From contig CAZQSY010000004.1 in assembly GCA_964596395.1 (NCBI GenBank), positions 9,008 through 73,007 of the forward strand: a stretch of DNA of 64,000 nucleotides, in the 5' to 3' direction. A model generated the notes under the pieces. That model was not told where the DNA came from. It saw only the letters and a list, made by a program, of their open reading frames with translations, and ran no database searches. The position numbers and the translations under genes are program-made. Shown piece after piece: positions 1 to 64,000 of this stretch (the first letter of the stretch is position 1; each line of letters starts with the position of its first letter). This stretch comes from an uncultured Candidatus Saccharibacteria bacterium (GTDB lineage: Bacteria; Patescibacteriota; Minisyncoccia; Phycocordibacterales; UBA9973).

Positions 1-868
1 CGGGTACAGCCAAGGGCAGGGCGGATTCGGCGGCTTTGATTTTTCGGGTTTTCAAAACGGCGGAGTTGAGTTTGACTTTGGCAACCTAAACGATATTTTC
101 AGCGATTTCTTCGGCGGGGGAATGGCTAGAGGAGAAAGAGGCGCGAGACGTGGGCGGGATATATCTACTGAAATGCAGATTTCTTTTCAGGAATCGGTTT
201 TCGGCGTTACGCGGAAAATTTTAATTACTAAAATGTCGCAATGTTTTACCTGTGGCGGCTCTGGCGCGAAGGCCGGAACCAAGACGGAAAAATGCAAATA
301 TTGCAACGGGCAAGGCAAGATACGGGAGGCCAAGAGGACGATACTGGGCACTATTTCTAGCACGAAAATTTGCGAGGAATGTCTGGGGGCCGGCGAAGTG
401 CCGAAAGAAAAGTGCGATGCCTGTAAAGGCAGGGGCGTCCTGCGCCGGGAAGAAGAAATCACGGTAAATATACCGGCTGGCATTCGCGATGGAGAAATGA
501 TACGCATGGGAGGTATGGGCGAAGCGGTGCAGAAAGGCACCCCGGGAGACCTGTACATAAAAATCAACGTGGCTCCGCATTCTATTTTCAAGCGGGACGG
601 CAGCGATTTGATAATGAATCTTGAATTAAAGCTCTCCGACGCCCTCTTGGGGACTGAATACTCGATTCAAACGCTGGACGGGGAAATAAAAGTAAAAATC
701 CCGGAAGGTGTTTCGGTAAACGAAATCCTGCGCGTGAAAGGCAAAGGGGTGCCTGTATCAAAGAGCAGGCGCGGCGACCTTTTAATAAAACTAAAAATAA
801 AATTACCAAACAAACTTTCCCGCAAAGGAAAAGAGTTGATCGAAAAGCTCAAAGAAGAGGGAGTGTAG
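1..868 (+). CDS. dnaJ: Chaperone DnaJ, 5'-truncated at the window edge (G/F-rich region, 4x CxxCxGxG zinc finger, C-terminal domains)
   Basis: The frame is open from nt 2 and reads GYSQGQGGFGGFDFSGFQ... (G/F region). Four CxxCxG(x)G repeats and a DnaJ C-terminal domain follow. The ORF-track ATG at 122 is internal. Confidence 0.85.
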   Translation, partial: GYSQGQGGFGGFDFSGFQNGGVEFDFGNLNDIFSDFFGGGMARGERGARRGRDISTEMQISFQESVFGVTRKILITKMSQCFTCGGSGAKAGTKTEKCKYCNGQGKIREAKRTILGTISSTKICEECLGAGEVPKEKCDACKGRGVLRREEEITVNIPAGIRDGEMIRMGGMGEAVQKGTPGDLYIKINVAPHSIFKRDGSDLIMNLELKLSDALLGTEYSIQTLDGEIKVKIPEGVSVNEILRVKGKGVPVSKSRRGDLLIKLKIKLPNKLSRKGKELIEKLKEEGV

Positions 869-874
869 AGAGCC

Positions 875-1483
875 ATGCTTCCAGAAAAAATCATTTATAT
901 TTCTTTCTTGATAAGTTTTTTTGGGTATTTTTTCTATTTCAAGGATATATTTCGCGGCAATACTAGACCAAACATGGTTTCTTGGATTGTTTGGATGTCG
1001 GCTCCTTTCATTGGCGTGTATTTACAATTGAAAGCGGGCGCAGGACTTTCGGTGGTGCCGGTATTTTTAGCTGGATTTGGCCCGTTTCTGGTTGTTGCAA
1101 TTTCAGCCATAAGAAAAAACACTTTTTGGCATGTAACCAAGCTAGACATATGGTGCGGCATTTTTGCGCTTCTATCGCTTATATTTTACGTGCTTACCCG
1201 GAACCCGGGTCTTGCGATTATATTTGCAATAACAGGCGATGGTTTAGCGGCCGTACCCACCATAGTTAAATCTTGGAAATTCCCCGAGACAGAAAACTCA
1301 GGAGCTTATTTCCCGGGTGTAATAAACGGCATTCTAGGGTTACTAGTAATCAGAGAATGGAAGTTTGCCGTATATTCTTTCAATATATATTTGATAGTAA
1401 CTTGCTTGATTATTATCTTTTTTATTTACCGCAAGAAGATTTTTACATCACAATGTTTTACAATCTCTAATTCGCGCGAATAG
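875..1483 (+). CDS. Hypothetical polytopic membrane protein
   Basis: 202-aa ORF with multiple hydrophobic helices and no recognisable motif. Its 3' end contains the 28-mer repeat tctctaattcgcgcgaataggcgaata. Confidence 0.4.
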   Translation: MLPEKIIYISFLISFFGYFFYFKDIFRGNTRPNMVSWIVWMSAPFIGVYLQLKAGAGLSVVPVFLAGFGPFLVVAISAIRKNTFWHVTKLDIWCGIFALLSLIFYVLTRNPGLAIIFAITGDGLAAVPTIVKSWKFPETENSGAYFPGVINGILGLLVIREWKFAVYSFNIYLIVTCLIIIFFIYRKKIFTSQCFTISNSRE

Positions 1484-1538
1484 GCGAATAGTTTTTAAAC
1501 TTCGTTGAGATTTACTACAATATATCGTAGTAAATTTT

Positions 1539-2432
1539 CTAACCCAGTTTATTTTTAAACTTCCACGCCATTATTTTGTAGGCGATAAACGCCACGCCCC
1601 ATTCGGTGACAACCGAATCTTTTTGCGGAGAAACTTCCACGATGTCTGCCGCGATAACTTCTTTTTCTACCAGAAGACGCTCTATCAAGTTTAGGCCGTA
1701 ATGCCACCCGAGCCCGCCTTGTACCGGTGTTCCCGTACCCGGCATATGCGCCGGGTCAAAACCATCCACATCAATGGATAGGTAGACCTTCTTTGTGTTT
1801 ACGGCTTTTAATATTTCGCTTATCTTGTAAATTTGCGGCAATTTTTCATTCCACTCAAAAACCGTTATGGTATCTTTGTTTTTCTGCCAGTATTCATATT
1901 CGTATTTAGAGAAAGTTCTGATGCCAACCTGTACCAGATTAAAGCCGAGTTCGTGCGCCCGGCGCATGACGCAGGAATGCGCGTATTTGTTTTTGTTCTC
2001 GCTGTAATCGCTCGAGTCGTCGCGCAAGTCCTGGTGCGCGTCTATTTGTAGAATTGTCACATCTTTTGGATTTTCTTTTTTAGCTATGGCCTGAAAAGCG
2101 CCGAGCGAGATAGTATGTTCGCCGCCCAAAAGCATTACCAGCTCGTTTTTCCCAAAAACTTTCCCGTACTCAGCAGTTATTTTATCTACCGCTTTTTTTG
2201 ACGAGAGGTTGCCAAGCCCGGTGATTTCTTTATGTGCGGTTTTCAGTATTTTGGCCGGCTCGCACAAAAAGTCGCGATCGAATAGCTCTAGATTATGGTC
2301 TAGGCACTCAATAATCTTCCTTGGACCTTTGGAAGTGCCTCCCATGAAAGACACGCCGTGCTCATACGGCGCGGAAAGGATTATCGTGTCGGCCTCTTCT
2401 ATTTTTTTAGTGTTAATTATCCGGTCTATCAT
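1539..2432 (-). CDS. Arginase/agmatinase/formiminoglutamase-family ureohydrolase
   Basis: Mn-binding motifs of the ureohydrolase fold: DAHQDLRD and SIDVDGFDPAHMPGTGTPVQGGL. Confidence 0.75.
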   Translation of the reverse strand: MIDRIINTKKIEEADTIILSAPYEHGVSFMGGTSKGPRKIIECLDHNLELFDRDFLCEPAKILKTAHKEITGLGNLSSKKAVDKITAEYGKVFGKNELVMLLGGEHTISLGAFQAIAKKENPKDVTILQIDAHQDLRDDSSDYSENKNKYAHSCVMRRAHELGFNLVQVGIRTFSKYEYEYWQKNKDTITVFEWNEKLPQIYKISEILKAVNTKKVYLSIDVDGFDPAHMPGTGTPVQGGLGWHYGLNLIERLLVEKEVIAADIVEVSPQKDSVVTEWGVAFIAYKIMAWKFKNKLG

Positions 2433-2436
2433 GTTT

Positions 2437-3780
2437 TTATATTTTATTTATTCTTTGACCTTGAGAAGTATCCTTCACATCATACCCCAAAGAATTTATT
2501 TTTTTTCTAAGCTCATCTGATTTTTTAAAATCCTTGTTTCTGCGCGCTTCCTCCCGCTCTTCCGCGATTTTTTTCACCTCTTCCGGGATTTCTTCTTTTT
2601 TCAGGTTCTCGAAGCCCAAGCCGAAGACTTTGTCAAAATCAAGAATGGTTGCTTTCTTGTCCGAGTTTGAGAAACCATTGTCTTTAACCAGATCCCAGAG
2701 CAGGGCGAGGGCCCGTGGAGTGTCTAAATCATCTTCCAGTAACGTTTTAAATTTGAGTTGATAATCTGTATTTACTTGCCCAGTTTCATCGCCTAGGCCT
2801 AAAAATGCGCTTTGGAGCCGTCTTAGGGCAGAATCCGCTCCCCTCAGTGCTTCTTCGTTGAAATTCATAGGGGAGCGGTAGTGAGTCATTAACACCCATA
2901 GGCGAAAAGCCTTCGGTGATATTCCAGATTCTTGTATGTCCCGGATAGTTTTAAAATTTCCCAAGCTCTTGGACATTTTTTTTGAGTCAATATTGAGGAA
3001 TCCTGTATGTGTCCAATAGCGCACAAGGGGTTCCAGGCCGGAGGCCGACTCCATTTGCGCAATTTCACATTCATGGTGGGGAAAAATAAGGTCAATTGCT
3101 CCGCCGTGGATATCGTACTGCGGGCCGAATTTCGTTTCGGTGATTGCCGTATCTTCTATGTGCCAGCCCGGCCGGCCTTTACCAAATGGGGAATCCCACG
3201 ATGGTTCGCCGGGTTTTTCCGCCTTCCATAAGCAGAAATCATTCCATCCGCGTTTTTCCCTCGCCTCATCTACCCGCGAGATAGAATCATCTTCTTTTAG
3301 TTCTGTCCGTCCAGAAAGTTTGCCGTAATCTTTGAATTTCGCCGTTTCAAAATAAATACCGTCAGCGATTTTGTACGCGTAGCCTTTCCCCGAGAGAACC
3401 TCCACTTGTTTGATTATTTCCGTAATAAAATCAGTCGCCCGCGCATATTCGTTTACCGCGTCATTGCCGAGTGTCGTCATGTCTTCTTTGTATGCTTGCT
3501 CAAATTTCTCCGCGAGTTCTTTCCATGGCATCTCCCGTTCACGGGCGCGGTTGATTATTTTGTCGTCAATATCAGTAATATTTTGCAAGTAGAAAACATC
3601 GTAACCGAGATAACGCAAAACTTTTGCCAGCACGTCAAATTGCGTATAGGTTTTACCGTGCCCTAGGTGGGGAAAATCGTAAACAGTCGGGCCGCACACA
3701 AAAAAGTTCACCCTTTTTTCTTTTAACGGCACGAATTCCTCTTTTTTTCTCGTCAGGGTATTGTAAAGTTTTAAAGACAT
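2437..3780 (-). CDS. cysS: Cysteinyl-tRNA synthetase
   Basis: HIGH motif (PHLGHGKTY) and KMSKS motif present. Length 447 aa is typical. Confidence 0.9.
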   Translation of the reverse strand: MSLKLYNTLTRKKEEFVPLKEKRVNFFVCGPTVYDFPHLGHGKTYTQFDVLAKVLRYLGYDVFYLQNITDIDDKIINRAREREMPWKELAEKFEQAYKEDMTTLGNDAVNEYARATDFITEIIKQVEVLSGKGYAYKIADGIYFETAKFKDYGKLSGRTELKEDDSISRVDEAREKRGWNDFCLWKAEKPGEPSWDSPFGKGRPGWHIEDTAITETKFGPQYDIHGGAIDLIFPHHECEIAQMESASGLEPLVRYWTHTGFLNIDSKKMSKSLGNFKTIRDIQESGISPKAFRLWVLMTHYRSPMNFNEEALRGADSALRRLQSAFLGLGDETGQVNTDYQLKFKTLLEDDLDTPRALALLWDLVKDNGFSNSDKKATILDFDKVFGLGFENLKKEEIPEEVKKIAEEREEARRNKDFKKSDELRKKINSLGYDVKDTSQGQRINKI

Positions 3781-3790
3781 AAAAGATTCA

Positions 3791-3834
3791 AAACACAGGG
3801 TAGTCCTGTGTATACACAGGACTACCCTGTGTTT
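3791..3834. repeat. Family-E nested palindrome, intergenic copy between AI-2E transporter gene and cysS
   Basis: aaacacagggtagtcctgtgta|tacacaggactaccctgtgttt: perfect 22-bp inverted arms, each arm itself palindromic. Confidence 0.7.
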
Positions 3835-4844
3835 ACGGCTGTTTTAAATTCGTTCCGGTATATGGAAATAAGAGTATATAGAAGACTGATGGTAAGCGGC
3901 CCGACCAGGATTCCCACTGGGCCGAGCAGTGAAATACCTCCCAGAACGGAAAGCAATATGAGAAGCGGGGGAAGATTTATTTTATTTCCCACGATGTAAG
4001 GAGAAAGCAGATTGTCTACTGTTCCGACTATGATGATTGCCCAAAACATGAGTCCCACCGCCTCTGCGGTATTGCCCGAAAGAAACAGGAAGGCAATCGC
4101 CGGCACGGATATTAGGGATGTCCCTATCGTAGGAATCAGCGCGGCAATCACGGCTACCAGGCCCCACAGGGCGGGGTTTGGCACCCCGAATACGGCCAGT
4201 CCTGCGCCCATCAGAATTCCCTGAATCAGGGCAATCAAAAGGTATCCCTTGATGATTCCGTTTACCGCCAGAGAAAGTTTTTCCATGATTCTTTCGTCTT
4301 CGGTATCGGCAAGCGGGGATAGCAACACGAGCGCCCCCTTCCAGCGTGCTCCGTCTTTCAGGAAATAGAACATGGACAAAAGAATCAGGAGGAGGGAGAA
4401 AATCGCTTCCAGGGTGGAGGTGAAAATTTTAGCCAAACTACCCGAGACGACAGAAATGAAACCCGAAATTTTATCGTACAGATTGAAAGAAATATTTTCC
4501 GGCAAAATGTTGTTTACCCAAGTGTTCACCGAGTCAATGAAAGAAAGGGCGTGCACATTCTCTACGATCGAGCTGTAGGCGTTCTGGCTTTGGTTAAAGA
4601 CCATCGCGCCGATGCCGAAAAGCGGAATACCTATGATTAAAATGAAGAACAAGACAGTCAGCAGGGCGGCGAGCCAGCTGGGCAACTTTTTATTGAACCA
4701 CCGATAGATTGGATAAAGAACTATAGAGAAAGAAATGCCAAGCGTCAGCACTATCCAGAAAGGCCGGAAAATAAGAAAAGAAAACACAAACACCGCGGCC
4801 AGCAAAAAGAAGAAAAAATATCTTTCAATTATTTTCGTCTGCAT
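3822..4844 (-). CDS. AI-2E family transporter (PerM-like permease)
   Basis: 340 aa with ~8 TM segments and an AI-2E/UPF0118-like C-terminal region. Confidence 0.65.
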   Translation of the reverse strand: MQTKIIERYFFFFLLAAVFVFSFLIFRPFWIVLTLGISFSIVLYPIYRWFNKKLPSWLAALLTVLFFILIIGIPLFGIGAMVFNQSQNAYSSIVENVHALSFIDSVNTWVNNILPENISFNLYDKISGFISVVSGSLAKIFTSTLEAIFSLLLILLSMFYFLKDGARWKGALVLLSPLADTEDERIMEKLSLAVNGIIKGYLLIALIQGILMGAGLAVFGVPNPALWGLVAVIAALIPTIGTSLISVPAIAFLFLSGNTAEAVGLMFWAIIIVGTVDNLLSPYIVGNKINLPPLLILLSVLGGISLLGPVGILVGPLTISLLYTLISIYRNEFKTAVNTG

Positions 4845-4884
4845 GGGAATAGTATAACAGAAAAAGTTTGTCTCGTAAAACCGA

Positions 4885-6672
4885 TTAGTTCTTCTGATTC
4901 TGTGTTTTTAGGTACTTTTTCCAAAGCCGTTGGAATTCTTTTGAACGCTCTTTTAGCTCTTCCAGGTTTCCACGGGCGATGATCTTGCCTTCCTTGAAGA
5001 AAAAAATGTCGTCAAAAAGTGAAAGTAGATGCAGGCGGTGGATAGAAGAAATGATTGTTTTGTCGGGAAATTCAAAAAATATATTTTCGTAAATTTTTAA
5101 TTCGTTGTGAAAATCCACACTTGAAGTAGGTTCGTCAAGCAAGATTATATCTTTTTCCTTTGATGCCAAGAGCCCGCGCGCGAGCGCCAAGCGTTGTTTC
5201 TCGCCTCCACTTAAGTTCACCCCTTTTTCCACTATATTTGATTCAAGCCCGCGAGGGAGGCGGTCCACAACTTCGGTAAAAGAAGCCACATCAGTAAAAT
5301 GTTTTATTTCTTTCTCGGAGTACTCTATGCCCAACGTGATGTTTTCGCGGATGGTGGTCGAAAAAATTTCCGGGTCCTGGGGAATGAGAGAGATAGATTC
5401 GCTTATCCCGTGAAAGCTGTTTTCATAATTGCGGCTGTCTATCTCTAGAATCATATTTTTCGGCGCGTAGAGTCCGCGTAGAAGTTTTAGGAATGTTGTT
5501 TTACCGCCACCAGACTCGCCAATAACCGCGATTTTTGCCCCTTTCTCGAAACTTAAATTAATGCGATCAAGGGATAGTTCGGTGTCTTCGCCTTCTCCGT
5601 AAGAAAAAGACAGATCTTTGATAGATACCCGTTGCCAATCTTTCGGAAGGTATTTGCCTCCCGCGTCTTCAATTTTAGAGAAATCCTTGGCAATTTCTTC
5701 GGCATTAAGCACGCTAGACCTCCATCTGACGCTGTCGTTGTAAAGCGAGGCAAAACTGAAGAATGTTTCCCGCACCCTAGAAGTGTAATTCCAGAGGGCG
5801 TATATTGAGCCAATGAGGATTACTTCACCCGCATTAACGTTTGAAAAAAGATAAGCGGCCATTGCCAAGACCACGGAAGCTTGCCCTAAGATGCCCGCCC
5901 AGCCCCACTTCAGTTCGTTGTTGATGATGTTTTTCCTGAATTGAGAAAATGGCGCGTCGATTGCCTTGCTTATTGACTTGAGAACCAGTTTCTCAACCCG
6001 CAATATTATTACGGTTGTGATGTTGCTTATGGTGTCATATACCTTGGCGGAAGTTTTGTTTTCCAATTTGTTTACAATTCCGTATCCCGGCACTAATTTT
6101 TTGTCATACAGAAATATAATATAAAATATAAAGAAAGAAGTGATTATTACCACCGCGAAGGCCAGTAAGTTCATAAAGGCAAGGACGATAAAAGAGATTA
6201 CAATCCTGTTAAATGCATCAATAAATTGGAAACTATTTTCAGAAAAAGAGAACAATCCATTGCTTCCTTTTTCTATCTTATCTATTGTGTCCCCAGAGTG
6301 ATGATCAGCATGCCAAGACAATGGGAGCGCCATGACTCCCGACAAAAGACGTTCTTTGTAGTTTTTCTTTACCAAGAAAGCAGTCTTTTCCTCAATGATT
6401 CTCCCAGGCCCCCAAAACACCCAGTTTAATATCTCGGAAAATAAAAAGAGGAAAAGTATAAAAAACAAATGTGCAAGGTTTTCCCGATAAATACCGTTTT
6501 CTTGTATGTAATTTAAAAAATAAGCCAATATGAGCGGCTGGGTGGCAAAGATTCCCGCCGAGCAGAGAAACAAAAGAGTGGCGACTATGACCTCTTTCTT
6601 TCTTTTCCCGGCGTAGGCCCACATTTTGCGCCATAGAAATATCACCGGATTGTCTAACAAAGCTTTCATAAA
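4885..6672 (-). CDS. ABC transporter, fused permease/ATP-binding exporter
   Basis: N-terminal TM domain, then Walker A GESGGGKTT, signature LSGGEKQRLALAR and Walker B ILLDEPTS. Start placed at MKALLDNPVIF (ATG at 6672) to avoid overlap with rplU. Confidence 0.85.
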   Translation of the reverse strand, partial: FMKALLDNPVIFLWRKMWAYAGKRKKEVIVATLLFLCSAGIFATQPLILAYFLNYIQENGIYRENLAHLFFILFLFLFSEILNWVFWGPGRIIEEKTAFLVKKNYKERLLSGVMALPLSWHADHHSGDTIDKIEKGSNGLFSFSENSFQFIDAFNRIVISFIVLAFMNLLAFAVVIITSFFIFYIIFLYDKKLVPGYGIVNKLENKTSAKVYDTISNITTVIILRVEKLVLKSISKAIDAPFSQFRKNIINNELKWGWAGILGQASVVLAMAAYLFSNVNAGEVILIGSIYALWNYTSRVRETFFSFASLYNDSVRWRSSVLNAEEIAKDFSKIEDAGGKYLPKDWQRVSIKDLSFSYGEGEDTELSLDRINLSFEKGAKIAVIGESGGGKTTFLKLLRGLYAPKNMILEIDSRNYENSFHGISESISLIPQDPEIFSTTIRENITLGIEYSEKEIKHFTDVASFTEVVDRLPRGLESNIVEKGVNLSGGEKQRLALARGLLASKEKDIILLDEPTSSVDFHNELKIYENIFFEFPDKTIISSIHRLHLLSLFDDIFFFKEGKIIARGNLEELKERSKEFQRLWKKYLKTQNQKN

Positions 6673-6744
6673 TTGTTCCTGATTATAGCACGGACTATGT
6701 AGAATAATTTGCAATTTTTGGGAAAATTGTTTAGTATGATCCGT

Positions 6745-7062
6745 ATGGAATTCGCGGTAATACAAACAGGCGGGAAGCAATACAGGGTATCAAAAGGGGA
6801 TTCTGTCCTCATAGAGAAACTTGCCGGCAAGCACAAAATCGGGGATGAAATCACCTTCGACAAAGTTCTGCTTCGCGATGACGGCAAAAATACCGACATT
6901 GGTACTCCTTATATCAAGGATGCAAAAGTAGGTGCGGAAATTGTACAAATTGGCCGGGCTAGGAAAATTTTGGTTGTAAAATACAAGCAGAAATCCCGCT
7001 ACCTGCGCCGCAACGGCCACCGCCAGCCTTTCTTCAAAGTGAAAATTACTTCGATAAAATAA
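6745..7062 (+). CDS. rplU: 50S ribosomal protein L21
   Basis: MEFAVIQTGGKQYRVSKGDSV... matches the L21 N-terminus. Start moved to the internal ATG at 6745. Confidence 0.85.
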   Translation: MEFAVIQTGGKQYRVSKGDSVLIEKLAGKHKIGDEITFDKVLLRDDGKNTDIGTPYIKDAKVGAEIVQIGRARKILVVKYKQKSRYLRRNGHRQPFFKVKITSIK

Positions 7063-7095
7063 CCCTGTCGCTCGCGAGAGACGGGGTTTACTGCC
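7063..7095. terminator. Bidirectional hairpin terminator between convergent rplU and recR (family D hairpin ccctgtcgctcgcgagagacgggg followed by T-run)
   Basis: Perfect stem ccctgtcgctcg/cgagagacgggg followed by ttt, immediately after the rplU stop. The same hairpin recurs inside tRNA-like pseudogenes at 26213 and 26621. Confidence 0.6.
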
Positions 7096-7702
7096 GGTTT
7101 TTCAGCGCGTTTTTGAGAGTGTCATTGTCTGAATATTCTAGCTCGGTGCCGGTAGAAAGCCCGCGGCCGAGAGAGGAAATTTTTATACCCGCCGGCAGAA
7201 CTGCTGATTTCAGCTGGTTGCGGATGTAAAAATCGGTATGGTTGCCTTGCGGGCTCAGCGAGAAACCCAGGATTATTTCCTTGATATTTTTATCGTTTTC
7301 TACTCTCTTGATAAGTTCGCTTAGGCGGATTTTTTTGTGCGTGTCTTTTTCTACGATTGGCACGAGGCCGCCCAAGACAAAATATTTTCCGCCGTAAACA
7401 TGGCTTTTACTCACGCTTTCGAGGTCTGAATCCTTTTCGACGACCATTAAAGTAGAGGCATCCGTGTTTTTGCCCGAGCAAATCTCGCACGCGCTTTTAT
7501 CCAAGCTCTCTCGCAGATTAAAGAACCTGAAACATTCTTTACACTGTTTTGTTTCTTTTTTTAGTTTCAAAATCAGCCCGCTTAAATTTTCGGCATATGC
7601 CGGATTCTTAAACATCAAGAACCGCACAAAACGCCCGGCCTGCCTTTCGCCGATGCCGGGGAATTCTTTGAAGATTTCGGTTAATTTTTCGATAACATCC
7701 AT
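7088..7702 (-). CDS. recR: Recombination protein RecR
   Basis: HhH N-terminus, C4 zinc finger CKECFRF...CEIC, and a Toprim domain. Confidence 0.85.
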   Translation of the reverse strand: MDVIEKLTEIFKEFPGIGERQAGRFVRFLMFKNPAYAENLSGLILKLKKETKQCKECFRFFNLRESLDKSACEICSGKNTDASTLMVVEKDSDLESVSKSHVYGGKYFVLGGLVPIVEKDTHKKIRLSELIKRVENDKNIKEIILGFSLSPQGNHTDFYIRNQLKSAVLPAGIKISSLGRGLSTGTELEYSDNDTLKNALKNRQ

Positions 7703-7710
7703 TTTTTTCT

Positions 7711-9102
7711 TTAAAAATCATCCAACCCTTCACTTGTTTTCGGCTGGGTAAACTCGCTCAAACTGCTTTTTTCAAGATTGAGGAATGTGGTGGTTTTTTC
7801 GTCGAAGTACAAATCCACTTTGCCGGTCGGGCCGTTGCGGTGCTTTTCAATCAGGATTTCGGCGATATTTGTTTTTTCCGATTCTTCTTTGCCTTTATCT
7901 TCGCGGTGAATGAACATCACCACGTCGGCGTCTTGTTCTATCGAACCCGAATCACGCAGGTCCGAAAGCCGGGGCTTGCCACCGCGCGCTTCCACCGCGC
8001 GAGAGAGCTGAGACAGGGCGAGTACCGGCACGTTAAGCTCTTTGGCCAGCGCTTTGAGAGAGCGCGAAATTTCGGTGACTTGGTTTACCATAGAATCATA
8101 ATTCTTGGTTGTGGTCATGAGCTGTAAATAATCCACGACAACCAAGTCGAGACCCTTTTCGGCTTTCAGTCGGCGGGCCAGCGCTTTCATGCGGACGATT
8201 GTGTTACCCGGCTGGTCGTCGATGAAAATTTTCGCCTTAGCCAGCTTATCCAGCGAGTCCCGCAATTGCGAGAAGTCGCGGTCTGAAGTGAGATGCCCGG
8301 TGCGCAGGTTCCAAGCGTTTACCCGGGACTCGGCCGAGAGCATTCTGTCTACCAGCTGCTGGGAAGACATTTCCAAAGAAAAAATTAGAACCGATTTGTC
8401 GTGTACCGTAGCGGCCATGCGGGCGATATCGAGCGCGAGCGTGGTTTTGCCGATAGAAGGCCGCGCGGCCAATATGATGAGGTCTGATTTCTGCAGACCC
8501 GAGAGGGTATTATCCAGATCCTTAAAGCCGGTAGGCAGGCCCCTGAGCGCGCCTTTGTGTTCATGCAATTTTTCCAGACGTTCCCAGGCCTCGGGCAACG
8601 CCTCTTTCAAGCTGGTGTATTTTTGATTTTTTGGAGAAGACACGACGCCGAAAATTCTTTTTTCAGCCGCGTCTAGCACGTCTTCTATGTGGTCGTCGCT
8701 TTCTTCAAAACTGAGTTCCGAAATATAATCGGCCGCTTCGATTAAGCTACGCAGGATAAATTTCTTCTGCACGATGCCCGCGTAGTGTTTGATGTTTGTC
8801 GAGGAAGGGACAGAGTTTGCGATTTCGGCCAGATATTGGTTGCCGCCGATTCTTTCAAGAACTTTTTGTTCGGAAAGCTTGGTGGAAAGCGAAAGCATGT
8901 CGATTGGCTCGTTTTTGGCCGATAGGTCGAGCATCGCTTTGAAGATTATTTTATTTTTTTCGGCGTAAAAAGAATCCGGTATCAGTATGTCTTCGACTTC
9001 ATGCATCGCGTCTTTGCGGAGCATAATCGAACCCAGCACCGCCTGTTCTGATTCAATATTTTGTGGGGGTATTCTAAGGTCGGTTTTTTTCTGCTTGGCC
9101 AT
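7711..9102 (-). CDS. dnaB: Replicative DNA helicase DnaB
   Basis: DnaB N-terminal domain (ESEQAVLGSIM), Walker A GARPSIGKT and RecA-like C-terminus. No intein. Confidence 0.9.
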   Translation of the reverse strand: MAKQKKTDLRIPPQNIESEQAVLGSIMLRKDAMHEVEDILIPDSFYAEKNKIIFKAMLDLSAKNEPIDMLSLSTKLSEQKVLERIGGNQYLAEIANSVPSSTNIKHYAGIVQKKFILRSLIEAADYISELSFEESDDHIEDVLDAAEKRIFGVVSSPKNQKYTSLKEALPEAWERLEKLHEHKGALRGLPTGFKDLDNTLSGLQKSDLIILAARPSIGKTTLALDIARMAATVHDKSVLIFSLEMSSQQLVDRMLSAESRVNAWNLRTGHLTSDRDFSQLRDSLDKLAKAKIFIDDQPGNTIVRMKALARRLKAEKGLDLVVVDYLQLMTTTKNYDSMVNQVTEISRSLKALAKELNVPVLALSQLSRAVEARGGKPRLSDLRDSGSIEQDADVVMFIHREDKGKEESEKTNIAEILIEKHRNGPTGKVDLYFDEKTTTFLNLEKSSLSEFTQPKTSEGLDDF

Positions 9103-9187
9103 TGAGGAAATTCTAGCAATACCGCTAGGATAGTCAAAGCCCGAAAATGCGTAAGTGTGTTATTAAAATGTGGACAAGCAAAACGGA

Positions 9188-9286
9188 CGAAGCCCCTGCA
9201 AATTCTTCGCTTCCCGAGGGTCCCGCTTTGGGGACCTAAAGCGCACCAAAGAAGGGCGCAGGGACGAAAAATTTGCAGGGGCTTCG
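9188..9286 (+). repeat. Family-A palindromic element (conserved ~62-nt core in the loop of a 16-17 bp hairpin) in the trpS leader
   Basis: Core ttcccgagggtcccgctttggggacctaaagcgcaccaaagaagggcgcagggacg is flanked by gaagcccctgcaaatt / aatttgcaggggcttc. It is ~95% identical (reverse orientation) to 39128..39214 inside dus. Confidence 0.7.
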
Positions 9287-9307
9287 CCTAAAGTGTTAAA
9301 ATTACAC

Positions 9308-10258
9308 ATGCCTAAAAAAGTGCTTTTGTCGGGTGTTCAGCCTTCAGGTAAGCCCCACATTGGGAATTATTTTGGCGCGATGAAACAATTCGTGGATTTG
9401 CAGGACGAATACCAAAGCCATATTTTCATAGCCGATTATCACGCCTTGCATTCGCTTCGGAATCCGAAGGAGATGCACGACAACATTATCGGTGTTTTGC
9501 TTGATTATCTAGCCATCGGTCTTGACCCGGCAAAAGTGACGATTTACAAACAGTCCGATATTTCTGAACACACAGAACTCTGCTGGATTTTCGACACCGT
9601 GATTACCATGCCGTATCTCATGCGCGCGCATGCTTTCAAGGACGCAGAGGCAAAAAATAAAGAGATAGATGTCGGCACTTTTAATTATCCAGTTTTAATG
9701 GCGGCGGATATTTTGCTTTATGGGCCGGACGTGGTTCCCGTCGGTGCAGACCAGAAACAGCATGTTGAAATATGTCGGGATATAGCAGAAAAATTTAATA
9801 ATGTATATGGCGAGACCTTCAAACTGCCCGAGCCGATGATTTTGAAAGAAGTGGCCACGGTGCCGGGTACCGACGGACGCAAAATGTCCAAGAGTTATAA
9901 AAATACGATTCCGCTTTTTGCCGAGTACGAAGAAATCAAAAAATGCGTGATGAGCATTGTCACTGATTCTGAAGAAAGCGTGCCGAAAAATGTCTATGCT
10001 ATACACAAACTTCTTCGCCCCGAAAGTGAACTAAAAGAAATTTATAAAGAAAAGGCAGGGAAGTATAAAGAGCTCAAAGAAATGCTCGTAGAAGATTTAG
10101 AAAAATTCATTGCTCCGCTTCGGGAAAAACGAAAAGAATTTGAAAAAGATATCCCTCGTGCGCTCGCTATTCTAAAAGAGGGCGGTGAAAAGGCAAAAAA
10201 GGTCGCCTCGAAAAAAATGGAAGAAGTACGCGAGAAAGTCGGGGTTTTGGTGTATTGA
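9308..10258 (+). CDS. trpS: Tryptophanyl-tRNA synthetase
   Basis: Class-I motifs PSGKPHIGNY (HIGH-like) and KMSKS. Start set at MPKKVLL (ATG at 9308); the upstream part of the ORF-track ORF is the translated repeat element. Confidence 0.85.
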   Translation: MPKKVLLSGVQPSGKPHIGNYFGAMKQFVDLQDEYQSHIFIADYHALHSLRNPKEMHDNIIGVLLDYLAIGLDPAKVTIYKQSDISEHTELCWIFDTVITMPYLMRAHAFKDAEAKNKEIDVGTFNYPVLMAADILLYGPDVVPVGADQKQHVEICRDIAEKFNNVYGETFKLPEPMILKEVATVPGTDGRKMSKSYKNTIPLFAEYEEIKKCVMSIVTDSEESVPKNVYAIHKLLRPESELKEIYKEKAGKYKELKEMLVEDLEKFIAPLREKRKEFEKDIPRALAILKEGGEKAKKVASKKMEEVREKVGVLVY

Positions 10259-10269
10259 CTTGCCTGAAA

Positions 10270-10490
10270 ATATAGCTGTGTTATTATCAATTTGTAAGCC
10301 GTTGAGCCGGATGACACCGGGGAGGTAAAGAAAGAAAGCCGAAAGGCAAGGCCTTTCGGTAAGTAGAATCTTTCGGGTATGCCCGTTACAGCTGTAGAAA
10401 AGCAAAAAGTAGGGTGGCACCGCGACACAAAAATCGCCCCTGCAAATTTATCAATTTAATGGTAAGTTTGGAGAGGCGATTTTTGTTTTC
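10270..10490 (+). promoter_or_regulatory. T-box riboswitch leader controlling aspS (T-box motif, antiterminator/terminator)
   Basis: Near-consensus T-box sequence aagtAGGGTGGCACCGCGac at 10408-10426. Intrinsic terminator aatcgcc...ggcgatttttgtttt at 10432-10489. Long-range stem I agctgt...acagct. A GAC codon at 10313-10315 is a possible Asp specifier. Confidence 0.75.
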
Positions 10491-10504
10491 TCCAAGAAAA
10501 CACA

Positions 10505-11818
10505 ATGAACAGAATTTTATCTAGGGATGTAAAGAGCCACGCGGGTGAAGAAGTCATGATGCAGGGGTGGCTACACAAGAAGCGCGCCTTGGGCGGCATG
10601 ACTTTCATATTGCTTCGTGATCGAGGCGGCGTGATGCAAATTTTAATAGAAGACAAAGCCGAAGCAGCGAAACTTGATAACTTACAGATCGGCACAGTGC
10701 TCCAAATTACCGGCAAGGTTTTTGAAGAGCCGCGCGCGCCCGAGGGCGTAGAAATCCACGAGCCGAAAATTACCGTTATGCTGCCGGTTACCGACACGTC
10801 GCCGATAGAGCTCGACAAGCCGCTCGGGCATAAGTCGGAAAACCTGGATACGCTTTTTGATTACAGAGTTATCGGGCTCAGGAATTTACGCGAGCAAGCC
10901 GTTTTTAAAATCCAGGCGCAAGTAATGAATGAGGTGCGCGCGTATCTGAAAAGCGAGGATTTTGTTGAGTTTCGTTCTCCGAAACTTTTACCCGGCGCGA
11001 CAGAAGGCGGCGCAGAAGTTTTCAAGCTGGATTATTTCGGCAAAGAAGCGACTCTAGCGCAGAGCGCGCAATTTTACAAACAAATGCTGGTCGGGGTTTA
11101 CGAGAGAGCTTTTGAAATCGGTTCGACTTATCGCGCCGAGCCGTCGGCCACTCCGCGCCACATGACCGAGTTTCAGACCATTGACGTTGAAATGGGTTTT
11201 ATAGAACTGGAGGACCTGCTTCATATGATGAGCGGTTTTATGAATTCAGTAATTGACGGCGTTTGGAAGAATTGCGAAAAGGAACTCAAGATGTGGGAAG
11301 CGGCAAAACCTACTCTGACTAAAGAAATTCCTCAGCTCACTATGGAAGAAATTCACAAGAGGTATTCTGAAGCAAACAAAGAGCAAACAATCGGCGAGAA
11401 AGACCTGCGCCCCGACGAAGAACGATGGATTTGCGAGTATGCAAAGGAAAATTTGGGTAGCGAAGCCGTCTTTGTGGTTGATTGGCCGAGAGAGGGCGCG
11501 AAGTTTTATCATAAGTTCAAAGAAAGTGACCCGAATATCGCCGAACGAGCGGATTTACTTTTCCGCGGAGTAGAAATTGCCACGGGTAGCATGCGCGAGC
11601 ACCGCTATGATGTATTAGTAAAACAGCTTCGTGAAATGGCGGGAGGGAACCCTGATTCTGACGGCTTCAAGTATTTCTTTCAAGCGTTCAAGTACGGGAT
11701 GCCCAGCGAGGGAGGTTTTGGCATGGGTTTGGAGCGGCTTACGCAGAAAATTATCGGCCTGGCTAACGTCAAAGAAGCTGCGCTCTTTCCGCGTGACATG
11801 AATCGCCTTGCCCCGTAA
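10505..11818 (+). CDS. aspS: Aspartyl-tRNA synthetase, class II archaeal/eukaryal-type (likely non-discriminating)
   Basis: 437 aa. N-terminal OB fold, then class-II motifs FRSPKL and GGFGMGLERL. The short archaeal-type architecture is typical of CPR/archaea. Confidence 0.85.
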   Translation: MNRILSRDVKSHAGEEVMMQGWLHKKRALGGMTFILLRDRGGVMQILIEDKAEAAKLDNLQIGTVLQITGKVFEEPRAPEGVEIHEPKITVMLPVTDTSPIELDKPLGHKSENLDTLFDYRVIGLRNLREQAVFKIQAQVMNEVRAYLKSEDFVEFRSPKLLPGATEGGAEVFKLDYFGKEATLAQSAQFYKQMLVGVYERAFEIGSTYRAEPSATPRHMTEFQTIDVEMGFIELEDLLHMMSGFMNSVIDGVWKNCEKELKMWEAAKPTLTKEIPQLTMEEIHKRYSEANKEQTIGEKDLRPDEERWICEYAKENLGSEAVFVVDWPREGAKFYHKFKESDPNIAERADLLFRGVEIATGSMREHRYDVLVKQLREMAGGNPDSDGFKYFFQAFKYGMPSEGGFGMGLERLTQKIIGLANVKEAALFPRDMNRLAP

Positions 11819-12183
11819 TGAATTACATAATTAAAGGTAGGGTAATCAAGGGTGAAGGTTACGGCAAAAAGATCGGCTTTCCGACGGCCAACCTAAGCAG
11901 AAATGGAATACATACGGAGCATACGGAGGCGTTGCCTCCGTACGGAGTGTATGCGGGTTTTGTTTTCATTGGCACTAAAAATTACAGGGCGGGTATTGTG
12001 ATAGGTCCGCTGGACAGGAAGGGTTTGCCGAAAATTGAAGCGCATCTGGTTGGTTTCAAAGGAAATTTGTACGGCAAGAAAATTATTTTACATTTAAATA
12101 AATTTCTGCGAAAATTCAGGAAGTTCGAGACCGAGAGGGAACTCATTATTCAAATAAAGAAAGATTTAGAAAAATGCAAATAA
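11818..12183 (+). CDS. Riboflavin kinase (monofunctional RibF C-terminal-type domain)
   Basis: GFPTANL, GVY and EAHL..F...LYGK motifs of the flavokinase domain. Confidence 0.7.
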   Translation: MNYIIKGRVIKGEGYGKKIGFPTANLSRNGIHTEHTEALPPYGVYAGFVFIGTKNYRAGIVIGPLDRKGLPKIEAHLVGFKGNLYGKKIILHLNKFLRKFRKFETERELIIQIKKDLEKCK

Positions 12184-13088
12184 AAAATTACGCTGGCCCG
12201 ATATTTATAATTATCGCTGCACTTCTGTGGGCTTTTGATGGCGTAATCCGCCGCAACCTGTACTCACTTCCTCCGATAACCATAATTTTCTTTGAGCACT
12301 TAATTGGCCTGATTATTTTGACTCCGTTTGTTCTAAAATATGTATTCAAGACTCAATTCACCAAACGGGAATGGTTCTTGCTTGTTCTGGTTTCTGTGCT
12401 TTCCGGGCTTCTAGGAACGATGTGGTTTACCACTGCGCTCCTTAAAGTGCATTTCATTTCTTTCTCGGTAGTGTTTCTTTTGCAAAAACTTCAGCCGATA
12501 TTCGCTATCACCACCGCCAGGATTTTTCTGAAAGAAAAGATTGACCGCAGGTATGTAATTTGGGCGGTTCTGGCTCTCGTTTCTGCTTACTTTGTGACAT
12601 TCAAGAACGGCATAGTAAATCTTGAGACAGGTGAAGGGACTATCGTAGCCGCGCTCTACGCTCTTGGAGCGGCTTTCGCTTGGGGTTCTTCAACTACTTT
12701 TTCTAAGATGCTTTTGGGCAAAGTTCGCGCCGAGGTTAGTACTTTTTACCGATTTTTGGTTACCACTATTCTGACTTTACCTCTGATTTTTATATTTGGC
12801 CTTGGAAGCACCTTGGGTGCCCCTACGATGCCCCAGCTTGGCCTTTTTGCCCTGATCGCTATATCCACCGGCATGGTCGCCCTGCTTATTTACTACAAAG
12901 GTTTGGCAAAGACACCGGTGCATATATCCACAATTTTGGAGCTGACTTTTCCTTTTATTGCGATTTTGATAGACATGAAACTCTACGGCTCTTTCCTCTC
13001 GTGGTCGCAATTAATCGCGGCGCTCGTTTTGGTATTTAGTATTTACCAGGTTGCAAGATTAAGAGAAGAGAATAACGTCTCAGCATAA
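12174..13088 (+). CDS. EamA/DMT-family transporter (10 TM)
   Basis: Two EamA-like halves; hydrophobic, 304 aa. Confidence 0.65.
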   Translation: MQIKNYAGPIFIIIAALLWAFDGVIRRNLYSLPPITIIFFEHLIGLIILTPFVLKYVFKTQFTKREWFLLVLVSVLSGLLGTMWFTTALLKVHFISFSVVFLLQKLQPIFAITTARIFLKEKIDRRYVIWAVLALVSAYFVTFKNGIVNLETGEGTIVAALYALGAAFAWGSSTTFSKMLLGKVRAEVSTFYRFLVTTILTLPLIFIFGLGSTLGAPTMPQLGLFALIAISTGMVALLIYYKGLAKTPVHISTILELTFPFIAILIDMKLYGSFLSWSQLIAALVLVFSIYQVARLREENNVSA

Positions 13089-13092
13089 GAAC

Positions 13093-13428
13093 ATGACTGA
13101 TTTATTAAACAAAAAGTGCGTACCGTGCGAGGTCGGAGGAATACCGCTTACTAGGGAGGAAGCAGAAAAATATCTTCCACAGACTTCAGGTTGGGTGATT
13201 GATGAGGCGGGCAGGGAAATCTCAAAAGAATTCGAATTCAAAGATTTTGCCGAAGCGATGAAATTTGTGAACAAAGTTGCTGAAATTGCCGAATCCGAAG
13301 GCCACCACCCCGATATCCACGTTTTTTACAACAAAGTAAAATTAAATCTTTCCACCCACGCCATCGGTGGATTATCTGAGAACGATTTCATCCTGGCGGC
13401 GAAGATTAACGCTACCGCTTTAAATTAA
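13093..13428 (+). CDS. Pterin-4a-carbinolamine dehydratase (PCD/DCoH)
   Basis: EGHHPDIHVFYNKVKLNLSTH matches the PCD catalytic motif. Confidence 0.8.
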   Translation: MTDLLNKKCVPCEVGGIPLTREEAEKYLPQTSGWVIDEAGREISKEFEFKDFAEAMKFVNKVAEIAESEGHHPDIHVFYNKVKLNLSTHAIGGLSENDFILAAKINATALN

Positions 13429-13430
13429 AA

Positions 13431-13736
13431 TTAAAAACCAGCTCTCTTTTTTAGCCGGTTGAGTATCATTTTGAATCCACCGAAAGGTGATTTGTGAAGC
13501 CATTTTGAAACTCGGGCGATGGTGGTGGAAGAAAGGCCGGTGTCTTCTACAATGGTGTTGTATTGAACATCTTCGGAAAGAAGCTTGGCGGCTTCCAAGC
13601 GATTAGCGAATTCCTTGATTTCTTTTTCAGTCATCAAGTCGCGCAAAAAACGCTTGGCTTCATCTTTGTTTTTCAAGCATAAAAACGCCTCCAAGAGCTG
13701 ATTATTCTGCTTTGTTTTCCAATTAATCTTTGCCAT
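13431..13736 (-). CDS. YerC/YecD-type Trp-repressor-like DNA-binding protein
   Basis: 101 aa. TrpR-like HTH (TIVEDTGLSSTTIARVSKWL) and a YerC-family N-terminus. Confidence 0.7.
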   Translation of the reverse strand: MAKINWKTKQNNQLLEAFLCLKNKDEAKRFLRDLMTEKEIKEFANRLEAAKLLSEDVQYNTIVEDTGLSSTTIARVSKWLHKSPFGGFKMILNRLKKRAGF

Positions 13737-13763
13737 TTGCTTTTGTATTGACTTACACTATAT

Positions 13764-13800
13764 ATTATAGCAAAATACTTTACTTTAGTCAACTAAAGTA
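13764..13800 (-). promoter_or_regulatory. Consensus sigma70-type promoter (TTGACT-N17-TATAAT on minus strand) with overlapping palindrome, upstream of the yerC-like gene
   Basis: Minus-strand read gives TTGACT (13787-13792), a 17-nt spacer, then TATAAT (13764-13769). Palindrome actttagtTGACtaaagt overlaps the -35. Confidence 0.55.
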
Positions 13801-16379
13801 GATAGATAGGTGTGAATATCCCTTTTGTCTCTCTTCAGCCACAATATATTGCTTTCGAGTTTTTCTATGACTTGCTCTACGGCTCGCTCGGCGCCGGGGG
13901 CGGGATGGGTTCTGAAGAATTTCTTGAATTTGCGCAAGTGCCTTTCTTCGGCGCTTCCGGAAATCGCTTTCATAAATCTGGAGAGCGTGTGTCCGCCTTC
14001 GCCGTACCTCGTGACGAAAGTTTTCCAGTTCCGGGTGATGCATTTGAGCCATGCGTCTCGGCCGAGGGGATTCATTCCGACAGAGGATATTATTCCGGAA
14101 GTATCCTGCGGGCGCACGTGCGAAGACAGCGAAAATTGTGCGGCTTTTCTAAGGATTTCCGGGGAAGAGAAGTTGCCTAAAGCGGCGCCGATCCTGTTTC
14201 TTTCTTCATGCAGCGCTTCTTTTTTGTACATTTTTATAAGCTCTTCATATTCTTTGATTCCGCCGGATTTCGCTACGATGCCGTAAATTGGAGCGCGCAG
14301 GTCCGGGTCAACCCTTTTGCCTTTTTTAATTTTTGCAAAAAGATTTTTGGCTTTTAAAATTGTTTTTTCGTCGCCGGCTTGGCCTAATATTTCTATACAA
14401 AGGGGCCGAAGCATTGAATCAGAAGGGGGTTCGTTTTTTTTCTTACTCCACCCGAGGCGGCGAAAAACAGGGGAGAACAAGCTGATAATTAAACCATCGA
14501 GATTCGCTTCGCTTCCGGTTTTGCAAAAAATTTGCTTGATTCCCCTTATGCCCAGAGCTATCGCGTGCAGGACGGAATAATCACTCTCTCTTTTATACGC
14601 TTTTAAAAATTTCAGAGCTTCGCTCGTTCTTCCGTCGCCAGATTCGGCAAGCGCGAAGAGGTCCCTTATGATTCCCAGGCGGTCCCGCGCGGAGATTTTT
14701 TTATCCCGTACCGGCTTTGCTAATCTGTCGAGCATTTTTTTGGAATAGGCGACTCTGAAAAATCCGCTTTCGCCCGCGTTTATTTTTACAAACTCGGGCT
14801 TGGAGGCCTTGCCTCCAAGCGGAGGCAAGGCCTCCAAGCTCAACTTAGTACTCTGGCTACTAAGCAGTATTTTTGCAGTATTTTTGCCGTCTCCGAAAAC
14901 AATCGGCGTTTGCCAAATTATTTTGTCTTTGTTTTTTCTTTTGGAAATTGGGCTTGAGAAAAATCTGCCCTGCGAAAGATATAAACTTTCACCCTTTATT
15001 TCTGTCTTTATGACCGGGTACCCGGGTTTGGCAGTCCAGTTTTGCATTATTTTTTTTACCGGTTTTCCCGAGATTTTTTCAAATGCTTGCCAGAGGTGCG
15101 CGGTTTCGGTGTTTTTATAGCTATGTTTTTTCAAGTAATAGCGCAGACCGTCTCGAAAATCTTTTTCTCCCAGATATTCGGCCAGCATTCTGATAATACA
15201 GGCGCCTTTTGAATACGATACCTCGTCGAAGATTTCGCCGATTTCGTCGGGGTGATGCACTTTCACTTCTACCGGATGTGTGTTGGCCAATGAATCCAAA
15301 CGGAGTGCTACTCCTAAATCCTGCACCGAAAATTGTGTCCACATATTCCATTCAGGGAAGACCTTTTCCAGCGCCAAATATTCCATATATGAGGCGAATC
15401 CTTCGTTGAGCCACAGGTGTGTCCACCACTCCATAGTCACTAGGTTGCCGAACCACTGGTGGGCAATTTCATGTGCCACGACCAAAGCCACTCTCTGTTT
15501 GTTTGTGAGCGAGGAATTTTTTTCGTCAAAAAGCAGGGCGCTTTCGCGGTAGGTAATGGCGCCCCAGTTTTCCATGGCGCCGGCGGCAAAATCCGGGACA
15601 GCTATCATATCAAGCACGGGCAGGGGGTACTTGATATCAAAATATTTTTCGTAAAAATCCAGCATTTTGGCGGCGCAAGAAAGCGCGAACCCTGCCTGAT
15701 GCTTTTTCTCGGGATGCGTAAAGACGCGCACCGCGACCCCCCGTCTGGTTTTTGTCTGGAGCATATCAAAATCTCCCACAATGAAGGCCAGGAGGTAAGT
15801 GGACATTTTCGGCGTGGGAGAAAATCTTACAATGTCAAAGCCTGCCTCGTGCTCTTTTATTGAAACCGGCAAGGTATTAGAAATCGCCGTTTTGCCTTTT
15901 TCCACCACCAGTGATACCTTGAACACGGCTCTGTGTGCTGGTTCGTCGAAACAAGGGAAAGCCCGGCGCGCGTCGGTGGCTTCGAATTGGGTAGTGGCCA
16001 TGTGGCGTTCTTTGCCGTAAAGCATATACCGGCTGCGATAGAAGCCCCGCATTTTGTCGTTCAGTATGCCTTGAAATATCAACCGTAATTTGGCCGTGCC
16101 AGCTGGTATTTTTTTAGAAAATACAAAAGTCGCGGTTTCCCTTTTTTCGTCGTAAGAAATTTTTTCGGCGAAAAGTTTTTCTGCCAATACCGTGATGCTT
16201 GCCGTCTCAATGTCTATTTCTTTGCTGTGCAGGGTTATCTCCTTTGTCGGCTTCAAGATTTTTATTTTTATCTCCTCTTCGCCTTTGAAGGTGAAGTTCA
16301 GAAGGTCCGGATGCAATTTCAAATCGTACTCCGAGGGGATTATAGACGAGTCAAGTTTTGCGGATTTTTTTTTCTGCAT
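13785..16379 (-). CDS. pepN: Aminopeptidase N (M1 family metallopeptidase)
   Basis: HEIAHQWFGNLVT...WLNEGFA zinc-binding motif and GAMEN-like GAMENWG. Confidence 0.9.
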   Translation of the reverse strand: MQKKKSAKLDSSIIPSEYDLKLHPDLLNFTFKGEEEIKIKILKPTKEITLHSKEIDIETASITVLAEKLFAEKISYDEKRETATFVFSKKIPAGTAKLRLIFQGILNDKMRGFYRSRYMLYGKERHMATTQFEATDARRAFPCFDEPAHRAVFKVSLVVEKGKTAISNTLPVSIKEHEAGFDIVRFSPTPKMSTYLLAFIVGDFDMLQTKTRRGVAVRVFTHPEKKHQAGFALSCAAKMLDFYEKYFDIKYPLPVLDMIAVPDFAAGAMENWGAITYRESALLFDEKNSSLTNKQRVALVVAHEIAHQWFGNLVTMEWWTHLWLNEGFASYMEYLALEKVFPEWNMWTQFSVQDLGVALRLDSLANTHPVEVKVHHPDEIGEIFDEVSYSKGACIIRMLAEYLGEKDFRDGLRYYLKKHSYKNTETAHLWQAFEKISGKPVKKIMQNWTAKPGYPVIKTEIKGESLYLSQGRFFSSPISKRKNKDKIIWQTPIVFGDGKNTAKILLSSQSTKLSLEALPPLGGKASKPEFVKINAGESGFFRVAYSKKMLDRLAKPVRDKKISARDRLGIIRDLFALAESGDGRTSEALKFLKAYKRESDYSVLHAIALGIRGIKQIFCKTGSEANLDGLIISLFSPVFRRLGWSKKKNEPPSDSMLRPLCIEILGQAGDEKTILKAKNLFAKIKKGKRVDPDLRAPIYGIVAKSGGIKEYEELIKMYKKEALHEERNRIGAALGNFSSPEILRKAAQFSLSSHVRPQDTSGIISSVGMNPLGRDAWLKCITRNWKTFVTRYGEGGHTLSRFMKAISGSAEERHLRKFKKFFRTHPAPGAERAVEQVIEKLESNILWLKRDKRDIHTYLSTLVD

Positions 16380-16383
16380 ATTC

Positions 16384-17598
16384 TTATATTACTCCCTCCA
16401 ATTTTTTTATATTATCTTCTGGCATGGTGCGGTAAGTTCTAGAGACCATCACGAAAGCTACCAGAAGCATTGTACCGTTTAAAACGAAAGGCATCCATTC
16501 TTTTATTTCATAAGAGCTTCCGCCGAGCATCGGCCCTAATATCATCGCGAGCGATATGAGCGAAGTCATCACTCCCACCGTTTCTCCCTGTTCGTTTTTG
16601 TCGTAAAAGTTAACGATTTGGCTGTTTAATATAACCCTTAGCGTCGAATAGCAGATGGCGGTCAGTATTGCGCCGGCCACAAAAAGGAATTTATGAGGCA
16701 AAGACATTATGAAGTAACCGAGCGCGAAGGGCAGGAGAAGCCAGACCAAAAGAGAAGAGCTACTAAAGAAACGCAGCCAGAATTTGGTTATGAAAAATGC
16801 CTGATTCAGAGAAATTATTACACCAATAACGGCGAGCAGTGAGCCGGCGGTGATGACTGTCCATAAAAATTTTTGCCCTATGTACAGGGCGAAAACGGAT
16901 TGAGTTAGAGACAGGGAAGTGGCAAAAGCAAGCCAAGCAAAATACAGAGGAAACATCGTTTTATTGGCGCACGCTTTCCAAATCGGCGCGAACGGATTTA
17001 AGGGAATTGCTTTCTTATTTGCCTCGCGGTTGGTTTCGGGCAGGAAAAAGTATGCGAGCACAGTAGACAGAAGAGCCATTCCTCCGATTACGATAAAAGG
17101 CAATTTTAGACTGATGAGAGACAAAAGTCCGCCCAAGGCGGGGCCGATGACAAAGCCGATGCCGAAAATCGCCGCGGTCTGCCCGATGTTTTTCGTCTGT
17201 TCTTCTTTGTTTTTTGAAATGTCTATCAGATAATTCTGGGCGGTAGACATGTTGCCGGCAGCCAGGCCGTCTATGATTCTCCCCAAAAACAGGCCGAAAA
17301 TATTTCTGGAGAAAGCAAAGATAAACCAGCCGGCGGCGGTTGACACCAAGCTTACGAGGAGCACCGGCCTGCGCCCGTGACGGTCGGATATCATACCCAA
17401 AATCGGCGCGCTGAAGAAGGCGAAAAGTGAAAAAGCCATAAACAGGGAACTCACCACAATATCGGGCGCGTTAAACGTCTCGACATAGTAAGGAAGCACC
17501 GGAACAATTATCCCTATTCCCAGCACATCCAAGAAAACTATTGAGAGAATTATCGCTTTCGGCGGGAAGTTGAATTTCCTCCGTATTTTTTCTTGCAC
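16384..17598 (-). CDS. MFS transporter
   Basis: 12 TM segments. MFS motif GMISDRHGRRPVLL between TM2 and TM3. Confidence 0.75.
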   Translation of the reverse strand: MQEKIRRKFNFPPKAIILSIVFLDVLGIGIIVPVLPYYVETFNAPDIVVSSLFMAFSLFAFFSAPILGMISDRHGRRPVLLVSLVSTAAGWFIFAFSRNIFGLFLGRIIDGLAAGNMSTAQNYLIDISKNKEEQTKNIGQTAAIFGIGFVIGPALGGLLSLISLKLPFIVIGGMALLSTVLAYFFLPETNREANKKAIPLNPFAPIWKACANKTMFPLYFAWLAFATSLSLTQSVFALYIGQKFLWTVITAGSLLAVIGVIISLNQAFFITKFWLRFFSSSSLLVWLLLPFALGYFIMSLPHKFLFVAGAILTAICYSTLRVILNSQIVNFYDKNEQGETVGVMTSLISLAMILGPMLGGSSYEIKEWMPFVLNGTMLLVAFVMVSRTYRTMPEDNIKKLEGVI

Positions 17599-17666
17599 CC
17601 GTATAATCTAGCACAGTTTGTTTGATTTTTGAAACGAAAAAGACGATAATATGGGCACAAAAAAGC

Positions 17667-17924
17667 ATGAAAACTTTTGCGCAAAAGGTCCGCGATATTG
17701 TGAGGAAAATCCCGAGAGGGAAGGTTTTAACGTACAAAGAAGTCGCGAAAAGAGCCGGGAACGCAAAAGCGGCCAGGGCGGTGGGAAGCGTTTTGAACAA
17801 GAATTATGACCCGAAAGTACCGTGCCATCGGGTTATCTGCTCAGACGGCAGGGCGGGCGGGTACAACAGGGGAGCGAAAAGTAAGATAAAAAAACTCAAA
17901 GCGGAGGGCGTGAAATTATTCTGA
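17667..17924 (+). CDS. MGMT-family protein (methylated-DNA-protein-cysteine methyltransferase DNA-binding domain, active-site PCHR)
   Basis: IPRGKVLTYKEVA...PCHRVI motif. Start chosen at MKTFAQKV (17667); the ORF-track ORF starts at 17622. Confidence 0.65.
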   Translation: MKTFAQKVRDIVRKIPRGKVLTYKEVAKRAGNAKAARAVGSVLNKNYDPKVPCHRVICSDGRAGGYNRGAKSKIKKLKAEGVKLF

Positions 17925-17943
17925 CAAGTGCTATAATCAGGGG

Positions 17944-18351
17944 ATGGAAACCGGATTGAACGAAAAAATTATCGAGCCCGCATGGGCTTTGTCTTCATCC
18001 TTATCTGAATGGGTGTGGAGCGTTCTTTATTTTATCATCGCTTTTTCTTTCATCTCTGTTTTTCAGAAATTTTATAAAAAGGAGTTACCCGGCAAGGTCG
18101 CCTTGCCGTTTTTGCTGAACTTGATTTTTAATTTAATACTTGTGCCTCTGCAGGTGCTTTCGAATGGAAGCATATTCGCGTCTATCGATGCGGGGCTGGT
18201 CTTGATTACCTTAGTATGGGCGACAGCGGTCGTCGCCCGGCATCTGAAGTGGGTTGCCTTGGTAAATATTCCTTACCTTTTGTGGATATGTTACGTGCTG
18301 GCGGTTGAAATAATCAAATTCATTAATTATCGAGCCATCGTCATCCAGTAA
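17944..18351 (+). CDS. Hypothetical small membrane protein (Trp-rich, 4 TM)
   Basis: Hydrophobic 135-aa ORF, well packed between neighbours. Confidence 0.4.
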   Translation: METGLNEKIIEPAWALSSSLSEWVWSVLYFIIAFSFISVFQKFYKKELPGKVALPFLLNLIFNLILVPLQVLSNGSIFASIDAGLVLITLVWATAVVARHLKWVALVNIPYLLWICYVLAVEIIKFINYRAIVIQ

Positions 18352-19106
18352 TGGAAACCGAAACATATCAAATAAAAACCCGTGATTTTGAGGGGCCGTT
18401 TCATCTCTTACTCTCGCTTATTCAGGAGAAGAAATTTTTTATCAACGACCTTTCGCTTTCACAAATAACCGAGGATTATCTCAACTACATAAAGCAAATC
18501 GGCGAGATTGATACCCGGCAGGTTTCCGGCTTTGTCGCCGTGGCGGCTACGCTGATTCTGATAAAATCCAAATCGCTACTGCCTTCGCTTAATCTTTCGG
18601 CGGAAGAGGAAGGAGACATCAAAAATCTGGAAGACCGGCTGAAGCTGTATGAATTTTATACCGAGCTCTCGGCGGGCGTGAAAAAGATTTTCGGCAAAAG
18701 AATGATTTTCGCCCCGCTTCCGCGGAAAAACGCTTTCTCTATGTTCATGCCCGACCAGAAAATTACCAGGGAAAACATGGCGAGCATAATCTTGGAGGTT
18801 TTGGGCAGGGTTCCGAAAAAAGAATTTCTTCCCGAAGTGGAGGTGAAAAAAGTCATCAGTTTAGAGGAAATGATTTCGAAGCTTTCAGAAAGAATAGAAA
18901 AAAGTTTGGAATTTAATTTCAAAGATTTTGCCTGCCTGCCGGCAGGCAGGCCGGGTCAATCCATAACGAAAGAAGAAAAGGTGGTTGTAATTATCAGTTT
19001 TCTTGCTATGCTAGAACTCGTGAGACAAGGTTTGCTTCACGTTACCCAGAGTGAGAATTTCGAAGATATCATTATTCAAAAACAACAAAATGGAACTCCA
19101 GCATAA
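18351..19106 (+). CDS. scpA: Segregation and condensation protein A
   Basis: FEGPFHLLLSLIQ N-terminus typical of ScpA. Carries an in-frame copy of the 20-bp palindrome CCTGCCTGCCGGCAGGCAGG at 18931-18950. Confidence 0.8.
   Translation: METETYQIKTRDFEGPFHLLLSLIQEKKFFINDLSLSQITEDYLNYIKQIGEIDTRQVSGFVAVAATLILIKSKSLLPSLNLSAEEEGDIKNLEDRLKLYEFYTELSAGVKKIFGKRMIFAPLPRKNAFSMFMPDQKITRENMASIILEVLGRVPKKEFLPEVEVKKVISLEEMISKLSERIEKSLEFNFKDFACLPAGRPGQSITKEEKVVVIISFLAMLELVRQGLLHVTQSENFEDIIIQKQQNGTPA
18931..18950. repeat. Family-C 20-bp perfect palindrome CCTGCCTGCCGGCAGGCAGG (copy inside scpA, in frame)
   Basis: Identical 20-mer at 22291-22310. Close variants at 44726-44743 and 34514-34534. Confidence 0.7.
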
Positions 19107-19695
19107 ATTAGAGGCGATACTTTTTTGGAAGGGCGAGCCGGTACCCATAAAGAAGCTCTCTGAACTTTCGGGCTCCAGCATAGCAGAAACGCGCGACGCG
19201 CTTGCGAAGCTGAAAGAAAATTTGCGAGGAAGAGGCGTAGTGCTTTTGCATTTAGAAAAACCTGCCCACAATGCAACAGAGCGCGATGCAGGCGGGGAAG
19301 ACGAAGTGGCATTAGGCACTGCGCCGGAGCTTTCAGACCTAATACTTGACTTACAGAAAGAAGAATTCAATCGCGAGCTCTCCAGAGCGTCGCTTGAGAC
19401 GCTGTCCATAATTTTATACAAAGACGGGGCCAGCCGTTCGCTTATTGATTATATTCGGGGCGTCAATTCTAGTTTCACCCTGCGGGCCCTTTCTATCCGG
19501 GGGCTTATAGAAAAAACACCCGACCCGGAAGACGCCAGGCGCTTTATTTACAAACCGACTTTTGACCTGCTCTCTTATATGGGTATCAGGTCGAAAGAAG
19601 AACTGCCTGATTACGAAAAAGTCGGCGCGTCGGTGCGTTCTGTCGAAGAAAATTTGGCCGAAGAAACGAAAGATGGAGCCGAAACAGCGTCCTAA
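19090..19695 (+). CDS. scpB: Segregation and condensation protein B
   Basis: ScpB winged-helix N-terminus (LEAILFWKGEPVPIKKL). Start at MELQHKL (19090), overlapping the scpA end. Confidence 0.8.
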   Translation: MELQHKLEAILFWKGEPVPIKKLSELSGSSIAETRDALAKLKENLRGRGVVLLHLEKPAHNATERDAGGEDEVALGTAPELSDLILDLQKEEFNRELSRASLETLSIILYKDGASRSLIDYIRGVNSSFTLRALSIRGLIEKTPDPEDARRFIYKPTFDLLSYMGIRSKEELPDYEKVGASVRSVEENLAEETKDGAETAS

Positions 19696-20593
19696 CTACC
19701 TTCTGTTCTTTGTGTTCGCGGTGATTCTCTTTGAGAGCGTGTTTTTTTTGCACGGGAATCGCAAATGGGAAGCGGTATTTCTGGCCGAAGAAAAAAATAA
19801 GGAAGTCATACAAAGCGCCCTAGACGACGCGCGTTTGGAAGCGAAGGCGGTTTCGGTTTATGATTTTACTTCCAAAGAAAAAATTTATGGCAGAAACGAC
19901 GATGTAGCTATGCCCATAGCTTCACTCGTCAAGACGATGCTTGTCGCTGTGGCTGTAAACGCTATTGGTGGAGAAAGTTCGATCTCGATTTCCCAGGCCG
20001 CAATTTTAGAGCAGGGGGATTACGGTTTTTTCGTGGGCGAAAAGTTCGCGGTTCGAGACTTGGCTCGGCTGACTCTAGTAGGGTCATCTAACGACGGCTC
20101 TTACGCCTTGGCGGAAAACACTTCGGGTATTTTGGAAAAAATGAACAAAAAGGCGCAGAAAATCGGAATGACCCGCGCGATGTTTTCGAATTATACCGGC
20201 CTAGACGTATCGGATGGCCTAAGTTTTGCCCCGAGTTCGCTGGCTTCAGCCGAAGATGTGAACCAAATGTCTTATTACGCCTCGCGGGGAAATTCGGAAA
20301 TTTTTTCCGCTACTGTCTTGCCCGAAATTACCGTTGTTTCCGAATCCGGCTACGCGCATACCATTAAAAACACCAACATTATCCTTGGTAAAATCCCGGG
20401 AATTATTTTTTCTAAAACCGGCTACACCCCGCTGGCGGGCGGTAATCTTTCGATAATTTATAAGAATCAGTACGGGCGCGAAATTGCCGTTGCCGTCCTC
20501 GGCTCAACTTTTGACGGCAGATTTAAAGACGTAGAAAACATAGTCAATTTATTGTACAATTTGGACTATGGAAGCTCAAACCGGCGAAATTAG
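19673..20593 (+). CDS. D-alanyl-D-alanine carboxypeptidase (serine-type, PBP5-like)
   Basis: SxxK active site (ASLVKTM), SxN (SSND) and KTG (KTGYT) motifs. Signal/TM N-terminus. Start at MEPKQRP. Confidence 0.75.
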   Translation: MEPKQRPNYLLFFVFAVILFESVFFLHGNRKWEAVFLAEEKNKEVIQSALDDARLEAKAVSVYDFTSKEKIYGRNDDVAMPIASLVKTMLVAVAVNAIGGESSISISQAAILEQGDYGFFVGEKFAVRDLARLTLVGSSNDGSYALAENTSGILEKMNKKAQKIGMTRAMFSNYTGLDVSDGLSFAPSSLASAEDVNQMSYYASRGNSEIFSATVLPEITVVSESGYAHTIKNTNIILGKIPGIIFSKTGYTPLAGGNLSIIYKNQYGREIAVAVLGSTFDGRFKDVENIVNLLYNLDYGSSNRRN

Positions 20594-22280
20594 AACTTGT
20601 CAGAATTGCAGACATAACTTCGCAATTGAGCCGGAAGATTTTAATTTCTATGAAAAAATAAAAGTTCCTCCGCCGACGTTTTGCCCGGAGTGCCGACTTA
20701 TCCGGAGAATGATTTGGCGCAATGAACGCTCACTTTACAAACGTGCTTGCGATTTGTGCGGCAAAAAAATTATTTCTATGTATGAGGAAGGTGTGCCGTT
20801 TCCGGTATATTGCCCGGAGTGTTGGAAGGGTGACGCCCGGGACCCTTTTCAATACGGAACAGAGTATGATTTTAATAAACCGTTTTTCAAGCAATGGCAT
20901 GAGCTTTTTTTACGGGTGCCAAGGCAATCCACCTGGCAGACGAATGATTGTATTAACACCGAATACGCGAACTTCGTGCAGGAAGCAAAAAATATTTACC
21001 TGGCGTATTCGGTGATTTACGGTTCAGAGGACGTTTACTATTCAAATAATATAGACGGTTCCAAGAAAATAGTGGACGCCTTAAACGCCAAAGAAAGCGA
21101 GTTGGTTTACGAAGGAATTGGGAGCGTGAAAAATTACAACTGCCGGTATGCCTACTGGTCTTCTAATTGCCTGGATTGCGATTTTGTTTTTGATTGCGTG
21201 AATTGCAGTAATTGTTTTAGCTGTGTAAATTTGCGCAATAAGAAATACCACATCTGGAACCGGGAATACTCTAGAGAGGAATATTTTGAGAGATTGAAAG
21301 AATTAAACACGGGAAGTTATAAGTCGGTGCAGGAAAATCTGGAAAAATTCTGGAAATTTTATCTTCAATTTCCCAGAAAATACGCTAAATCAACAAATAG
21401 CGTAAACTCTACCGGGGACGAAATCCGCGAATGCAAGAACGCGCATTTCGTGTTTAGCTCTTACGAATCGGAAGATGTCAAGTTCATATATCGTTCCCTT
21501 AAAATCAAAGACGCAATGGATGCCTGCCATCTGGGCAAAAATTCTGAAATGGTTTACGAGCATGGTTTTGGAGGGTCAGACCATAGCACTAATGTAAAAT
21601 TTGTTCTAGCCGGAGCGCCGGCTGTATCAGACGTGGAGTATATAGATTATTGCCAATCTTCAAGTCACTTATTCGGCTGTATCGGCCTTCGCTCTAAAAA
21701 GTACTGCATATTAAACAAACAGTATAAAAAAGAAGAATATCTTTCATTGACGGAAAAAATAAAAGACCACATGATGAAGATGCCGTACATAGATACCAGC
21801 GGGATAACATACAGATACGGAGAACTTTTTCCTTACGAGTTTTCGCCGTTTGGCTACAACGAAACCATGGCTAGCGCCTTGGTTCCGCTTTCTAAAGAAG
21901 AGGTTCTAAAGAGGGGATATAGATGGAAAGAAAAGGCGGAAAATAAATATGAAATCACAAAAAAAGCGGATGATTTGCCGGACGATATAAAAGATGCGGA
22001 CGATACCATTCTAAATGAAGTGGTAGAATGTGCCGCGACTAAGAGACCTTTTCGAATAACCAAATTTGAGATTGATTTCTATCGGCGAATGAATATTCCT
22101 TTGCCAAGATTGCATCAAGACGAAAGGTATAGGCGTCGGATGGCATTATGTAACCCCCTCAAGCTATGGCATAGGAAATGCATGAAGGAAGGTTGTACCA
22201 ATGAATTCGAGACCTCTTACGCCCCTGAGAGGCCGGAGATTGTTTATTGTGAGAGGTGTTATCAGGGGGAGGTTTATTGA
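20568..22280 (+). CDS. Cys-rich hypothetical protein with multiple zinc-ribbon-like CxxC pairs and internal repeats
   Basis: 570 aa. N-terminal CQNC...CPEC...CDLC...CPEC, central CxxCxxC clusters, repeated KKY.I.N.EY..EEY blocks, and a C-terminal CERC. No family recognised. Confidence 0.5.
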   Translation: MEAQTGEIRTCQNCRHNFAIEPEDFNFYEKIKVPPPTFCPECRLIRRMIWRNERSLYKRACDLCGKKIISMYEEGVPFPVYCPECWKGDARDPFQYGTEYDFNKPFFKQWHELFLRVPRQSTWQTNDCINTEYANFVQEAKNIYLAYSVIYGSEDVYYSNNIDGSKKIVDALNAKESELVYEGIGSVKNYNCRYAYWSSNCLDCDFVFDCVNCSNCFSCVNLRNKKYHIWNREYSREEYFERLKELNTGSYKSVQENLEKFWKFYLQFPRKYAKSTNSVNSTGDEIRECKNAHFVFSSYESEDVKFIYRSLKIKDAMDACHLGKNSEMVYEHGFGGSDHSTNVKFVLAGAPAVSDVEYIDYCQSSSHLFGCIGLRSKKYCILNKQYKKEEYLSLTEKIKDHMMKMPYIDTSGITYRYGELFPYEFSPFGYNETMASALVPLSKEEVLKRGYRWKEKAENKYEITKKADDLPDDIKDADDTILNEVVECAATKRPFRITKFEIDFYRRMNIPLPRLHQDERYRRRMALCNPLKLWHRKCMKEGCTNEFETSYAPERPEIVYCERCYQGEVY

Positions 22281-22330
22281 TTCTCTAATTCCTGCCTGCC
22301 GGCAGGCAGGCGCGCGAATAGGCGAATAAG
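22281..22330. repeat. 28-mer repeat tctctaattc|gcgcgaataggcgaata interrupted by a family-C palindrome insertion
   Basis: The uninterrupted copy at 1463-1492 reads tctctaattcgcgcgaataggcgaata. Here the same sequence carries ctgcctgccggcaggcagg inserted after tctctaattc. Confidence 0.65.
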
Positions 22331-22371
22331 GAAATAAAATAAAAAATCTGTATAATGGTGTTTCTAATGTA

Positions 22372-23139
22372 ATGAAAATGATCGTTCAAAATTTGGCCAC
22401 GGAATACGAAGATGAGGGGGAGGGAAAAACCTTGCTTTTTTTGCACGGATGGCAAAGCAATCTGCACACTTTCGACCCCTTAGTGAATTCCTTGAGGGAT
22501 TCACTAGAGAAAACGCACAGGTTCGTGCGCCTTGATTTGCCGGGTTTTGGCGGGAGCGAAAGGCCGAGGGAGGATTGGGACTTGGACAAATATGTCTATT
22601 TCGTTTCTGATTTTGTAAAAAAAATGAATCTAGATGTATACGCGCTAGTCGGGCACTCGATGGGCGGACGGATAATTATAAAAGGCGTTTCGGAAAATAT
22701 TTTGAAAACCGAGAAAATAGTGCTAATTTCTTCAGCCGGCATCGCCAAGAGGAAAACTTTCCGCAACCGTTTATTAAAGTTTCTGGCGAAAACCGGCCGG
22801 ATGGTCACGTGCATTCCGCCGTTTTATTTCTGGCGGGAGGGATTGCGCCGAAAAATGTACCAAAAAATCGGAAGTCGAGATTACCTTTCTGCCGGCGCCA
22901 TGCGGGGGACTTTCGTTCGGGTAATAAACGAAGATCTTTCTATAAACGCCCAAAAAGTTAATTCTCCGGCGCTGCTTGTCTGGGGCGAGAATGACACAGA
23001 AACGCCCCTTTCTGATGGAATGCGGCTCTCAAAAATGATTGCCGGTTCGGAGCTTAATGTTTTAAAAGGTTGCGGACATTTCGTGCATGAAGAAAAAGCA
23101 CAAGAGGTGGGAGATATCGTGGAAAAATTCTTATGTTAA
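22372..23139 (+). CDS. Alpha/beta hydrolase fold protein
   Basis: LLFLHGWQSN and nucleophile elbow GHSMGG. -10 TATAAT upstream at ~22353. Confidence 0.75.
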   Translation: MKMIVQNLATEYEDEGEGKTLLFLHGWQSNLHTFDPLVNSLRDSLEKTHRFVRLDLPGFGGSERPREDWDLDKYVYFVSDFVKKMNLDVYALVGHSMGGRIIIKGVSENILKTEKIVLISSAGIAKRKTFRNRLLKFLAKTGRMVTCIPPFYFWREGLRRKMYQKIGSRDYLSAGAMRGTFVRVINEDLSINAQKVNSPALLVWGENDTETPLSDGMRLSKMIAGSELNVLKGCGHFVHEEKAQEVGDIVEKFLC

Positions 23140-24623
23140 AAAATATATTCAACAGATTTATTTCTAAATACAGCTTGCGTTATCCTAGGTCGATAGCGTA
23201 TATGCTGCAGGCGAGCGAATACAAACCGGTTCCGTATCTCAAATGGTGGTTGAGGGTAGAAGATTTTTGCCGGGTGGAAAAAAGAAAGAGTTTGGTAAAA
23301 ACCCAAAATGCGAAAATCTTCCTTTCGTTTTCCTGGCTGATTTACCTCGCTTCGTATGCCGCCATTCTGGGCGTTTTGGTTTTTGCAAATTTCGATTATA
23401 AATACGCCGCCGTGGCGGCCATGGCGCTTCTGGCTCCTTATATTCTAGCTTTCGGAGTTTTGCTTTTGGTTTTTGCCATGAAAATTTTTTATCTGCCCAA
23501 AATGCATTTTTTGATTAAAAAAAGAACTGCGGAGCTTGAAAAACACAAGGGCTTGAAAATCGGCATTGCCGGGAGCTTCGGCAAAACGACTATGCGCGAA
23601 ATATTGAAGACCGTGCTTTCCGCCGGTAAAAAAGTCGCTTCGCCGGAGAAAAATTATAATACGCTGACGGGTATCAGCAATTTCATTAAGACGTTAAAAG
23701 GAGACGAAGAAATTTTAATCTTTGAACTTGGCGAATATTACAAAGGGGACATAAGAGAGATGTGCGAATTTGTGCATCCGCAAATCGGGATAATCACCGG
23801 AGTAAATGAAGCGCACTTGGAGAAATTCAAGAATCTGGATACAACCGCGAGCACGATTTTTGAACTAGCTGATTGGCTTGAGGAAAATAAAAAAAACACA
23901 GGGGAACCCTGTGAAAATTTTACACAGGGTTCCCCTGTGTTGTACATAAACGGCGAAAACGAACCGGCAAAAAGTCGCGCCCAGTCGAAGGATTTTGTCT
24001 ATTCAAGGAGCGGCTTGGATGGTTTGCGGGTTTCGAGCGCACATGCTGGGCTCGAAGGCACCAGTTTTACTCTGGAGTATGAGGGTAAAAATTTTGAGTT
24101 TAATTCAGGACTCCTCGGCTTGCACCAAGTCGGCCCGCTTTGCGCGGCGGTGCATCTGGGTCTATGTCTAGGAATAAAGATAAGTGACCTGCAAAAAGGA
24201 GTGGCCGAAACGAAACCATTCGAGCATCGGTTAGAGCCAAAGACCCTCGCCGGCGGAGTAACGATGCTGGATGACAGCTATAACGGCAACCCTGACGGGG
24301 TTAAGGTGGTGATAGAATTTTTGGCTTCGCTTAAAAGCCGCCGCCGGTTTTACGTTACTCCCGGATTGGTAGAAATGGGACCGAGGACCGAAGAAGTGCA
24401 TAAAGAAATCGGCAGGGAACTCGCGCGAAGCGGAATAGAAAAAATTGTTTTGGTAAAAAACTCGGTTACGCCTTATATTGAAGCAGGTCTGAAAGAAGAG
24501 AATTTCGCGGGCGAAGTGATATGGTTTGAAGACAGCTTAAAAATGCTTTCGGCCTTGCCTCATTTGACCGTTTCGGGTGATATAGTATTATTGCAGAATG
24601 ACTGGCCCGACCAATACTACTAA
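23133..24623 (+). CDS. murF: Mur ligase family protein, likely UDP-MurNAc-tripeptide--D-Ala-D-Ala ligase, with unusual N-terminal TM extension
   Basis: Mur ligase P-loop GIAGSFGKTT, central and C-terminal domains, and the gene sits next to ddl. ~130-aa N-terminal segment with 2-3 TM helices. In-frame family-E palindrome at 23895-23941. Confidence 0.7.
   Translation: MLKNIFNRFISKYSLRYPRSIAYMLQASEYKPVPYLKWWLRVEDFCRVEKRKSLVKTQNAKIFLSFSWLIYLASYAAILGVLVFANFDYKYAAVAAMALLAPYILAFGVLLLVFAMKIFYLPKMHFLIKKRTAELEKHKGLKIGIAGSFGKTTMREILKTVLSAGKKVASPEKNYNTLTGISNFIKTLKGDEEILIFELGEYYKGDIREMCEFVHPQIGIITGVNEAHLEKFKNLDTTASTIFELADWLEENKKNTGEPCENFTQGSPVLYINGENEPAKSRAQSKDFVYSRSGLDGLRVSSAHAGLEGTSFTLEYEGKNFEFNSGLLGLHQVGPLCAAVHLGLCLGIKISDLQKGVAETKPFEHRLEPKTLAGGVTMLDDSYNGNPDGVKVVIEFLASLKSRRRFYVTPGLVEMGPRTEEVHKEIGRELARSGIEKIVLVKNSVTPYIEAGLKEENFAGEVIWFEDSLKMLSALPHLTVSGDIVLLQNDWPDQYY
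23895..23941. repeat. Family-E nested palindrome (aacacaggggaaccctgtg-aaaatttt-acacagggttcccctgtgtt) in frame inside murF
   Basis: Nearly perfect ~23-bp inverted arms. A sibling copy (arms acacagggtagtcctgtg) is intergenic at 3791-3834. Here it encodes NTGEPCENFTQGSPVL. Confidence 0.7.
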
Positions 24624-25800
24624 AAAAAACATTGCCGTATTTTTCGGAGGCAGGAGCGCCGAGCATGACGTGTCTATAATCACCGCGCATGTGCCGATAA
24701 TAGAATCGCTTTTGGCGATAGGGAATTTCGACGTTTATCCGGTTTATATAGCGAAAGACGGTTCTTGGTACTCTGACCAAAAAATGAACGACTTGGAATA
24801 TTTCAAGCAGGACAATATTGCCGAGGTTTTGAAAAAACAAAAAAAAGTTCAAATACTTTTTGACAATGGATTGAAAATAATTTGGCCCGGAATTTTCCCA
24901 AAAACCGTAAATATAGATGTTGCCTTTCCCGCCATGCACGGTACTTACGGCGAAGATGGGTCGCTCATGGGGCTCTTACGGATGGCAAATGTGCCTTTTG
25001 TGGGCTGTGATATTTTCGCTTCTGCTGTCGCTATGGACAAAGTTTTAACCAAACAGGTGCTCGCGGCCGAAGGTGTGCCTATAGTGCCGTACGTGTGGTT
25101 TACAAAGAATGATTGGGATAAGAACAAAGAAGAATATAAAAATAAAATTTCTAAATTGAAATGGCCGCTTTTCGTAAAACCGGTGCATTTGGGCTCGAGT
25201 ATTGGTATTACCAAAGTTAAAAAAACAGAAGAACTTGAGAATGCCGTCGAAGTAGCATTTCATTATGATGACAAAATCTTGGTGGAGGAAGGTGTAGACA
25301 ATCTTGTAGAAGTTACTTTACCCATAATTGGTAATGACGATTTGGTGAGGTTGGCCGGAGTAGAACGACCCCTCAATAAAACTGAATTTTTTGATTTCCA
25401 GGAGAAGTATATTTCTGGGGGCGGAAAAAAACAGAGCGGGGTAAACAATGCTTATAGTGAAATTCCGGCCAAGATAAGTGATGACTCTAAGGTTAATGAA
25501 AGTCTTTCCAAACAGGTTATGGATCTCGGTATAAAAACCTACAAAATGCTCGGCTGTGAGGGTGTTGCCAGAGTAGATTTCCTGATAGACGGGGTACAGA
25601 AAAAAGTTTACATAAACGAGGTAAATACGCTTCCTGGAAGCCTATATGTTCACAATTGGAAAAAAGTAGGGGTCTCTGGGGTTGAGCTTGTTACCAAGCT
25701 CGTGGCTCTGGCGGAAGAAAGATTCAACGCGCGGAAAGGCACGACTTATACATTTGATTCAAGTATTTTAAAGCAAATCGGCGGGCCAAAATTTCAATAG
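24598..25800 (+). CDS. ddl: D-alanine--D-alanine ligase (ATP-grasp), long form
   Basis: N-terminal IAVFFGGRSAEHDVS, ATP-grasp motifs, C-terminal EVNTLPG. 400 aa is longer than typical Ddl. Confidence 0.8.
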   Translation: MTGPTNTTKKNIAVFFGGRSAEHDVSIITAHVPIIESLLAIGNFDVYPVYIAKDGSWYSDQKMNDLEYFKQDNIAEVLKKQKKVQILFDNGLKIIWPGIFPKTVNIDVAFPAMHGTYGEDGSLMGLLRMANVPFVGCDIFASAVAMDKVLTKQVLAAEGVPIVPYVWFTKNDWDKNKEEYKNKISKLKWPLFVKPVHLGSSIGITKVKKTEELENAVEVAFHYDDKILVEEGVDNLVEVTLPIIGNDDLVRLAGVERPLNKTEFFDFQEKYISGGGKKQSGVNNAYSEIPAKISDDSKVNESLSKQVMDLGIKTYKMLGCEGVARVDFLIDGVQKKVYINEVNTLPGSLYVHNWKKVGVSGVELVTKLVALAEERFNARKGTTYTFDSSILKQIGGPKFQ

Positions 25801-25835
25801 TTGCTTTTAGGCCTTATTTATATTAAGATTATCCC

Positions 25836-25994
25836 ATGTCCCAAGAACGACTCATAAAACTTGCCTGCGGGCTCTGTAAGCGCATAAATTACTGGTCAAG
25901 CAAGAACAAAAAGACCGTTACCGCGAAAGTTGAGCTCAACAAGTACTGCAAATGGTGTAAGAAGAAGACCAAGCATAAAGAAATCAAGAAATAA
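25836..25994 (+). CDS. rpmG: 50S ribosomal protein L33
   Basis: 52-aa ORF MSQERLIKLACGLCKRINYW...CKWCKK with the two CxxC pairs of the L33 zinc ribbon. Absent from the ORF track because it is shorter than 60 aa. Confidence 0.8.
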   Translation: MSQERLIKLACGLCKRINYWSSKNKKTVTAKVELNKYCKWCKKKTKHKEIKK

Positions 25995-26177
25995 CCTGTT
26001 TCTTTTGCCTCTTTTTTGTGCTATATATAAAGCGCAGCCGAGACCGGTTGCGGGTTCTTTTAGTTCGGAATTTCTTTGCTTAAGTGGAAATTCCGTCAGG
26101 CGCGATTTCTTTTTCGTTTTTGCGCCTGTATGTTTCCGCCCGCGTTTTGATACCGGTTTAAAGTGTGGGCGGAGCAT

Positions 26178-26276
26178 GGGCCTATTGTTCTGTGGTAGAA
26201 TAGCGGTCTCCACCCCGTCGCTCGCGAGCGACAGGGTCCAAGACCGTTGCCGGAAGTTCGATTCCTCCACGGCCCA
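26178..26276 (+). pseudogene. Degenerate tRNA-Trp-like sequence with a 24-nt hairpin inserted in the anticodon loop, directly abutting the GIY-YIG ORF start
   Basis: D-arm gttc/tgtggta/gaat, anticodon stem gcggt + loop ctcca(hairpin ccccgtcgctcgcgagcgacaggg)..accgt, T-arm ggaag-TTCGATT-cctcc. Acceptor pairs only 5/7. Ends 2 nt before the ATG at 26279. Confidence 0.5.
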
Positions 26277-26278
26277 CA

Positions 26279-26538
26279 TGTTTTATGTTTACGTTTTGAA
26301 GAGTAAGAAAGACAATAAGCTGTATTTCGGGTATACTGCTGACCTGAAAAAACGTTTATCTGAACACAAGAGAGGGAACGTAGAAAATACTAGCCATAGA
26401 TTGCCCGTTGAGCTTGTTTATTACGAATCTTATAGAAATATAGATGATGCGAAGGAGCGGGAAAAGAGTTTCAAAAATAGCGGTTCTGTGTATAATGGAT
26501 TGGTAAAAAGAATTAAGAGAAGTATGATGGGAGCTTAG
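26279..26538 (+). CDS. Small GIY-YIG nuclease (COG2827/UPF0213-type URI-domain protein)
   Basis: MFYVYVLKS...KLYFGYTADLKKRLSEHKRG matches the GIY-YIG core. Paralogous to 44802..45059. The TAG stop lies inside the 5' end of tRNA-Trp. Confidence 0.75.
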
Positions 26539-26602
26539 TTAAGTGGTATAACTGCGGTCTCCAAAACCGCGGTCAAGGGTCCGATTCCCTTAGCTCCCGC
26601 CA
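26529..26602 (+). tRNA. tRNA-Trp (anticodon CCA), CCA encoded
   Basis: Acceptor gggagct/agctccc, D-arm gtta-agtggta-taac, anticodon stem gcggt/accgc with loop cTCCAaa, T-arm aaggg/ccctt, discriminator g then cca. Overlaps the last 10 nt of the GIY-YIG ORF. Confidence 0.8.
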
Positions 26603-26690
26603 GAGACATTTAGGTCTCCACCCCGTCGTTCGCGAACGACGGGGTCCAAAACCGCGGTCAAGGGTCCGATTCCCTCATCGCCCGCTAGAT
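26603..26690 (+). pseudogene. Partial duplicate of the tRNA-Trp 3' portion carrying the same anticodon-loop hairpin
   Basis: aggtctcca + hairpin ccccgtcgttcgcgaacgacgggg + tccaaaaccgcggtcaagggtccgattccct... matches the tRNA-Trp 3' half with altered acceptor. No 5' half present. Confidence 0.5.
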
Positions 26691-26710
26691 TAAGTTAAAA
26701 AATTATCATC

Positions 26711-27202
26711 ATGCATGACAGGGTTTTAAATTCAAGGGGGAATTCAGGTTTCTGGAATGTTAATTCCAATGAATTATACGACGCCGCAAAAATTCTTTGG
26801 AATTGTTGGACAATGAACAACCCAATGACAGCAAAAAATCCACTGAGAAAGAAAATAGGAGAAAAAATTCATCGATTTCATTGGATAACTATGATGCTAC
26901 TGAGCTTGAGTTTGGAAACTCTCTTAAAAGGAAAAATTATAAAAAATGAACCTCTTTTAATAACAGACAAAAAATTTCCTCTAGAAACCCATAATCTTGT
27001 TTTTTTATTTAAAAAGGCAGACATTATTTTTAATGATGATGAAGAATTATTTTTAAAACGACTCACGAATTCAGTAGAATGGATAGGAAAATATCCAATA
27101 CCAAATAAATCAGAAAGTTTTAATTCAAACAACACAACTAGGAGAGAGGAAGATTTCAATCTTTTTGAAGAGTTAAGACAAAGAATTCAAAAAAGCCACT
27201 GA
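26711..27202 (+). CDS. Hypothetical protein (AT-rich, possibly foreign)
   Basis: 163-aa ORF with much lower GC than its neighbours and no recognisable motif. Confidence 0.35.
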   Translation: MHDRVLNSRGNSGFWNVNSNELYDAAKILWNCWTMNNPMTAKNPLRKKIGEKIHRFHWITMMLLSLSLETLLKGKIIKNEPLLITDKKFPLETHNLVFLFKKADIIFNDDEELFLKRLTNSVEWIGKYPIPNKSESFNSNNTTRREEDFNLFEELRQRIQKSH

Positions 27203-28045
27203 TTTACTGGCATCCAGCCACCTTATTTCCTTGTCCCTTTTGAACCAGGTCATTTGGCGCTTGGCGTATTTAAGAGTTTCGGCGATTACTTTCTCAGGCG
27301 TGGGGAAGTAGTATTCAAAACCGAGTTCTTTCAATCTTTTGTCAGAAACGCCAAATTTTTTTAATTTTTGAATTTCTTTGATTAGTCCTTGCCGGAACAT
27401 TTTTGCTACTCTTTTTTCTACTCGTTTTTTCAAAATATCCTTCGGTAGAAAAAGACCTATTTTAACAAATGTTATTTTTTCTGCTATAGCAGAACTTATA
27501 ACATATCTTGTTTTCGGTACCTTACCTAACGTTTGAGCGATTTCTATGGCGCGGATAAGGCGAACCTTATTGTTTTGTTCGTTTTTATTTTTTATATCTT
27601 GTGCTCTTTTTGCATCTAGTTCCCGCAGTACGGCAAAAAGCACGTCTGCGGATTTCGCTAGTAGTTTTTTGCGCAAAGCCGGGTCTGGCTTTACTTCGGG
27701 GAAGACAGTTCCTTTGGTAATCGCGTCTATATAAAAACCCGTGCCTCCGCAGATTATCGGCGTTTTGCCTCTTTTTAAAATATCAGTCATAGCACCCATT
27801 GCAAGTTTTTGGTATTGGGCTGCCGTAAACCTCCTTTTCGGATTTGCCACGTCAATCAGGTGATGGGGGACATTCCGCATTTCTTTCTTAGTGATTTTCC
27901 CTGTGCCTATGTCTAACCCTCTGTACACCTGTCTTGAATCTGCAGAAACTATCTCGCCGTTTATTTTTTTAGCTAGCTTAACCGCCAGGTCGCTTTTACC
28001 CGTGACTGTTTGGCCTAAAATCACTATAACTTTCCGTTTTTTCAT
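27173..28045 (-). CDS. miaA: tRNA dimethylallyltransferase
   Basis: P-loop GQTVTGKS, ADSRQVYRGLDIGTGK motif. Confidence 0.85.
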   Translation of the reverse strand: MKKRKVIVILGQTVTGKSDLAVKLAKKINGEIVSADSRQVYRGLDIGTGKITKKEMRNVPHHLIDVANPKRRFTAAQYQKLAMGAMTDILKRGKTPIICGGTGFYIDAITKGTVFPEVKPDPALRKKLLAKSADVLFAVLRELDAKRAQDIKNKNEQNNKVRLIRAIEIAQTLGKVPKTRYVISSAIAEKITFVKIGLFLPKDILKKRVEKRVAKMFRQGLIKEIQKLKKFGVSDKRLKELGFEYYFPTPEKVIAETLKYAKRQMTWFKRDKEIRWLDASKSVAFLNSLS

Positions 28046-29556
28046 TTTAGCACTTTTATATCCGCCCCGATGGAATTCAGGCGTTCGGCGATTTCTTCGT
28101 ACCCGCGTTTGATCATATACACGTTGCGTAAGATGGAGGTGCCTTCAGCAGCAAGCATGGCAATAAGGATCGCCGCTGCCGGGCGCAGGGCGGGCGGGCA
28201 GACGACCTGCGCCGCTTTTAACTTTGTCCCTCCTTGGATATACAGCCGGTGTGGGTCTGCTAGTGTAACGTTTGCCCCTAGTCGATTCAGTTCAGCCATA
28301 TATATGGCCCGATTTTCGTACGTCCAGTCGTGAATCATCGTCTGGCCTTCAGCTTTAACCGCTATCGGTGTAAAGAAAGGCAAGTTGTCCATATTAATGC
28401 CCGGGTAGGGGTTGGGGTGAATTTTATCAGCCAAAGCTTTTAATTTGCTCGGCAATATTTCAATATCAACCAGTTTGGTTCGGCCGTTTTGCGAAAAATA
28501 TTTTTTAGAGACCTTATACTTCAAACCCATTCTTTTCATTTTTTCAAGTTCAAGTGAAAGAAAGTCAATCGGGCAGCGAGTGATATTCAGTTTTGATTCA
28601 GTGACAACCCCGGCGGTGATAAACATCATAGACTCTATTGGGTCTTCGCTGTTCCAGTATTCCACGTTTTTATTTATTTCTTTTATTCCGTGCACGACTA
28701 GTGTAGAAGTGCCGATGCCGTCTATTTTGACCCCCATGCTTTCAAGGAAAAAACACGTTTCTTGGACCATATAATTCGCGCTGGCGAAACTGATAGTCGT
28801 CTCACCGGGGACCAAAGCGGCGGCAATCAGGGTGTTTTCGGTGGCGGTGTCGCCCGATTCGTACATTACGATTTCCGCCGGTTTTAGTTTTTTAGCATCT
28901 ATTTCGTAAGTGGTAGGGGTGACTTTTATTTTTACCCCGAGGTCTTTCAAGGCGTATGTGTGGCCGGCCACGGTTCTTTTACCCAAAGTGCACCCTTGCG
29001 AATGAGGTATGCTGAAACGAGATACTCGATGTATGAGCGGGCCCATCAGCATCAAAATAGATCTAGTTCTCGAAGAAGAGCCGATGTTTATGTTTTTCAG
29101 GTTAAATTCTCTCGGGGTTTCCATCTTCAAGGAATTTTTTCCCACCCACTTTATAGATACGCCGATGCTCTCGAAGATCTCTATCATCCTGTCTACTTCT
29201 TCTATACGGGCGATGTTGTGAAGCACGGTGGTTCCCTTGTTCAGAAGGGAGGCGCAGAGTATGCCCATTGAGCCGTTTTTGGAAAAATTCGTTTTGATTG
29301 TGCCGTGAAGTTTCTTGCCGCCTTTGATTTCAAAGTCAATAGAGTCGTTGATGCAGACAACCTTATGGTCTAGCACTTCGCTTATTTTTGAAAGGATTTC
29401 GGTGCTGAAATTTTGTTCGCCGGCTTCCATGCGGGCCACGGCGCTCTGTGAAGTCGCGAGCGCTTTAGCGAACTCGGCTTGCGTAAGGTCGCGCTTTTCC
29501 CGTAAATTTTTGATAAAATCGCCAATCTGCTTTTGTTGTGTGTTATTTTTTTGCAT
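28042..29556 (-). CDS. murA: UDP-N-acetylglucosamine 1-carboxyvinyltransferase fused to an N-terminal XRE-family helix-turn-helix domain
   Basis: N-terminal ~65 aa IKNLREKRDLTQAEFAKALATSQSAVARME (XRE HTH). The remainder has the EPSP-synthase/MurA fold with a MurA-like C-terminus ...AAILIAMLAAEGTSILRNVYMIKRGYEEIAERLNSIGADI. Confidence 0.7.
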   Translation of the reverse strand: MQKNNTQQKQIGDFIKNLREKRDLTQAEFAKALATSQSAVARMEAGEQNFSTEILSKISEVLDHKVVCINDSIDFEIKGGKKLHGTIKTNFSKNGSMGILCASLLNKGTTVLHNIARIEEVDRMIEIFESIGVSIKWVGKNSLKMETPREFNLKNINIGSSSRTRSILMLMGPLIHRVSRFSIPHSQGCTLGKRTVAGHTYALKDLGVKIKVTPTTYEIDAKKLKPAEIVMYESGDTATENTLIAAALVPGETTISFASANYMVQETCFFLESMGVKIDGIGTSTLVVHGIKEINKNVEYWNSEDPIESMMFITAGVVTESKLNITRCPIDFLSLELEKMKRMGLKYKVSKKYFSQNGRTKLVDIEILPSKLKALADKIHPNPYPGINMDNLPFFTPIAVKAEGQTMIHDWTYENRAIYMAELNRLGANVTLADPHRLYIQGGTKLKAAQVVCPPALRPAAAILIAMLAAEGTSILRNVYMIKRGYEEIAERLNSIGADIKVLK

Positions 29557-29565
29557 TCAAAAATA

Positions 29566-29585
29566 ATATATCATATGTGATATAT
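29566..29585. promoter_or_regulatory. Palindromic operator-like site ATATATCA-N4-TGATATAT immediately upstream of the HTH-murA start
   Basis: Perfect 8-bp inverted arms located 10-30 nt upstream of the minus-strand ATG (29556). Confidence 0.35.
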
Positions 29586-29618
29586 CTGCAAGCAAAGGGT
29601 GTGGATAAAATTTTTGTG

Positions 29619-29690
29619 TGCGCCTGCGGGGAATCGAACCCTGATTACAAGTTCCGGAAACTTGCGTTCTATCCGTTGAACTACAGGCGC
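29619..29690 (-). tRNA. tRNA-Arg (anticodon CCG)
   Basis: Minus-strand cloverleaf: acceptor gcgcctg/caggcgc, D-arm gttc-aacggat-agaac, anticodon stem caagt/acttg with loop ttCCGga, T-loop TTCGATT. Confidence 0.8.
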
Positions 29691-29699
29691 GTTAAATTT

Positions 29700-29784
29700 T
29701 GGTGCCGGAGGAGAGAATCGAACTCTCATGAGTTGCCTCGCACGATTTTGAGTCGTGTGCGTCTACCAATTCCGCCACTCCGGC
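29700..29784 (-). tRNA. tRNA-Leu (anticodon CAA), long variable arm, CCA encoded
   Basis: Minus-strand: acceptor gccggag/ctccggc, D-loop with GG, anticodon loop ctCAAaa, ~15-nt variable arm, T-loop TTCGATT, terminal acca. Confidence 0.8.
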
Positions 29785-29871
29785 ATCTAAAATATACTTG
29801 CGGCGAATCAACAAGATATTAACTTAATTCTTAACTTTACGCAATTTCGGTTCTTGTGTTAAAATCAGCGC

Positions 29872-30906
29872 ATGTCTAACCTGTATTCCAACTCAATTTT
29901 TTGGATTGATACCGAGAAAATAAAGCCAAACCCGTACCAGCCCCGGCGGGATTTTGACGAGACACGCTTGCAAGATTTGGCCGACTCTATAAGGCAATAC
30001 GGCGTGCTGCAGCCGCTTACCGTATCCCGCACCGAGATAGTGAAAGAAGACGGCGGGCTTACCACCGAATACGAACTTATTGCCGGTGAACGCCGCCTGC
30101 GCGCGGCCAAGCTGGCCGGCGTGTCGCAGGTGCCGGTCATCATCCGCGAAGGTGACACTTCAATGATGAAGCTGGAGCTGGCGATTATCGAGAATTTGCA
30201 GCGCGAGGACCTGAACGTGGTTGACCGCGCGCGCGCTTTCTTTCAGCTGGTGAACGAATTCAGATTTACCCACGCCGAAGTTGCAAAAAAAATGGGCCGA
30301 AGCCGAGAATATGTCTCGAACACTTTGCGCATACTCTTCTTGCCCGACGAAATTCTGAAGGCCCTCTCGGAAGGAAAAATTTCGGAAGGCCACACTCGGC
30401 CGCTTCTCATGCTTGTCGACCATCCCGAAGAGCAGATGGTGCTTTTTAAAGAAATTATTTACAAGAAACTTACCGTGCGGGAAGCCGAAAGAAACGCGCG
30501 GCGAATTGCCTACGACCGCGTGCGCAAGAAAGAATTTATGCCCGACCCCGAAATAACCGAACTGGAAGAAGAATTTCAAGACAAGCTCGGCACGCGGGTG
30601 CATATAGACCGAAGCGAGACCGGCGGACAGATTAAAATTGATTTCTTTTCGACCGAAGACCTGCGGGCGATTCTAGAGCTTATGAATAAGCCCGATATCG
30701 AGAGAAACCCCAACAATTTGCTAGAAAAGCATATCGCGAAAATAGAAGGAGGGGAAGAGCCGGCTAATCTTTCCCAAAACATTAGCTCTGCCCCAAACCA
30801 AGAAGAAAAACCTGCCGGCAATGCTTCGCAAAGCGATGCGGGAGTGAAAGAGGAAACAGCCCCAGACGAAAGCAAACTTTACGATATTTCTAATTTTAGT
30901 ATTTAA
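29872..30906 (+). CDS. parB: Chromosome partitioning protein ParB/Spo0J
   Basis: ParB box LIAGERRLRAAKLAG and HTH; acidic, low-complexity C-terminal tail. Confidence 0.85.
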   Translation: MSNLYSNSIFWIDTEKIKPNPYQPRRDFDETRLQDLADSIRQYGVLQPLTVSRTEIVKEDGGLTTEYELIAGERRLRAAKLAGVSQVPVIIREGDTSMMKLELAIIENLQREDLNVVDRARAFFQLVNEFRFTHAEVAKKMGRSREYVSNTLRILFLPDEILKALSEGKISEGHTRPLLMLVDHPEEQMVLFKEIIYKKLTVREAERNARRIAYDRVRKKEFMPDPEITELEEEFQDKLGTRVHIDRSETGGQIKIDFFSTEDLRAILELMNKPDIERNPNNLLEKHIAKIEGGEEPANLSQNISSAPNQEEKPAGNASQSDAGVKEETAPDESKLYDISNFSI

Positions 30907-32381
30907 GACCTTCCAAAGGATTTCAGCCGGGCCAGTAAGCTATTTTTCTCTAGGTAGGATTTAATGTGCTTTTTGGCCATGCTGGTTTTCGCATAATCTA
31001 GCCACTTACTCGAAGGGCGTGCGTCTTTTTTGGTGATAATTTCTACAATGTCGCCGTTTTTGAGTTTGGTGTCTATCGAGGCAATCCGTCCGTTTATTTT
31101 TACTCCAGAAATATGTTCTCCGACGTCGGAATGTATGGCGTACGCGAAATCGACCGGACTTGAATCCTCGGGCAAGTCGATAATGTCGCTTTTTGGTGTG
31201 AAGATAAATATTCTGTCGCTGAAGAAATCCATTTTCAAATGCTCCAGATATTTTTGAGGGTCACTGAAATCATGTTCGTGGTGTAGATTTTTTAATTCCT
31301 CTAGCCACTTGAGCTGCGAGATATCATCAGTTTTTTTCTTGCGCGAAGCGGTTTCTTTGTAGGCGAAATGCGCAGCGAAACCGTATGCCGCTTCCAGATT
31401 CATTTCTCTGGTGCGGATTTGAATTTCGGCGATGCCTCGTTTGCCGGTGAAAATCGTGGTGTGAATAGAGCGGTAGCCGTTCGGCTTGGGCAGGGCGATA
31501 TAATCCTTGATTCTCCCCGGCAGCGGCTTCCAGAGCGAGTGGACTATCCCCAGAACCTGATAGCATTCTTCGATTGTTTCTACTACCACTCGCAGGGCTA
31601 CAATGTCATATACCTTAGAAAGGTCTTTGTCTTTACGCAAAAGCTTGCGCCACAAACTGTATTTATGCTTCACCCGGTAATCTATATCTACGATATTGAC
31701 TTTGTTTTTTACCAGCTCTTTTTCTAATTCGTTCTTGACTTCGGCCAGGTTTTTTTCAAAGGTCTTTTTTTCGTTCCGCAGAAGCTCCTCTGTCTCTTTG
31801 TATTCTTTGGGATAGGCGAAAGGGAAGGCCGCGTCTTCGAGCTCGCTCTTCAATCGTCCCATGCCCAGCCGGTCGGCCAGCGGCGCGTAGACCTCGATTG
31901 ATTCCATCGCGATTCTCTTCCTTTTATCTTCGCGCACGTGTTCTAAGGTGCGCAGGTTGTGCAGACGGTCGGCGAATTTTATAATCACGACGCGCAAATC
32001 GTCGGTCATGGCGATGAAAAATTTACGCAAACTTTCGACGTGCCTTTCGCTGCCCCGATATTTCAGGGTTCCTAGTTTCGTCACGCCGTTCACCAGAAAA
32101 ATTATCCTGTCGCCGAATTCTTTCTTCATTTCTTCTTCGGTTATTTTCGTGTCTTCCAACACATCGTGCAAAAGCCCGGCGGCCACTGTCTCGGCATCCA
32201 TGCCGATTTGGGCGAGTATCTTCGCCGTCTCGAATACGTGCGAAAAGTATGGACTGCCGTCCAATCTTTTTTGCCCGTCATGCGCTTTCTGGGCGAAAGT
32301 GTATGCTTTTTCAATCAGGCCTTCGCCTTCTTTCGTCGTCCCATCGCGCATGAAGCTGATGATTTCTTTCACGTTTGCCAT
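30903..32381 (-). CDS. rel: Bifunctional (p)ppGpp synthetase/hydrolase, short form (HD + synthetase + TGS, no ACT)
   Basis: HD motif HDVLEDT, RelA/SpoT synthetase domain and TGS-like C-terminus. 492 aa. Confidence 0.8.
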   Translation of the reverse strand: MANVKEIISFMRDGTTKEGEGLIEKAYTFAQKAHDGQKRLDGSPYFSHVFETAKILAQIGMDAETVAAGLLHDVLEDTKITEEEMKKEFGDRIIFLVNGVTKLGTLKYRGSERHVESLRKFFIAMTDDLRVVIIKFADRLHNLRTLEHVREDKRKRIAMESIEVYAPLADRLGMGRLKSELEDAAFPFAYPKEYKETEELLRNEKKTFEKNLAEVKNELEKELVKNKVNIVDIDYRVKHKYSLWRKLLRKDKDLSKVYDIVALRVVVETIEECYQVLGIVHSLWKPLPGRIKDYIALPKPNGYRSIHTTIFTGKRGIAEIQIRTREMNLEAAYGFAAHFAYKETASRKKKTDDISQLKWLEELKNLHHEHDFSDPQKYLEHLKMDFFSDRIFIFTPKSDIIDLPEDSSPVDFAYAIHSDVGEHISGVKINGRIASIDTKLKNGDIVEIITKKDARPSSKWLDYAKTSMAKKHIKSYLEKNSLLARLKSFGRS

Positions 32382-32411
32382 GGGGAAAGTATACCACAGA
32401 CCATAAAAGCT

Positions 32412-32451
32412 TTACAAATACTACAAAATGTGCTATAATTAGTAAAGGAGG
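32412..32451 (+). promoter_or_regulatory. Near-consensus promoter (TTACAA-N16-TGcTATAAT) and AGGAGG RBS for the downstream small secreted protein
   Basis: -35 ttacaa at 32412-17, extended -10 tgcTATAAT at 32431-39, aggagg at 32446-51, ATG at 32458. Confidence 0.5.
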
Positions 32452-32457
32452 TGTACC

Positions 32458-32832
32458 ATGAAAAAAACTTTTTTTTGGCTAGCCATCATGCTAGCCACTG
32501 GACCCGCCCTGGCCCAGACTGATGTCGAAACCTACGCCCGAACCCACGGGCTGCAGGTGGAGACATGGGGGTTTTTCGGCAAGTCCCTGCGATGGGATTT
32601 TGTCGACCACCAGGAACCCACCCTGGTGGAGGGCATTTTTTGGCAACCCAAAAAGGTTGCCATATGGGGTGCGGGGTTTGCAGTCGCCGAGCTCCCATCA
32701 TCGGCGACGCGGTATATTGTACCCGCAGTATACCGGGGAATTTTGGTGGGGGCCTCGTACGAAGATGTTTATTCTATTTCGTACGAGGTACTTGAAGCTA
32801 GGATATGGGTTGATGTCAACCTTGTATTCTAG
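32458..32832 (+). CDS. Small secreted hypothetical protein (signal peptide), GC-rich relative to surroundings
   Basis: MKKTFFWLAIMLATGPALAQ signal peptide. Codon usage is visibly GC-richer than the flanking genes. Strong promoter and RBS. Confidence 0.5.
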   Translation: MKKTFFWLAIMLATGPALAQTDVETYARTHGLQVETWGFFGKSLRWDFVDHQEPTLVEGIFWQPKKVAIWGAGFAVAELPSSATRYIVPAVYRGILVGASYEDVYSISYEVLEARIWVDVNLVF

Positions 32833-32913
32833 CTCGAGAAAAGAGTTTTGAGAGTTCTCTTTAAAAAACTCTCAGCCGGCGATACACAAGATGTCTGTCG
32901 GCTATTTTTATTT

Positions 32914-35205
32914 TTACTCAGTTTTTTTTAATTTATGCGGGTTATGGTTAGCGCACATTTTATTACTGCACCGCTCAGGTATGGTCTTTGTGCCGAGCAT
33001 CATTAAGCTTCCGCACATGTCGCAGATCCTGCCGGTGGGTTTGGCTTTTATCGCGAATTTGCAGTCGGGGTAATTTGAGCAGGAATAAAAAATCCCGAAA
33101 CGCCCACGGCGCTCGGTGAGTTCGCCTTTCTTACACTCTGGGCAAGCCACACCTGTTTTCTTTCTGGCCTCCTCGGCTTCATCTTTTTTAATAAACTTAC
33201 ATTTCGGATAGCGCGAGCAGGAGATAAAGGTGCCCGAGCCGTCGCGTCTTTCTTTGATTACCAGTTTGCCACCTCCATTTTTACCCTCCTTGTCTCCGCA
33301 TTCAGGGCATTTTTCGCCCGTTTCTTCCGGGCCCTTTAATTCTGTGCCGTCGAACTTCAGCGCTCCATCGCATTCGGGATATTTCGAGCAGGAATAAAAT
33401 TTCCCTCCGCGAGAGAGTTTGATTATCATCGAACTGCCGCATTTTGGGCATTTTATATTCTCCGGCGCGTCGCCCAAGTTGGTCGCTTTTTCGAGTTTTT
33501 CTTTCGATTTTATTTCTTTTAAGAACGGCCCGTAAAAATCTTTGAGCGTCTTTTCGTACTCGCGCTCGCCCCGCGAGATTTCGTCGAGTTCATCTTCCAT
33601 TTCGGCGGTGAAATTATCCGAGATGTACTTCATAAAATGTTTTTCCAAAAAGTCCGAGACAACTTCACCGGTGTCGGTGGGGAAGAGGGTGCGGTTTTCC
33701 TTGCGCACGTACTCGCGGTCTTCCAGGGTCTTCATGATTGAGGCGTAAGTAGAAGGCCGGCCGATGCCGCGCGCTTCAAGTTCTTTCACCAGGCCGGCTT
33801 CGCTGTATCTTCCCGGCGGTTCGGTGAATTTTTCTTCGCTAGATAACTCAAGCATTTTTAAATTTTCGTTTTCTTTTACTTCGGGCAGAACAACATCTTC
33901 GTTCCCGTTCGCGCTGTCAACCTTGAGCCAGCCGTCAAAAAGTATCCGCGAGCCGATAGCGGTGAAGTCGGGAAACTCAAACTTGGAAGTTGAATTTCCA
34001 CTTGGAAGTCCGACTTCCAAGTTGCTTACATTCGCGCTGATTTTTGTTTTCAGAACCTTGGCGTCGGCCATCTGCGAAGCTACCGCGCGCTCCCATATTA
34101 ACCTGTACAATCGTCTTTGCTCTTCGGTGCCCGCTTCCGCGTTTTCGACGTGGGTAGGGCGAATAGCCTCATGCGCTTCCTGCGCGTTTTTTGATTTAGT
34201 TTTGTACATACGCGGCTCGGCGTAATTTTTTCCGTATTTTTTTTCTACGAGCGCTAGAATTTGCGCTTGAGCCGCGGCGCCCAGGTTCGTGCTGTCGGTA
34301 CGCATATAAGTGATATGCCCGGCCTCGTAGAGTTTCTGCGCGAGTTGCATAGTGCGGGAAGGCGAGTATCCCAAGCGCGAGCTCGCGGTCTGCTGCAGGG
34401 TAGAGGTGGTAAAGGGCGCGCGCGGAGAGCGCTTTTGCTCGGATTCTTTGACTTCAACGATTTTCCAGTTCTCTTTTCTGCCCGTTTCCAGTATTTTTTC
34501 TACCAGTTTTTCGCCTGCCTGTCCGGTAGGCAGGTCACGCGGTTCGTCTTTGCAGGTCAGGGCCAGCTTGTCTCCCTTGCTTGTTTCAAAGACGCCGAAA
34601 ATTTTCCAGTATCTTTCGGGAACGAAAGCGCGGATTTCCCGCTCGCGTTCCATAATAATGCGAAGCGCCGGCGACTGCACTCTGCCAGCAGAGAGCCCAT
34701 AGCGCACTTTTTTCCAGATAAGGCCGGACAAATCATATCCCACCAGTCGGTCGAGCACCCTACGGGCTTCCTGGGCTCTGCGCAAGGCGGTATCTATCTC
34801 TCTCGGGTTTTTGAGGGCTTCTTCTACCGCCTCGGCGGTTATTTCGTGAAAAGTGGCGCGCTTTATCGGCGCTTTTATTTTTTTATCGCCATTTAAAATT
34901 TCTTTGATATGCCAGGCGATGGCCTCGCCCTCCCGGTCGGGGTCGGTAGCCAGAATTACCTCGTCTGCTTTTTCGGCCAAACCTTCGAGTTCGCGCACAA
35001 CTTTTTCTTTGCCTTTGGATATTTCGTAATGCGGAACAAAGCCCCCTTCGATGTCTATGGCTTTCTTGTTTGATTTTGGTAAATCGCGAATATGGCCGAT
35101 AGACGCGCGTACAACATAAGGATCCAGGTCCGCCCCTGAATTGGCGGACAGGTATTTTTCAATCGTCTTTGCTTTCGATGGTGATTCAACAATAAGTAAT
35201 CGCAT
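32914..35205 (-). CDS. topA: DNA topoisomerase I with C-terminal C4 zinc-ribbon repeats
   Basis: Toprim N-terminus, active-site Tyr region, topo IA core, and four C-terminal CxxC...CxxC zinc ribbons. Confidence 0.9.
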   Translation of the reverse strand: MRLLIVESPSKAKTIEKYLSANSGADLDPYVVRASIGHIRDLPKSNKKAIDIEGGFVPHYEISKGKEKVVRELEGLAEKADEVILATDPDREGEAIAWHIKEILNGDKKIKAPIKRATFHEITAEAVEEALKNPREIDTALRRAQEARRVLDRLVGYDLSGLIWKKVRYGLSAGRVQSPALRIIMEREREIRAFVPERYWKIFGVFETSKGDKLALTCKDEPRDLPTGQAGEKLVEKILETGRKENWKIVEVKESEQKRSPRAPFTTSTLQQTASSRLGYSPSRTMQLAQKLYEAGHITYMRTDSTNLGAAAQAQILALVEKKYGKNYAEPRMYKTKSKNAQEAHEAIRPTHVENAEAGTEEQRRLYRLIWERAVASQMADAKVLKTKISANVSNLEVGLPSGNSTSKFEFPDFTAIGSRILFDGWLKVDSANGNEDVVLPEVKENENLKMLELSSEEKFTEPPGRYSEAGLVKELEARGIGRPSTYASIMKTLEDREYVRKENRTLFPTDTGEVVSDFLEKHFMKYISDNFTAEMEDELDEISRGEREYEKTLKDFYGPFLKEIKSKEKLEKATNLGDAPENIKCPKCGSSMIIKLSRGGKFYSCSKYPECDGALKFDGTELKGPEETGEKCPECGDKEGKNGGGKLVIKERRDGSGTFISCSRYPKCKFIKKDEAEEARKKTGVACPECKKGELTERRGRFGIFYSCSNYPDCKFAIKAKPTGRICDMCGSLMMLGTKTIPERCSNKMCANHNPHKLKKTE

Positions 35206-35242
35206 ACGCGCTAAGTATTACACGAGTTTTATTTTTTTTGCA

Positions 35243-35360
35243 AACTAAACTAGAATTTTTGGAATATCACTTTTCTCCGGTACGGAATTTTTGAAGCTTA
35301 AAAATTCCTGAAATTGGCTCGCCGTCGCTCGCCAAACCCCTGCGAAAAGTGTACTCCAAA
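35243..35360. repeat. Intergenic nested inverted repeats (13-bp TIR tagaatttttgga/tccaaaaattcta enclosing palindrome ggaattttt..aaaaattcc) between topA and dprA
   Basis: Read directly: outer 13-bp inverted repeat ~85 nt apart, inner 9-bp-arm palindrome. Could be a MITE-like element or the topA promoter/operator region. Confidence 0.35.
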
Positions 35361-35364
35361 AATT

Positions 35365-36228
35365 CTAATTCAATCGTATTTCTCCAAACTCCTCTCTGAT
35401 TAGCTCCTTGATTTCCATTATCGAAAGAATTGCGTTCGCGTTCGGTACGGGCATTTGCATGGCGCGGATGAGTTCGTCACGCGGGAGAGGTTCGCGTAAT
35501 AGTTCCACTACTTTTTTCTCTTCCGGCGACAGGTCGGCGAAGAGCGAGGCCTGCTTTTCTTTATCGTTTTTTGGCAATTCAAATCCTAAAGCCTCTAGCA
35601 CGTCCTCGGGACAAGTTACCGGCGTAGCTCCCTGGCGGATCAATTTGTTCGTACCCTTAGATGTGGGCAGAAAAATAGAGCCCGGCACGGCCAACACGTC
35701 TCTGTTGTATTCGGTAGCCAGCCGGGCGGTAATCAAAGTGCCCGATTTTTCCTGCGCTTCTATCACCAGCGTCGCTTTTGATGTGCCGGCCATCAAGCGG
35801 TTCCGCATCGGGAAGCTCCAGTTTGTGGCTTTGAAGTCCGGCTCGAACTCGGAAATAAAACATCCGCCCGCGCGCGCCACTTCATCCATAAGCCGGATGT
35901 TTGTTTTCGGATAAATTGCCTCTTTGCCCAGGCCCGAGCCGGGAAAGACTATGGTGGGCAAACCGTTTTGCATCGCGGTTTTGTGGGCGATGGTGTCTAT
36001 ACCCATGGCGAAACCCGAGACCACGCAGACGGGGTAGCCCTTAAGCCCGCGGATTATTTTTTCGCACGCTTCCTTGCCGTACGATGTAAATTTGCGCGAG
36101 CCGACCACGCACAGGTGAATCAGGTTTTGCTTTGGTAGTTCGCCGATAATCCATAAATTCTCGGGCGGCTGGGGAATTTCTAGGAGAGCTTTCGGGAAAT
36201 CTTTCTTTAGGAGTTTTTTGATTTGCAC
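35365..36228 (-). CDS. dprA: DNA processing protein DprA (Smf)
   Basis: Rossmann-like DprA core GSRKFTSYG...VVSGFAMGIDTIAHKTAMQNGLPTIVF. The 5' end is uncertain; the ORF track extends to 36423 but that would overlap divergent serS. Confidence 0.7.
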   Translation of the reverse strand: MQIKKLLKKDFPKALLEIPQPPENLWIIGELPKQNLIHLCVVGSRKFTSYGKEACEKIIRGLKGYPVCVVSGFAMGIDTIAHKTAMQNGLPTIVFPGSGLGKEAIYPKTNIRLMDEVARAGGCFISEFEPDFKATNWSFPMRNRLMAGTSKATLVIEAQEKSGTLITARLATEYNRDVLAVPGSIFLPTSKGTNKLIRQGATPVTCPEDVLEALGFELPKNDKEKQASLFADLSPEEKKVVELLREPLPRDELIRAMQMPVPNANAILSIMEIKELIREEFGEIRLN

Positions 36229-36250
36229 GAAAATAGTATATAATGGCGGT

Positions 36251-37519
36251 ATGCTAGATATCAAATTCATACGCGAAAACAAAAGCATTGTACAGGCCGG
36301 CGCGAAGAAAAAACTTATCGAGATAGACATCGGGAAACTAATAGAACTTGACGATGAACGTTTGAAACAGCTCAAAGAAATAGAAGACCTGCGGAGCGAA
36401 GTAAATAGAGTTTCGAACGACATCGGGAGAAATCAAGATTCAGCGCTTAAAGTTCAGCTTATTGAAGAAATGCGCGCGGTGAAAGAAGACATAAAGGCAA
36501 AAGAAGACAAGCTCCGGGAGACAATGGAAGAATGGCAGAGAATGATGGTGCAGGTGCCGAACGTACCCGATATAACCGTGCCAGAGGGCAATTCGGACGA
36601 GCAGAATGTCGAGGTGCGCGTTTGGGGTGAAAAACCGGTTTTTGATTTCGCGCCCAAGAATCACATGGAGCTCATGCTTATGCATGATATGGCCGATTAC
36701 GAACGAGGGGCGAAAGTTGCCGGTTTTCGCGGATATTTTTTGAAAAATGACGGTGCCCGGCTAGAGTGGGCCTTGATGCGTTTTGTTGAAGAGCGTTTTA
36801 TGGACAGGCAAGGGTTTACGCCGATGATTGTGCCGTCGCTCTTGCGCAGGGAATCTTTCGTCGGCACCGGTTATCTTCCCCAGAGCGAGGAGGATTTGTA
36901 CAAGACACAAGACGGTGAATACCTTGCCGGAACAGCCGAAGTTGCTACCATGGGTTATTACGCCGGTGAAATTATAGACAAGAAAAAATTACCGCTCAAG
37001 TTTTTCTGCTTTTCCCCTTGTTTTCGCCGCGAGGCGGGGAGTCACGGCAAAGACACTAAAGGCATATTCAGAATTCATGAATTTGTAAAATACGAGCAGG
37101 TGGTTTTGTGTGAGGCCTCGCACGAAGAATCGGTGCGCATGCATGAAGAACTTACCGCTAACTCTGAAGCGCTCCTCAAGGAGCTTTCAATCCCATACCA
37201 TGTGGTGGTGAATTGCGGTGGAGATTTGGGTCTGGGGCAGGTGAAAAAGTACGACATAGAGGCCTGGATGCCCTCAGAGAATAAATACCGCGAAACGCAT
37301 TCCTCTTCATATTTCCACGATTTTCAAACCCGCCGGCTTGGTATTCGCTACAAAGATGAAAACGGGAAACTGCTTTTTGCGCATTCTTTGAACAATACGG
37401 CACTGGCCATGCCTCGCCTAATCTGTCAGATAGTCGAGAATTTTCAGCAGGCGGACGGCAGCGTGAAGATTCCGGAAGCGCTTCGAAAATACATGGGCGG
37501 CAGGGAATTCATAAAGTGA
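36251..37519 (+). CDS. serS: Seryl-tRNA synthetase
   Basis: N-terminal coiled coil and class-II motifs (FRREAGSHGKDTKG, GLGQ...). Start at MLDIKFIREN. Confidence 0.9.
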   Translation: MLDIKFIRENKSIVQAGAKKKLIEIDIGKLIELDDERLKQLKEIEDLRSEVNRVSNDIGRNQDSALKVQLIEEMRAVKEDIKAKEDKLRETMEEWQRMMVQVPNVPDITVPEGNSDEQNVEVRVWGEKPVFDFAPKNHMELMLMHDMADYERGAKVAGFRGYFLKNDGARLEWALMRFVEERFMDRQGFTPMIVPSLLRRESFVGTGYLPQSEEDLYKTQDGEYLAGTAEVATMGYYAGEIIDKKKLPLKFFCFSPCFRREAGSHGKDTKGIFRIHEFVKYEQVVLCEASHEESVRMHEELTANSEALLKELSIPYHVVVNCGGDLGLGQVKKYDIEAWMPSENKYRETHSSSYFHDFQTRRLGIRYKDENGKLLFAHSLNNTALAMPRLICQIVENFQQADGSVKIPEALRKYMGGREFIK

Positions 37520-38392
37520 ATGAAAAGCAAGACAGTATCGACATCGCCGCGTTTTCAAAAGTTTAAAAAACAGAAACACAAGACCTTGCGGCGCAAAATC
37601 TTTCTTTGGTTTTTTGCCGTTTCTTTGTTTTTTTTAGGGCTGACTTTTCTTTCAAGGATAGAGAAGATAAATATCGGGACGGTAGAAATCACCGGCAACA
37701 AGGTCTTAGAAAGCGGGGCCATTGAAGAAGTCGTCAGGGATAAGATCGCCGGCTATTATTTGTGGTTTTTCCCGAAGGCGAATTTTTTGCTTTATCCCGA
37801 CGAAAAAATAGCCGCAGAGCTGGCTGAAAGGTTTAAAAGATTAGAATCCATCAGTTTGAATTTGAAAGATTTCAAGACCCTCGAGGTTTACGTTACGGAA
37901 AGAATTCCGGTTTATATGTGGTGCGGCGAGTCGCTGGCTTCCGCAAAAGAAAAATGTTATTTCATGGATGAAATCGGATATATTTTTGACGAAGCGCCGT
38001 ATTTCTCGGGAGAAGTTTATTTCAAATTTTACGGCAAACTTTCAGCCGAAAGCGAAAGCCCGCTCGGCCTTTATTTCGCGCCGGAAAATTTTGCCCGGCT
38101 TGCGTCTTTCAAGAAACTGGTTGAGAAGATGGGACTGAAGCCCGCTGTTTTTTATCTCGACGAAAAAGGCGATGCGCGCATGTATCTTCCTTCGTTTGCC
38201 GGGCCGGTGCTTGAGAGGAAAACGGGGCCGGAAATAATTTTCAATATTGAAGACGATTTGAGCAAGGTGGCAGAAAACCTGCAGTCAATTCTCTCGACTG
38301 AACCCCTACAGACGGATTTCAAGAAAAAATATTCTTCGCTCTTATATATAGATTTGCGTTTTGGGAATAAAGTGTATTATAAATTCCGTTAA
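37520..38392 (+). CDS. Membrane-anchored protein, possibly FtsQ-like (POTRA-type) cell division protein
   Basis: Basic N-terminus and a single TM, then a beta-rich ~230-aa domain resembling FtsQ/DivIB. Weak assignment. Confidence 0.35.
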   Translation: MKSKTVSTSPRFQKFKKQKHKTLRRKIFLWFFAVSLFFLGLTFLSRIEKINIGTVEITGNKVLESGAIEEVVRDKIAGYYLWFFPKANFLLYPDEKIAAELAERFKRLESISLNLKDFKTLEVYVTERIPVYMWCGESLASAKEKCYFMDEIGYIFDEAPYFSGEVYFKFYGKLSAESESPLGLYFAPENFARLASFKKLVEKMGLKPAVFYLDEKGDARMYLPSFAGPVLERKTGPEIIFNIEDDLSKVAENLQSILSTEPLQTDFKKKYSSLLYIDLRFGNKVYYKFR

Positions 38393-39435
38393 TGCGGAAT
38401 TTCTGGATAAAATTAAATAGACCTTTTTTCTGCCTGGCGCCGATGGCCGATGTTACTGATTGCGCTTTCAGAAAGGTTATAGCCAATTATGGCAAACCGG
38501 ATGTGTTCTGGACGGAATTTGTTTCAGCTGATGGCTTGGCACACCCGAAGGCCAGAGGAAAGCTTTTGATTGACTTAAAATTTTCCAAAGACGAGCACCC
38601 GATAGTGGCGCAGATATTTGGTGCTAACCCTGAAAACATCAAGGAAGCTGCCGTCTTGTGCCGAGAGCTCGGCTTTGACGGGGTAGATATAAACATGGGT
38701 TGCCCCGACCGAACGATTGAAAAACAAGGCGCCGGAGCGGCCATGATTAAAAACCCAAAACTCGCGCGCGAAATTATACGAGCAGCCAAAGAAGGGGCAG
38801 AGGGTTTGCCCGTGTCGGTGAAGACGCGCATTGGCTACAGCAAGGTTGAGATTGAAACCTGGCTGCCGGAAATATTGAAAGGAAATTTGGCGGCGCTTAC
38901 GATTCACTTGAGGACCAGGAAAGAAATGTCTGATGTACCGGCGCATTGGGAACTTATGAAAAGAATCGTTGAGATTCGCGATGAAATTAGCCCGGAAACT
39001 TTACTTATTGGCAACGGCGATGTGGTGAGTTTAGAAGATGCAAGAGCAAAAACCAAAGAGTATGGCTGTGATGGAGTAATGCTAGGCAGAGCCATTTTCG
39101 GAAATCCGTGGCTGTTCAGAAACCTCACCAGTACTGTTTTTTCGTCCCTGCGCCCTCCTTCGGTGCGCTTCAGGTCCCCAAAGCGGGACCCTCGGGAACA
39201 AAAAAACAGCACTGGCGAGGTTTCTTTAAAGGAAAAGCTGAAGGTTTTGATAGAACACACGAAACTTTTTGAAAAAGAGTTCAAGGGTATAAAAAGTTTT
39301 GACGTTATGAAGAAGCATTACAAAGCATACGTGAACGGTTTCGATGGCGCGAAGGAGCTTCGCATAAAACTCATGGAAACCAAAAACGTCAGAGACGTTG
39401 AAAAAATAGTGAAGGATTTTCTGGAAAAGATGTGA
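38392..39435 (+). CDS. dus: tRNA-dihydrouridine synthase with an in-frame palindromic-element insertion
   Basis: CLAPMADVTD, FMN-binding TIM-barrel motifs, GNPWLF. Residues STVFSSLRPPSVRFRSPKRDPREQKNSTGEVS are encoded by the family-A element at 39128-39214. Confidence 0.85.
   Translation: MRNFWIKLNRPFFCLAPMADVTDCAFRKVIANYGKPDVFWTEFVSADGLAHPKARGKLLIDLKFSKDEHPIVAQIFGANPENIKEAAVLCRELGFDGVDINMGCPDRTIEKQGAGAAMIKNPKLAREIIRAAKEGAEGLPVSVKTRIGYSKVEIETWLPEILKGNLAALTIHLRTRKEMSDVPAHWELMKRIVEIRDEISPETLLIGNGDVVSLEDARAKTKEYGCDGVMLGRAIFGNPWLFRNLTSTVFSSLRPPSVRFRSPKRDPREQKNSTGEVSLKEKLKVLIEHTKLFEKEFKGIKSFDVMKKHYKAYVNGFDGAKELRIKLMETKNVRDVEKIVKDFLEKM
39128..39214 (-). repeat. Family-A palindromic element copy inside dus (reverse orientation, read through in frame)
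   Basis: The reverse complement matches the trpS-leader core at ~95%. It is flanked by its own inverted arms cagtactgttttttt / aaaaaacagcactg, which differ from the trpS-copy arms but stay complementary. Confidence 0.7.
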
Positions 39436-39447
39436 TATAGTTTTCTT

Positions 39448-40485
39448 ATGCATGAACTCGCGCTATACCGCAAATACCGCCCCAAAAAATGGGAACAGGT
39501 TTTCGGCCAAAACCACGTTACGGATGTTTTGGAAAGTTCGGTTAAGGAAGGCAAGGTATCGCATGCCTATCTTTTTGTGGGTTCGCGTGGCACGGGCAAA
39601 ACTTCGGTAGCCCGCATTTTCGCCAGGGAAATAGGCGTTTCCGAAAATGACTTGTATGAGATAGACGCCGCTTCAAACCGCGGGATAGAAGACATCCGCG
39701 CGCTCCGCGACGGGGCGCGGGTATTGCCGTTTGATTCAAAATACAAGGTCTATATCATAGACGAGGTGCATATGCTTTCTAAAGACGCGTGGGGTGCGCT
39801 TTTGAAGATTCTGGAAGAGCCGCCCAAGCACGTGATTTTTATTTTGGCTACCACTGAGGTTCACAAAGTGCCCGAGACGATTATTTCCCGCTGTCAGGTT
39901 TTCACTTTCAAGAAGGCCCCGGAGGCCATGCTTAGGAACATTGTCGCGGACGTTGCCAAGGAGGAAGGTTATGAATTGGAAAAAGGCGGAGCGGAACTCT
40001 TGGCAATTCTAGCCGAAGGGTCTTATCGCGATGGGCTCGGCGTACTGCAAAAAGTCCTCAATTTTTCGAAGACCAAAAAAATAAAAAGGGAGGATGTCGA
40101 GAAAATAACCGGCGCGCCACAGACGACGCTGGTGAATAATTTTATTCTGGCTATCGCTTCAAAGGATTTGGAAAAAGGAATCCTCTCGGTGCAGGAAGCC
40201 GCCGGGCTCAATTTAGACATGAAGCTTTATCTGCGCCTGATTGTCGAAAAATTCCGCGCGGCGGTGATGCTTAAATATGCGCCGAGGATGGAGAAAGAAA
40301 TTGCCGGCGATTTAGGGGAAGACGATTTGGTTTTTCTGAAAGAAATAATAAAAGAAGATAAAGAGGGCATGCTCCGCTCACCGGCTTTGGTAACGCTCCT
40401 TAAGGCCTACAGCGAAATAGACCGGGCGTTTCTTTCTGAACTTCCGCTTGAGATTGCGCTGGTGGAGATAATTGGAGAAAAATAA
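39448..40485 (+). CDS. dnaX: DNA polymerase III gamma/tau-family clamp-loader subunit (short form)
   Basis: KYRPKKWEQVFGQNHV, P-loop GSRGTGKTS, DEVHML, SRC-like TIISRCQ. At 345 aa it could alternatively be delta-prime. Confidence 0.7.
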   Translation: MHELALYRKYRPKKWEQVFGQNHVTDVLESSVKEGKVSHAYLFVGSRGTGKTSVARIFAREIGVSENDLYEIDAASNRGIEDIRALRDGARVLPFDSKYKVYIIDEVHMLSKDAWGALLKILEEPPKHVIFILATTEVHKVPETIISRCQVFTFKKAPEAMLRNIVADVAKEEGYELEKGGAELLAILAEGSYRDGLGVLQKVLNFSKTKKIKREDVEKITGAPQTTLVNNFILAIASKDLEKGILSVQEAAGLNLDMKLYLRLIVEKFRAAVMLKYAPRMEKEIAGDLGEDDLVFLKEIIKEDKEGMLRSPALVTLLKAYSEIDRAFLSELPLEIALVEIIGEK

Positions 40486-40487
40486 TC

Positions 40488-41018
40488 ATGAAAAAAGTCA
40501 TCGTCGCTTCGGAAAATCCGGTGAAAATAAAAGTGGCGGAGAAGGCTTTTGCTTCGATGTATCCCGGCGAGCAATTTGAATTCGTTGGGGTGAAAACTGA
40601 TTCGGTCGTGCCTGACCAGCCGATGGAAGACGAGGCAAGAATCGGCGCAAATAACCGCCTTAAGTTTATAAAAGAAAAATATCCTGATGCTGATTTTTGG
40701 ATAGCCCAAGAAGGAGGAATTTTCACCGATAAGAGCCAATTATCTGTTTGCGCATGGATAACTGTCTGCGACAAAAGCGGTTTTATTTCTGAAGCTTGTA
40801 CATCTAGTTTTTATTTGCCAAAAAAAGTAGCGGAATACGTGAAAAGCGGTCTTGAGTTAGGACACGCAACCGATAAATTTTTTAATACGGAAAATATGAA
40901 ACAAAAGGGCGGGATTGTAAGCATTTTGACTGATGGTGTCATAGACAGGGTGCACTATTACCTTCAGCCCGCGATTTTAGCTTTGTCTGAGATTAAACAT
41001 AAGGACTGGTTTGTGTAA
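40488..41018 (+). CDS. Inosine/xanthosine triphosphatase (YjjX-family non-canonical NTP phosphatase)
   Basis: VASENPVKIKVAEKAF...VPDQPMEDEARIGANNR...DFWIAQEGG matches the YjjX family. Confidence 0.65.
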   Translation: MKKVIVASENPVKIKVAEKAFASMYPGEQFEFVGVKTDSVVPDQPMEDEARIGANNRLKFIKEKYPDADFWIAQEGGIFTDKSQLSVCAWITVCDKSGFISEACTSSFYLPKKVAEYVKSGLELGHATDKFFNTENMKQKGGIVSILTDGVIDRVHYYLQPAILALSEIKHKDWFV

Positions 41019-41019
41019 T

Positions 41020-41610
41020 ATGAAAATACTTTTTATTCGTCACGCGGAGACAGAGACAAACGTGAAAGAGCTTACTCACAAGACAGGTGACCCCGTTGGA
41101 TTGACTGAACTCGGGAAAAAGCAGGCACAGGATTTGGGCAAAATATGCAAAAAGAACCAAGTTGAAATTATTTTTACTTCTCCTGAACAAAGAGCCGTTG
41201 AAACCGCGGATATAATAGCTAAAGAATTAAACCTAAGGCTGGAGGTTTTGAAAGGATTCGCGGAAAGAAATTGGGGAGAGTGGGAGGGCAGGTCTTGGCC
41301 AGAGATAGAGAAGGTTCTTGCGCCTATGAGCCTGGAGGAGCGTTATAATTTTGTTCCGCCAGAGGGCGAATCTTGGAGGGAGATGGAAGCAAGGCTGAAG
41401 GAAGGCTTGAGCGCCATAACTAATCAACAGTATTCTAGCGTAGCAGCAGTAACTCACGAGGGGGCCTTGCGAGGTTTGATGCCCCTGTTGCATAACTCCC
41501 CGAGAGATAGTAGTTTTAAATATCATTTTGATAACGCTTCGGTATCCGTTTTTGAATATCAAGATGGCATATTCACAGAGTTGATAAATGGAGTGGATAA
41601 AACTAACTGA
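41020..41610 (+). CDS. Histidine phosphatase family protein (phosphoglycerate mutase-like)
   Basis: RHAETE catalytic motif near the N-terminus. Start at MKILFIRHAE. Confidence 0.65.
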   Translation: MKILFIRHAETETNVKELTHKTGDPVGLTELGKKQAQDLGKICKKNQVEIIFTSPEQRAVETADIIAKELNLRLEVLKGFAERNWGEWEGRSWPEIEKVLAPMSLEERYNFVPPEGESWREMEARLKEGLSAITNQQYSSVAAVTHEGALRGLMPLLHNSPRDSSFKYHFDNASVSVFEYQDGIFTELINGVDKTN

Positions 41611-42667
41611 AAAAAATCACAAAGAGGCAATAAAAAAGGCCATCGCCGTTTTAAGGGACGGCGGTTTGGTTGTTTACCCGACCGAGACCTGCTACGGCAT
41701 AGGCGCGGATGCTACGAATCAAAAGGCGGTAAATAAACTTTTGGCGTACAAGACTATGCGCGGGGATAAGCCCATTTCGGTCGCGGTGACAGGCAAAATT
41801 ATGGCCGAGAAATACGTGCATATAAACAAAACCGCCGAAAATATTTACGACAACTTTCTGCCCGGGCCGATAACGGTCGTATCAAAAGGGAAAGGGAAAC
41901 TGGCCAAAGGCGTGGAAAGCCCGACCGGTACGCAGGGCATACGCGTACCCGATTACTCTTTTGTGTTTGAGCTTTTAAAAAAATACAAAAGGCCGATTAC
42001 CGCTACTTCGGCGAATGCTTCATACAAGAAAACACCGTACGCGATAGACGATATTTTGAAAAATATTTCTGAGCGCCAGAAAAAACTGATTGGCCTAATA
42101 ATTGACGCTGGCAAATTGCCTAAAAGAAAACCCAGCACGGTGATTGATACCACGCTCGAAGGAATACACATTGTACGCGAAGGAAGCATAAAAATTTCAA
42201 GCCCTGATATTTTTCAATCAAGTTCCTTGGAAGATACCGAGCGGTTTGTTCATGAAATTTACGGCAAACTGGGAAAAAATTTGGGAAAGAAAAACATTGT
42301 TTTTCTTTTACAGGGGGAGCTCGGGGCGGGCAAGACGCATTTCGCGAAATATTTGGCGAAAAAACTCGGCGTCAAGGAAGTGGTGACTTCGCCGACTTTT
42401 ACGTTGTGCAACGAGTACGCGGGAAAAGCGGGCGGGAAAAAAGTGAAATTCCATCATATAGACACGTACAGAATGTATAATCCCGAAGAAATTGATGCGT
42501 TGAAACCTGAAGAAATTTTCAGAACGCCGAATGTGGTGGCGATTGAATGGGCGAACAAGGTGTATGGGCACATAGGTAAACATTTGGGGAACGCGGTGGT
42601 AGTAGAAATTTTAATCAGCGCGCCGGGGGAGACGGAAAGGGTGTTTGAGTATAAAATAAAAAGATGA
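41588..42667 (+). CDS. Fused TsaC/Sua5/YrdC (threonylcarbamoyl-AMP synthase) - TsaE (YjeE P-loop ATPase) protein
   Basis: N-terminal YrdC domain (VVYPTETCYGIGADA, KxR). C-terminal TsaE domain (GELGAGKTHFAKYLAKKLGV...SPTFTL). Immediately upstream of tsaD. Confidence 0.8.
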   Translation: MEWIKLTEKNHKEAIKKAIAVLRDGGLVVYPTETCYGIGADATNQKAVNKLLAYKTMRGDKPISVAVTGKIMAEKYVHINKTAENIYDNFLPGPITVVSKGKGKLAKGVESPTGTQGIRVPDYSFVFELLKKYKRPITATSANASYKKTPYAIDDILKNISERQKKLIGLIIDAGKLPKRKPSTVIDTTLEGIHIVREGSIKISSPDIFQSSSLEDTERFVHEIYGKLGKNLGKKNIVFLLQGELGAGKTHFAKYLAKKLGVKEVVTSPTFTLCNEYAGKAGGKKVKFHHIDTYRMYNPEEIDALKPEEIFRTPNVVAIEWANKVYGHIGKHLGNAVVVEILISAPGETERVFEYKIKR

Positions 42668-42679
42668 AAAGCAACCTTC

Positions 42680-42758
42680 GCGGCAGCATGCTTTTGCTCG
42701 GGTCCTCGGGTCGCCCTGCTGGGCTCAACCAGACCAGCTCGCAAAAGTATGCTGCCGC
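42680..42758. repeat. Family-B palindromic element (18-bp terminal inverted repeats gcggcagcatgcttttgc / gcaaaagtatgctgccgc), intergenic copy
   Basis: Fills most of the tsaCE-tsaD spacer. A second copy at 42995-43091 shares both termini and inner blocks tcgggtcctcgggtcg and ctcaaccagaccagctcg. Confidence 0.75.
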
Positions 42759-42770
42759 TTCGGCTTAAAC

Positions 42771-43970
42771 ATGAAAAAGATTTACACGTTAGGCATAGAT
42801 ACTTCCTGCGACGACACTTCGGTGGCGGTTTTAGAGAACGACAAGGTACTCGCGAATGTGGTTTCTTCGCAAATTGACGTGCATAAAGAATGGGGCGGGG
42901 TGGTGCCGAACCTAGCGCGCCGGGAACACGAGAGATTAATTGGCGGGTGTATTGAGCTCGCTCTAAAGCGCGCGGGTTTTTTGCAATCGCCTCTGCGGCT
43001 GCATGCTTTTGCTCGGGTCCTCGGGTCGGCCGCACATGAAGTTTTGAATGGTGCGGCCTCAACCAGACCAGCTCGCAAAAGCATGCTGCCGTTTCGGCTA
43101 GGAAGTACGCCTGCGACGAGTTTCGGTGTGTTAGTTAAAAAATTAGACGCCATAGCAGTGACGCATGGCCCGGGGCTCGCACCTGCGCTTGAAGTGGGCG
43201 TGGCCTGGGCAAAAAGAATCGCCTTGGAAAATAATTTGCTTCTTATTGCCGTGAATCATATGGAAGGCCACACGCTTTCGGTATTTTTGAAAAATAAAAA
43301 CGGGAAAAATTATTCGGGGCTGAAGCAGGCAAAGTTTCCTTTTCTCGCGCTGAACGTTTCGGGTGGGCATACAGAACTCGCGTGGGTAGAGAGGTTGGGA
43401 GAATATAAAATTCTGGGGCAGACGCTGGATGACGCTGCCGGCGAATGCTTTGACAAGGTGGCGCGGATGCTTGATTTGGGATACCCGGGCGGGGAGCTGA
43501 TTTCTAAATTCGCTGAAGGCGCTAACCGGGATAAATATCCTCTGCCTCGGCCGATGCTCTGGAGCAAAGATTATAATTTTAGTTTTTCCGGCCTCAAGAC
43601 CGCTTGCCTGTATAATACGAACAAATTGAAAGAAAAACTCGGCAAAGATTTCGCCAAAATTATTCCCGATTACTGCGCTTCCGTGCAGGAAGCGATTGTT
43701 GACTGCCTAGTCATAAAAACCGCCAAAGCTGTAAAAGAATTCAAGCCGAAAATGCTCGTCTTGGGCGGGGGAGTCGCCGCGAACTCGCGCCTGCGCGCGA
43801 GAATCCGCAAAGAGGCGAAAAATTTGGGTGTACCGGTGTATTTTCCCGATAAGAAATTTACTTCCGACAACGCGGCCATGATAGCGCTCGCCGGCTATCA
43901 CAAATTTCTCCGTGGAGAATTCTCCGACCCGAAAAGATTAGAGCGCGTGCCGTCACTTAGATTGGGGTAG
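42771..43970 (+). CDS. tsaD: tRNA N6-adenosine threonylcarbamoyltransferase TsaD (Kae1/Gcp) with in-frame palindromic-element insertion
   Basis: GIDTSCDDTSVAV, HMEGH and GGVAAN motifs. There are ~45 extra residues (LQSPLRLHAFARVLGSAAHEVLNGAASTRPARKSMLPFRLGSTPATSF) between the first helix and GPGL, where homologs have about 8. Confidence 0.85.
   Translation: MKKIYTLGIDTSCDDTSVAVLENDKVLANVVSSQIDVHKEWGGVVPNLARREHERLIGGCIELALKRAGFLQSPLRLHAFARVLGSAAHEVLNGAASTRPARKSMLPFRLGSTPATSFGVLVKKLDAIAVTHGPGLAPALEVGVAWAKRIALENNLLLIAVNHMEGHTLSVFLKNKNGKNYSGLKQAKFPFLALNVSGGHTELAWVERLGEYKILGQTLDDAAGECFDKVARMLDLGYPGGELISKFAEGANRDKYPLPRPMLWSKDYNFSFSGLKTACLYNTNKLKEKLGKDFAKIIPDYCASVQEAIVDCLVIKTAKAVKEFKPKMLVLGGGVAANSRLRARIRKEAKNLGVPVYFPDKKFTSDNAAMIALAGYHKFLRGEFSDPKRLERVPSLRLG
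42995..43091 (+). repeat. Family-B palindromic element copy inserted in frame within tsaD
   Basis: Termini gcggctgcatgcttttgc ... gcaaaagcatgctgccg are retained. The interior differs from the intergenic copy by a ~14-nt indel. Confidence 0.75.
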
Positions 43971-44664
43971 TTTTTCTTTTACGCAAATCCGAAAATATTA
44001 AGATAAGGCACCAGAGCAAAACTATAGAAATTTGAATCAAGAGGTCTTGCATTCCGCCCGATGTCACGAGAACTAGCGCTTTACTGCCCATAGCGTACAC
44101 GACAATTCCGGTAATTAAATTCCAGAAGACCGATGCGCTTATCGAAGATAAAATAAATTTTTTGAAAGGTATTTTCAGTATTCCAGAAGCGGTGTCAACT
44201 ACAGTTGCCAAACTCGGCAGCCAGTAGCTTGCCCATATTGCCTTTGTGTCATTCTGTGAAAGTTTTTCTTGCGCTTCTTCGATTGATTTTTTTGTACCGA
44301 GCTTGGCTAAGAGTTTGTACCATCCGTACCTCCCGAGCACGTAATTAGTCGCGTGGGCCAATATCAATCCCAAAGTTCCCAGAAATACCCTAGTTGCGGC
44401 TTCTTCAACTGAACTTGAACTAACTATGCTCACAAAGATGACAAATAGGCCCGGAAAGTAAGCGCCGATTAAAAGAATTCCTTCCACGAAAGCGCCCGCG
44501 AAAATTACCAACAGGCCATATTTATCCATCCATGCGCTTATGCTTTTTATAAGCTCGTCAGCAGAAGGCAACCCCAAAATTTTCCAGAGGATAAATATGG
44601 AAACAAACAATGCAAGCAAGCTCAAGGGGATGGACAAAAGTTTTAGATAGTATCTGAATACCAC
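43957..44664 (-). CDS. DedA/VTT-domain family membrane protein
   Basis: DedA-like motif FAGAFVEGILLIGAYFPG and polytopic hydropathy. Confidence 0.6.
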   Translation of the reverse strand: MVFRYYLKLLSIPLSLLALFVSIFILWKILGLPSADELIKSISAWMDKYGLLVIFAGAFVEGILLIGAYFPGLFVIFVSIVSSSSVEEAATRVFLGTLGLILAHATNYVLGRYGWYKLLAKLGTKKSIEEAQEKLSQNDTKAIWASYWLPSLATVVDTASGILKIPFKKFILSSISASVFWNLITGIVVYAMGSKALVLVTSGGMQDLLIQISIVLLWCLILIFSDLRKRKTTPI

Positions 44665-44715
44665 GATTTTAATTGTATCAAATTTGTGCTATATTTTCTC
44701 TGTGTTTTGTGGTAT

Positions 44716-44790
44716 TGGGAGATCGCCTGCCTGCGCAGGCAGGTCTAACGGTAGTCACCTCATCGGCGACCCGCCGAAAAGGCGGGGACA
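44716..44790 (+). pseudogene. tRNA 5' fragment (acceptor 5' strand + D-arm) interrupted by a family-C palindrome and followed by a 36-nt double-hairpin element
   Basis: tgggagatcg[cctgcctgcgcaggcagg]tctaacggtag parallels the tRNA-Gln start tgggagatcgtctaatggtag. It is followed by tcacctcatcggcgacccgccgaaaaggcggggaca, which is repeated at 45178-45213. Confidence 0.5.
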
Positions 44791-44801
44791 AAGATTAATC
44801 C

Positions 44802-45059
44802 ATGTATTATACTTACATATTACAAAGTTTAAAAAACGAACGAATGTATGTTGGAAGTACAGATGATTTAAAAAGAAGAGTTTCTGAGCACAATTCAGGT
44901 ATAGGTGGCTTGTATACCAAAAACAATCGACCCTTTAAGTTAATATACTACGAAGCGTACATTGAGAAAAAAGACGCAAGTCGGGCAGAAAAGTTTTACA
45001 AAACAGGATACGGTAGAGAAGTTTTGAATGGTAAATTAGAGGATTATTTGAAAAAATGA
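44802..45059 (+). CDS. Small GIY-YIG nuclease (COG2827/UPF0213-type URI-domain protein)
   Basis: MYYTYILQSLKNERMYVGSTDDLKRRVSEHN matches the GIY-YIG core. Paralog of 26279..26538. Ends 17 nt before tRNA-Gln. Confidence 0.75.
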   Translation: MYYTYILQSLKNERMYVGSTDDLKRRVSEHNSGIGGLYTKNNRPFKLIYYEAYIEKKDASRAEKFYKTGYGREVLNGKLEDYLKK

Positions 45060-45075
45060 TGTTCGCGAGCAGTGC

Positions 45076-45146
45076 TGGGAGATCGTCTAATGGTAGGACT
45101 CCTCCCTTTGAAGGAGGCTATCTTGGTTCGAATCCAAGTCTCCCAG
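45076..45146 (+). tRNA. tRNA-Gln (anticodon TTG) embedded in a 14-bp perfect extension of the acceptor helix
   Basis: Acceptor tgggaga/tctccca, D-arm gtct-aatggta-ggac, anticodon stem cctcc/ggagg with loop cTTTGaa, T-arm cttgg-TTCGAAT-ccaag. Flanks ttcgcgagcagtgc (45062-75) and gcactgctcgcgaa (45146-59) are exact reverse complements. Confidence 0.8.
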
Positions 45147-45173
45147 CACTGCTCGCGAATTAAAAATTTTTAA

Positions 45174-45262
45174 GTGGTAGTCGCCTCATCGGCGACCCGC
45201 CGAAAAGGCGGGGACAGTGGCCTTTGAAGCCATTAATTTTGGTTCGAATCCAAATCTCCCAG
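45174..45262 (+). pseudogene. tRNA 3' fragment (D-loop remnant + 36-nt element + anticodon arm TTG + T-arm + acceptor 3' strand)
   Basis: gtggtag + tcgcctcatcggcgacccgccgaaaaggcggggaca + gtggc-cTTTGaa-gccat + tttgg-TTCGAAT-ccaaa + tctccca g. The 5' acceptor strand and D-stem are absent here but present in the 44716-44790 fragment. Confidence 0.5.
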
Positions 45263-45301
45263 CCCTGGGAGTAAGTCGCGGGAAAATGAAATATTTTTTA
45301 T

Positions 45302-45688
45302 ATGAGTGAAGAAAAAGACGAGAGTCAGTGGTATCAAGATTCAAAAGAGTTAGGAAAAACTTTTTTTGATCGTTGGTCTATCCTCTCAGGAGGAACTTTC
45401 ACCTTATTGATTCCATTTATTCAATCTCTAGATGGCAATATAAAATACCCAGTGTTGTTGGTAGTCATAGAGTCTATTTTGTTAGTAGCGTTACTTACCT
45501 CCTCTTTGCATTCATGGATTGCTAGTGAGATATCATACTATAATTCATTAACAGAAACAGACGAAAAAGATGAAAAGATGCAAAAATTTTATGTAGTAGC
45601 TCAAAGGATTAACCACCGTGTTGCAATTTTCTCTTACCCAATCGCCGTTGTTTTACTTTTGATTTTTATAAATTCTAACATTTTCTAA
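45302..45688 (+). CDS. Hypothetical small membrane protein (AT-rich island)
   Basis: 128 aa with 2-3 TM helices, low GC, no motif recognised. Confidence 0.4.
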   Translation: MSEEKDESQWYQDSKELGKTFFDRWSILSGGTFTLLIPFIQSLDGNIKYPVLLVVIESILLVALLTSSLHSWIASEISYYNSLTETDEKDEKMQKFYVVAQRINHRVAIFSYPIAVVLLLIFINSNIF

Positions 45689-45691
45689 AAC

Positions 45692-46426
45692 GTGGAAAAT
45701 TCACCCAAACCCTTTAGGCCATTAGAAGAGTTCCAAACAGATATTTCCCATGGATTTTCAAAAATTGAACAAGGAGTAGGGCACCCTGAAATTCTCGTTA
45801 AGGAAATAACGCATATTCTCACAAGCACATACACGTTCGATGATTTTAAAAGAGAAGTTGTAGAACCTATAGAGGCTGCCAATGACTATGGGTTGGGTAA
45901 ATTTATACCGTATATAAATTCAGTTTGGGGATTAAATGACGAAGGACAAGAGAGAGGGTTTTTGGTTACGAAAAGAGTGTTTGGTGAAAACATAGAAGAT
46001 GTAACCAACATAAGTTTAGAGATTGCCGAGGAATTAGACAAATTTCTGTCTTTGTCTCTTGTTGTTGCCTCAATAACATTGAGAAACACAGATATGGTCA
46101 TTCTGCCAGATATTTCTTTTGTTTCTTATTCTGATTCGTGTAAATCGGCGGGGTTAATAAATATAGTAATAGGGAAAACAGATTCTGATACAAGAGAACA
46201 CGTATATTTAGTTGACCTCTACCCATTAAAAGATGAGAAAGAGCGTTTTGACCACTGGGATGTAAATTCAGAGAAAATAAAATGGGAAAAAATTATCGAA
46301 AATTTATCTAAACTCTCGAAAGAATATAATTTTCCAGAAACCCGGCAAGCCTTGGGAAATTGGGTAGCTTCCATAAGAAGACATCAACGAACTGTCGTAT
46401 TGCATACTGAACAAGGGACAGATTAG
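45692..46426 (+). CDS. Hypothetical protein (AT-rich island)
   Basis: 244 aa, low GC, no motif recognised. Tightly coupled to the upstream ORF (4-nt gap). Confidence 0.4.
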   Translation: MENSPKPFRPLEEFQTDISHGFSKIEQGVGHPEILVKEITHILTSTYTFDDFKREVVEPIEAANDYGLGKFIPYINSVWGLNDEGQERGFLVTKRVFGENIEDVTNISLEIAEELDKFLSLSLVVASITLRNTDMVILPDISFVSYSDSCKSAGLINIVIGKTDSDTREHVYLVDLYPLKDEKERFDHWDVNSEKIKWEKIIENLSKLSKEYNFPETRQALGNWVASIRRHQRTVVLHTEQGTD

Positions 46427-46469
46427 GTGTTAAAATAATACGTATTATAATACGTATTAAAATACTTAC

Positions 46470-46649
46470 ATGAGCACGAGGAAATTTAGGGAAAGGAATA
46501 TAAGGAATTTAACAAGGGTGGGGAGAACGTCGCTCGCTGTAACTTTGCCGAAAGAGTTCGTGACTAAGCTCGGGTGGAAGGAAAGGCAGAAAATCGTGGT
46601 CAAAAAAGTCCGCGGAGGGCTGTTAATTACGGATTGGAAAAAGCGCTAG
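46470..46649 (+). CDS. AbrB/MazE/SpoVT-type (swapped-hairpin) small DNA-binding protein
   Basis: 59-aa ORF missing from the ORF track: MSTRKFRERNIRNLTRVGRTSLAVTLPKEFVTKLGWKERQKIVVKKVRGGLLITDWKKR, with the SpoVT/AbrB-like core SLAVTLPKEF..LGW. Confidence 0.5.
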   Translation: MSTRKFRERNIRNLTRVGRTSLAVTLPKEFVTKLGWKERQKIVVKKVRGGLLITDWKKR

Positions 46650-46673
46650 GCAAGGCCTGGAAAATTAAAAATC

Positions 46674-47069
46674 ATGACTAAAGAACAAACTGAATTTTTC
46701 TACAATCTGGAGACGAGTTTACACAAAAAAGAAAACAGAAACTCGCGCGAAAAAGTATCGGCTCTTATCGCTGATGATTTCACGGAGTTTGGAAAATCGG
46801 GAAATGTTTATGACAAACAAGACACGCTTGAGCATCTTGAAAAAGAGGAGTTTGATGTGCAGGTTGAAGTGTCAAATTTTTCCGCAAAAGAGCTGTTGCC
46901 GGGAGCGGTACTGGTCATGTACGTTGCTGTCATGCTTGATAAAGAAAACACAGGTGCAAAAGTCAAAACCAACAGGAGCTCTATCTGGGTTTCGCGCGAC
47001 GGAAGATGGCAAATGGTATTTCATCAAGGGACGAAAAAAGAAAATTTAGCCAGTAGGCAAGACATGTAA
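46674..47069 (+). CDS. SnoaL-like/NTF2-fold protein (DUF4440-like)
   Basis: 131 aa with the NTF2-like pattern ...IADDFTEFGKSG...VMYVAV...DGRWQMVFHQGT. Confidence 0.45.
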   Translation: MTKEQTEFFYNLETSLHKKENRNSREKVSALIADDFTEFGKSGNVYDKQDTLEHLEKEEFDVQVEVSNFSAKELLPGAVLVMYVAVMLDKENTGAKVKTNRSSIWVSRDGRWQMVFHQGTKKENLASRQDM

Positions 47070-47107
47070 AACACAGAAAACAAGACACACTCAAATATTA
47101 AAATCAA

Positions 47108-47665
47108 ATGAATATCAAAAAAGGTCCTTGGAGAATAGTAGGCACAAAAATTGTATATAGGAATCCGTGGATTAAAGTACGGGAAGATAAGGTTATTAGA
47201 CCTGACAGCAAGAACGGGATTTTTGGCGTTGTAGAACTAAGAGAAGGGGTATCGGTAATCCCTTTAGACACCCGCGGAAATGTATATCTAACCCAAGAAT
47301 ATCATTACGCGGTGGAAAGAATTACCATAGAAGCAATTAGCGGGGGAATTAATAAAGGGGAAAATAAATTAAAAGCAGCACAGCGAGAATTAAAAGAAGA
47401 AACTGGCTTTACCGCTAAAAAATGGACGTATCTTGGGGTGATTGATCCCTTCACAAGTATGTGTGTATCGCCTAATCACATATATCTTGCGGAACAATTA
47501 ATTGGAGGAAGGGCAAGACGAGAAGGGACAGAGACCATGAAAATAACCAAAATACCTTACCAAAAAGCATTGGAAATGGTAATGAAAAGTAAAATAACAC
47601 ACGGAGCAAGCTGCGTCGCTCTTTTAAAAATTTATCTAACGCTCAAGACACGGAAAATTATTTGA
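47108..47665 (+). CDS. NUDIX hydrolase (ADP-ribose pyrophosphatase-like)
   Basis: Nudix box GGINKGENKLKAAQRELKEETGF. Confidence 0.75.
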   Translation: MNIKKGPWRIVGTKIVYRNPWIKVREDKVIRPDSKNGIFGVVELREGVSVIPLDTRGNVYLTQEYHYAVERITIEAISGGINKGENKLKAAQRELKEETGFTAKKWTYLGVIDPFTSMCVSPNHIYLAEQLIGGRARREGTETMKITKIPYQKALEMVMKSKITHGASCVALLKIYLTLKTRKII

Positions 47666-47694
47666 ATAAGGTAAATGCAAATGCAAATTAAAAT

Positions 47695-48240
47695 ATGTCT
47701 GTAAAAATAACTTACTTTGTGCACGGGACGACGGTGGATAATGAAAACAGGATTTCTTCGGGGTGGAAGGATACGGAGCTTTCACAGGCCGGGATAGAAC
47801 AAGCAAAAACATTAAGGGAGCAAACCAAGGAAAAAACTTTTGATGCAGTATTTTGCTCGGATTTGAAACGGGCGCATGAATCAGCAAAACTTGCCTTTTC
47901 GGGCAAGGCGCCGATTACAGCCGATACGCGCCTGCGCGAATGCAATTACGGGAAACTAAACGGCGCGCCGTCGGCGCTCGTTGAGCCGATGACGGAAAAG
48001 ATGATTACCGATAGATTTCCCGGCGGGGAAGCGTATGAAGACGTGAAAGCGAGAGTGGCCGGCTTTTTAAAATTTTTGAAAGAAAATTATGATGGCAAGC
48101 ATATCGCTATCGTTGCCCACAAAGCCCCGCAGCTCGCGCTCGACGTGCTTCTGAAAGGTATGACATGGGAAGAAGCATTTGCCCGCGATTGGCGCAAGAC
48201 CAAGGCCTGGCAGCCGGGCTGGGAGTATAAGTTAAAATGA
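47695..48240 (+). CDS. Histidine phosphatase family protein (phosphoglycerate mutase-like)
   Basis: N-terminal VHGTT (RHG-like) motif and a typical ~180-aa branch-1 His-phosphatase fold. Confidence 0.6.
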   Translation: MSVKITYFVHGTTVDNENRISSGWKDTELSQAGIEQAKTLREQTKEKTFDAVFCSDLKRAHESAKLAFSGKAPITADTRLRECNYGKLNGAPSALVEPMTEKMITDRFPGGEAYEDVKARVAGFLKFLKENYDGKHIAIVAHKAPQLALDVLLKGMTWEEAFARDWRKTKAWQPGWEYKLK

Positions 48241-49142
48241 CGGCCGAAGAGAAAAAGTTAAAAATTGAATTAGTAAAAAGGTTTACCAACGAATTTCCTG
48301 AAGTAGGTTTTAGAAAAGCAACCTTGGCCAATAATGGCGATGACCATGCTGTACTTATTCTAGACAAACAGCGCATCGTCAGATTTCCAAGAACAGAAAA
48401 ATATAAAAGATCTTTTAAACAGGAATTGAGAATTTTAAAAACTCTTAGAGAAAGAAAAATACCTGTTCCCGTTTATGATTTAGTGTCCAGAAAGTTCGAT
48501 TTCGGTAGTTATAAGTTTATAGACGGAACGGAACTGAGAGAAATGCTATTTGCTAGTTTCAGTAGGGAAGTAAAAGAAAAGTTAGTTTCAGATATAGCCT
48601 CTTGTATTTCCGAGATCCATTCCTTACCTACGACACTTATTGATACTTCTATAGGAAATGGCCGTTGGGATTCCGATGAAATATGGAGATATTCTGAAAG
48701 ATATGAAAAAGAAAGACGCGCGGTTATTAAAAAACACGTAAATATTGAAATGCTGCATCAAATCGACCGGTTGTTTACGGGAATCAAAATAATGAAACCG
48801 CCTCAATTTTGTGTCGTACATGCCGACCTTACGGATGACCATATACTGGTTAGTCCTGATGGGGCCCTTATGGGAATCATTGATTTTGGCGATGTCACCA
48901 TTGGCGATCCGGCTTTTGACTTTTCTCATTTTTGGGATTACGACAAGTGGGTACCTGAAGCTTTGTACGCAAATTATCGTTTGGGAAAAGATGACAGACT
49001 TTTAGATCGTTCACGCTGGCACCGCGCCCGTTCTCTTGCCGACTGGCTTTTTCATTCTTGCGAGATAAATGATTTGAAACACACGAGAGAGTTAGCCAGA
49101 AAGCTGATTAGTATATTGTCGAAAATCCCTGAATTGGGTTAA
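48237..49142 (+). CDS. Aminoglycoside/choline-kinase-like phosphotransferase (APH family)
   Basis: Catalytic loop VHADLTDDHILV and DFGD motif (GIIDFGDVTIGDPAFDF). Confidence 0.7.
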   Translation: MTAEEKKLKIELVKRFTNEFPEVGFRKATLANNGDDHAVLILDKQRIVRFPRTEKYKRSFKQELRILKTLRERKIPVPVYDLVSRKFDFGSYKFIDGTELREMLFASFSREVKEKLVSDIASCISEIHSLPTTLIDTSIGNGRWDSDEIWRYSERYEKERRAVIKKHVNIEMLHQIDRLFTGIKIMKPPQFCVVHADLTDDHILVSPDGALMGIIDFGDVTIGDPAFDFSHFWDYDKWVPEALYANYRLGKDDRLLDRSRWHRARSLADWLFHSCEINDLKHTRELARKLISILSKIPELG

Positions 49143-49172
49143 GATATTGTAAATAAGGAAAATTTTTATCAA

Positions 49173-49877
49173 ATGACTAAATACCACTATTTTTTAATTA
49201 TTTGTTTTTTGGTTGTTTGGGTCTGGGCGGCCATTAACCCGGTGTACCCGCACGACTGGCTTTTAGAAAATTACTTGGTGTTCATTTTCGTGCCTATTAT
49301 TATTCTGCTCGGGCATTACTTTAAGTTTTCCAAAGTTTCGTATACCTTGATAACCATATTTATGATTCTGCACGTTATCGGTTCGCACTATACTTACGCA
49401 GAAGTTCCATTCGGTTATACGCTTCAGGATTGGTTTGGCGCAGACCGCAACATGTACGACCGGCTGGTACATTTTCTTTCGGGATTTTTGATGTTTTATC
49501 CGGCGCGTGAAATATTTATCCGTTTAGCGAAAGTGAAAGGATTTTGGTCGTATCTTCTGCCGATAGATTTATGGGGTTCTTTCTCGGCAATTTACGAAAT
49601 TATTGAGTGGCGAACAGCGGTAAAAGTAAGTCCAACTGCCGGGCTGGCTTTTCTTGGTACGCAAGGTGATATTTGGGATGCGTAGAAAGATATGCTACTG
49701 GCGATACTGGGTGCTTGTCTCGCATCTCTTGTTGTCGCCGGCATCAATTGGTATTTTAAAAAAGATTTTTGGAAGGAGATCAAAGAAAGTTTCAAGTTAA
49801 GCAAAAACGACCACGAGCTGGGGGAGGTGGAGCTGGGCAGAATGATTAAAGATTCTTTTAACCCGCACGGGAAATAA
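49173..49877 (+). pseudogene. DUF2238/YjdF-family inner-membrane protein interrupted by an in-frame TAG (two ORFs 49173-49685 and 49692-49877 in the same frame)
   Basis: ...GTQGDIWDA-TAG-KDMLLAILGACLASLVVAGINWYFK continues the same frame and the same membrane-protein character. Either an inactivating mutation, a sequencing error or stop-codon readthrough. Confidence 0.5.
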
Positions 49878-49948
49878 TTTAAAAGGGTTTTTTCTGGCGG
49901 GCTCTGGAGCGTTTATGGTTTTTCCCCTGCGTTTGCTATAATTTTCGC

Positions 49949-50383
49949 ATGTGGATTCTGCTTGCTTTAGGAGCTTCGCTCTTCTGGGGGCTTACTTATG
50001 TTTTCAACGAAGAGGTTTACAGGAAGATATCGGTCTTTACCCCTATCGCTTTTACATCGCTTGTTGTTTTTATAACTACTTTAGCGATATCTTTGCTTTC
50101 GGATAATCTGAAAACAGACGTGCAGGCACTCCTCGCTTCTAAAAAATTGCTTTGGTATTTTATCGGCGGAGCGATTGCTTTTTTGGTCGCCGAGTTCTTC
50201 ATAGCTTTTTCAATAACCGCCAAAAACGCGACACTGGCCGGATTAATCGAAATCTCGTATCCGATATTTATCGCGCTTTTCAGTTACATTATCTTTAGAC
50301 ACAATTATCTTAATCTACCGACGGTACTCGGGGGGATGCTCATTTTCATCGGGGTTTCTGTGATATATTACTTCAATCGCTGA
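49949..50383 (+). CDS. Small EamA-like (4-TM, half-size DMT) membrane protein
   Basis: 144 aa with 4 TM segments and EamA-like spacing. TATAAT -10 upstream at ~49934. Confidence 0.5.
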   Translation: MWILLALGASLFWGLTYVFNEEVYRKISVFTPIAFTSLVVFITTLAISLLSDNLKTDVQALLASKKLLWYFIGGAIAFLVAEFFIAFSITAKNATLAGLIEISYPIFIALFSYIIFRHNYLNLPTVLGGMLIFIGVSVIYYFNR

Positions 50384-50460
50384 TTTGGGCTGAAAATGAT
50401 ACACTTAAGCTGTGTGTTGCTTGTTGCTTATGTAAGTTTAAAATTTAACCTTTAAATTGT

Positions 50461-51201
50461 ATGGTTGGATTAGGATTAAAAATTGAACTAAATCAGGCGA
50501 TTACGCAAGCTCAAGAGCATAAAATCAAGCAACAGTTGAAACAACTAGAGAAGGTGAGTTTATCCCTACGGCATGAACCCTTTCCTGGGTCTGTTAAGGG
50601 TTTAGAAGGAATAGAGATAGCTGATAAAATTTTGAAAGAGAAGGGGGCAGTAGGGTTGTTAATTGGTGGTTTGTCGGAAGCTATCTGGAATCCTAGAAAC
50701 ACACGAAATGCATTGAATGCATTGTCAGAAAAACATAAAGATGTTGATGTTTTGATACCCTATATTTCCCCAGGGTTAGAAATAGATGATTTTGAGGGGG
50801 GGGTTGATTGGTGGCTTCCAAGAGAGTTAAAAATAAAAATAAAATATGAATCTGCTACTGTCGAAGAGAATGTCTTGTTTTGGGAAAATTGTTTAAAAGT
50901 GCGTTTGGCTTTTACAGTTTTGGTTCGTACAAAAGAACCTTTACTTTCTGGGCTTTATATACCAGAACCTGATTTTATTAGGTCAATGAGGGAGGCCGAG
51001 GTATTTGCTAGAGTTGACACGAAAAATGTAGAGGTGGAGGAAAGTACACGTGAACTTTTTGGAGAAAAATTGAGGAAAAGAATAAAAAATGCAAACATTA
51101 AAGCTATAGAAAAAAAGGGGTTGAGACACGATAGTGTTCCTAACTTTATAGTTCAAGAAATTGATCACGAAACCTTTTTGGCAATAAATTCAATAGAGTA
51201 A
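50461..51201 (+). CDS. Hypothetical protein with a putative Pol-beta-type nucleotidyltransferase core
   Basis: GLLIGGLSEA...KDVDVLI resembles the hG[GS]x9-13Dh[DE]h nucleotidyltransferase signature. Weak call. Confidence 0.35.
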   Translation: MVGLGLKIELNQAITQAQEHKIKQQLKQLEKVSLSLRHEPFPGSVKGLEGIEIADKILKEKGAVGLLIGGLSEAIWNPRNTRNALNALSEKHKDVDVLIPYISPGLEIDDFEGGVDWWLPRELKIKIKYESATVEENVLFWENCLKVRLAFTVLVRTKEPLLSGLYIPEPDFIRSMREAEVFARVDTKNVEVEESTRELFGEKLRKRIKNANIKAIEKKGLRHDSVPNFIVQEIDHETFLAINSIE

Positions 51202-51211
51202 CTGGTTAAAT

Positions 51212-52264
51212 TTATTCTTGATAATCGTTTTTCACCTTTTTGTTTTCATGGGCGTCTTCTTCCGCCTCGCGCTTAAAATCTTTTTCTGTTTCAATCAGGT
51301 AATTCAATTGACCGAGTTCTTGGTCTGCCTGGTTGTAGAGTTTGAACGCTTTCTTTTTCTTTCCGCGGGAACTTTCTTCTTTCGCGTCTTCCAGTATCTC
51401 AGATATTTTTGAAAGTTCTGTTTCTATTTCTTCTTCGCCGATTATTTCTTCTCTTTCTTTCTCTGACGGTTCGTCTAGAATCATCGTTTGTATTGTTTTC
51501 GTCTTTTGAGCCGACAGTTTCTTTAGCATTCTGGCAGTTTCTTTTTCCCGCTTTTCGAGTGATTTTTCAAATTCAGGCGTTTCAGGCGAGGATTCTACCA
51601 TTTCTTCAATGTCGTCTATGATTTTCTGCGTATTCGCAATCTCTGCGCCAATTTCGGCCGAAATTTCGGGGTTTTCAGAATTATCCGCAGAGATTTTTTC
51701 CAAAACGATGCTATGCGCCGACAGAATGGATTGCAATTCATTGGCGGCACCGGCGGCTTCGGAAGTATCGTTTTCTTCGGTTAATTTTTGTATCTCTTTT
51801 TTTGCTTCCTTGATTTGAGAAGAGAGTTCCGTCTGGATTTCTTTTTTCAATTCCGGGCTAGCTTCTTTTTTTACAGAGATTGTTCCGAATTCTTTAAGAC
51901 GCTTATTTACGAATTTGACGGCCAAATCAGCTTTTTGTTCGGAACCGACGGAAAGGATTTTTTGCATCGGCTCAGTAATTTTAGTTTTCACCGGGTATAG
52001 ATACTCGCCGGGCAATGACTTTTCGGCTGCCGACGCGACAGATACTGAAAACACCAAAATTCCCGCCAGCGCCGTGAATGCCGTATGCGCGCGCAAAAAA
52101 CCAAAAAACGGAGAAAAATAACGGCCGCCGTTTTCTGTCTGAACTCGAATATTTTCCCGGGTTATAAATTTCTCTATTTCGGAGCGGTAAAAAAGTTTTT
52201 CATCTCCGGTGAGTTTTATGCCCTCCCTGATGCTTTTTAGTTTGAATTTAATTTCGTTTTCCAT
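51212..52264 (-). CDS. Putative anti-sigma factor (single TM, coiled-coil/acidic extracytoplasmic domain), translationally coupled to ECF sigma
   Basis: Its start overlaps the upstream ECF sigma stop by 17 nt. One TM (~res 60-80) and a Glu/Lys-rich coiled-coil C-terminal region. Confidence 0.5.
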   Translation of the reverse strand: MENEIKFKLKSIREGIKLTGDEKLFYRSEIEKFITRENIRVQTENGGRYFSPFFGFLRAHTAFTALAGILVFSVSVASAAEKSLPGEYLYPVKTKITEPMQKILSVGSEQKADLAVKFVNKRLKEFGTISVKKEASPELKKEIQTELSSQIKEAKKEIQKLTEENDTSEAAGAANELQSILSAHSIVLEKISADNSENPEISAEIGAEIANTQKIIDDIEEMVESSPETPEFEKSLEKREKETARMLKKLSAQKTKTIQTMILDEPSEKEREEIIGEEEIETELSKISEILEDAKEESSRGKKKKAFKLYNQADQELGQLNYLIETEKDFKREAEEDAHENKKVKNDYQE

Positions 52265-52766
52265 CTTGGTATAACTTTTTCAATTTCTCTTCCGCTCTTT
52301 GGATTTTAACCGTAACGGTGTTGGGAAGCATGTCTAGGATTTTTGCGATTTCTTTTACCTCCATATCGTCTGTGTACCGCATAGAAAGGAGTTCTGCTTC
52401 CTCTGAAGAAAGTTCGCGGATTTTTCTTAACAACAACGCTGTCTCAGACGCTGTTTCTGGGGAGGGGAGGTAAGGGTCTATTACGTCAAAGCCAGATTTT
52501 TCCACCATTTCGTCAAGGGAAAATGTTCTACGGCTTGCGATTTCATTTATGCACAAATTGCGCGCAGATTTGTATAGGAAGGCGCGCATATTTTCTATCC
52601 CGCCTTTTATATTCGCGTATTGCCAAACATTGGTGAAAGTTTCCTGCATGATTTCTTTTGCGCGTTCCCGGTCGGATATCCTGAGCGCGCAATACCTGAA
52701 AATGGCGTCGGCGTACTCATCGTATACCCGGATGAAAGTTTTTTTGTTTTTGTAATTTTCTCCCAT
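52248..52766 (-). CDS. ECF-type RNA polymerase sigma-70 factor
   Basis: Region 2 (FRYCALRISDRERAKEIMQETF) and region 4 HTH (EVKEIAKILDMLPNTVTVKIQRAEEKLKKL). Confidence 0.8.
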   Translation of the reverse strand: MGENYKNKKTFIRVYDEYADAIFRYCALRISDRERAKEIMQETFTNVWQYANIKGGIENMRAFLYKSARNLCINEIASRRTFSLDEMVEKSGFDVIDPYLPSPETASETALLLRKIRELSSEEAELLSMRYTDDMEVKEIAKILDMLPNTVTVKIQRAEEKLKKLYQDGKRN

Positions 52767-52918
52767 AAATAAGACAAATCAGGAGGGTAAAATGTGACGA
52801 AAAATCACGCTTGTCACATTTTCTCTGTTTATCTGTCATAATATATGCCACGCTTCCCTGAGTCGAAAAGAGGCGGGTATGAATTATAAACAAATTAACT
52901 TATAAATTATATAAAAGG

Positions 52919-54556
52919 ATGAAAAAATTAACTAGTTACAGAAATCTTCTACTTGGAGTTGCCGTGTTTGCGGTGCTTTTTGCGGGCAGTTTCACTCCGT
53001 CAAAAGCTGAAGCGGATTCGGATAATGATGGTGAGAAGAATTGCGCGGTTTCGCTGACTTTAAGGATGGGCGATGAAGGCAAAGATGTAGTGTGCCTGCA
53101 GAAAAAAATTGGAACAAAGGCGGACGGAAAATTCGGCAAGAAAACCTGGGCTGCGCTGAGGTCATGGCAGGTAATGAACGGTCTTTTGGCTGACGGTGTT
53201 GCCGGCCCACTCACTCTTTCTAATCTGGGAGCGTGGGGTTCGAAGTCGGGCAATTTTCCGCTCGGATGCCGTTCGGCTTCGGGATACAGCGAAGTGACTG
53301 GCCTTCCATGCTACGCGGTTCCCTCGGCTCGTACTTCGGGACTTGCGGCGGGATGCACTTCAACTTCCGGCTACTCTCCCGTTACCGGACTTAAGTGCGA
53401 CAAATATATTTCAGAAGACCTTCCGGCGGGATGCCTGCCCGGGTTTCCTTACAGCACTACCACTGGCAAGCGCTGTTTCTCTTCTGGCACGAATAACGAT
53501 GACCTCTCGGGGGGCTCTGGTTCTATAGAAATATCTCCTCTGTCAACCTATGAAGACGAGACGGTCGGCGAAGGGGATAACGACGCGAAGGTTCTCGCTT
53601 TTGAAGTAGAAGCCGACGATGAATCGGATGTAAGAATAATCTCGATGAAGGTTGAATTAAACCAGCAAGACGGTTCTGCCTCGGAGGAAATAGACGATTA
53701 TATGGATTCGGTCTCTGTGTGGATGGGTTCAAAGAGGGTGGCCGAAGTTGATGCTGAAGATTTTTCTGAAAGCTCCGGTAACATCTGGACCAAGACGATT
53801 TCATTAAACAACGCGATAATCGACGCCGGTGATACTGAGAAATTCTACCTGGCGGTCACAGCCGCGTCTAATATCGATTCTAACGACATGGATTCGGATG
53901 ATTGGCAGATAGGAGTATCGAGCGTGCGTTTTATTGACGGAGACGGTGAAACCACGACCGAGAGTTTAGACCTTGAGGTTGACGACGGAGATGTGGATGA
54001 TGACGTTGAAGAGAGCTTTGACTTCGACGAAAACGGCGGTAGTTCTTCTGGAGACCTGGAGCTTCGCGTGGCTCTAAATAGTGATGATGATGAAATAAAT
54101 GAATCACACGATATAGACGTAGAGTCGGGTTCTCTTGAAACCGAAGATGTGGAAATTCTTTCTTTCACCCTGAAGGCCATCGGCTCGGATATCACGGTGA
54201 ACGAAATTCCGGTAACCTTTACCACCACCGGTGATTCTAATGAATCAAATCTGATTTTGGCCGCGCATTTGATTTGGAACGGCGATGAGATAGACACAGT
54301 AGATGTGCCGAACGGAGGTGAAGTGGTCTTCAATAATCTTGATATAGATATCAATGAAGGTGACACCGAAGAACTTCTGGTAACAATAGACCTAGCTTCT
54401 TTGAATGGCGCGCTGGATGAAGGAGATACGGTGAAAGCCGGAATCACTTCGGCCTTAGTGGATGATATAGAAGCCGAAGACAGTGACGGAGATACCCTGG
54501 ATTCTAGCGAACTTACCGGTTCAGCCGTGGGTGAGGCCTCTACGGTACAGGATTAA
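52919..54556 (+). CDS. Secreted peptidoglycan-binding-domain protein with 3 Cys-containing ~25-aa repeats and a long acidic C-terminal region
   Basis: Signal peptide, PG_binding_1-like motif (GDEGKDVVCLQKKIGTKADGKFGKKTWAALRSWQ). Three repeats GCxSxSGYSxVTGLxC. Then ~350 aa rich in D/E/S/T. Confidence 0.6.
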   Translation: MKKLTSYRNLLLGVAVFAVLFAGSFTPSKAEADSDNDGEKNCAVSLTLRMGDEGKDVVCLQKKIGTKADGKFGKKTWAALRSWQVMNGLLADGVAGPLTLSNLGAWGSKSGNFPLGCRSASGYSEVTGLPCYAVPSARTSGLAAGCTSTSGYSPVTGLKCDKYISEDLPAGCLPGFPYSTTTGKRCFSSGTNNDDLSGGSGSIEISPLSTYEDETVGEGDNDAKVLAFEVEADDESDVRIISMKVELNQQDGSASEEIDDYMDSVSVWMGSKRVAEVDAEDFSESSGNIWTKTISLNNAIIDAGDTEKFYLAVTAASNIDSNDMDSDDWQIGVSSVRFIDGDGETTTESLDLEVDDGDVDDDVEESFDFDENGGSSSGDLELRVALNSDDDEINESHDIDVESGSLETEDVEILSFTLKAIGSDITVNEIPVTFTTTGDSNESNLILAAHLIWNGDEIDTVDVPNGGEVVFNNLDIDINEGDTEELLVTIDLASLNGALDEGDTVKAGITSALVDDIEAEDSDGDTLDSSELTGSAVGEASTVQD

Positions 54557-54604
54557 AAGCCCGTTTTTTACGACAGCTTATTTAATTCTAATAAAAAGTA
54601 CTCA

Positions 54605-54630
54605 CAAAACTGCCCCATTGGGCAGTTTTG
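54605..54630. terminator. Hairpin terminator caaaactgcccaattgggcagttttg after the PG-binding protein gene
   Basis: Perfect 11-bp stem with a 4-nt loop, followed by tgctatt... and a TAcAAT-like -10 for the next gene. Confidence 0.55.
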
Positions 54631-54647
54631 TGCTATTATCTACAATT

Positions 54648-55193
54648 ATGTCAAAGATTTTAATTTGGGTTTTAGCGGGGGCAATCATTTTAACAGGAGG
54701 GTATTTTACACTTAAACAGCGAGGGAGCGATACAGATGCGCCGGAAGAAACGGCTTTAGAGCCCGGAAACGGCGGCGCAGACAATCAGCCGGAACCGAAA
54801 AAAATGGCTTTTAGTGAATTCGTGAAGCAGGGTGGTTCATACAAGTGCTCTGTAAAACAATATCTTTCGGATATGGATAATCAGGGAACAGTATATGTCA
54901 GCGGAGAAAAAATGAGGGGCGACTTTAACACCGTGGCGGAGGGCAGGCCGATGGAGACCTCTTTTATTTTCAAAGACGGCTATGCTTACAATTGGTCTTC
55001 AGTTCTGCCCAACATGGGTTTTAAAATCAAGGTTGAGAAAAACGTCGAGGGTAATTCGACCGCGGATGAAAGCGGCACTTATAGTTTCGACACGACACAA
55101 ATAGGGGATTATTCTTGCGAGAGCTGGACGGTGGATGAATCAAAATTCGTTCCCCCGCAGAATGTGACATTCAACGAAGTGGGCGGGAAGTAA
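54648..55193 (+). CDS. Hypothetical membrane-anchored/secreted protein
   Basis: Start reassigned to MSKILIWVLAGAIILTGG (N-terminal TM). The upstream part of the ORF-track ORF covers the terminator hairpin. Confidence 0.45.
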   Translation: MSKILIWVLAGAIILTGGYFTLKQRGSDTDAPEETALEPGNGGADNQPEPKKMAFSEFVKQGGSYKCSVKQYLSDMDNQGTVYVSGEKMRGDFNTVAEGRPMETSFIFKDGYAYNWSSVLPNMGFKIKVEKNVEGNSTADESGTYSFDTTQIGDYSCESWTVDESKFVPPQNVTFNEVGGK

Positions 55194-55219
55194 AATTTAT
55201 ATTTCCTGTAAGACAAGAA

Positions 55220-55615
55220 ATGAAAAATACTACCGACAAATTTTCTTTTATTTTGAAACCTTCGACAATAAAAGATGCAGGGGTGGGTGTTTTCGCTTTA
55301 CACGATGTTGCCGAAAGTACACACATGGAATTGTTTTTAAAAGATTTCGAGGAGGAACTTTTAGAAAAGAACGATATACCGAAAGAATTAAGGGGTTACT
55401 GTATATATCAAGGAGGAGGAAAAGCCCTATGCCCTAAGTTTTTTAATAGAATGGATATAGGAAACTACCTGAATCATTCAGAAAATGCTAACTTAAAATG
55501 GGAAAGAGGAAAAGGATATTTCGCCAAACGGAATATAAAAGCGGGTGAAGAACTTTTTGGGAATTACCGAGAACTGGGCGAGCCCGAGGATGGAAGAAAA
55601 GATTTTTATAAATAA
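55220..55615 (+). CDS. SET-domain protein (putative lysine methyltransferase)
   Basis: GVGVFA, NHSENAN (NHSCxPN-like), KAGEELFGNY (ELxxxY) SET motifs. 131 aa. Confidence 0.6.
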   Translation: MKNTTDKFSFILKPSTIKDAGVGVFALHDVAESTHMELFLKDFEEELLEKNDIPKELRGYCIYQGGGKALCPKFFNRMDIGNYLNHSENANLKWERGKGYFAKRNIKAGEELFGNYRELGEPEDGRKDFYK

Positions 55616-55619
55616 AAAT

Positions 55620-56150
55620 ATGGGTTCAAACATTCCTGAATTTGGAATCAAAAGAAAAAACGAGGAAAGGCGCGACGGTGGATGCGCGGTGATTTTTGAC
55701 CCAAAGAGCCAGAAATACGCAGTGGGGAGGAATGAGAGAAATGGAATTCTGATACTCTTTGGTGGAGGGGTTGATGATAGAGAAAATATCAAAGAAGGAG
55801 TATTAAGGGAAGTTAGGGAAGAAAGCGGTCTTTGTGATTTTTCTTATTTTGAAAAAATATCTGAGGCTTTGTGTCATTTTTACAACACAAACAAGAAGAT
55901 AAACAGAATCGCCCATGCGACATGTTTCCTGGGAATTCTTAATAGTTTAAACTTGATGCAGACAAAATTTGAAGCACACGAAAATTTTACTTTGCATTTT
56001 TTAACGCCTGTTGAAATTTTAAAAAATTGGGATTCAAATAACCAAAATAAAGACCGTGACCACTGGATTTACTTTCTGAAAAAATCAGTTGTCAGGGCGC
56101 GGGAGCTGGGTTATGATAAGGCCCAAGGCGAACTTCGCGCTGATTTATAA
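55620..56150 (+). CDS. NUDIX hydrolase
   Basis: Nudix box GGGVDDRENIKEGVLREVREESGL. Start at MGSNIPEF (55620). Confidence 0.7.
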   Translation: MGSNIPEFGIKRKNEERRDGGCAVIFDPKSQKYAVGRNERNGILILFGGGVDDRENIKEGVLREVREESGLCDFSYFEKISEALCHFYNTNKKINRIAHATCFLGILNSLNLMQTKFEAHENFTLHFLTPVEILKNWDSNNQNKDRDHWIYFLKKSVVRARELGYDKAQGELRADL

Positions 56151-56169
56151 TTTATTTACTTAAAGGCAT

Positions 56170-56982
56170 ATGTCTAAATTCTCAAAGAAAGATTATTTGG
56201 TGGTGGGCTCGGTAGTTCTGGTAATAGTGCTCGCGCTTGCGCTTTCAGGCGTTTTCGGGAAAGGTTCTTTTTCCGAAAAGAAGAACGTCGAGGTGTTGAG
56301 CGGCGGAAAGAATTTGCAAATTACAGGCGAAGAAGTGGCTTATTTCGGCAAAAACGTGAAGGGGTATTTTGTACGACCTCATGACGACAACCCGTATCCG
56401 GGAGTTGTCTTGATACATGAAAACAGAGGCCTGCGGCCCGAAATCAAAACGGCTGCCGAACAGCTGGCGAAAGACGGGTACATGGTGCTGGCGGTTGACT
56501 TGCTCGGGAAGGTTGTAGAAACCCAAGACGAAGCGAAAGAACTCACGGCGGAATTTTCGGAGCCGATGGGCGTGGCCAATATGCGCATGGCGGTTGATTT
56601 CTTGAAAAGCCAAGGCGCGCAAAAAATAGCTTCGCTCGGATGGTGTTTCGGGGGAGCGCAATCGCTAAACTTGGCTCTCTCGGGCGAGAAACTGGATGCC
56701 ACGGTAATATATTACGGCCGCCTGAAAACATCTGAAGAAGAATTGAAGCCCATTAAATCGCCGGTGCTCGGAATTTTCGGTTCAGAAGACACGGTGGTTT
56801 CAGTAGAAAGCGTTAAGGGTTTTGAAGAAACACTCGAAAAGCTCGGTGTAGAAAATGAGATACATGTTTACGACGGGGTAGGCCACGCTTTCGCTAACCC
56901 GTCGGGCATGAATTACGCTCCGAAAGAAACAAAGGACGCTTGGGAGAAGACGCTGGCTTTTTTGGAAGCGAACCTTAAATAA
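56170..56982 (+). CDS. Dienelactone hydrolase family protein (signal-anchored)
   Basis: VLIHENRGL, nucleophile region GWCFGG, and C-terminal His (GVGHAF). Confidence 0.7.
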   Translation: MSKFSKKDYLVVGSVVLVIVLALALSGVFGKGSFSEKKNVEVLSGGKNLQITGEEVAYFGKNVKGYFVRPHDDNPYPGVVLIHENRGLRPEIKTAAEQLAKDGYMVLAVDLLGKVVETQDEAKELTAEFSEPMGVANMRMAVDFLKSQGAQKIASLGWCFGGAQSLNLALSGEKLDATVIYYGRLKTSEEELKPIKSPVLGIFGSEDTVVSVESVKGFEETLEKLGVENEIHVYDGVGHAFANPSGMNYAPKETKDAWEKTLAFLEANLK

Positions 56983-57012
56983 AATTTAAAAACTCAAGCC
57001 CCATGAAATAAA

Positions 57013-57918
57013 ATGCCCGAGAACAAGCGAGACAGATGGTATATTTTTTTGCTTGTTGTCACGGCTGCTATTTTAGGCGGAGGGGCCGGGGTTTTTGGTA
57101 AAATAGCGTTAACAGAAATCCCTCCCTTCTCTTTTACCTTTTTGAGATTCACAGCAGCTTCTCTTTTTTTGATTCCTTTCTCTAAGGGCTCCTTTCCTGT
57201 TTTCAGCAAAGAACATTCAAAGATAATTTTGTTTTCTTTACTTGCTTCGCTGAACGTTATTTTATTTGCTTTCGGCATAAAACATACAACCGCGAACACA
57301 GGACAAGTCATCTATACCGCGGTGCCGATAATCTCAGCAATTCTGTCTTTTTGGTTTCTGAAAGAAAAGTTCGGAGCAAGAAAGGTCGCGGGCGTGGCAC
57401 TTGGTTTCCTCGGAGCAATGTTTGTGGTTCTTTTGCCGTTTGTAACAAAGGGTTCCGAAGCAGGGACACTTTATGGTAATTCCATAATTTTCTTGGCTAT
57501 GCTCTCTATCTCTTTTTATTTTGTTTGGTCAAAAAAATTTCAGTCAGCATATTCCCCAATGCAAATCAATAATTATTTCATTTTTACCACGGCATTCTTA
57601 GCTCTTTTTTTATCTTTACCTGATTTTCTCAAAGAACCTTACTGGTGGCAGAATGTTTCGTTAAAATCTCTCCTGGCTCTTTTGTTTGTAGCATTTTTTA
57701 GTACGGCTTTATACTATCTCTTACATCAAATTATAGTTAAAAAATCTACTCCTGTTATGGCTTCTATGATTCTGTACATACAGCCCTTCAAGGCCTTCGT
57801 ACTCTCTTACATCTTTCTTGCTGAAAAATTAACTCCCTTGTTCTTAATTGGAGTTCTGTTGTCCTTACTAGGCGTTGGAATTTATAATTTTTCAGAAAGA
57901 GATGGCAGAGCGTTATAA
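57013..57918 (+). CDS. EamA/DMT-family transporter (10 TM)
   Basis: Two EamA repeats; 301 aa. Confidence 0.65.
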   Translation: MPENKRDRWYIFLLVVTAAILGGGAGVFGKIALTEIPPFSFTFLRFTAASLFLIPFSKGSFPVFSKEHSKIILFSLLASLNVILFAFGIKHTTANTGQVIYTAVPIISAILSFWFLKEKFGARKVAGVALGFLGAMFVVLLPFVTKGSEAGTLYGNSIIFLAMLSISFYFVWSKKFQSAYSPMQINNYFIFTTAFLALFLSLPDFLKEPYWWQNVSLKSLLALLFVAFFSTALYYLLHQIIVKKSTPVMASMILYIQPFKAFVLSYIFLAEKLTPLFLIGVLLSLLGVGIYNFSERDGRAL

Positions 57919-58351
57919 AAAGAGCAAAACCGGAGCTGACTTCTTCTCTTTCGTAGAAGAACAAAGAATGGGAAAAGAAAAACCCCGCTGGCTTTTCGGC
58001 GACCTTGATATTTTCGGGGAAAAAGATTTAGAAAAAAATAAAAATTTCTATCTTAAGTATTGGGTTTACGCCCGAGGCGACAACCCAGACCACAAGACCA
58101 AAACGCACCGAATTTCTACCGAATATACGTTTGTAATAAAGGGAAAAATAGAAGGAATGGTAGACGGAGAAGAAATAACGCTAGAGACGGGCGACTATGT
58201 GGTGATTCCTCCCGGCATTCCAAACAATTTGATGCAAAAAATACACGAAAATACGGTGGGAATTACCATAAAATCGCCGAGCGTAAAATTCGATACCGAC
58301 AATTATCATGAGGACTTTGTGTTGAAAAACAACTTGGAAAATGTGTTATAA
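57902..58351 (+). CDS. Cupin-domain protein
   Basis: Cupin_2-like core GEEITLETGDYVVIPPGIPNNL. The start (57875 vs 57902) is ambiguous. Confidence 0.5.
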   Translation: MAERYKKSKTGADFFSFVEEQRMGKEKPRWLFGDLDIFGEKDLEKNKNFYLKYWVYARGDNPDHKTKTHRISTEYTFVIKGKIEGMVDGEEITLETGDYVVIPPGIPNNLMQKIHENTVGITIKSPSVKFDTDNYHEDFVLKNNLENVL

Positions 58352-58360
58352 TAAAAACCT

Positions 58361-58819
58361 ATGCAAAAAATCAGAATAATAATCGGGCTTACGGCTATTG
58401 CCGCTTTTCTTGTTTTAAGTACCTATTTTTTAACTAAGGAGGAAAATTCAGAAAAGAGCGCCGCGCCGGAAGCAAATGTCAGCTTAAACACTGATTCGCA
58501 GAAAACGGCAACTTCGGAAACAAAAAACACAACCGGCGCGAATAAACCCGCTCCTTCTGCCACCACGAAACCTTCTACGGGACCTGCTACGTACACCAGA
58601 GCCCAAGTAGCGTCGCATGATTCAAAAGCGAGCTGCTGGTCTATTGTAAACGGAAGCGTGTATGACCTTACATCTTGGATAAGCCGGCACCCGGGCGGGG
58701 AAGAAGCGATAAGAGAAATGTGCGGCAAGGATGCTTCTGAGGACTTCAACGAACAGCATAGAGGCCAAGACGGGCCCGAGAAAGTGCTGGCTGCTTATAA
58801 AATCGGAATTCTGAAATAA
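58361..58819 (+). CDS. Membrane-anchored cytochrome b5-like heme-binding domain protein
   Basis: N-terminal TM, a Thr/Pro/Ala-rich linker, then the cyt-b5 core (CWSIVNGSVYDLTSWISRHPGGEEAIREMCGKDASEDFNEQH) with HPGG. Confidence 0.7.
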   Translation: MQKIRIIIGLTAIAAFLVLSTYFLTKEENSEKSAAPEANVSLNTDSQKTATSETKNTTGANKPAPSATTKPSTGPATYTRAQVASHDSKASCWSIVNGSVYDLTSWISRHPGGEEAIREMCGKDASEDFNEQHRGQDGPEKVLAAYKIGILK

Positions 58820-58824
58820 AAACC

Positions 58825-59250
58825 ATGAATTATTTTGAACGCATGAAGAATTTCGCCCCGTCGGTTCTACGTTTCGGGCTGGCGTTTGTTTTTCTTTGGT
58901 TCGGTTTCAGCCAGATTCAAAACCCGGGACCCTGGACCGCCTTCTTGCCCGATTTTCTTTCTGGCTTGCCGGTCAGAGAAACGCAAATTGTGCTGTTAAA
59001 CGGGGTCTTTGAAATCGTGGCTTCTGTTTTGCTGATACTTGGGGCTTACACGAATATTGTCGCGCTGTTACTTTCTCTGCACCTCTTCGGTATAGCTTTT
59101 TCAATCGGGCTGACAGCCACCGGCGTGCGCGATTTAGGACTCGCGATTTCAACACTCGCTCTTTCCATGCTGGGCGCCGGAGATTTTTCGATTGATTCAC
59201 TACTCAAGAGAGAAGCAAGCCAAAAGATGCAAGGCGTCGTAACAGAATAA
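58825..59250 (+). CDS. DoxX family membrane protein
   Basis: DoxX-like N-terminus (VLRFGLAFVFLWFGFSQIQNP), 4 TM. Confidence 0.65.
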   Translation: MNYFERMKNFAPSVLRFGLAFVFLWFGFSQIQNPGPWTAFLPDFLSGLPVRETQIVLLNGVFEIVASVLLILGAYTNIVALLLSLHLFGIAFSIGLTATGVRDLGLAISTLALSMLGAGDFSIDSLLKREASQKMQGVVTE

Positions 59251-59272
59251 GGTTTTGGCGTGCTCTGAAAAT

Positions 59273-61033
59273 TTATTTTATAAATCCGCCTGTTTGGCTG
59301 TGCCACAGACCAGCATAGACGCCTTTTTTTTCCAGAAGTTCTTCGTGCGTGCCTTGCTCTGCGATTCTTCCATTTTCAAGCACTACTATCCTGTCCATTT
59401 TTCTGATAGTAGAAAGGCGATGGGCAATTACGATAGTGGTTCTACCCTTCATTAATTCTCCGAAAGCATCTTGGATATAGTGTTCACTTACACTGTCGAG
59501 CGAACTTGTAGCTTCATCTAGAATCAAAATTGGTGAATCTTTCAACATCGCCCGCGCTATGGCTACGCGCTGACGTTCACCACCCGAAAGTTTAACGCCG
59601 CGCTCGCCGACCAATGTTTCGTAGCCGTTCGGCAGCTTGGAAATAAATTCATGGGCGTGCGCTTTTTTGGCTGCTTCCTCTACTTTTTCTTTTGTTACTT
59701 CCGGCTTACTGTAAGCTATGTTTTCTCTGATAGTTCTATGAAAAAGAATTGATTCCTGAGGGACGTAAGAAATGGCGGAACGCAAATCGTTCTGAGTCAG
59801 AGAATTTATTTTTTGCCCGTCAATCAAAATCGAGCCCTTGGTAACATCTGCGAAACGAAGCAGGAGTTTGGTAATAGTGGATTTACCCGCGCCGGAATGG
59901 CCGACCAAACCTACCCGTTCGCCCGGCTTAATAGAGAGGGAAAAATTTTCAAAAACTGCGACACCTCCCTGATAAGTGAAAGAAACATTATCAAATAAAA
60001 TTGCCCCCTCTTTTATTTTTGATTTTTCGGGTTTTGCCGGGTTAGAGATGTCTATCTCGGTGTCGAAAATATCAACGACTTCTTTCATGTCGGTCAGAGC
60101 TTTTACCGCTTTAGTTATAGACCTTCCTAGGCTCCACAAAATACTAAAGAGGGTGAAAATATATGATTGAATTAAAACAATTGTTCCGACTGATAATTTA
60201 TCCGCATACCACAGGCGAATACTTAAAAACAAAATCAAGATTTGCAAAACCCCCATTAAAAGTGCTTGTACAGTATTTTGAAAGTTTGCGAAATTCCAGG
60301 CCTTCAACCTTTTTCTTTCTTCTTCTATCGTTACCAATTCAAACTTTTCTCCTTCTCTTTTTTCAGAGGAAAATATTTTTATATTGACTATGTTTTGTAT
60401 GGTATCGGCTAAACTTGCGGTAACCGCCGAGTCAGCTTCTGCCTCGGGCAAGTCGTATTGAATTTTCTTTTTTACAAAAAAGAAAGTGATTAAAATGTAA
60501 AAAATCGACCATACGAGAAATAGAAGAGCGATTATGGGGGTCTGTGTAAAAAGCACCGCGACTATGCCGATTGTCGTGAGGAGAGAAAACCATATCTGGA
60601 AACTTAATATATCGGTAAAGGATTCGAACGATTTGACCAATCTTTTTGTTTTTGCCACTAAACTTCCGGAAAAGTTGTTCGTAAAAAAATGATAGGAGTG
60701 CTTGAGTAATCTACCCAAGGTTACATCATACAACTCTTGCATTATCTTGCTTTCAAAGTAAGTGACTGCGTAATCACCGGTTCGGTATCCTATGTTCCAA
60801 ACAACAATGCTAGAGGCGATAATTAAGGCGAGGAATAAGACACGCTCAAGTATTTCTTCTTTTAAGCCCCCGGAAACCAGCGCGTCAACAATTTCCTTGT
60901 ATAAGAAAGGTTTTAAAATATCATCCAAGAGTATTCCTACTCCGTACCCTAGGAATATCAGTGAAAAAGATAGCCAGTGTTTTTTCACATGCGGCCACAA
61001 ATAAAAAAAGATACGGGAAAAATTTGTTTCCAT
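59273..61033 (-). CDS. ABC transporter, fused permease/ATP-binding exporter (MsbA-like)
   Basis: 6-TM domain, Walker A GHSGAGKST, LSGGERQRVAIARA, ILILDEATS. Confidence 0.85.
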   Translation of the reverse strand: METNFSRIFFYLWPHVKKHWLSFSLIFLGYGVGILLDDILKPFLYKEIVDALVSGGLKEEILERVLFLALIIASSIVVWNIGYRTGDYAVTYFESKIMQELYDVTLGRLLKHSYHFFTNNFSGSLVAKTKRLVKSFESFTDILSFQIWFSLLTTIGIVAVLFTQTPIIALLFLVWSIFYILITFFFVKKKIQYDLPEAEADSAVTASLADTIQNIVNIKIFSSEKREGEKFELVTIEEERKRLKAWNFANFQNTVQALLMGVLQILILFLSIRLWYADKLSVGTIVLIQSYIFTLFSILWSLGRSITKAVKALTDMKEVVDIFDTEIDISNPAKPEKSKIKEGAILFDNVSFTYQGGVAVFENFSLSIKPGERVGLVGHSGAGKSTITKLLLRFADVTKGSILIDGQKINSLTQNDLRSAISYVPQESILFHRTIRENIAYSKPEVTKEKVEEAAKKAHAHEFISKLPNGYETLVGERGVKLSGGERQRVAIARAMLKDSPILILDEATSSLDSVSEHYIQDAFGELMKGRTTIVIAHRLSTIRKMDRIVVLENGRIAEQGTHEELLEKKGVYAGLWHSQTGGFIK

Positions 61034-61101
61034 TGAATTTCATATTACTCCACAATAAGGTTTTGGCAAATGTCTATTAGTGTGATAAAATACGTTTTCG
61101 T

Positions 61102-62517
61102 ATGCAAAAAATAAAGGATTTCGTTAAAAGAAGGAAGTACCTTCTGATAATTCTGTGTGTTACAGCAGTAATAGCTTTGCTTATATTCAAGAAAAATAAC
61201 GGAGTAGTCGAAAGCTATACGGTAACCAGGGGAGACGTGAAAGAGCAAGTCGCGCTTTCGGGGAAGGTAGAGACAAGCGCCCAAGCCGACCTTGGTTTCG
61301 CCAATTCCGGCAGAATTTCAAGAATTTACGTAAAAAACAGCCAAAATGTCTATGAAGGCCAAATTCTAGCTCAGCTTGAAATCGGCGATATTCTAGCCGA
61401 CTTGGCGATAAAAGAAGCCGGCCTGCGTACGACCAATGTTGACTTGGAAGCGGCTAGGGAAAATCTAGAAACGGTCACCGCGCAGGAAAACGCCAAAGTC
61501 GAGAACGCCTACCGAAAACTTCTGACCGAAGACCTGGCGCTTACTCCATGGTCGGGTAATTATACAGTCACGACACCTGTCGTTTCGGGCGTTTACGACG
61601 GACCGGAAGGAAGTTACAAAATAATAGTAAGAAGAAAAAGCATAACCAGCAGCGATTTTGAAGTTCGCACTTTCGGTTTGGAAGAGACCCTAGAAGACAT
61701 AGACGAGGAGAAACCGACGCCCTTGGGCGGGAGAGGTTTGTATATATCTTTTTCGGACGATTTGGACGACTACAACGACACAATTTGGGAACTTTCAATT
61801 CCTAATAAATCCGGCGCGGCTTATCTCGACAATTACAACGCGTATATTGAAGCAAAGAAAGACAGCAACCTGGCAATAAATAACGCAAAAGCCGAATACG
61901 ACAAATTACTTTCTAAAGAACAAGATAAGGGATTATCAGTAGCGCAGGCGGAAATACAAAAAATCAAAGCGGAAATAAGAAAAAGCACCATTTATGCGCC
62001 ATTTTCCGGAAAGGTGACTAATATTGAAAAAGAAATCGGGGAAAACGCCGGAGTCGGAGAAAGAATAGCGTCGGTCCTAGGAGACGGAAAGCTTGAGGCG
62101 GTATTTCAGGTATCCGAGCTCGATGTCGCTAGGATAAATCCCGGTAGCGCCGTTTCGGTAACGCTCGACGCTTTTAAAGAAGAGAAATTTGAAGGAATAC
62201 TGAAAACAATCAATTCACGAGAAACCTCGATAGACGGCGTGCCTGTGTACGAGGCCTTTGTGGAACTCTCAGCAAACGAAAAAATAAAGAGCGGCATGAA
62301 TGCAGAAGGAATCATCGTGCTTGACGAGAGGAAAGACGTGCTGACTCTACCCGCGCGCCTGATTAAAACTTCGGAAGACGGCACCGTGGTTAAAATACTT
62401 CTAGAAAACGGAGAAACGGAGGAAAGGAAAATAATCACCGGCCTCAAAGGAACGGACGGAACAATCGAGGTCGTCTCGGGTGTTTCGGTGGGCGAAAAAA
62501 TCGTGTCTCCGGAATAA
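61102..62517 (+). CDS. HlyD-family periplasmic adaptor / membrane fusion protein
   Basis: N-terminal TM, long coiled-coil, biotin-lipoyl-like and beta-barrel segments. Precedes the FtsX-type permease and ABC ATPase. Confidence 0.7.
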   Translation: MQKIKDFVKRRKYLLIILCVTAVIALLIFKKNNGVVESYTVTRGDVKEQVALSGKVETSAQADLGFANSGRISRIYVKNSQNVYEGQILAQLEIGDILADLAIKEAGLRTTNVDLEAARENLETVTAQENAKVENAYRKLLTEDLALTPWSGNYTVTTPVVSGVYDGPEGSYKIIVRRKSITSSDFEVRTFGLEETLEDIDEEKPTPLGGRGLYISFSDDLDDYNDTIWELSIPNKSGAAYLDNYNAYIEAKKDSNLAINNAKAEYDKLLSKEQDKGLSVAQAEIQKIKAEIRKSTIYAPFSGKVTNIEKEIGENAGVGERIASVLGDGKLEAVFQVSELDVARINPGSAVSVTLDAFKEEKFEGILKTINSRETSIDGVPVYEAFVELSANEKIKSGMNAEGIIVLDERKDVLTLPARLIKTSEDGTVVKILLENGETEERKIITGLKGTDGTIEVVSGVSVGEKIVSPE

Positions 62518-62519
62518 AA

Positions 62520-63770
62520 ATGATTAATTCTCTGCGAGTCGGCTGGTTTTTGGCTAAAAAACAAATCAAAGGGGGGAGCAAGGCAACCACGCTTCTCATT
62601 GTTTTTATCATGATGCTCACATTCCTAAATCTGGTGGTGGTTTCCGGAATTTTAGTGGGGACAATTCAAGGAGTAGTTAATTCGATTCAAGAAAGATATT
62701 TGGGGCAAGTATTCATCTCGACTCTCAAGAATCACAGGTATATAGAAAGAACCCGGGAACTAGCCACATTCATAAAAACCTTACCCGAAGTCGAGAATTT
62801 GTCGGTGCGATATACGACAGGAGGGGAGATTGACGCCAAATATAAAGAAATACGCAAGAATAAAGAACTGCGCGAGACGGTATCAACCTCGGTGGCGGGC
62901 ATCGTGCCGACCGAAGAAGATAAAACATCTGGACTTTCGGAAAAACTGGTGGAAGGGGAATACCTGTCGGATAATGATTACGACAAGGTGATGATGGGCG
63001 CCACTTTATTCCGCAAATACCTGGATATTGATTCTGATATTTTTGCGGTGCTGGACGAGAATGTGACAATCGGCAGCAAGGTGAAAATAAACGTGGGCGA
63101 CGTATCGAGAGAAGTAACCATTAAGGGCATATTGAGGACGAAGGTCGACGAAATAGACCGCAGAGTGTTTTTCACCGCCGGACAATTTCGGGACCTTCTC
63201 GGCAGATACGACTACAGCGCGAATGAAATTATGGTTACCGTCAAACCCGGCAAAAGCCCGGGCGTGGTAAAAAACGCCATACTGTCGGCTGGTTTTGGGG
63301 ATTACGCCAAGGTGCAAACGGCGCTCGATGCCGAACCGCAGTTCGTGAAAGACATGCGCAACACCTTCGGCATGCTGGGTAATATGATAAGTTCCATCGG
63401 CTTGGTCGTAGCGGCCATCACTGTCTTCATAGTGATTTTCATCAATGCCATAACCCGGCGCAAATTCATAGGCATAATGAAAGGCATCGGAATTTCAAAT
63501 TTTTCAATCGAGGTATCGTATATTATTCAGTCAGTTTTCTACGCGCTGTGCGGCATAATCATCGGCACCTTGCTGGTTTTTTTCCTCTTGAAGCCGTTCT
63601 TTGCCGAACACCCGATTGATTATCCTTTCGGCGACGGAATTCTGGTAGCCGAGTATTTTGGCACGTTCATTCGCGCCATAATCCTTATCGTCGCCACAAT
63701 CGTGGCTGGCTACATTCCGGCGCGAATCGTCGTGAAGCAAAACACACTAGACAGCATTTTGGGAAGATAA
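62520..63770 (+). CDS. ABC transporter permease, FtsX/MacB-type (large periplasmic domain + 4 TM)
   Basis: N-terminal TM, ~230-aa periplasmic domain, and a C-terminal FtsX-like 3-TM bundle. Confidence 0.75.
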   Translation: MINSLRVGWFLAKKQIKGGSKATTLLIVFIMMLTFLNLVVVSGILVGTIQGVVNSIQERYLGQVFISTLKNHRYIERTRELATFIKTLPEVENLSVRYTTGGEIDAKYKEIRKNKELRETVSTSVAGIVPTEEDKTSGLSEKLVEGEYLSDNDYDKVMMGATLFRKYLDIDSDIFAVLDENVTIGSKVKINVGDVSREVTIKGILRTKVDEIDRRVFFTAGQFRDLLGRYDYSANEIMVTVKPGKSPGVVKNAILSAGFGDYAKVQTALDAEPQFVKDMRNTFGMLGNMISSIGLVVAAITVFIVIFINAITRRKFIGIMKGIGISNFSIEVSYIIQSVFYALCGIIIGTLLVFFLLKPFFAEHPIDYPFGDGILVAEYFGTFIRAIILIVATIVAGYIPARIVVKQNTLDSILGR

Positions 63771-63799
63771 AATGAAAAAAATTTTCATAATACAACCTT

Positions 63800-64000
63800 A
63801 TGATTAAAATAAAAAATCTTTACAAAACATATAGAACCAAGGACATAGAAACCCGCGTATTGCGCGGTATAGACCTTGAAATAAAAGAGGGGGAATTCCT
63901 CGGAATCATGGGAAAATCCGGCGCCGGCAAATCAACGCTCATGTACCAAATGGGATTGCTCGACCATCCGACTGAAGGGGAAATAATTTTAAACGGCGTG
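63800..64000 (+). CDS. ABC transporter ATP-binding protein (MacB-type ATPase), 3'-truncated by window end
   Basis: MIKIKNLYKTYRT...GIMGKSGAGKSTLM Walker A. Continues past 64000. Confidence 0.8.
   Translation, partial: MIKIKNLYKTYRTKDIETRVLRGIDLEIKEGEFLGIMGKSGAGKSTLMYQMGLLDHPTEGEIILNGV

Follow-up and report, generated by a model that had tools for sequence, protein, structure and literature searches.

An in-frame hairpin element in dus is one copy of a previously undescribed family of palindromic repeats in Paceibacteria

Two copies of a palindromic element in the window

The window, by which we mean the whole stretch of 64,000 nucleotides analysed, contains a dus gene that accommodates a GC-rich hairpin unit within its coding sequence, and a related unit lies upstream of trpS (Table 1). 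The initial annotation had described an in-frame palindromic element in dus that shares a core of about 62 nt, in reverse orientation and at about 95% identity, with a copy in the trpS leader. The alignment and a probe search agree with this description: the 61-nt GC-rich cores (9211-9271 on the plus strand and 39138-39198 on the minus strand) are 95% complementary, and a 27-nt core probe matched the window in exactly these two places, where no match was expected by chance. The two cores differ at three positions, all of them A/G and all unpaired in the predicted fold.

As had also been noted, each core is enclosed by an inverted repeat, but the arms are longer than the 14-17 bp first proposed, since those of the trpS-side copy pair perfectly over 17 bp and those of the dus copy over 20 bp with two 1x1 mismatches. 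The palindromes of both copies are extended outward. Within the window the arms are only 55% identical, in contrast to 92-95% for the cores; hence, the view that the stems differ completely stands for this pair, although across the family the arms trace to a common consensus. The trpS-side unit has a predicted folding energy of -66.9 kcal/mol (z = -8.1) and the dus unit, read on the plus strand, one of -51.9 kcal/mol (z = -7.4), and none of 200 shuffled sequences folded as well in either case. When 42-nt flanks were included, the dus unit reached -76.5 kcal/mol on the minus strand versus -59.5 kcal/mol on the plus strand. Both internal hairpins suggested for the core, GGUCCC..GGGACC and GCGC.CC..GGGCGC, are present in the predicted fold.

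Table 1. Features of the two hairpin units and their surroundings (window positions)
Feature	Position	Strand	Remarks
Host gene, tRNA-dihydrouridine synthase (dus)	38392..39435	+	PF01207; ORF intact through the element
dus hairpin unit, whole	39121..39222	-	Better-folding strand (CCCGAGGG first) is the window minus strand, antisense to dus
dus copy, covariance model match	39110-39231	-	68.3 bits, E = 5e-13
dus core, junction to junction, CCCGAGGGTCCC...GGGCGCAGGG	39146..39196	-	Long variant with two apical hairpins; pattern match
dus closing-stem arm, AACCTCACCAGTACTGTTTTTT	39121..39142		Outermost 6-9 bp prolong the palindrome past the family's 14-bp stem, as set against the orthologous copies L001 and L002
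dus closing-stem arm, AAAAAACAGCACTGGCGAGGTT	39201..39222		Complement of 39121-39142
Net Dus insertion, about 29 codons, STVFSSLRPPSVRFRSPKRDPREQKNSTG	39131..39217	+	Boundaries good to a few codons
trpS-side hairpin unit, whole	9185..9289	+	Between divergent dnaB and trpS (neighbours by Pfam); ends about 20 nt before the trpS ATG (9308)
trpS-side copy, covariance model match	9177-9299	+	81.4 bits, E = 4e-16
trpS-side core, junction to junction	9213..9263	+	95% identity to the dus core 39146-39196
trpS-side closing-stem arm, CGAAGCCCCTGCAAATT	9188..9204		Perfect pairing with 9270-9286
trpS-side closing-stem arm, AATTTGCAGGGGCTTCG	9270..9286		Partner of 9188-9204

A covariance model of the family recovered only these two copies when the window was scanned, and the third-ranked score, 27 bits, corresponds to the reverse strand of the trpS-side copy. 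At the gathering threshold, Rfam identified only tRNAs in the window and no family for the element, and a permissive search with Rfam 15 (three loci; 9050-10550) returned generic miRNA-like hairpin noise, with no ribozyme or intron match. A resemblance to HDV-like or twister ribozymes (GGUCCC...GGGAC) was likewise dropped for want of a match to any model. Two regulatory assignments were also discarded. A T-box leader for trpS is not indicated, given that the only T-box match (10293-10444) precedes the next aminoacyl-tRNA synthetase gene. As to a small-RNA gene with its own promoter, the 'TATAGCACAA' look-alikes near intergenic copies adjoin start codons of genes on the opposite strand, and a promoter scan of 9000-9400 detected a minus-strand site only, for dnaB.

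Copies in other genomes share a junction and a fold

The window pair does not stand alone: a database scan raised the family to at least 46 copies, spread over about 35 Paceibacteria/Nomurabacteria genomes. Of 47 stretches obtained from the genome scan, approximately 40 are true copies, and these belong to Nomurabacteria-, Paceibacterota- or Patescibacteria-type MAGs (some labelled Saccharibacteria), except for one contig, JAMPXW010000001 (copies L016 and L048), whose label is Burkholderiales. No copies were detected in viral contigs, and a metagenome scan with a window-specific 22-mer matched only an unrelated hairpin in GC-rich contigs. Copy number is low, with two copies in the 64 kb of the window and five pattern matches in one MAG. 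We found no publication on such elements in Patescibacteria/CPR in the full-text literature searched; the family is previously undescribed, and the dus sequence is one of its copies.

All family copies have a common fold, and the covariance model recovers every one of them with 55-117 bits. The unit, about 75-95 nt long, is built around a near-invariant, asymmetric and GC-rich junction (5' TTTTGAGCTT-CCCGAGGGTCCC, 3' GAAGGGCGCAGGGACGAAAA), which carries an apical part of one or two variable hairpins and is closed by a stem of at least 14 bp whose sequence varies by copy while its complementarity is kept. The arms follow a loose consensus, CTTCTTTCAATTTT/AAAATTGGAAGAAG, and immediately beyond the 14-bp stem lies a short direct repeat, conserved as GCGAAG on the left side and as CGAAGC on the right. 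Because the search pattern fixed 22 junction bases, estimates of junction conservation are partly biased. The junction is, however, essentially intact in the Dus copies that were found by protein search instead of the DNA pattern (L001, L002, L058 and L059); L002 has an internal deletion, and L058 and L059 have one change each at the 3' end.

The closing stem is maintained as a structure

In the family alignment, 96.4% of the closing-stem cells are paired. Cells in which both partners have changed number 104, versus 27.6 +/- 4.3 in shuffled alignments, a value reached by none of 500 shuffles and well above the maximum of 37 in slid controls. Changes on both sides with pairing kept were observed at 12 of the 16 closing-stem pairs and at all three apical pairs (36-48 copies), and the junction helix showed no variation. 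A comparison of copies occupying the same site in different genomes gave 166 double changes that kept pairing versus 120 position comparisons in which one copy had lost it. These results support the earlier proposal that the closing stem is kept as structure and not as sequence.

The two strands do not fold equally well. The strand that reads CCCGAGGG first folds better in 44 of the 46 copies, and in a symmetric recount it carries 51 wobbles of the G.T type versus 8 of the A.C type. The count is 29 versus 8 without one inherited position and 15 versus 6 in the outer stem (beyond position 9), where the strand bias is weaker, and many of the wobbles are shared by descent. A stronger asymmetry, 80 versus 5, was rejected, since both the folding method and one inherited wobble had inflated it.

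These observations bear on a functional alternative, in which purifying selection maintains the element as a strand-specific structured nucleic acid, either RNA or single-stranded DNA, and its presence in genes is tolerated rather than accidental. It could be a protein binding or processing site (host- or element-encoded), an antisense RNA or a DNA-structure signal. Strong covariation in both helices that adjoin the junction is consistent with such a role, as are the wobble asymmetry in favour of one strand, a junction that at orthologous sites has changed less than the coding DNA around it and is still essentially intact in the copies recovered without the DNA pattern, and the location of some intergenic copies, which lie at a distance of 10-25 nt from a start codon or in the gap between convergent genes and could affect expression. 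However, for 28 of the 33 in-gene copies it is the strand antisense to the mRNA that folds better, the intergenic copies lack a shared promoter or terminator context, orientation is not consistent, and the sites, dispersed among unrelated genes, are not shared by close relatives. Moreover, arm-to-arm copying free of any function can also keep arms paired, and the search pattern biases the conservation estimates. We consider this explanation unlikely. The comparison of the closing stem with a structured RNA is thus sustained as regards structure; the RNA part is not established, given the occurrence in both orientations, the antisense bias and the lack of an Rfam match.

The arms arrived with the element and the core may be exchanged

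An alignment of Dus with 23 orthologues revealed 29 extra codons in the linker that follows the GNPWLF motif. The initial annotation had placed the insert directly after this motif; the linker is correct, but the insert starts 4-8 residues downstream. Alignment to a solved Dus structure (1vhn) places it in the stretch that joins the TIM barrel to the C-terminal helical domain, a permissive or surface position in Dus, the host protein compared. Baseline orthologues (315-325 aa) carry no insert; their linker spans 8-11 codons without a hairpin, with predicted energies of -7 to -9 kcal/mol, versus -30 to -68 kcal/mol for linkers with the insert. In the genome CAYHBT, a family copy occurs elsewhere (L004) and Dus is free of the insert. 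The insert is not ancestral to Dus.

A mobile core could, in principle, have inserted into the loops of pre-existing target hairpins, the stems being host sequence such as terminators or older palindromes. In favour of this, near-identical cores occur with unrelated arms (the window pair; copies L020 and L021), some sites, for example the Dus linker and two sites in UvrC, hold different hairpin families and either orientation depending on the genome, and a trpS-side arm shares a 13-mer with an arm of the neighbouring T-box terminator. Nevertheless, the insert-free Dus linkers offer neither a hairpin nor room for one, which excludes insertion into a pre-existing host hairpin at this site. In addition, a comparison of the flanks of further copies showed that arms in unrelated genes share the consensus given above together with a conserved flanking pentamer, which indicates that the arms arrived with the element, and the dus arms form a graded series, from L002 through L001 to the window copy, that leads away from this consensus. 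We regard this explanation, which the initial annotation had put forward, as very unlikely; a weaker form of it survives, in which the core is exchangeable between resident copies whose arms stay put.

Exchange of this kind fits the way in which sequences group: stems do so by host site and cores sometimes by genome, of which the window pair is the clearest case. In MFTY, the apical part of L020 and L021 is 100% identical and the arms 62%, and in DAHVYC, L033 and L046 have an unusual apical variant in common. Overwriting of a core from another copy in the same genome would account for dus and trpS-side cores that are 95% identical while their arms are unrelated. Arms at the same site across genomes show 81% identity versus 67-70% otherwise; individual same-site arms range from 38 to 88%, versus 50-82% for the host flanks, and junction positions not fixed by the search pattern from 63 to 100%.

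We also considered that one arm might be an inverted copy of the host flank made at insertion. The idea was attractive for the window dus copy, but as a general rule it is rejected, because the host linker persists on either side of the insert in L002 and L001 and because arms from unrelated genes follow one consensus. A copy-specific target-site duplication is not supported: left and right flanking pentamers agree at 3.22 of 5 positions within a copy versus 3.15 of 5 between copies (p = 0.33). The flanking pentamer appears to be a family consensus and not copy-specific.

In-gene copies preserve the reading frame

About 33 of the 46 copies (approximately 70%) lie inside long open reading frames of at least ten different genes, and 13 are intergenic. 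By Pfam, the hosts include Dus, UvrD/PcrA, LeuRS, UvrC, MnmA and PolA, and RsmA, Tgt, Pgk and Fmt were recognised by motif; many in-gene copies occupy the same site in different genomes. The host frames remain open, without stop codons, and the insertions appear to lie at linkers or loops, in both orientations relative to the gene. The stem-to-stem length is 1 mod 3 in 30 of 35 in-gene copies versus 5 of 13 intergenic ones, a rule (stem-to-stem plus 5 equals 3n) consistent with an insertion that includes one pentamer. Of the six possible frames, genes use the two with the greatest hydrophilicity (Kyte-Doolittle -1.1 and -0.9), and no in-gene copy is read in a further frame that is open but hydrophobic (+0.23).

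These constraints would be irrelevant if the hairpin were removed from the RNA in the manner of an intron, by a structure-specific nuclease followed by ligation, leaving the proteins unaltered, and they count against such a process. The closing stem would bring both junctions together, and the window contains a tRNA-Trp-like gene whose anticodon loop harbours a small palindrome; even so, with both orientations present in genes and no ribozyme or intron match, excision from RNA seems to us extremely improbable. An intein is dismissed, as an insert of 27-31 residues is far too short.

Comparison with known repeat systems

The closest parallel is with the Rickettsia palindromic elements (RPE). 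Both are short dispersed hairpin repeats of a reduced-genome, host-dependent bacterial lineage, both occur in intergenic DNA and unusually often in-frame in unrelated housekeeping genes, to which they add a peptide, and in both cases copies persist at orthologous positions in different species (RPE features from PMC1779305 and PMC10969869). In contrast, RPEs reside in Alphaproteobacteria and measure 100-150 bp, whereas the Paceibacteria unit resides in Patescibacteria and measures about 75-95 nt; it has an invariant centre with variable, covarying arms, and several core families use the same insertion sites, in either orientation. Every true copy comes from Patescibacteria-type DNA, none from Rickettsiales. 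The Paceibacteria element works alike but we do not file it as an RPE.

MITEs such as ERIC/RU, Coxiella QMITE and BOX are also small and non-autonomous, have inverted-repeat ends and can fuse in-frame with open reading frames (PMC10969869, PMC5896051, PMC2759123). A MITE, however, is defined by target duplications specific to each copy and by conserved terminal inverted repeats that correspond to those of a parent insertion sequence. The arms of the Paceibacteria element are free to vary even at the same site (38-88% identity), and no parent insertion sequence was seen for the family.

IS608, a member of the IS200/IS605 group, transposes by a single-strand 'peel and paste' mechanism. In REP/REPIN-RAYT and IS200/IS605 systems the hairpin is recognised by its structure in a single DNA strand, as may hold for the present element (background from PMC3733652 and PMC3116915). 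Shared traits are a short oligonucleotide, conserved in sequence, at the hairpin foot and the lack of classical terminal repeats, and the wobble bias of the present element hints at a similar strand asymmetry. REPs differ in being extragenic and 20-40 nt long, whereas Paceibacteria copies are mostly intragenic, and IS200/IS605 elements end with two separate hairpins. We take this resemblance as a lead and not as a test.

Integron attC sites conserve their structure despite a variable sequence and have a single active strand; mitochondrial GC clusters and double-hairpin elements are GC-rich palindromes in AT-rich genomes, sometimes in-frame in genes. The Paceibacteria element differs from the former in having no integrase context or attC R/L boxes, and from the latter in that their hosts are organelles; none of these has the Paceibacteria junction sequence.

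A probable translated, non-autonomous element in housekeeping genes

The element has a defined anatomy and is present both in intergenic DNA and in-frame in housekeeping genes. We think it probable that it is a non-autonomous, translated hairpin element similar to the Rickettsia RPEs, whose arms are kept paired by selection or by arm-to-arm conversion and whose core is occasionally homogenised within a genome. Mobilisation by a single-strand, hairpin-recognising mechanism is the leading guess. Small GIY-YIG nucleases are encoded in the window at 26278-26538 and 44802-45059. Only in-frame, hydrophilic insertions located in loops would survive, to be translated as a predicted loop of about 27-31 residues, and copies would afterwards be inherited with the host gene. 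The arms then appear to change at least as rapidly as the coding DNA on either side while complementarity is kept, through selection for the single-strand hairpin or through intrastrand template switching, in which one arm serves as template for the other. The core may occasionally be overwritten from a copy in the same genome, with the invariant junctions presumably providing the homology.

Several observations sit uneasily with this explanation. No copy-specific target-site duplication was apparent, the arms lack the sequence conservation of DDE-type MITE terminal inverted repeats, and copy number is low; the strand bias weakens in the outer stem and partly reflects wobbles inherited with the copies. 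The near-invariance of the junction at orthologous sites, where Dus itself is about 70% identical, hints at ongoing activity or a host-level function, as it seems to exceed what a decaying selfish element would show. Ongoing activity would imply a strand-specific hairpin system of the CPR, in which the junction would be the recognition site of a putative single-strand-acting enzyme (for example HUH-type 'peel and paste', a structure-specific nuclease or a recombinase), resident copies in essential genes would be re-seeded or converted, and palindromes would be kept and extended by arm-to-arm copying. We find this rather unlikely; if true, an architecture opposite to that of a MITE, with a conserved centre and free arms, would have been long maintained in housekeeping coding sequence.

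With the RPE-like element as the preferred explanation, the finding has practical and biological implications. The inserts inflate and confuse protein alignments and gene calls in CPR MAGs, and the element would account for part of the puzzling protein inserts in CPR genomes, several core families sharing hot spots in Dus, UvrC, PcrA and other genes. An invariant centre, paired arms that change freely even in coding sequence, and cores homogenised within a genome make the family a clean natural system in which hairpin upkeep in DNA by selection can be set against template switching, and the same features make it a good hunting ground for a new hairpin-recognising mobilisation enzyme. In-frame palindromic 'selfish DNA' in housekeeping proteins has so far been treated as near-unique to Rickettsia, and the same phenomenon in Paceibacteria would show that it recurs in small-genome, host-dependent bacteria.

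Two inverted hairpin copies in dus and beside trpS

Family A, a dispersed hairpin repeat, is represented in the window by one copy inside dus and one upstream of trpS (see table). As the initial annotation had described, their 61-nt cores are 95% identical in inverted orientation; a 27-nt probe matched at just these two sites, where chance would give none, and all three core differences are of the A/G type, at unpaired positions of the predicted fold. The closing repeats, annotated as 14-17 bp, are self-complementary in both copies, although that of dus reaches 20 bp. The whole units folded at −66.9 kcal/mol (trpS side, z = −8.1) and −51.9 kcal/mol (dus, z = −7.4), and 0 of 200 shuffles folded as well as either. 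A covariance model of the family recognized no copies in the window besides these (81 and 68 bits); the third-ranked match (27 bits) was the opposite strand of the trpS-side copy. The family-A core is much richer in G+C than the window (44%).

The dus ORF stays open through the element. The alignment with 23 orthologues that the annotation had called for placed ~29 extra codons after GNPWLF, in the linker that, by comparison with the solved Dus 1vhn, joins the TIM barrel and the helical domain. Orthologues of baseline length (315-325 aa) have no insert, and many others carry, at precisely this point, 25-60-residue inserts that fall into several unrelated kinds. The trpS-side copy sits between dnaB and trpS, two divergent genes assigned by Pfam, and ends ~20 nt upstream of the trpS ATG; because this gap is too small for a promoter, the element is probably within the 5′ UTR. 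A promoter scan returned a single site, on the dnaB side. A T-box identity was rejected for this copy, since the sole T-box signal of the region (47.6 bits, E = 6e-9, under the Rfam cut-off of 93) lies in front of the following gene, which encodes a class II aaRS. The 13-mer GCCCCTGCAAATT, within the 5′ arm of that T-box terminator, recurs 1.2 kb away as both arms of the trpS-side element; chance would give about 0.1 matches at ≤1 mismatch.

A family of Patescibacteria with conserved structure

By the names on its Dus homologues, the window organism belongs to the Patescibacteria and is of Paceibacteria/Nomurabacteria type. Two close relatives (loci L001 and L002) have the same core in the same orientation in their DNA, between arms that differ yet remain self-complementary. 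Scanning one genome per species with the pattern CCCGAGGGTCCC-N15-45-GCGCAGGGAC yielded 47 stretches, about 40 of them true copies; six matches were due to chance, in GC-rich genomes. The true copies belonged to Nomurabacteria, Paceibacterota and Patescibacteria MAGs, some labelled Saccharibacteria, with one exception: JAMPXW010000001.1 (277 kb; L016 and L048), labelled Burkholderiales, has two copies within Paceibacteria-like PcrA and UvrC genes, and its label, or the contig itself, is probably wrong through mis-binning or chimerism. All true copies are built of a variable arm, ATTTTGAGCTT-CCCGAGGGTCCC, one or two apical hairpins, GAAGGGCGCAGGGACGAAAAAT and the complementary arm. The apical hairpin varies (e.g., ACCCCTGTAATCAGGGG, ACTCGGTACTCCGAG, ACTCCGAAGGAG), and a long variant, to which the window copies belong, has two. 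No copy was found in viral contigs, and full-text literature searches returned no description of such elements in Patescibacteria/CPR. Membership of a known structured RNA family was not borne out, as neither gathering-threshold nor permissive Rfam scans matched the element.

RNAalifold predicted one long irregular hairpin for an alignment of 36 short-variant copies. Standard pairs made up 96.4% of its paired cells (85.9% in shuffles), and 104 cells had changed on both sides, compared with 27.6 ± 4.3 in shuffles (0 of 500 as high) and at most 37 in slid controls. Covariation was observed in 12 of the 16 closing-stem pairs and in 3/3 apical pairs; the helix of the junction, the near-invariant GC-rich part of the core, did not vary. 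Family A conserves structure and not sequence, as one of the two readings in the initial annotation had proposed for its closing stem.

Host genes and reading frame

Of the 46 copies, about 33 are embedded in long ORFs, flanked by hundreds of codons on either side. By Pfam, the hosts encode Dus (PF01207), UvrD/PcrA helicase (two sites, and two copies in one gene of L025), LeuRS, UvrC (two sites), MnmA and PolA; RsmA, Tgt, Pgk and Fmt were recognized by motif. Relative to the host gene, the CCCGAGGG-first strand runs antisense in 28 copies, giving the peptides ...SSNFSSLRPS..YRGGTLGKLKIERS... or ...FSSLRPS..WDPREQK..., and sense in five (...FELPEGPTPVLGGRAQGRK...). No other frame of the six is as hydrophilic as these two (Kyte-Doolittle −1.1 and −0.9); one that is often open yet hydrophobic (+0.23) is never used in genes. 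The stem-to-stem length is 1 mod 3 in 30/35 in-gene copies versus 5/13 intergenic ones, as expected from a filter for frame preservation, which argues that the element is translated and against its being spliced out. The 13 intergenic copies occupy mixed contexts. Some lie 10-25 nt from the start codon of a gene on the opposite strand; others separate co-directional genes, or convergent genes where U-runs flank the copy on either side.

Among the hosts and neighbours, genes of DNA repair and replication recur often (UvrC and PcrA/UvrD, two sites each; PolA; LexA-like, upstream; dnaB, adjacent). This may reflect no more than gene length and the small gene set of these genomes.

Origin and growth of the arms

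The alternative reading, insertion into the loops of pre-existing hairpins, was not supported. Three insert-free Dus genes, one from a genome (CAYHBT) with a family copy elsewhere, have linkers of 8-11 codons and no hairpin (−7 to −9 kcal/mol versus −30 to −68 with the insert). The stems had also been described as wholly different: the window arms are indeed only 55% identical, but copies in unrelated genes share the arm consensus CTTCTTTCAATTTT/AAAATTGGAAGAAG. Together, the hairpin-free linkers and this consensus argue that the closing arms arrived with the element. In dus, the arms drift from the consensus in steps, from L002 (TCTTCCAATTTT) through L001 (AGTGAAAACTTTT) to the window (AGTACTGTTTTTT), the partner arm changing along at each step.

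The minimal closing stem is 14 bp, at which 17 copies end, the rest reaching up to 31 bp. Just beyond it, a direct repeat is conserved, reading GCGAAG to the left and CGAAGC to the right. A copy-specific duplication was not supported, since pentamers match as well between copies (3.15/5) as within them (3.22/5, p = 0.33), the repeat being family consensus. The in-gene length rule would agree with one pentamer belonging to the net insertion. Each window copy has had one pentamer replaced by the complement of the other (CGAAG...CTTCG beside trpS, CCTCG...TGAGG in dus), so that the palindrome has grown outward.

Inheritance, exchange and strand preference

Arms at the same site in different genomes are 81% identical, compared with 67-70% for all other pairs. 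Within same-site groups, identity was 50-82% in host flanks, 38-88% in arms and 63-100% at junction positions left free by the search pattern. Same-site pairs had 166 stem positions double-changed with pairing retained, 66 more changed one-sidedly via wobble, and 120 with pairing lost in one copy, some beyond the 14-bp stem; L013 and L059 share outer arms and differ by inner-stem swaps of C:G to T:A and T:A to C:G. Dus copies found by protein search, independently of the DNA pattern (L001, L002, L058, L059), have an essentially intact junction, with an internal deletion in L002 and one 3′-end change each in L058 and L059, which lessens the concern about ascertainment bias without removing it.

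The apical part clusters by site (63% versus 54% background) and sometimes by genome. In the window pair the cores are 92-95% identical and the arms 55%; in L020/L021 (MAG MFTY) the apical parts are 100% identical and the arms 62%; L033/L046 share an odd apical variant. A resident core may occasionally be overwritten from another copy in the same genome, by gene conversion or by re-insertion between invariant junctions. Such overwriting is the best explanation of near-identical window cores within unrelated arms.

The CCCGAGGG-first strand folds better in 44/46 copies, to which the fixed junction contributes. A first count (80 versus 5) overstated the asymmetry; the strand-symmetric recount of closing-stem mismatches gave 51 G.T-type versus 8 A.C-type, 29 versus 8 once a single inherited consensus wobble was set aside, and 15 versus 6 beyond position 9. 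The bias is real but moderate, many wobbles being common by descent. Its presence in sense and antisense copies alike ties it to the element and not to host transcription. The bias is compatible with a single-stranded intermediate of one polarity, DNA or RNA alike.

Shared sites and other palindromes

Sites of family A also host other hairpin families, in which a site-specific closing stem surrounds a family-specific core. A close sister family has the core ..GTGGGTCCCCTG..CCGAGGGCG.., and a "GRSGDDGQRKF" family occurs in UvrC (DNA folded) and in PcrA of L025 (by peptide), its peptide also in the L057 Dus insert. At least two further hairpin families lie in Dus (L055, L056); in all, at least four families besides family A have this architecture and occupy the Dus, UvrC and PcrA hot spots (L055-L057, L009, L035, L014, L019). 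In L025 and L026 a hairpin of these families directly adjoins a family-A copy. Either orientation of family A itself occurs in Dus, at points only a few nucleotides apart. Possible causes are permissive linkers, a preferred target motif, for which CGRAG-like strings at 2/3 empty Dus sites are a candidate, or inversion between arms. Further GC-rich palindromes in or beside window ORFs, among them a two-copy family of about 100 nt with closing stem GCGGCAGCATGCTTTTGC, indicate that in-frame palindromes are common in this genome.

A tRNA-Trp(CCA)-like gene has its anticodon loop split by a 28-nt insert with TCCA on either side, consisting of a 24-nt near-perfect palindrome (CCCCGTCGCTCGCGAGCGACAGGG) and then the TCCA repeat. 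A small GIY-YIG nuclease ORF, an intact tRNA-Trp and a 3′ tRNA half with the CCCCGTCGCTCGCGAGCGACAGGG palindrome follow. The locus resembles a mobile GIY-YIG cassette directed at tRNA genes and supplying a replacement tRNA; a tRNA-Gln locus has the same layout.

Coordinates of the features (window positions unless a locus is named)
Feature	Position	Remark
trpS-side core	9211-9271	+ strand
trpS-side closing arms	9188-9204, 9270-9286	17 bp, perfect
trpS ATG	9308	
dus core	39138-39198	− strand
dus closing arms	39121-39142, 39201-39222	20 bp, two single mismatches
dus ORF	38392-39435	
T-box signal	10293-10444	
T-box leader	10293-10486	
GCCCCTGCAAATT in T-box terminator	10436-10448	
Class II aaRS gene	10505-11818	
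Palindrome	14787-14850	17-bp perfect arms; in ORF 13785-16379 (minus strand)
Palindrome	23895-23941	19-bp perfect arms; in ORF 23133-24623
GCGGCAGCATGCTTTTGC-stem hairpins	42675-42770, 42990-43100	second in frame in ORF 42771-43970
Split tRNA-Trp	26173-26279	
GIY-YIG ORF	26278-26538	
Intact tRNA-Trp	26529-26602	
3′ tRNA half	26609-26690	
Third copy of 26-nt palindrome	7062-7087	
tRNA-Gln locus	44715-45270	
5′ tRNA-like piece	44715-44795	GC-rich hairpins
GIY-YIG ORF	44802-45059	
Intact tRNA-Gln	45076-45147	
Hairpin and 3′ tRNA half	45176-45270	
Sister family	L035:3449-3561, L014:5818-5926, L019:3679-3789	
Further hairpin	L009, about 2920-3030	

Relation to known elements

Of the features that define a classical MITE, family A does not have conserved terminal repeats, and copy-specific duplications were not supported. 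It resembles the single-strand HUH systems (REP/RAYT, IS200/IS605) in its invariant centre with free, paired arms, its moderate strand bias, the pentamer conserved at the foot of the hairpin and the absence of terminal-repeat conservation; by this analogy, HUH-type single-strand mobilisation is a lead. Selection for hairpin formation may maintain the pairing of the arms, and intrastrand template switching, with one arm serving as template for the other, may do so equally well. Some selection is favoured by the wobble bias, some arm copying by the outward growth in both window copies.

Rickettsia palindromic elements (RPEs) are dispersed 100-150 bp hairpin repeats, intergenic and coding, in-frame and retained across species (PMC1779305; PMC10969869). 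Family A works alike as an in-frame palindromic element but is not a member, belonging to a different phylum. We consider it fairly likely that family A represents RPE-like in-frame palindromic elements of unusual architecture.

Follow-up and report, generated by a model that had tools for sequence, protein, structure and literature searches.

Family A, as delineated here by comparisons of DNA and deduced protein sequences, is a hairpin repeat family of the Parcubacteria (Paceibacterota) that has been inserted secondarily, and always in frame, into several housekeeping genes. Two copies of this element are present on the same strand, 315 nt apart, in the 64-kb stretch of DNA that we analyzed (referred to here as the window); copy 1 fills the spacer between tsaCE and tsaD, and copy 2 resides within the tsaD coding region (Table 1). 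Related copies occur in polA, in uvrC, in a helicase gene and in intergenic DNA of other Parcubacteria, where an asymmetric nucleotide core is preserved within stems whose sequences differ from lineage to lineage.

Two Copies of a Hairpin Element at the tsaCE-tsaD Locus

An earlier note, based on the window alone, had reported two palindromic copies, one in the tsaCE-tsaD spacer and one in frame inside tsaD, and both are indeed found there. The homology runs further than the ends originally given (Table 1), and copy 2 begins about 224 nt into tsaD (codon 75) and not at 237 nt. Copy 1 starts 7 nt past the stop codon of tsaCE, whose L031 ortholog comprises the Sua5_yciO_yrdC and TsaE Pfam domains, and ends 5 nt ahead of the tsaD ATG. 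The shared internal blocks that had been noticed are exact over 28 and 24 nt, each of them occurs exactly twice (expected count 0 in 100 shuffles), and they represent the conserved part of the family. BLAST aligned the two copies over 34 nt at 97% and over 42 nt at 95% identity, a similarity at the nucleotide level far beyond chance. The 18-bp terminal stem that had been proposed does pair (18 bp including one G-T in copy 1; 17 bp including one mismatch in copy 2), but the termini are not what the family conserves.

Table 1. Features of the 64-kb window discussed in the text.
Feature	Position	Strand	Remarks
Family B copy	9188-9286		intergenic
Family B copy in dus	39128-39215	reverse orientation	in frame; linker after TIM barrel
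tsaC-tsaE fusion gene (tsaCE)	41588..42667	+	upstream of copy 1
Family A, copy 1	42674..42766	+	fills tsaCE-tsaD spacer; covariance model 70-73 bits, E about 1e-18
Copy 1, core plus 12-bp stem	42686-42752	+	
Exact 28-nt block GCATGCTTTTGCTCGGGTCCTCGGGTCG	42686-42713 and 43001-43028		shared by copies 1 and 2
Conserved 5' half-core TTTTGCTCGGGTCCTCGGGTCG	42692..42713 (copy 1), 43007-43028 (copy 2)	+	
Conserved 3' half-core CTCAACCAGACCAGCTCGCAAAA	42724..42746 (copy 1), 43058-43080 (copy 2)	+	
Exact 24-nt block CTCAACCAGACCAGCTCGCAAAAG	42724-42747 and 43058-43081		shared by copies 1 and 2
tsaD, 399 aa	42771..43970	+	host gene of copy 2
Family A, copy 2	42989..43100	+	inside tsaD, sense orientation; covariance model 94-100 bits
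Copy 2, core plus 12-bp stem	43001-43086	+	
About 12 extra tsaD codons (GSTPATSFGVL)	43100..43135	+	after copy 2; no counterpart in copy 1

The main difference between the copies lies in the apical hairpin, which reads GCCC-tgct-GGGC in copy 1 and GGCCGCAC-15 nt-GTGCGGCC in copy 2, where it is 19 nt longer. A single long hairpin is predicted for both copies, whichever strand is folded and whether it is taken as RNA or DNA (z between -4.5 and -6.9); the predicted RNA folding energies are -50.5 kcal/mol (z = -5.7) for copy 1 and -58.5 kcal/mol (z = -6.0) for copy 2, and the corresponding DNA values are -28 and -32 kcal/mol. Neither a short-word BLAST search nor the covariance model run with its filters off detected a third family A copy in the 64 kb. 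Since the two window copies possess a common lineage-specific stem, they derive, within this lineage, either one from the other or both from a single source; with only two copies in 64 kb, 315 nt apart, a local duplication, not transposition, could explain the pair.

Several known structures were considered as candidates and rejected. An archaeal bulge-helix-bulge intron would require two 3-nt bulges around 4 bp, but the internal loops of the element are 3x5 and 3x1, and the R''/R' boxes of an integron attC site are missing from the element ends. Rfam returned no match over the element at the gathering threshold and none at E up to 10 on positions 42600-43200, on which grounds SRP RNA, other known RNAs and self-cleaving ribozymes were set aside. 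Copy 1 as a promoter or terminator was likewise discarded, no such site being found in it.

A second palindrome, family B, is also represented by two copies, so that the window holds two family A and two family B elements in total. The 61-nt core of the family B copies is 95% identical, their outer stems are completely different, and a further copy is present in uvrC of L025 at 82% identity. Long perfect palindromes were also seen within three other ORFs of the window, and small ones within its tRNA-like sequences.

Copy 2 Is a Derived Insertion in a Variable Loop of TsaD

The TsaD protein encoded in the window is 399 aa long vs. about 345-370 aa in most of the 119 other homologs listed, the best match among which shares only 65% identity with it; the nearest named one is from Candidatus Magasanikbacteria. 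In an alignment of 24 sequences, 49 extra residues are present in the window protein between RAGFLQ and VKKLDAIAV, a site that is empty in 20 of the 23 homologs and occupied by unrelated inserts in the other three (P0034, P0039, P0061). With the segment missing from the closest orthologs (at most 65% identity), the alignment identifies copy 2 as a derived insertion in tsaD. The earlier estimate of about 45 added residues was thus correct as to an insertion relative to the closest orthologs, but only 37 of the 49 residues (111 nt; 42989-43099) come from the repeat; as had been claimed, these codons are read in the tsaD frame without a stop, giving PLRLHAFARVLGSAAHEVLNGAASTRPARKSMLPFRL. The extra codons that follow copy 2 (Table 1) lie outside the repeat and lengthen this variable loop further in a lineage-specific manner.

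The position between the first TsaD helix and the GPGL motif, where a short linker is found elsewhere, was also described accurately: residues 58-122 of the window protein (65 residues) stand in place of 13 in TsaD from T. maritima. Structure modeling, which had been suggested as a check, placed the insertion in a disordered loop. The AlphaFold2 model has a mean pLDDT of 87.4, with values >90 over most of the chain and <50 at residues 76-115, and superimposes on solved TsaD structures with a TM-score of 0.92-0.94 (rmsd about 2 Å); the fold is hence predicted to be intact around the disordered insert. The insert in the same loop of P0061, a protein of another Parcubacterium, corresponds to a different element, a GTAG...CTAC compound hairpin (L031 1690-1803), and the TsaD loop has therefore taken up hairpin DNA more than once.

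Family A Elements Are Found in Frame in Unrelated Genes of Other Parcubacteria

Metagenome contigs were first searched with an exact 19-nt pattern from the core. Nine of the 15 matches were chance hits without the 3' half; the others included copies in frame within polA (L007, which is the same as L012 and L018, and L010), a copy on the opposite strand but in frame in a PcrA/UvrD-like helicase gene (L005, the same as L011), and an intergenic copy (L015). The helicase insert is a clean addition of 29 aa between PcrA residues 349 and 351. A scan of genome contigs for the core returned only the polA copy again (L018) along with chance matches in GC-rich genomes, and viral contigs yielded a single 5'-core match with no match to the 3' core. 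A covariance model was built from six copies and then used to recognize more of them: in-frame polA copies in L023, L024, and L025, polA copies in reverse orientation in L026, L027, and L029, and an in-frame uvrC copy in L025 (18959-19029). There are one to two copies per locus of ~20 kb, and the element is present in independent JGI, ENA, and NCBI assemblies.

All genic copies are in frame and free of stop codons, though three of the six frames of copy 2 contain stops, and the inserts sit in loops or inter-domain linkers. Those in tsaD, uvrC, and the helicase gene, like the family B insert in dus, are lineage-specific and missing from orthologs. At the protein level, a six-frame peptide query of a database of 5.8 billion proteins, in which short peptides are unable to pass the E-value thresholds, returned only three proteins that were already implied, and a profile of the polA peptide (EFSRVLGSPAQ..QPDQL) run against 1.84 billion representatives retrieved, apart from a polA fragment, only tandem-repeat proteins that are unrelated.

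The Core Is Conserved as DNA Within Covarying Stems

The asymmetric core of family A (TTTKCTCGGGTCCTCGGKTC ... CCAGACCAGCTCNNAAA) forms short helices and internal loops. It is enclosed by an outer stem of 12 to about 25 bp with a lineage-specific sequence and carries a variable apical hairpin at its tip. In L007, L010, L005/L011, and L015, the outer and apical stems have wholly different sequences while pairing is kept and the core is unchanged. In an alignment of 13 copies, 94% of the cells pair and 10 of the 23 pairs change on both sides (one of them, for example, is represented six times by G-C and six times by U-A); none of 500 shuffles reached the observed covariation score, and slid controls paired at 26-46%. 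This alignment was fitted to the model, which favors pairing, and a hand-specified structure imposed on a MAFFT alignment gave the same pairing picture. Because the two short inner helices never vary, these data speak neither for nor against them. G-U pairs give no consistent indication of a preferred strand: folding of the reverse strand is favored by 4-6 kcal/mol in L007, L011, and L015, the window copies show no such advantage, and the outer stems have G-T pairs on the forward strand.

The 5' half-core is invariant or nearly so in the 13 copies, which represent at least nine lineages, a degree of conservation that is biased upward since part of the family was found with the exact core 19-mer. 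This ascertainment bias does not touch the loci L024-L029, which derive from polA. Across lineages and between orientations, identity over the 36 nucleotides of the core is 86-100%, with a mean of 93%, a range that also holds for the loci reached by PolA protein homology. The polA DNA of the same lineages is 71-80% identical and only 43-58% at third-codon positions, which is near saturation. In the polA genes of L007, L010, and L023, the element is 94-95% identical vs. 78-83% for its flanks (Fisher p 1e-3 to 1e-6), and this higher conservation includes the unpaired loops. The outer 15 positions, on the other hand, have a mean identity of about 55% between copies and of 7-27% between the window and polA copies. 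Depending on frame and orientation, one DNA element is translated as FARVLGS..QPDQL, ..TRPARK, RAGLVE..TRGPE, or FASWSG..DPRTRA; given that the same DNA specifies such different peptides, the constraint rests on the nucleotides and not on the protein. Collectively, these data show that either selection or a very recent common origin acts on the nucleotide core of family A and on its pairing.

Turnover of Hairpin Cassettes at the polA Linker

We sorted 120 PolA homologs of L007 (75-99% identity) by the peptide signature of the linker that joins the 5'-3' exonuclease domain to the remainder of PolA. About 100 of the 120 carried a recognized hairpin signature at this site: family A in forward orientation in 48 (28 long and 20 short), family A in reverse in 25, another palindrome, family C (ALRRSHSILEGQ..SSEYSSEH), in 28, family D in three, and family B in one (P0185). 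Thirteen had no recognized signature, some of which look empty or decayed, and the linker anchors were not found in two. The DNA of L024-L030 agrees with these peptide-based assignments.

The type of cassette is common to nearest neighbors in only 48 of 118 cases, and proteins that are 95-96% identical outside the linker nevertheless contain different hairpin families at the same site. The PolA proteins P0125 and P0130, for instance, are nearly identical outside the linker, yet family A is found in one and family C in the other. They are encoded in L010 and L032, loci from two strains of a single sample whose flanking DNA is closely similar, and the boundaries of the two cassettes coincide. 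Signs of decay are plain in many polA copies. The polA linker is a hot spot for hairpins, at which families A (in both orientations), B, C, and D turn over.

Origin and Maintenance of the Element

On balance we favor, with some reserve, the view that family A is a low-copy, non-autonomous, selfish hairpin DNA that resembles RPEs and intragenic REPs and is recognized as a DNA hairpin by a putative enzyme. Movement or copying of the element would take place on DNA, probably with a single strand folded into the hairpin; this trans-acting enzyme would recognize the invariant asymmetric core, and the stems would need only to pair. Insertions into genes would survive only if they were in frame, stop-free, and located in a loop or linker, as is the case for copy 2, a secondary insertion into the variable TsaD loop between helix alpha-1 and the strand ahead of GPGL. 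The surviving coding copies would then be translated straight through as a disordered surface peptide. That they are translated is suggested by the persistence of frame and openness through many length and frame variants and by the intact TsaD fold. Mobility and recognition of family A as DNA are likewise deduced. Against this view, neither the 20 small ORFs scanned in the window nor the Pfam annotation of related loci totaling about 220 kb contained a gene for a transposase, a RAYT, or an IS200-like protein, and an autonomous IS with matching ends was likewise missing from both. Two proteins of 85 aa encoded by the small window ORFs are of the GIY-YIG type. Inspection of the junctions of copy 1, copy 2, and the polA and helicase inserts revealed no target-site duplication, and no GTAG/CGTC tag is present at either end of the family A core or stems.

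A counterpoint to selfish DNA is that a fixed orthologous element should decay, yet the polA copies of L007, L010, and L023 out-conserve their coding flanks. This fits host-level selection, or a very recent replacement, better than passive junk, and the coincident boundaries of unrelated polA hairpins are not easily explained by random insertion combined with tolerance. On account of these two observations we have kept two further readings, each of which we consider unlikely though deserving of attention. According to the first, the hairpins are interchangeable cassettes handled by a dedicated, site-directed exchange of folded DNA at fixed positions in genes for replication, repair, and tRNA modification, with the core being selected as the recognition site of a putative conserved Parcubacterial protein. 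Its clearest example would be the polA linker, where the boundaries of different families coincide between strains of one sample. We rate this reading as unlikely; if true, it would amount to a new DNA-hairpin recombination or homing system, or to a structural signal used by the host.

The second, to which we likewise accord only a minor share of credence, regards the element as a structured module selected by the host (a DNA cruciform, a single-strand hairpin, or a protein-binding site, maybe a replication or repair signal) that is maintained by purifying selection, with the peptide as a tolerated by-product. The conservation of the core far above synonymous sites in both orientations and in all reading frames argues for such a module, as does the fact that the polA element, loops included, is more conserved than the coding DNA around it and that nearly every polA gene of the clade has a linker hairpin. 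The host genes, moreover, cluster in nucleotide-excision repair and tRNA modification in the same way as those of intragenic REPs (PMC3733652). This bias toward repair genes is partly one of sampling, because the flanks examined were polA neighborhoods, and several findings are at odds with a host function: orthologs of TsaD, UvrC, the helicase, and Dus do without the lineage-specific inserts, unrelated hairpin sequences stand in for each other at the polA site where many copies have decayed, the orientation relative to transcription is not fixed, and copy 1 provides neither a promoter nor a terminator and matches nothing in Rfam.

We think it improbable that the element arose passively, with no dedicated machinery, by template switching during replication or by repair of hairpin-induced breaks templated by other hairpins, copy 2 being a local ectopic copy of copy 1 or the reverse. 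The proximity of the window copies on one strand and their shared lineage-specific stem would agree with such an origin, as would the lack of target-site duplications and of a visible transposase; the swapping of unrelated hairpins at the same boundaries is expected if an existing palindrome is a fragile or repaired site. Passive copying leaves unexplained, however, why the 36-nt asymmetric core, with its unpaired nucleotides, remains 86-100% identical across distant lineages, and why the same core turns up in unlinked genes of different organisms.

If the hairpin were excised from the transcript, with a double-strand-specific RNase and a subsequent ligation step as one conceivable route, the TsaD protein would lack the insert; we rate this as very improbable. 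A long perfect stem would hold the two junctions side by side, the window has its small palindromes in tRNA-like sequences as well, and insertions in rRNA genes are known from CPR bacteria. Excision would, however, lift the constraint on the frame, and the genic copies in five genes, in many length variants, all keep the frame without stops; some variants even read the 3' half in another frame with compensating changes in length. Both orientations would be represented in mRNAs, and no ribozyme or intron family was matched at E up to 10. Finally, the idea that there is no element at all, the segment being ancestral to TsaD, alike in the two places by chance, or the result of an assembly error, is scarcely credible. 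This loop is variable in other CPR bacteria, as the unrelated inserts of P0034, P0039, and P0061 attest, but TsaD orthologs lack the segment, exact blocks of 24-28 nt are not expected by chance, and independent assemblies contain the same element.

The genomes of CPR bacteria are very small and had been regarded as poor in repeats. With the data presented here, the range of protein-coding palindromes, hitherto Rickettsia and a few phyla rich in REPs, comes to include the Candidate Phyla Radiation. Part of the length variation and of the spurious low-complexity segments of CPR proteins is explained as well, which bears on annotation, alignment, and structure prediction. Family A also provides an unusually clean natural experiment in which one DNA is read in several frames and both orientations, its core is clearly better conserved than synonymous sites, and cassettes change from one co-occurring strain to another. 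Two old questions thereby become directly testable, namely the means by which these elements move and the reason for their preference for polA, uvr, and tRNA-modification genes.

Comparison With Known Repeat Systems

The Rickettsia palindromic elements (RPEs; RPE-1 to RPE-10) are palindromes of 100-150 bp that are abundant in intergenic and coding DNA of Rickettsia, often as in-frame fusions (PMC10969869, PMC1779305); genomes of ~1.2 Mb carry tens of them. Family A has much in common with them: palindromes of ~100-150 bp with several families per genome (the window copies measure 93 and 112 nt, with stems of 17-18 bp), and intergenic copies (copy 1 and L015) next to in-frame copies in unrelated housekeeping ORFs (tsaD, polA, uvrC, and the pcrA-like helicase gene) that are compatible with the fold and function of the protein. 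Some of the orthologous inserts are old in both systems. The RPE-like, in-frame proliferation that had been surmised from the window accordingly holds for polA, uvrC, and pcrA/uvrD, and for a second family in dus, but the copy number is modest. Membership by descent is very unlikely, since the hosts are Parcubacteria, as the Candidatus Magasanikbacteria affiliation of the nearest named TsaD indicates. Unlike RPEs, family A occurs in Patescibacteria, with apparently far fewer copies in the DNA examined, it is read in several frames and both orientations, it conserves an internal asymmetric core while its stems covary, and in polA it is replaced by different hairpin families at one fixed site.

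In-frame palindromes, which had been taken to be the hallmark of the RPEs, are not unique to Rickettsia. Intragenic REPs of several phyla are concentrated in uvrABC, uvrD/rep, polA, recBCD, and tRNA pseudouridine synthase genes, with polA, uvrABCD, and tRNA-modification genes among their hosts, and Di Nocera et al. doubted that this distribution is fortuitous (PMC3733652). A trans-acting HUH tyrosine transposase is thought to mobilize REP hairpins in single-stranded form, without target-site duplication. Family A resembles REPs and REPINs as a hairpin repeat devoid of target-site duplications and in the gene classes that it visits (here polA, uvrC, pcrA/uvrD, tsaD, and dus), and the L031 compound hairpin with its GTAG...CTAC ends lies in the very TsaD loop occupied by copy 2. 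It differs in having no GTAG/CGTC tag, in being a single hairpin of 70-115 nt in place of units or dimers of 20-40 nt, and in its low copy number vs. hundreds of copies. No RAYT gene was seen in the 64 kb and the about 220 kb of related loci, although one present in a single copy could be located in another part of the genome.

Bacterial MITEs (ERIC, Correia, RUP, BOX, and others) are small, non-autonomous, inverted-repeat hairpins that are sometimes fused in frame to ORFs (PMC10969869). For family A, no target-site duplication was found at the junctions and no parent IS with matching ends in the window ORFs and related loci covered, and its arms pair in every copy, yet the terminal repeats are not conserved between lineages. 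The GC clusters of yeast mitochondria (GC42) combine a hairpin constraint with rapid turnover (PMC4478555). The two systems share GC-rich hairpins in an AT-richer genome, stems that are more conserved than synonymous sites, turnover, merger, and shuffling, and an exchange by recombination at conserved flanks. GC clusters are, however, organellar and mostly intergenic, putative target-site duplications have been reported for them, and the loops vary most in GC42, whereas the unpaired core is the most conserved part of family A.

By its behavior, family A is RPE-like; by their defining features, it appears to stand outside the RPEs, the REPs, and the MITEs. Our survey of the literature found no description of such elements for CPR bacteria or Patescibacteria, in agreement with the earlier surmise that they were undescribed for this lineage. 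What was known before are intragenic REPs in polA and uvrABCD genes of other phyla; what is new is a family of in-frame hairpins in the Parcubacteria.

Hairpin Cassettes in the PolA Linker

In Paceibacterota/Nomurabacteria-like genomes, the PolA linker that joins the 5'-3' exonuclease part to the polymerase part is a hypervariable site for hairpin cassettes. Cassettes of family A, in both orientations, of family B, a second palindromic family, and of families C and D were found there, and they differed between two strains from the same sample whose polA genes are near-identical. The polA gene of locus L023 (around 5900-6700) contains two further in-frame inserts that are absent from L007 and L010; one is a 30-nt segment with the perfect palindrome CCGCCAGAGGCG-AAT-CCGCCTCTGGCGG, the other a GC-rich segment of 21 nt. 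In the Parcubacterium represented by L028, a bAvd-like gene lies about 6 kb downstream from polA with a reverse-transcriptase gene, called as two pieces, directly after it (18523-19841), an arrangement that looks like a diversity-generating retroelement.

Hairpin cassettes and palindromes (L-numbers, loci of other Parcubacteria)
Feature	Sequence	Position	Context	Peptide
polA linker cassette site	L007	4744-4887		
polA linker cassette site	L024	10934-11086		
polA linker cassette site	L025	10907-11041		
polA linker cassette site	L026	10910-11032		
polA linker cassette site	L027	10000-10158		
polA linker cassette site	L028	10919-11074		
polA linker cassette site	L029	10946-11092		
polA linker cassette site	L030	10910-11014		
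polA linker cassette site	L032	~3904-4060		
Family B copy	window	9188-9286	intergenic	
Family B copy	window	39128-39215	in frame in dus, reverse orientation	TSTVFSSLRPPSVRFRSPKRDPREQKNST
Family B core	L025	19392-19449	in frame in uvrC	
Palindrome	window	14798-14839	864-aa ORF 13785-16379	SLEALPPLGGKASKP
Palindrome	window	23895-23941	ORF 23133-24623	NTGEPCENFTQGSPVL
Palindrome	window	18930-18951	ORF 18351-19106	ACLPAGRP
GIY-YIG ORF	window	26278-26538	adjoins intact tRNA Trp-CCA	
GIY-YIG ORF	window	44802-45059	adjoins intact tRNA Gln-TTG	

Family B and Other Palindromes

The two family B copies of the window share a 61-nt core at 95% identity, despite which their outer stems are wholly unlike each other. 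The core in uvrC of another Parcubacterium has 82% identity, and the polA linker of the PolA homolog P0185 bears the peptide signature of this family. Further long perfect palindromes lie within ORFs of the window, all of them read in frame; the one at 23895-23941 is related to a palindrome at 3791-3834, and the motif of the shortest recurs at 22291-22311 and 44723-44746.

Two window regions (26170-26690 and 44700-45270) each hold a stand-alone GIY-YIG nuclease ORF of 85-86 aa, flanked by partial or interrupted copies of its adjoining tRNA. GC-rich palindromes are inserted in these copies, for example ACCCCGTCGCTCGCGAGCGACAGGGT at the anticodon-loop position. This arrangement looks like a tRNA-targeting cassette that carries its own replacement tRNA.

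Hairpins at and within tsaD

The tsaD reading frame is open through family A copy 1, which lies in the tsaCE-tsaD spacer (KDEKQPSRQHAFARVLGSPCWAQPDQLAKVCCRFGLN-MKK; window 42660-42773), and within this copy no ATG, GTG or TTG occurs in that frame upstream of the annotated start. Since the 3' arm of the copy 1 hairpin stops 5 nt short of the tsaD ATG, with nothing resembling a Shine-Dalgarno sequence to be seen between the two, the hairpin may affect initiation of tsaD translation.

The TsaD homolog P0061, from the Parcubacterium named Parcubacteria group bacterium Gr01-1014_18, has an insert in the same loop that copy 2 occupies in the window. At the DNA level (L031 1690-1803) it forms a compound hairpin, GTAGGGGC...GCCCCTAC, with two internal hairpins, and is read as the peptide VGAHLHVRPTLSSGEEQGRHSGLPLH; it is a GTAG-tagged, REP-like insert.

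Follow-up and report, generated by a model that had tools for sequence, protein, structure and literature searches.

A GIY-YIG nuclease gene and an intact tRNA-Gln nested in a split tRNA-Gln gene: a candidate member of a family of intron-less homing-type elements in CPR bacteria

The free-standing GIY-YIG homing endonucleases of the T-even phage Seg family, one of which (SegB) is encoded in the tRNA gene cluster of T4, spread by intron-less homing: they are encoded beside the conserved sequences that they target, and sequence polymorphism in the donor provides immunity. Integrative elements that target tRNA genes carry the displaced end of the tRNA, leave the gene intact, and are bordered by a direct repeat at both junctions. 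Mitochondrial double-hairpin elements and GC clusters are short GC-rich sequences of AT-rich genomes that are thought to be mobile and that occur at recombination junctions. For the stand-alone, single-domain GIY-YIG proteins of family UPF0213, among which we count YhbQ of Escherichia coli, neither an association with tRNA genes nor mobility has been described, as far as the searchable literature shows.

In fungal mitochondria, mORF elements have been described in atp6 of Allomyces macrogynus and in atp6, atp9, cox2, and nad3 of Glomus. In these elements, a free-standing endonuclease ORF (LAGLIDADG or, in atp9, GIY-YIG) invades an essential gene and brings with it a foreign version of the segment that it displaces; the native segment persists downstream as a relic, and the carried copy is the more divergent of the two (PMC3630166). 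The endonucleases reported from tRNA introns in Patescibacteria belong to the HNH, LAGLIDADG, and PD-(D/E)XK families (PMC13011429). In rRNA genes of CPR bacteria, GIY-YIG ORFs occur in insertions that belong to neither intron class, and most rRNA insertions are located at the top or the base of a stem-loop (PMC11270868). SLX1 is described in one account as requiring SLX4 and carrying a RING domain (PMC8287910).

Here, we describe a locus in which a split tRNA-Gln(UUG) encloses an 85-amino-acid (aa) GIY-YIG ORF and an intact tRNA-Gln(UUG). It occupies positions 44716 to 45262 of the 64-kb stretch of DNA that was analyzed as a whole (the window), and all of the features given below lie on its + strand. 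We interpret this locus, with moderate confidence, as belonging to a large family of homing-type GIY-YIG elements that lack an intron and reside in the tRNA genes of CPR/Patescibacteria. A search of the literature found no published description of tRNA-linked GIY-YIG modules in CPR, in line with the first-pass annotation of this DNA, whose author knew of no described tRNA-flanked GIY-YIG module of this kind.

Upstream of the split gene lies an extended -10-like sequence, TTGTGCTATATT (44684 to 44695), the putative promoter of the resident tRNA gene. A simple sigma-70 scan did not call it; the 11-mer TTGTGCTATAT is present in exactly two copies in the window, one upstream of this module and one upstream of a second, Trp-associated module (see below). 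The 5' fragment of the disrupted, or outer, tRNA-Gln (44716 to 44754; tRNA positions t1-21) differs from t1-21 of the inner tRNA at 1 base and contains, between t10 and t11, the perfect 18-nt palindrome CCTGCCTGCGCAGGCAGG (44726 to 44743). At D-loop position 21/22 there follows the left copy of a double-hairpin element, E (44755 to 44785), hairpin 1 of which has one A·C mismatch, and then GGACA (44786 to 44790), which corresponds to t22-26 of the outer tRNA. The nuclease ORF (44802 to 45059) has only 11 nt of noncoding DNA before it and 16 nt after it. Next come the leader arm of a helix that prolongs the acceptor stem of the inner tRNA (45062 to 45075), the inner tRNA-Gln itself with its TTG anticodon (45076 to 45147), and the trailer arm (45146 to 45159). 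To the right, GGTAG (t17-21), a second copy of E with perfect hairpins (45181 to 45211), and GGACA (together, 45176 to 45216) form a direct repeat of 44750 to 44790; the two copies are 41 nt long and identical at 40 of 41 positions, and the window contains their 32-nt core exactly two times, against none expected from 100 shuffles. The 3' fragment of the outer tRNA (45212 to 45262; t22-73) holds the 3' strand of the D stem, an anticodon arm that reads TTG, the T arm, and the 3' strand of the acceptor stem.

These positions bear out every component that the first-pass annotation had placed at the Gln locus, including the ATG 12 nt past the element and the palindrome insertion in the outer 5' part. 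The "36-nt element" that it had reported at both junctions is indeed present twice but is more precisely a 31-nt double hairpin followed by GGACA. When the outer tRNA was rebuilt from 44716 to 44754 and 45181 to 45264 with the palindrome and E removed, ARAGORN returned a canonical 74-nt tRNA-Gln(TTG), so the two fragments do represent a second tRNA-Gln, as had been proposed. The intact tRNA was called as tRNA-Gln(TTG) by ARAGORN and scored 63 bits against the Rfam tRNA model, and the outer 3' fragment alone gave a partial match of 23.7 bits, below the gathering score. An assembly artifact can be ruled out because the same design is present in >100 independent assemblies.

The 85-aa product matched Pfam family PF01541 (GIY-YIG) over residues 1 to 72 (E = 3.3e-18; 66 bits versus a cutoff of 22.6), and its predicted fold and conserved residues agree with that assignment, which the annotation had already made. 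Residues Y5, Y16, G18, R26, H30, and E63 never vary among 28 family members; from I-TevI and UvrC, we take them to be catalytic. An AF2 model (pLDDT, 94.6) has the GIY-YIG alpha/beta fold. Foldseek placed UPF0213 and SLX1 at the top (E = 1e-4 to 1e-3), and the I-TevI catalytic domain (E = 0.1) and the UvrC N-terminal domain were also recovered; the TM score of the model to SLX1 was 0.65 to 0.72. A sequence search of the PDB returned 1zg2 (2.9e-13) and then SLX1 (1.6e-5). The closest relatives in both sequence and fold are therefore UPF0213 proteins, of which BH0048 and EF2693 have solved structures, and the nuclease domain of SLX1; like UPF0213 proteins, the product is a stand-alone single-domain GIY-YIG protein. 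It differs in this respect from the Seg proteins, which have C-terminal DNA-binding domains, and its fold is farther from I-TevI than from SLX1/UPF0213. All 85 aa are taken up by the catalytic domain, and a separate DNA-binding domain of the I-TevI/Seg type (~200 to 250 aa in total) is absent. The ORF is under strong purifying selection (pN of 0.08 to 0.20 versus pS of 0.71 to 0.90). PADLOC gave no meaningful match to a defense system.

The module shares with the group I introns of Patescibacteria its hosts and its kind of target, tRNA genes and their anticodon loops; in those introns, too, endonuclease families follow tRNA identity (PMC13011429). A degenerate group I intron was considered: an anticodon-loop intron endonuclease would have outlived its decayed ribozyme, and a duplicate tRNA would have taken over. 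The ORF does sit at anticodon-loop positions t35-38 in the best-preserved loci, tRNA genes of Patescibacteria often contain such introns (PMC13011429), and the protein has a weak match to an NCBIfam "group I intron endonuclease" model (28 bits versus a cutoff of 56). However, no group I or group II intron family of Rfam was found in 44500 to 45500 at E ≤ 10 or in the whole window at the gathering score, and tRNA was the only Rfam family in the region and the window, with no ribozyme; both intron classes were rejected on this basis. Moreover, the noncoding DNA is too short for a ribozyme, the architecture as such is conserved across clades, and the tRNA intron endonucleases of Patescibacteria are reported as HNH, not GIY-YIG. 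We regard this explanation as close to refuted. In the module, a spare gene rather than splicing would keep the tRNA functional.

The first-pass annotation took the intact tRNA to be a replacement for the disrupted one, and comparison of the two supports this. Inner and outer tRNAs in the window are identical at only 57 of 71 positions, whereas the inner tRNA matches the inner tRNA of a cassette in another genome (L011) at 70 of 71; the outer tRNA is closest to the inner tRNA-Gln of relative L001 (65/71). The carried copy in the window is thus of another lineage than the displaced native copy, as in mORF elements. In L011 and L111, each outer half finds its pairing partner in the other half, not in the inner tRNA, from which both differ; in these two loci and in L123, the acceptor strand of the 5' fragment is unlike that of the inner tRNA. 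In L001, L063, and L128, inner and outer tRNAs are alike and a separate lineage is not apparent; in the simple locus L128, t1-38 of the inner tRNA equals the 5' fragment. The inner tRNA-Gln(UUG) is presumably the functional gene, and its lineage is foreign to that of the outer one. It is enclosed by a perfect 21-bp helix (45062 to 45082 with 45139 to 45159), missed in the first pass, that comprises the 7-bp acceptor stem and 14 bp of leader and trailer. Such a helix accompanies 15 of 67 ORF-associated tRNAs but only 3 of 44 others, and those 3 belong to ORF-less cassettes; in 15 related loci, the equivalent helix covaries and tolerates G·U pairs. We propose that the helix clamps the inner tRNA and would thereby favor its correct folding and its excision from the transcript.

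According to the homing interpretation, the unit would have three parts: a hairpin element that differs between clades (E in the Gln clade and a 24-nt palindrome in the Trp clade), a gene for an 85-aa SLX1/UPF0213-like GIY-YIG protein, and a complete tRNA with the identity of the interrupted gene. A break in the D-loop/anticodon region would have split the native tRNA-Gln(UUG). The 5' part of the gene (t1-21, E, and t22-26) would have become the leader of the nuclease gene, placed behind the old tRNA promoter and probably cotranscribed with the rest of the unit; its 3' part (E and t22-73) would have been displaced downstream; and glutamine codons would now be read by the cassette-borne inner tRNA. 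For the element to spread, the nuclease would cut, at a cloverleaf loop, a tRNA gene that lacks the cassette. Repair would then use the cassette-bearing copy as its template and the tRNA fragments as homology arms, and the cut gene would thereby acquire hairpin, ORF, and spare tRNA. Because the essential tRNA would never be lost, neither an intron nor an intein would be necessary. Several points speak against this interpretation: a bare catalytic domain leaves sequence-specific cleavage of a tRNA gene unexplained, a nuclease aimed at intact tRNA genes should cut the inner tRNA as well, and the duplicated junction (t17-21, E, and t22-26) is unexplained, since it is not a product of textbook homing.

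Element E is strongly constrained. In every examined Gln-clade locus with a recognizable 5' fragment, it lies at D-loop position 21/22 and precedes the ORF. Its predicted pairs were formed in 99% of cells, with double changes in 4 of 11 pairs, a pattern that fits an RNA hairpin, a DNA hairpin, or a symmetric duplex site equally well; none of 500 shuffles scored as high, and slid controls were 26 to 62% paired. Compensatory changes thus preserve the base pairs of E, as expected of a structured element. Between the window and L001, E is identical at 31 of 31 positions despite saturated synonymous sites in the adjacent ORF (pS, 0.77; pN, 0.09). Within the window, its only two copies are those inside the Gln module, and a pattern scan of metagenomes found no free-standing full-length tRNA carrying E among 25 loci. 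E is thus part of the cassette and not, as had been supposed, a feature of the resident tRNA itself. The palindrome in the outer 5' fragment has relatives within the window: members of the CCTGCCTGCGCAGGCAGG family also occur at 18930, 22291, and 34514, and the identical 18-mer lies 2 nt further 3' in L102, L128, and L130. Exact sequence look-ups returned only two short same-sample contigs (Logan), and their ends fall inside the two E copies.

Two simple roles for E were considered. ARAGORN at a low threshold builds a tRNA from E and the 3' fragment, and does likewise in L093 and L094; E as a surrogate acceptor or D arm was rejected because the E stem is constant among genomes in which acceptor stems vary, so that the two do not covary. 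Sequestration of the Shine-Dalgarno sequence by a hairpin is a possible role, though not one that could apply throughout: in ~15 of 25 loci, the ATG follows the G-run of hairpin 2 by 5 to 13 nt, whereas elsewhere the distance reaches 41 nt.

The tRNA segment that adjoins E is also constrained. By manual tally, t1-21 of the 5' fragment shows ~4 mismatches to the inner tRNA in ~450 positions, and t22-35, which adjoins the start codon, has no fewer than 9 in 126. This raises the idea that a transcript of t1-21 and E might act as a 21-nt guide joined to a double-hairpin scaffold for the minimal nuclease, directing it to tRNA genes with a matching 5' part, much as transposon-end-derived guide RNAs serve TnpB and IscB. 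Besides the near-perfect tRNA match next to a conserved scaffold and the drift just beyond it, the lack of any DNA-binding domain in the protein fits this idea, as does the GNNRA pentaloop of hairpin 2, since such loops are typical of RNA hairpins bound by protein. The supposed guide has no fixed length, however: Ser- and Glu-clade units carry a whole tRNA upstream and Trp-clade units carry t1-36. The duplicated stretch in L014 and L026 also takes in the leader ahead of t1, which points to duplication or conversion and not to selection of a guide, and the inner tRNA would itself be targeted. We know of no RNA-guided GIY-YIG enzyme and find a guide hardly credible on this analysis. A broader proposal, that E, alone or with the adjoining 21-nt tRNA segment, is a nucleic acid cofactor that gives the domain-less nuclease its target specificity, seems to us highly unlikely too; that specificity could be guide-like or structure directed, for example through the cutting of tRNA-gene DNA extruded as a cloverleaf. 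If true, it would amount to a new targeting principle for the smallest known site-directed nucleases.

The first-pass annotation held that a Trp locus in the window is organized in the same way as the Gln locus. The logic is alike, but the two are not identical. The upstream tRNA-Trp copy (26178 to 26277) is full length and carries a 24-nt palindrome (26213 to 26236) and a TCCA duplication in its anticodon loop. It is followed by a GIY-YIG ORF of 86 aa (26278 to 26538), 37% identical to the Gln ORF, whose TAG stop codon forms t8-10 of an intact tRNA-Trp(CCA) (26529 to 26602). A 3' tRNA-Trp fragment (26613 to 26684) has in its anticodon loop the palindrome CCCCGTCGTTCGCGAACGACGGGG (26621 to 26644), the same as that of the upstream copy, and its acceptor 3' strand is of the type found in the tRNA-Trp of relatives L131 and L138.

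In both clades, the duplication is centered on a hairpin, as t17-21, E, and t22-26 in Gln and as t29-36, the palindrome, and TCCAA in Trp. This suggests that E or the Trp palindrome might be a recombination site, with the E-ORF-tRNA segment entering by Campbell-type exchange between E copies or moving as a hairpin-bounded unit; a structure-specific nuclease would cut the extruded hairpins, and the 41-nt duplication would represent a pair of recombination joints. The 4-nt TCCA duplication around the Trp palindrome, the CGCC(A) that borders Ser-clade hairpins, an ORF-less E-tRNA-E unit in L091, the location of all junctions within cloverleaf loops, and the closeness of the protein to SLX1, a cutter of branched and stem-loop DNA, are consistent with this. 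Against it, the expected excision product or target, a cassette-free full-length tRNA bearing E, was not found among the 25 matches, E is present only upstream of the ORF in most loci, and no recombinase or transposase is encoded. The right-hand E copies have decayed in L093, L095, L099, and L123 through mismatches and nested insertions, and DNA rejoining by GIY-YIG enzymes is not known to us. As an account of the whole element we consider recombination or transposition of this kind quite unlikely; as the origin of the duplicated junction, hairpin-by-hairpin recombination is a live alternative.

The design extends well beyond the window. At least 575 of the 600 candidate stretches listed from a one-genome-per-species collection encode relatives of the ORF. 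Of 80 species-level Patescibacteria loci that were kept, ~52 carry an intact same-strand tRNA 1 to 130 nt downstream of the ORF, and in ~15 more an intact tRNA lies no more than 200 nt upstream (manual tallies). Among metagenome matches to E plus the anticodon arm, ~20 of 25 show the order ORF, intact tRNA, and E-3' fragment, and other loci repeat the combination, seen in the window, of an endonuclease ORF, a functional copy that is carried along, and a native fragment that has been displaced. ORFs clustered by tRNA type (Gln, Val, Ser, and Gly) in neighbor-joining order, and nuclease clades follow tRNA identity (Gln, Val, Ser, Gly, Trp, and others). Derivatives are also seen: L091, which has lost its ORF, L097, and L104 are ORF-less, L099 retains only the last 24 codons, L021 has tandem units, and 3' fragments are stacked in L093 and L109. 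The locus thus has an architecture conserved across Patescibacteria and is not a recent, private insertion.

Such conservation could also mean that the module is a domesticated, vertically inherited operon that originated on one or a few occasions early in the evolution of CPR bacteria and has since become a stable feature of the host, with no ongoing homing. The nuclease would then have a cellular role, such as repair at highly transcribed tRNA genes; the tRNA-derived leader and E would be a regulatory or processing RNA; and the flanking fragments would be old scars. Strong purifying selection on the ORF with saturated synonymous sites and the sequence-level constraint on E and t1-21 accord with this explanation, as does synteny. 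The first-pass annotation had set an ancestral syntenic arrangement lacking an empty site against insertion, and this was found in part. Relatives L001 and L123 have the same arrangement in loose synteny (a Dus-holB...tRNA-Gln module), and at the Trp locus the order Ddl, L33, and module is clearly syntenic, so that long vertical inheritance is possible. The Dus-holB context of L001 had been considered a different site that would prove mobility; this was dropped, and L001 was downgraded to loose synteny, because a holB homolog lies 4 kb upstream in the window. With the flanking DedA-like gene (43957 to 44664) as a probe, no cassette-free allele at an orthologous site was found among the matches listed, the best DedA homologs among which were 55 to 60% identical and lay in unrelated, nonsyntenic neighborhoods; all relatives found carry the module. 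Since no empty site was found, mobility is something that we only infer. In 2.9 million viral contigs, E had no match and the ORF protein had only 3 distant relatives, a result that rules against a phage vector and also suits a domesticated operon.

Other evidence is difficult to reconcile with domestication. Inner tRNA lineage joins the window with L011, whereas the ORFs join L001 with L011, a mosaic kinship that points to discordant gene histories. The mismatched acceptor strands and mutually pairing outer halves described above also weigh against domestication. The ORF-less, truncated, tandem, and stacked forms suggest a cycle of invasion and decay. There are many paralogous clades, each bound to a different tRNA, and two of them (Gln and Trp) occur within the one 64-kb window. 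Finally, a host gene needs no place inside a destroyed copy of the tRNA that it precedes. We therefore consider domestication unlikely and retain an intron-less homing-type element as the best explanation.

So interpreted, the locus shares with the Seg family a predicted intron-less homing by a GIY-YIG enzyme encoded beside the conserved genes that it targets, but Seg genes are intergenic rather than nested in a disrupted copy, and the element is absent from viral contigs. It differs from mORF elements in residing in CPR bacterial chromosomes and targeting a tRNA gene instead of a protein gene, in supplying a whole tRNA with the ORF ahead of it, in having a conserved hairpin at the junction, and in the size of its nuclease (85 aa; mORF endonucleases are larger). 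With GIY-YIG-bearing rRNA insertions it has in common CPR hosts and a non-intron context. As with tRNA-gene integrative elements, the tRNA is preserved and a direct repeat marks both junctions; those elements, however, encode an integrase, target the 3' end, and span kilobases, whereas the unit described here measures ~0.4 kb, lacks an integrase, and disrupts the gene in the D or anticodon loop. E resembles mitochondrial double-hairpin elements and GC clusters as a short double-hairpin or palindromic element, but it is not dispersed and goes with a single ORF family at a single position of the tRNA.

The practice of breaking a tRNA gene while bringing a spare looks like that of a widespread family of selfish elements. 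To our knowledge, colonization of an essential gene by means of a spare copy has hitherto been documented only for protein genes in fungal mitochondria, and it could represent a third route for homing endonucleases beside introns and inteins. Because these minimal nucleases are abundant, under strong purifying selection, and accompanied by a conserved hairpin, they are suited to the study of how a bare GIY-YIG domain finds its target. The modules also break assemblies and leave tRNA fragments and mis-started small ORFs in annotations. CPR bacteria have tiny genomes in which tRNA genes are often single copy; if our interpretation is correct, nuclease cassettes that overwrite these genes with foreign copies would be a driver of turnover and of xenologous replacement among tRNA genes throughout the superphylum.

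The tRNA-Gln locus of the window (44716-45262; the features of this and of the Trp module are on the plus strand) consists of a GIY-YIG ORF and an intact "inner" tRNA gene lying within a second, "outer" tRNA-Gln gene that is split in two. The outer 5' fragment (tRNA positions t1 to t21; 44716-44754) is interrupted between t10 and t11 by a perfect 18-nt palindrome (44726-44743) and is followed by a 31-nt double hairpin, here called E (left copy, 44755-44785), and by GGACA (t22 to t26). After 11 unrelated bases comes the ORF of 85 codons (44802-45059; Pfam GIY-YIG, E = 3.3e-18). The inner tRNA-Gln(TTG) (45076-45147), found by both ARAGORN and Rfam, is flanked by a 14-nt leader arm and a 14-nt trailer arm; downstream of the latter are a 16-nt AT-rich spacer, GGTAG (t17 to t21), the right copy of E (45181-45211), and the outer 3' fragment (t22 to t73; 45212-45262), which alone scores 23.7 bits, under the Rfam threshold. 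GGTAG, E, and GGACA make up a 41-nt direct repeat whose copies are identical at 40 of 41 positions; the 32-nt core is present at two places in the window and in none of 100 shuffles. When the outer pieces were joined and the palindrome and E were removed, ARAGORN called a canonical tRNA-Gln(TTG). The first-pass annotation had reported this arrangement, and since every component (coordinates, repeat, ORF, and tRNAs) and the reconstitution were confirmed, its observation was correct in each item; it lacked only the perfect 21-bp helix, in which 14 bp of leader-trailer pairing continue the acceptor stem, that encloses the inner tRNA. Folding of the entire 566-nt stretch was much stronger than that of shuffled sequences (z = -6.0). 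The outer acceptor 3' strand also pairs with a downstream CTGGGAG (CTCCCAGCCCTGGGAG; 45256-45271), and this fold-back may represent either a short hairpin at the terminus or what is left of another 5' fragment.

The named homologs of the window ORF are all from Patescibacteria, and a collection holding a single genome for each species yielded at least 575 confirmed relatives, these being among the 600 candidate stretches listed. Taxon labels of third-party assemblies (e.g., "uncultured Gammaproteobacteria") are probably unreliable and were not relied on; family and architecture counts are tallies from tool tables, among the matches listed. Adjacency to tRNA genes, raised earlier as a point to check in related genomes, proved common: of the 80 loci kept, about 52 are followed on the same strand, after 1 to 130 nt, by an intact tRNA, and about 15 more are preceded by one at a distance of at most 200 nt. 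Relatives sharing 57% or more identity with the window protein are followed in almost all cases by tRNA-Gln (UUG or CUG), remoter clades pair with a tRNA for Val, Ser, Gly, Pro, Ile, Glu, or Trp, and in neighbor-joining order the ORFs cluster by tRNA type. The modules are a family and not a single accident. An assembly artifact was ruled out, as the design recurs in many independent assemblies. Two Logan contigs from one sample (L116 and L117; SRR15237813), carrying the two flanking genes, stop inside the left and right E, respectively; the repeat breaks short-read assemblies.

Architecture was read by aligning each intact tRNA to its own flanks. In nearly all Gln-clade loci with a recognizable 5' fragment, the 21 nt of t1 to t21 are repeated near perfectly 40 to 90 nt upstream of the ATG, E lies exactly at 21/22, and t22 to about t35-38 extends up to the ATG, so that the ORF occupies the anticodon-loop position of the outer tRNA and E its D-loop. 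That t1 to t21 plus E might act as a guide-like targeting sequence is a reading to which we give little credence. Type A loci (e.g., L014, L026, and L128) consist of leader plus t1 to t38 (with E), ORF, and leader plus complete tRNA. Type B loci, comprising the window, L001, L011, L063, L123, and about 20 of 25 metagenome matches, additionally carry E and the outer 3' part downstream of the intact tRNA. Decay is seen as a series: L099 keeps only the last 24 codons of the ORF, L097 and L104 have none, and L091 has lost the ORF but retains fragment-E, tRNA, and E-fragment. Other loci record repeated events, namely, L021 (1100-1830), with two tandem fragment-E-ORF units ahead of tRNA-Glu; L109 (123-330), with two successive 3' tRNA-Gln fragments differing in their D-loop hairpins; and L093 (1380-1625), with identical 3' fragments in tandem. 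In the Ser and Glu clades (L075, L078, L079, L082, L084, L086, and L064; about 1000-1200 in each), the intact tRNA lies upstream of the ORF, its 3' end is followed by a 65- to 120-nt spacer with another double hairpin bracketed by a CGCC(A) repeat, and no replacement tRNA is needed. What is constant across clades is therefore a hairpin element plus ORF at a loop or the 3' end of a tRNA gene. Further hairpins are frequent in outer fragments (anticodon loop and T-loop position 54/55), and all junctions fall in cloverleaf loops. An origin of the modules by hairpin-directed recombination or transposition is conceivable, though we consider it improbable.

Of the cells in 26 distinct E sequences, 99% were paired, compared with 26 to 62% in slid controls. 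Compensatory double changes occurred in 4 of the 11 pairs (hairpin 1: UA to CG and the reverse; hairpin 2, which is capped by a GNNRA pentaloop: CG to UA and GC to AU), a level reached by none of 500 shuffles. The right E copy of the window is identical to the E of L001 at 31 of 31 positions despite saturated synonymous sites between the adjacent ORFs (pS 0.77, pN 0.09); E is therefore constrained in both sequence and structure, which points to a functional element. Right-hand copies are damaged more often (L093, L095, L099, and L123), and function probably belongs to the ORF-proximal left copy; the window is an exception, its one mismatch being in the left copy. E is a candidate nuclease binding site (for autoregulation or targeting), a candidate disruption of the nuclease site within the relic, or a candidate insulator of RNA folding.

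The only other GIY-YIG ORF of the window (26278-26538) adjoins tRNA-Trp, in a module at 26178-26684. The earlier suggestion that this locus is organized in the same way holds for its logic but not for its details. The upstream tRNA-Trp copy (26178-26277) is complete, being called by ARAGORN only after removal of an anticodon-loop insertion made up of a 24-nt palindrome and a TCCA duplication; the ORF overlaps the intact tRNA-Trp, its stop being TAG at t8 to t10; and the 3' tRNA-Trp fragment downstream bears the same 24-nt palindrome. The acceptor 3' strand of this fragment is unlike that of the window's intact gene and is instead of the kind carried by the tRNA-Trp of relatives. In the Trp clade a different element, CCCCGTCGTTCGCGAACGACGGGG, is conserved 11 to 18 nt ahead of the ATG. 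A tRNA-Arg(CCG) and tRNA-Leu(CAA) pair (29618-29784, minus strand), 10 nt apart, has no GIY-YIG ORF, so that a module is present at two of the four tRNA genes of the window.

An extended -10-like motif, TTGTGCTATATT (44684-44695), precedes the Gln module. Its 11-mer TTGTGCTATAT has exactly two occurrences in 64 kb (44684-44694 and 26016-26026), both ahead of a GIY-YIG/tRNA module, at 22 nt from the Gln 5' fragment and at about 150 nt from the upstream Trp copy. Similar TGnTAnnnT motifs precede the modules in L012, L137, and L138, and TTGTGCTATAT looks like a putative extended -10 promoter. The 150 nt between this motif and the Trp copy (26030-26177) hold several hairpins and terminate in GGGCGGAGCAT, which could pair at 6 of 7 positions with the acceptor 3' strand belonging to the tRNA-Trp 3' fragment further downstream; this stretch may be an outermost, older tRNA-Trp stub.

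The 18-nt palindrome of the Gln 5' fragment belongs to a dispersed GC-rich family (CCTGCCTGC..GCAGGCAGG; 18930-18951, 22291-22310, 34514-34534, and 44726-44743), two copies of which lie inside long ORFs (259 and 767 aa); the D-arm of the 5' fragment in L102, L128, and L130 carries the same 18-mer 2 nt further 3'. GC-rich hairpins whose stem is 7 bp or longer number 19 in the window, compared with about 5 in Markov controls. A 42-nt palindrome (14798-14839; 19-bp arms, 4-nt center) lies within a minus-strand ORF of 867 aa. In tsaD (42771-43970), the Pfam TsaD match is split (best stretch, aa 119 to 372, profile positions 45 to 263), and a nested inverted-repeat element of about 150 nt (42975-43125), which brings to mind the Rickettsia palindromic elements, encodes some 50 extra residues without breaking the frame.

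Strong purifying selection acts on the ORF (pN 0.08 to 0.20 versus pS 0.71 to 0.90), with invariant residues Y5, Y16, G18, R26, H30, and E63. The confident AF2 model (pLDDT 94.6) and the sequence are nearest to stand-alone UPF0213 proteins and the SLX1 nuclease domain; the I-TevI catalytic domain is more remote. Because the 85-codon product has no DNA-binding domain, a structure-sensing enzyme would fit better than a long-site homing enzyme, and the protein falls outside the I-TevI/Seg type. The sole database record of the window ORF is a 71-aa call (P0004). Gene callers extend some family proteins into the flanks: the N terminus of P0119 (VVASSATRRRGGD) is translated E, and the C termini of P0053 and P0029 are translated tRNA or leader sequence.

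The inner tRNA of the window is foreign to the outer gene, for which it would be a replacement. It matches the outer tRNA at only 57 of 71 positions, with four of five anticodon-stem pairs differing, but matches the inner tRNA of L011 at 70 of 71; the outer tRNA is closest to relatives' tRNA-Gln (L001, 65/71; L128, 63/71). In L011 and L111, the acceptor strands of the outer halves complement each other (TGGGGTA/TACCCCA and TGGGGGA/TCCCCCA) and are unlike those of the inner tRNA. It follows that the outer gene, prior to being split, functioned as a tRNA of a different lineage; the same is seen in L123. By ORF sequence, L001 goes with L011 (dN 0.081), whereas the inner tRNAs group the window with L011; thus, the module is mosaic. 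In the window, holB lies 4 kb upstream (HolB is 68.6% identical to that of L001), and the L001 and L123 modules lie directly downstream of holB. Together with the Ddl-L33 synteny common to the Trp modules, this suggests that the loci themselves may be old and vertically inherited. We regard a domesticated, vertically inherited operon as a less probable account of the modules, yet the foremost alternative. Searches with flanking-gene homologs and exact look-ups found no cassette-free allele among the matches listed.

The cassette resembles free-standing GIY-YIG enzymes of phages. Its closest mechanistic counterpart is the mORF of fungal mitochondria, in which an endonuclease ORF brings along a foreign version of the gene end that it displaces (PMC3630166). 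There are likenesses to the group I introns with endonucleases found in Patescibacteria tRNAs (PMC13011429) and to the GIY-YIG ORFs that lie in non-intron insertions of rRNA genes in CPR (PMC11270868). The Gln module is not itself such an intron, because it contains no ribozyme; none was found in the Gln region or the whole window, and descent from a decayed group I intron is very hard to credit. The searchable literature yielded no description of tRNA-nested GIY-YIG cassettes, in agreement with the first-pass annotation.

Nuclease-driven copying of the cassette into a tRNA gene is, in our judgment, the most likely mechanism, held with somewhat better than even confidence. The nuclease would break a cassette-free tRNA gene at a loop, and a copy bearing the cassette would template the repair, the outer fragments acting as its homology arms. 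Annealing of the new strand at the inner tRNA would give type A, without 3' fragment or trailer arm, and annealing at the 3' fragment would give type B. Tandem units as in L021 would arise if self-cutting were followed by repair off the upstream fragment. Transcription would probably start at the old tRNA promoter (TTGTGCTATAT). A leader/trailer helix lengthens the acceptor stem by 6 to 16 bp in 15 of 67 ORF-associated tRNAs versus 3 of 44 others, these three being ORF-less type B loci. It is restricted to type B-like loci, most with a downstream 3' fragment or remnant, and its arms differ wholly in sequence between loci while complementarity is kept, with frequent G.U pairs. Such loci place three partly identical tRNA segments on one presumed transcript, and the helix would serve as an RNA-level clamp or processing stem, by which the inner tRNA would fold on its own strands and be excised from the transcript.
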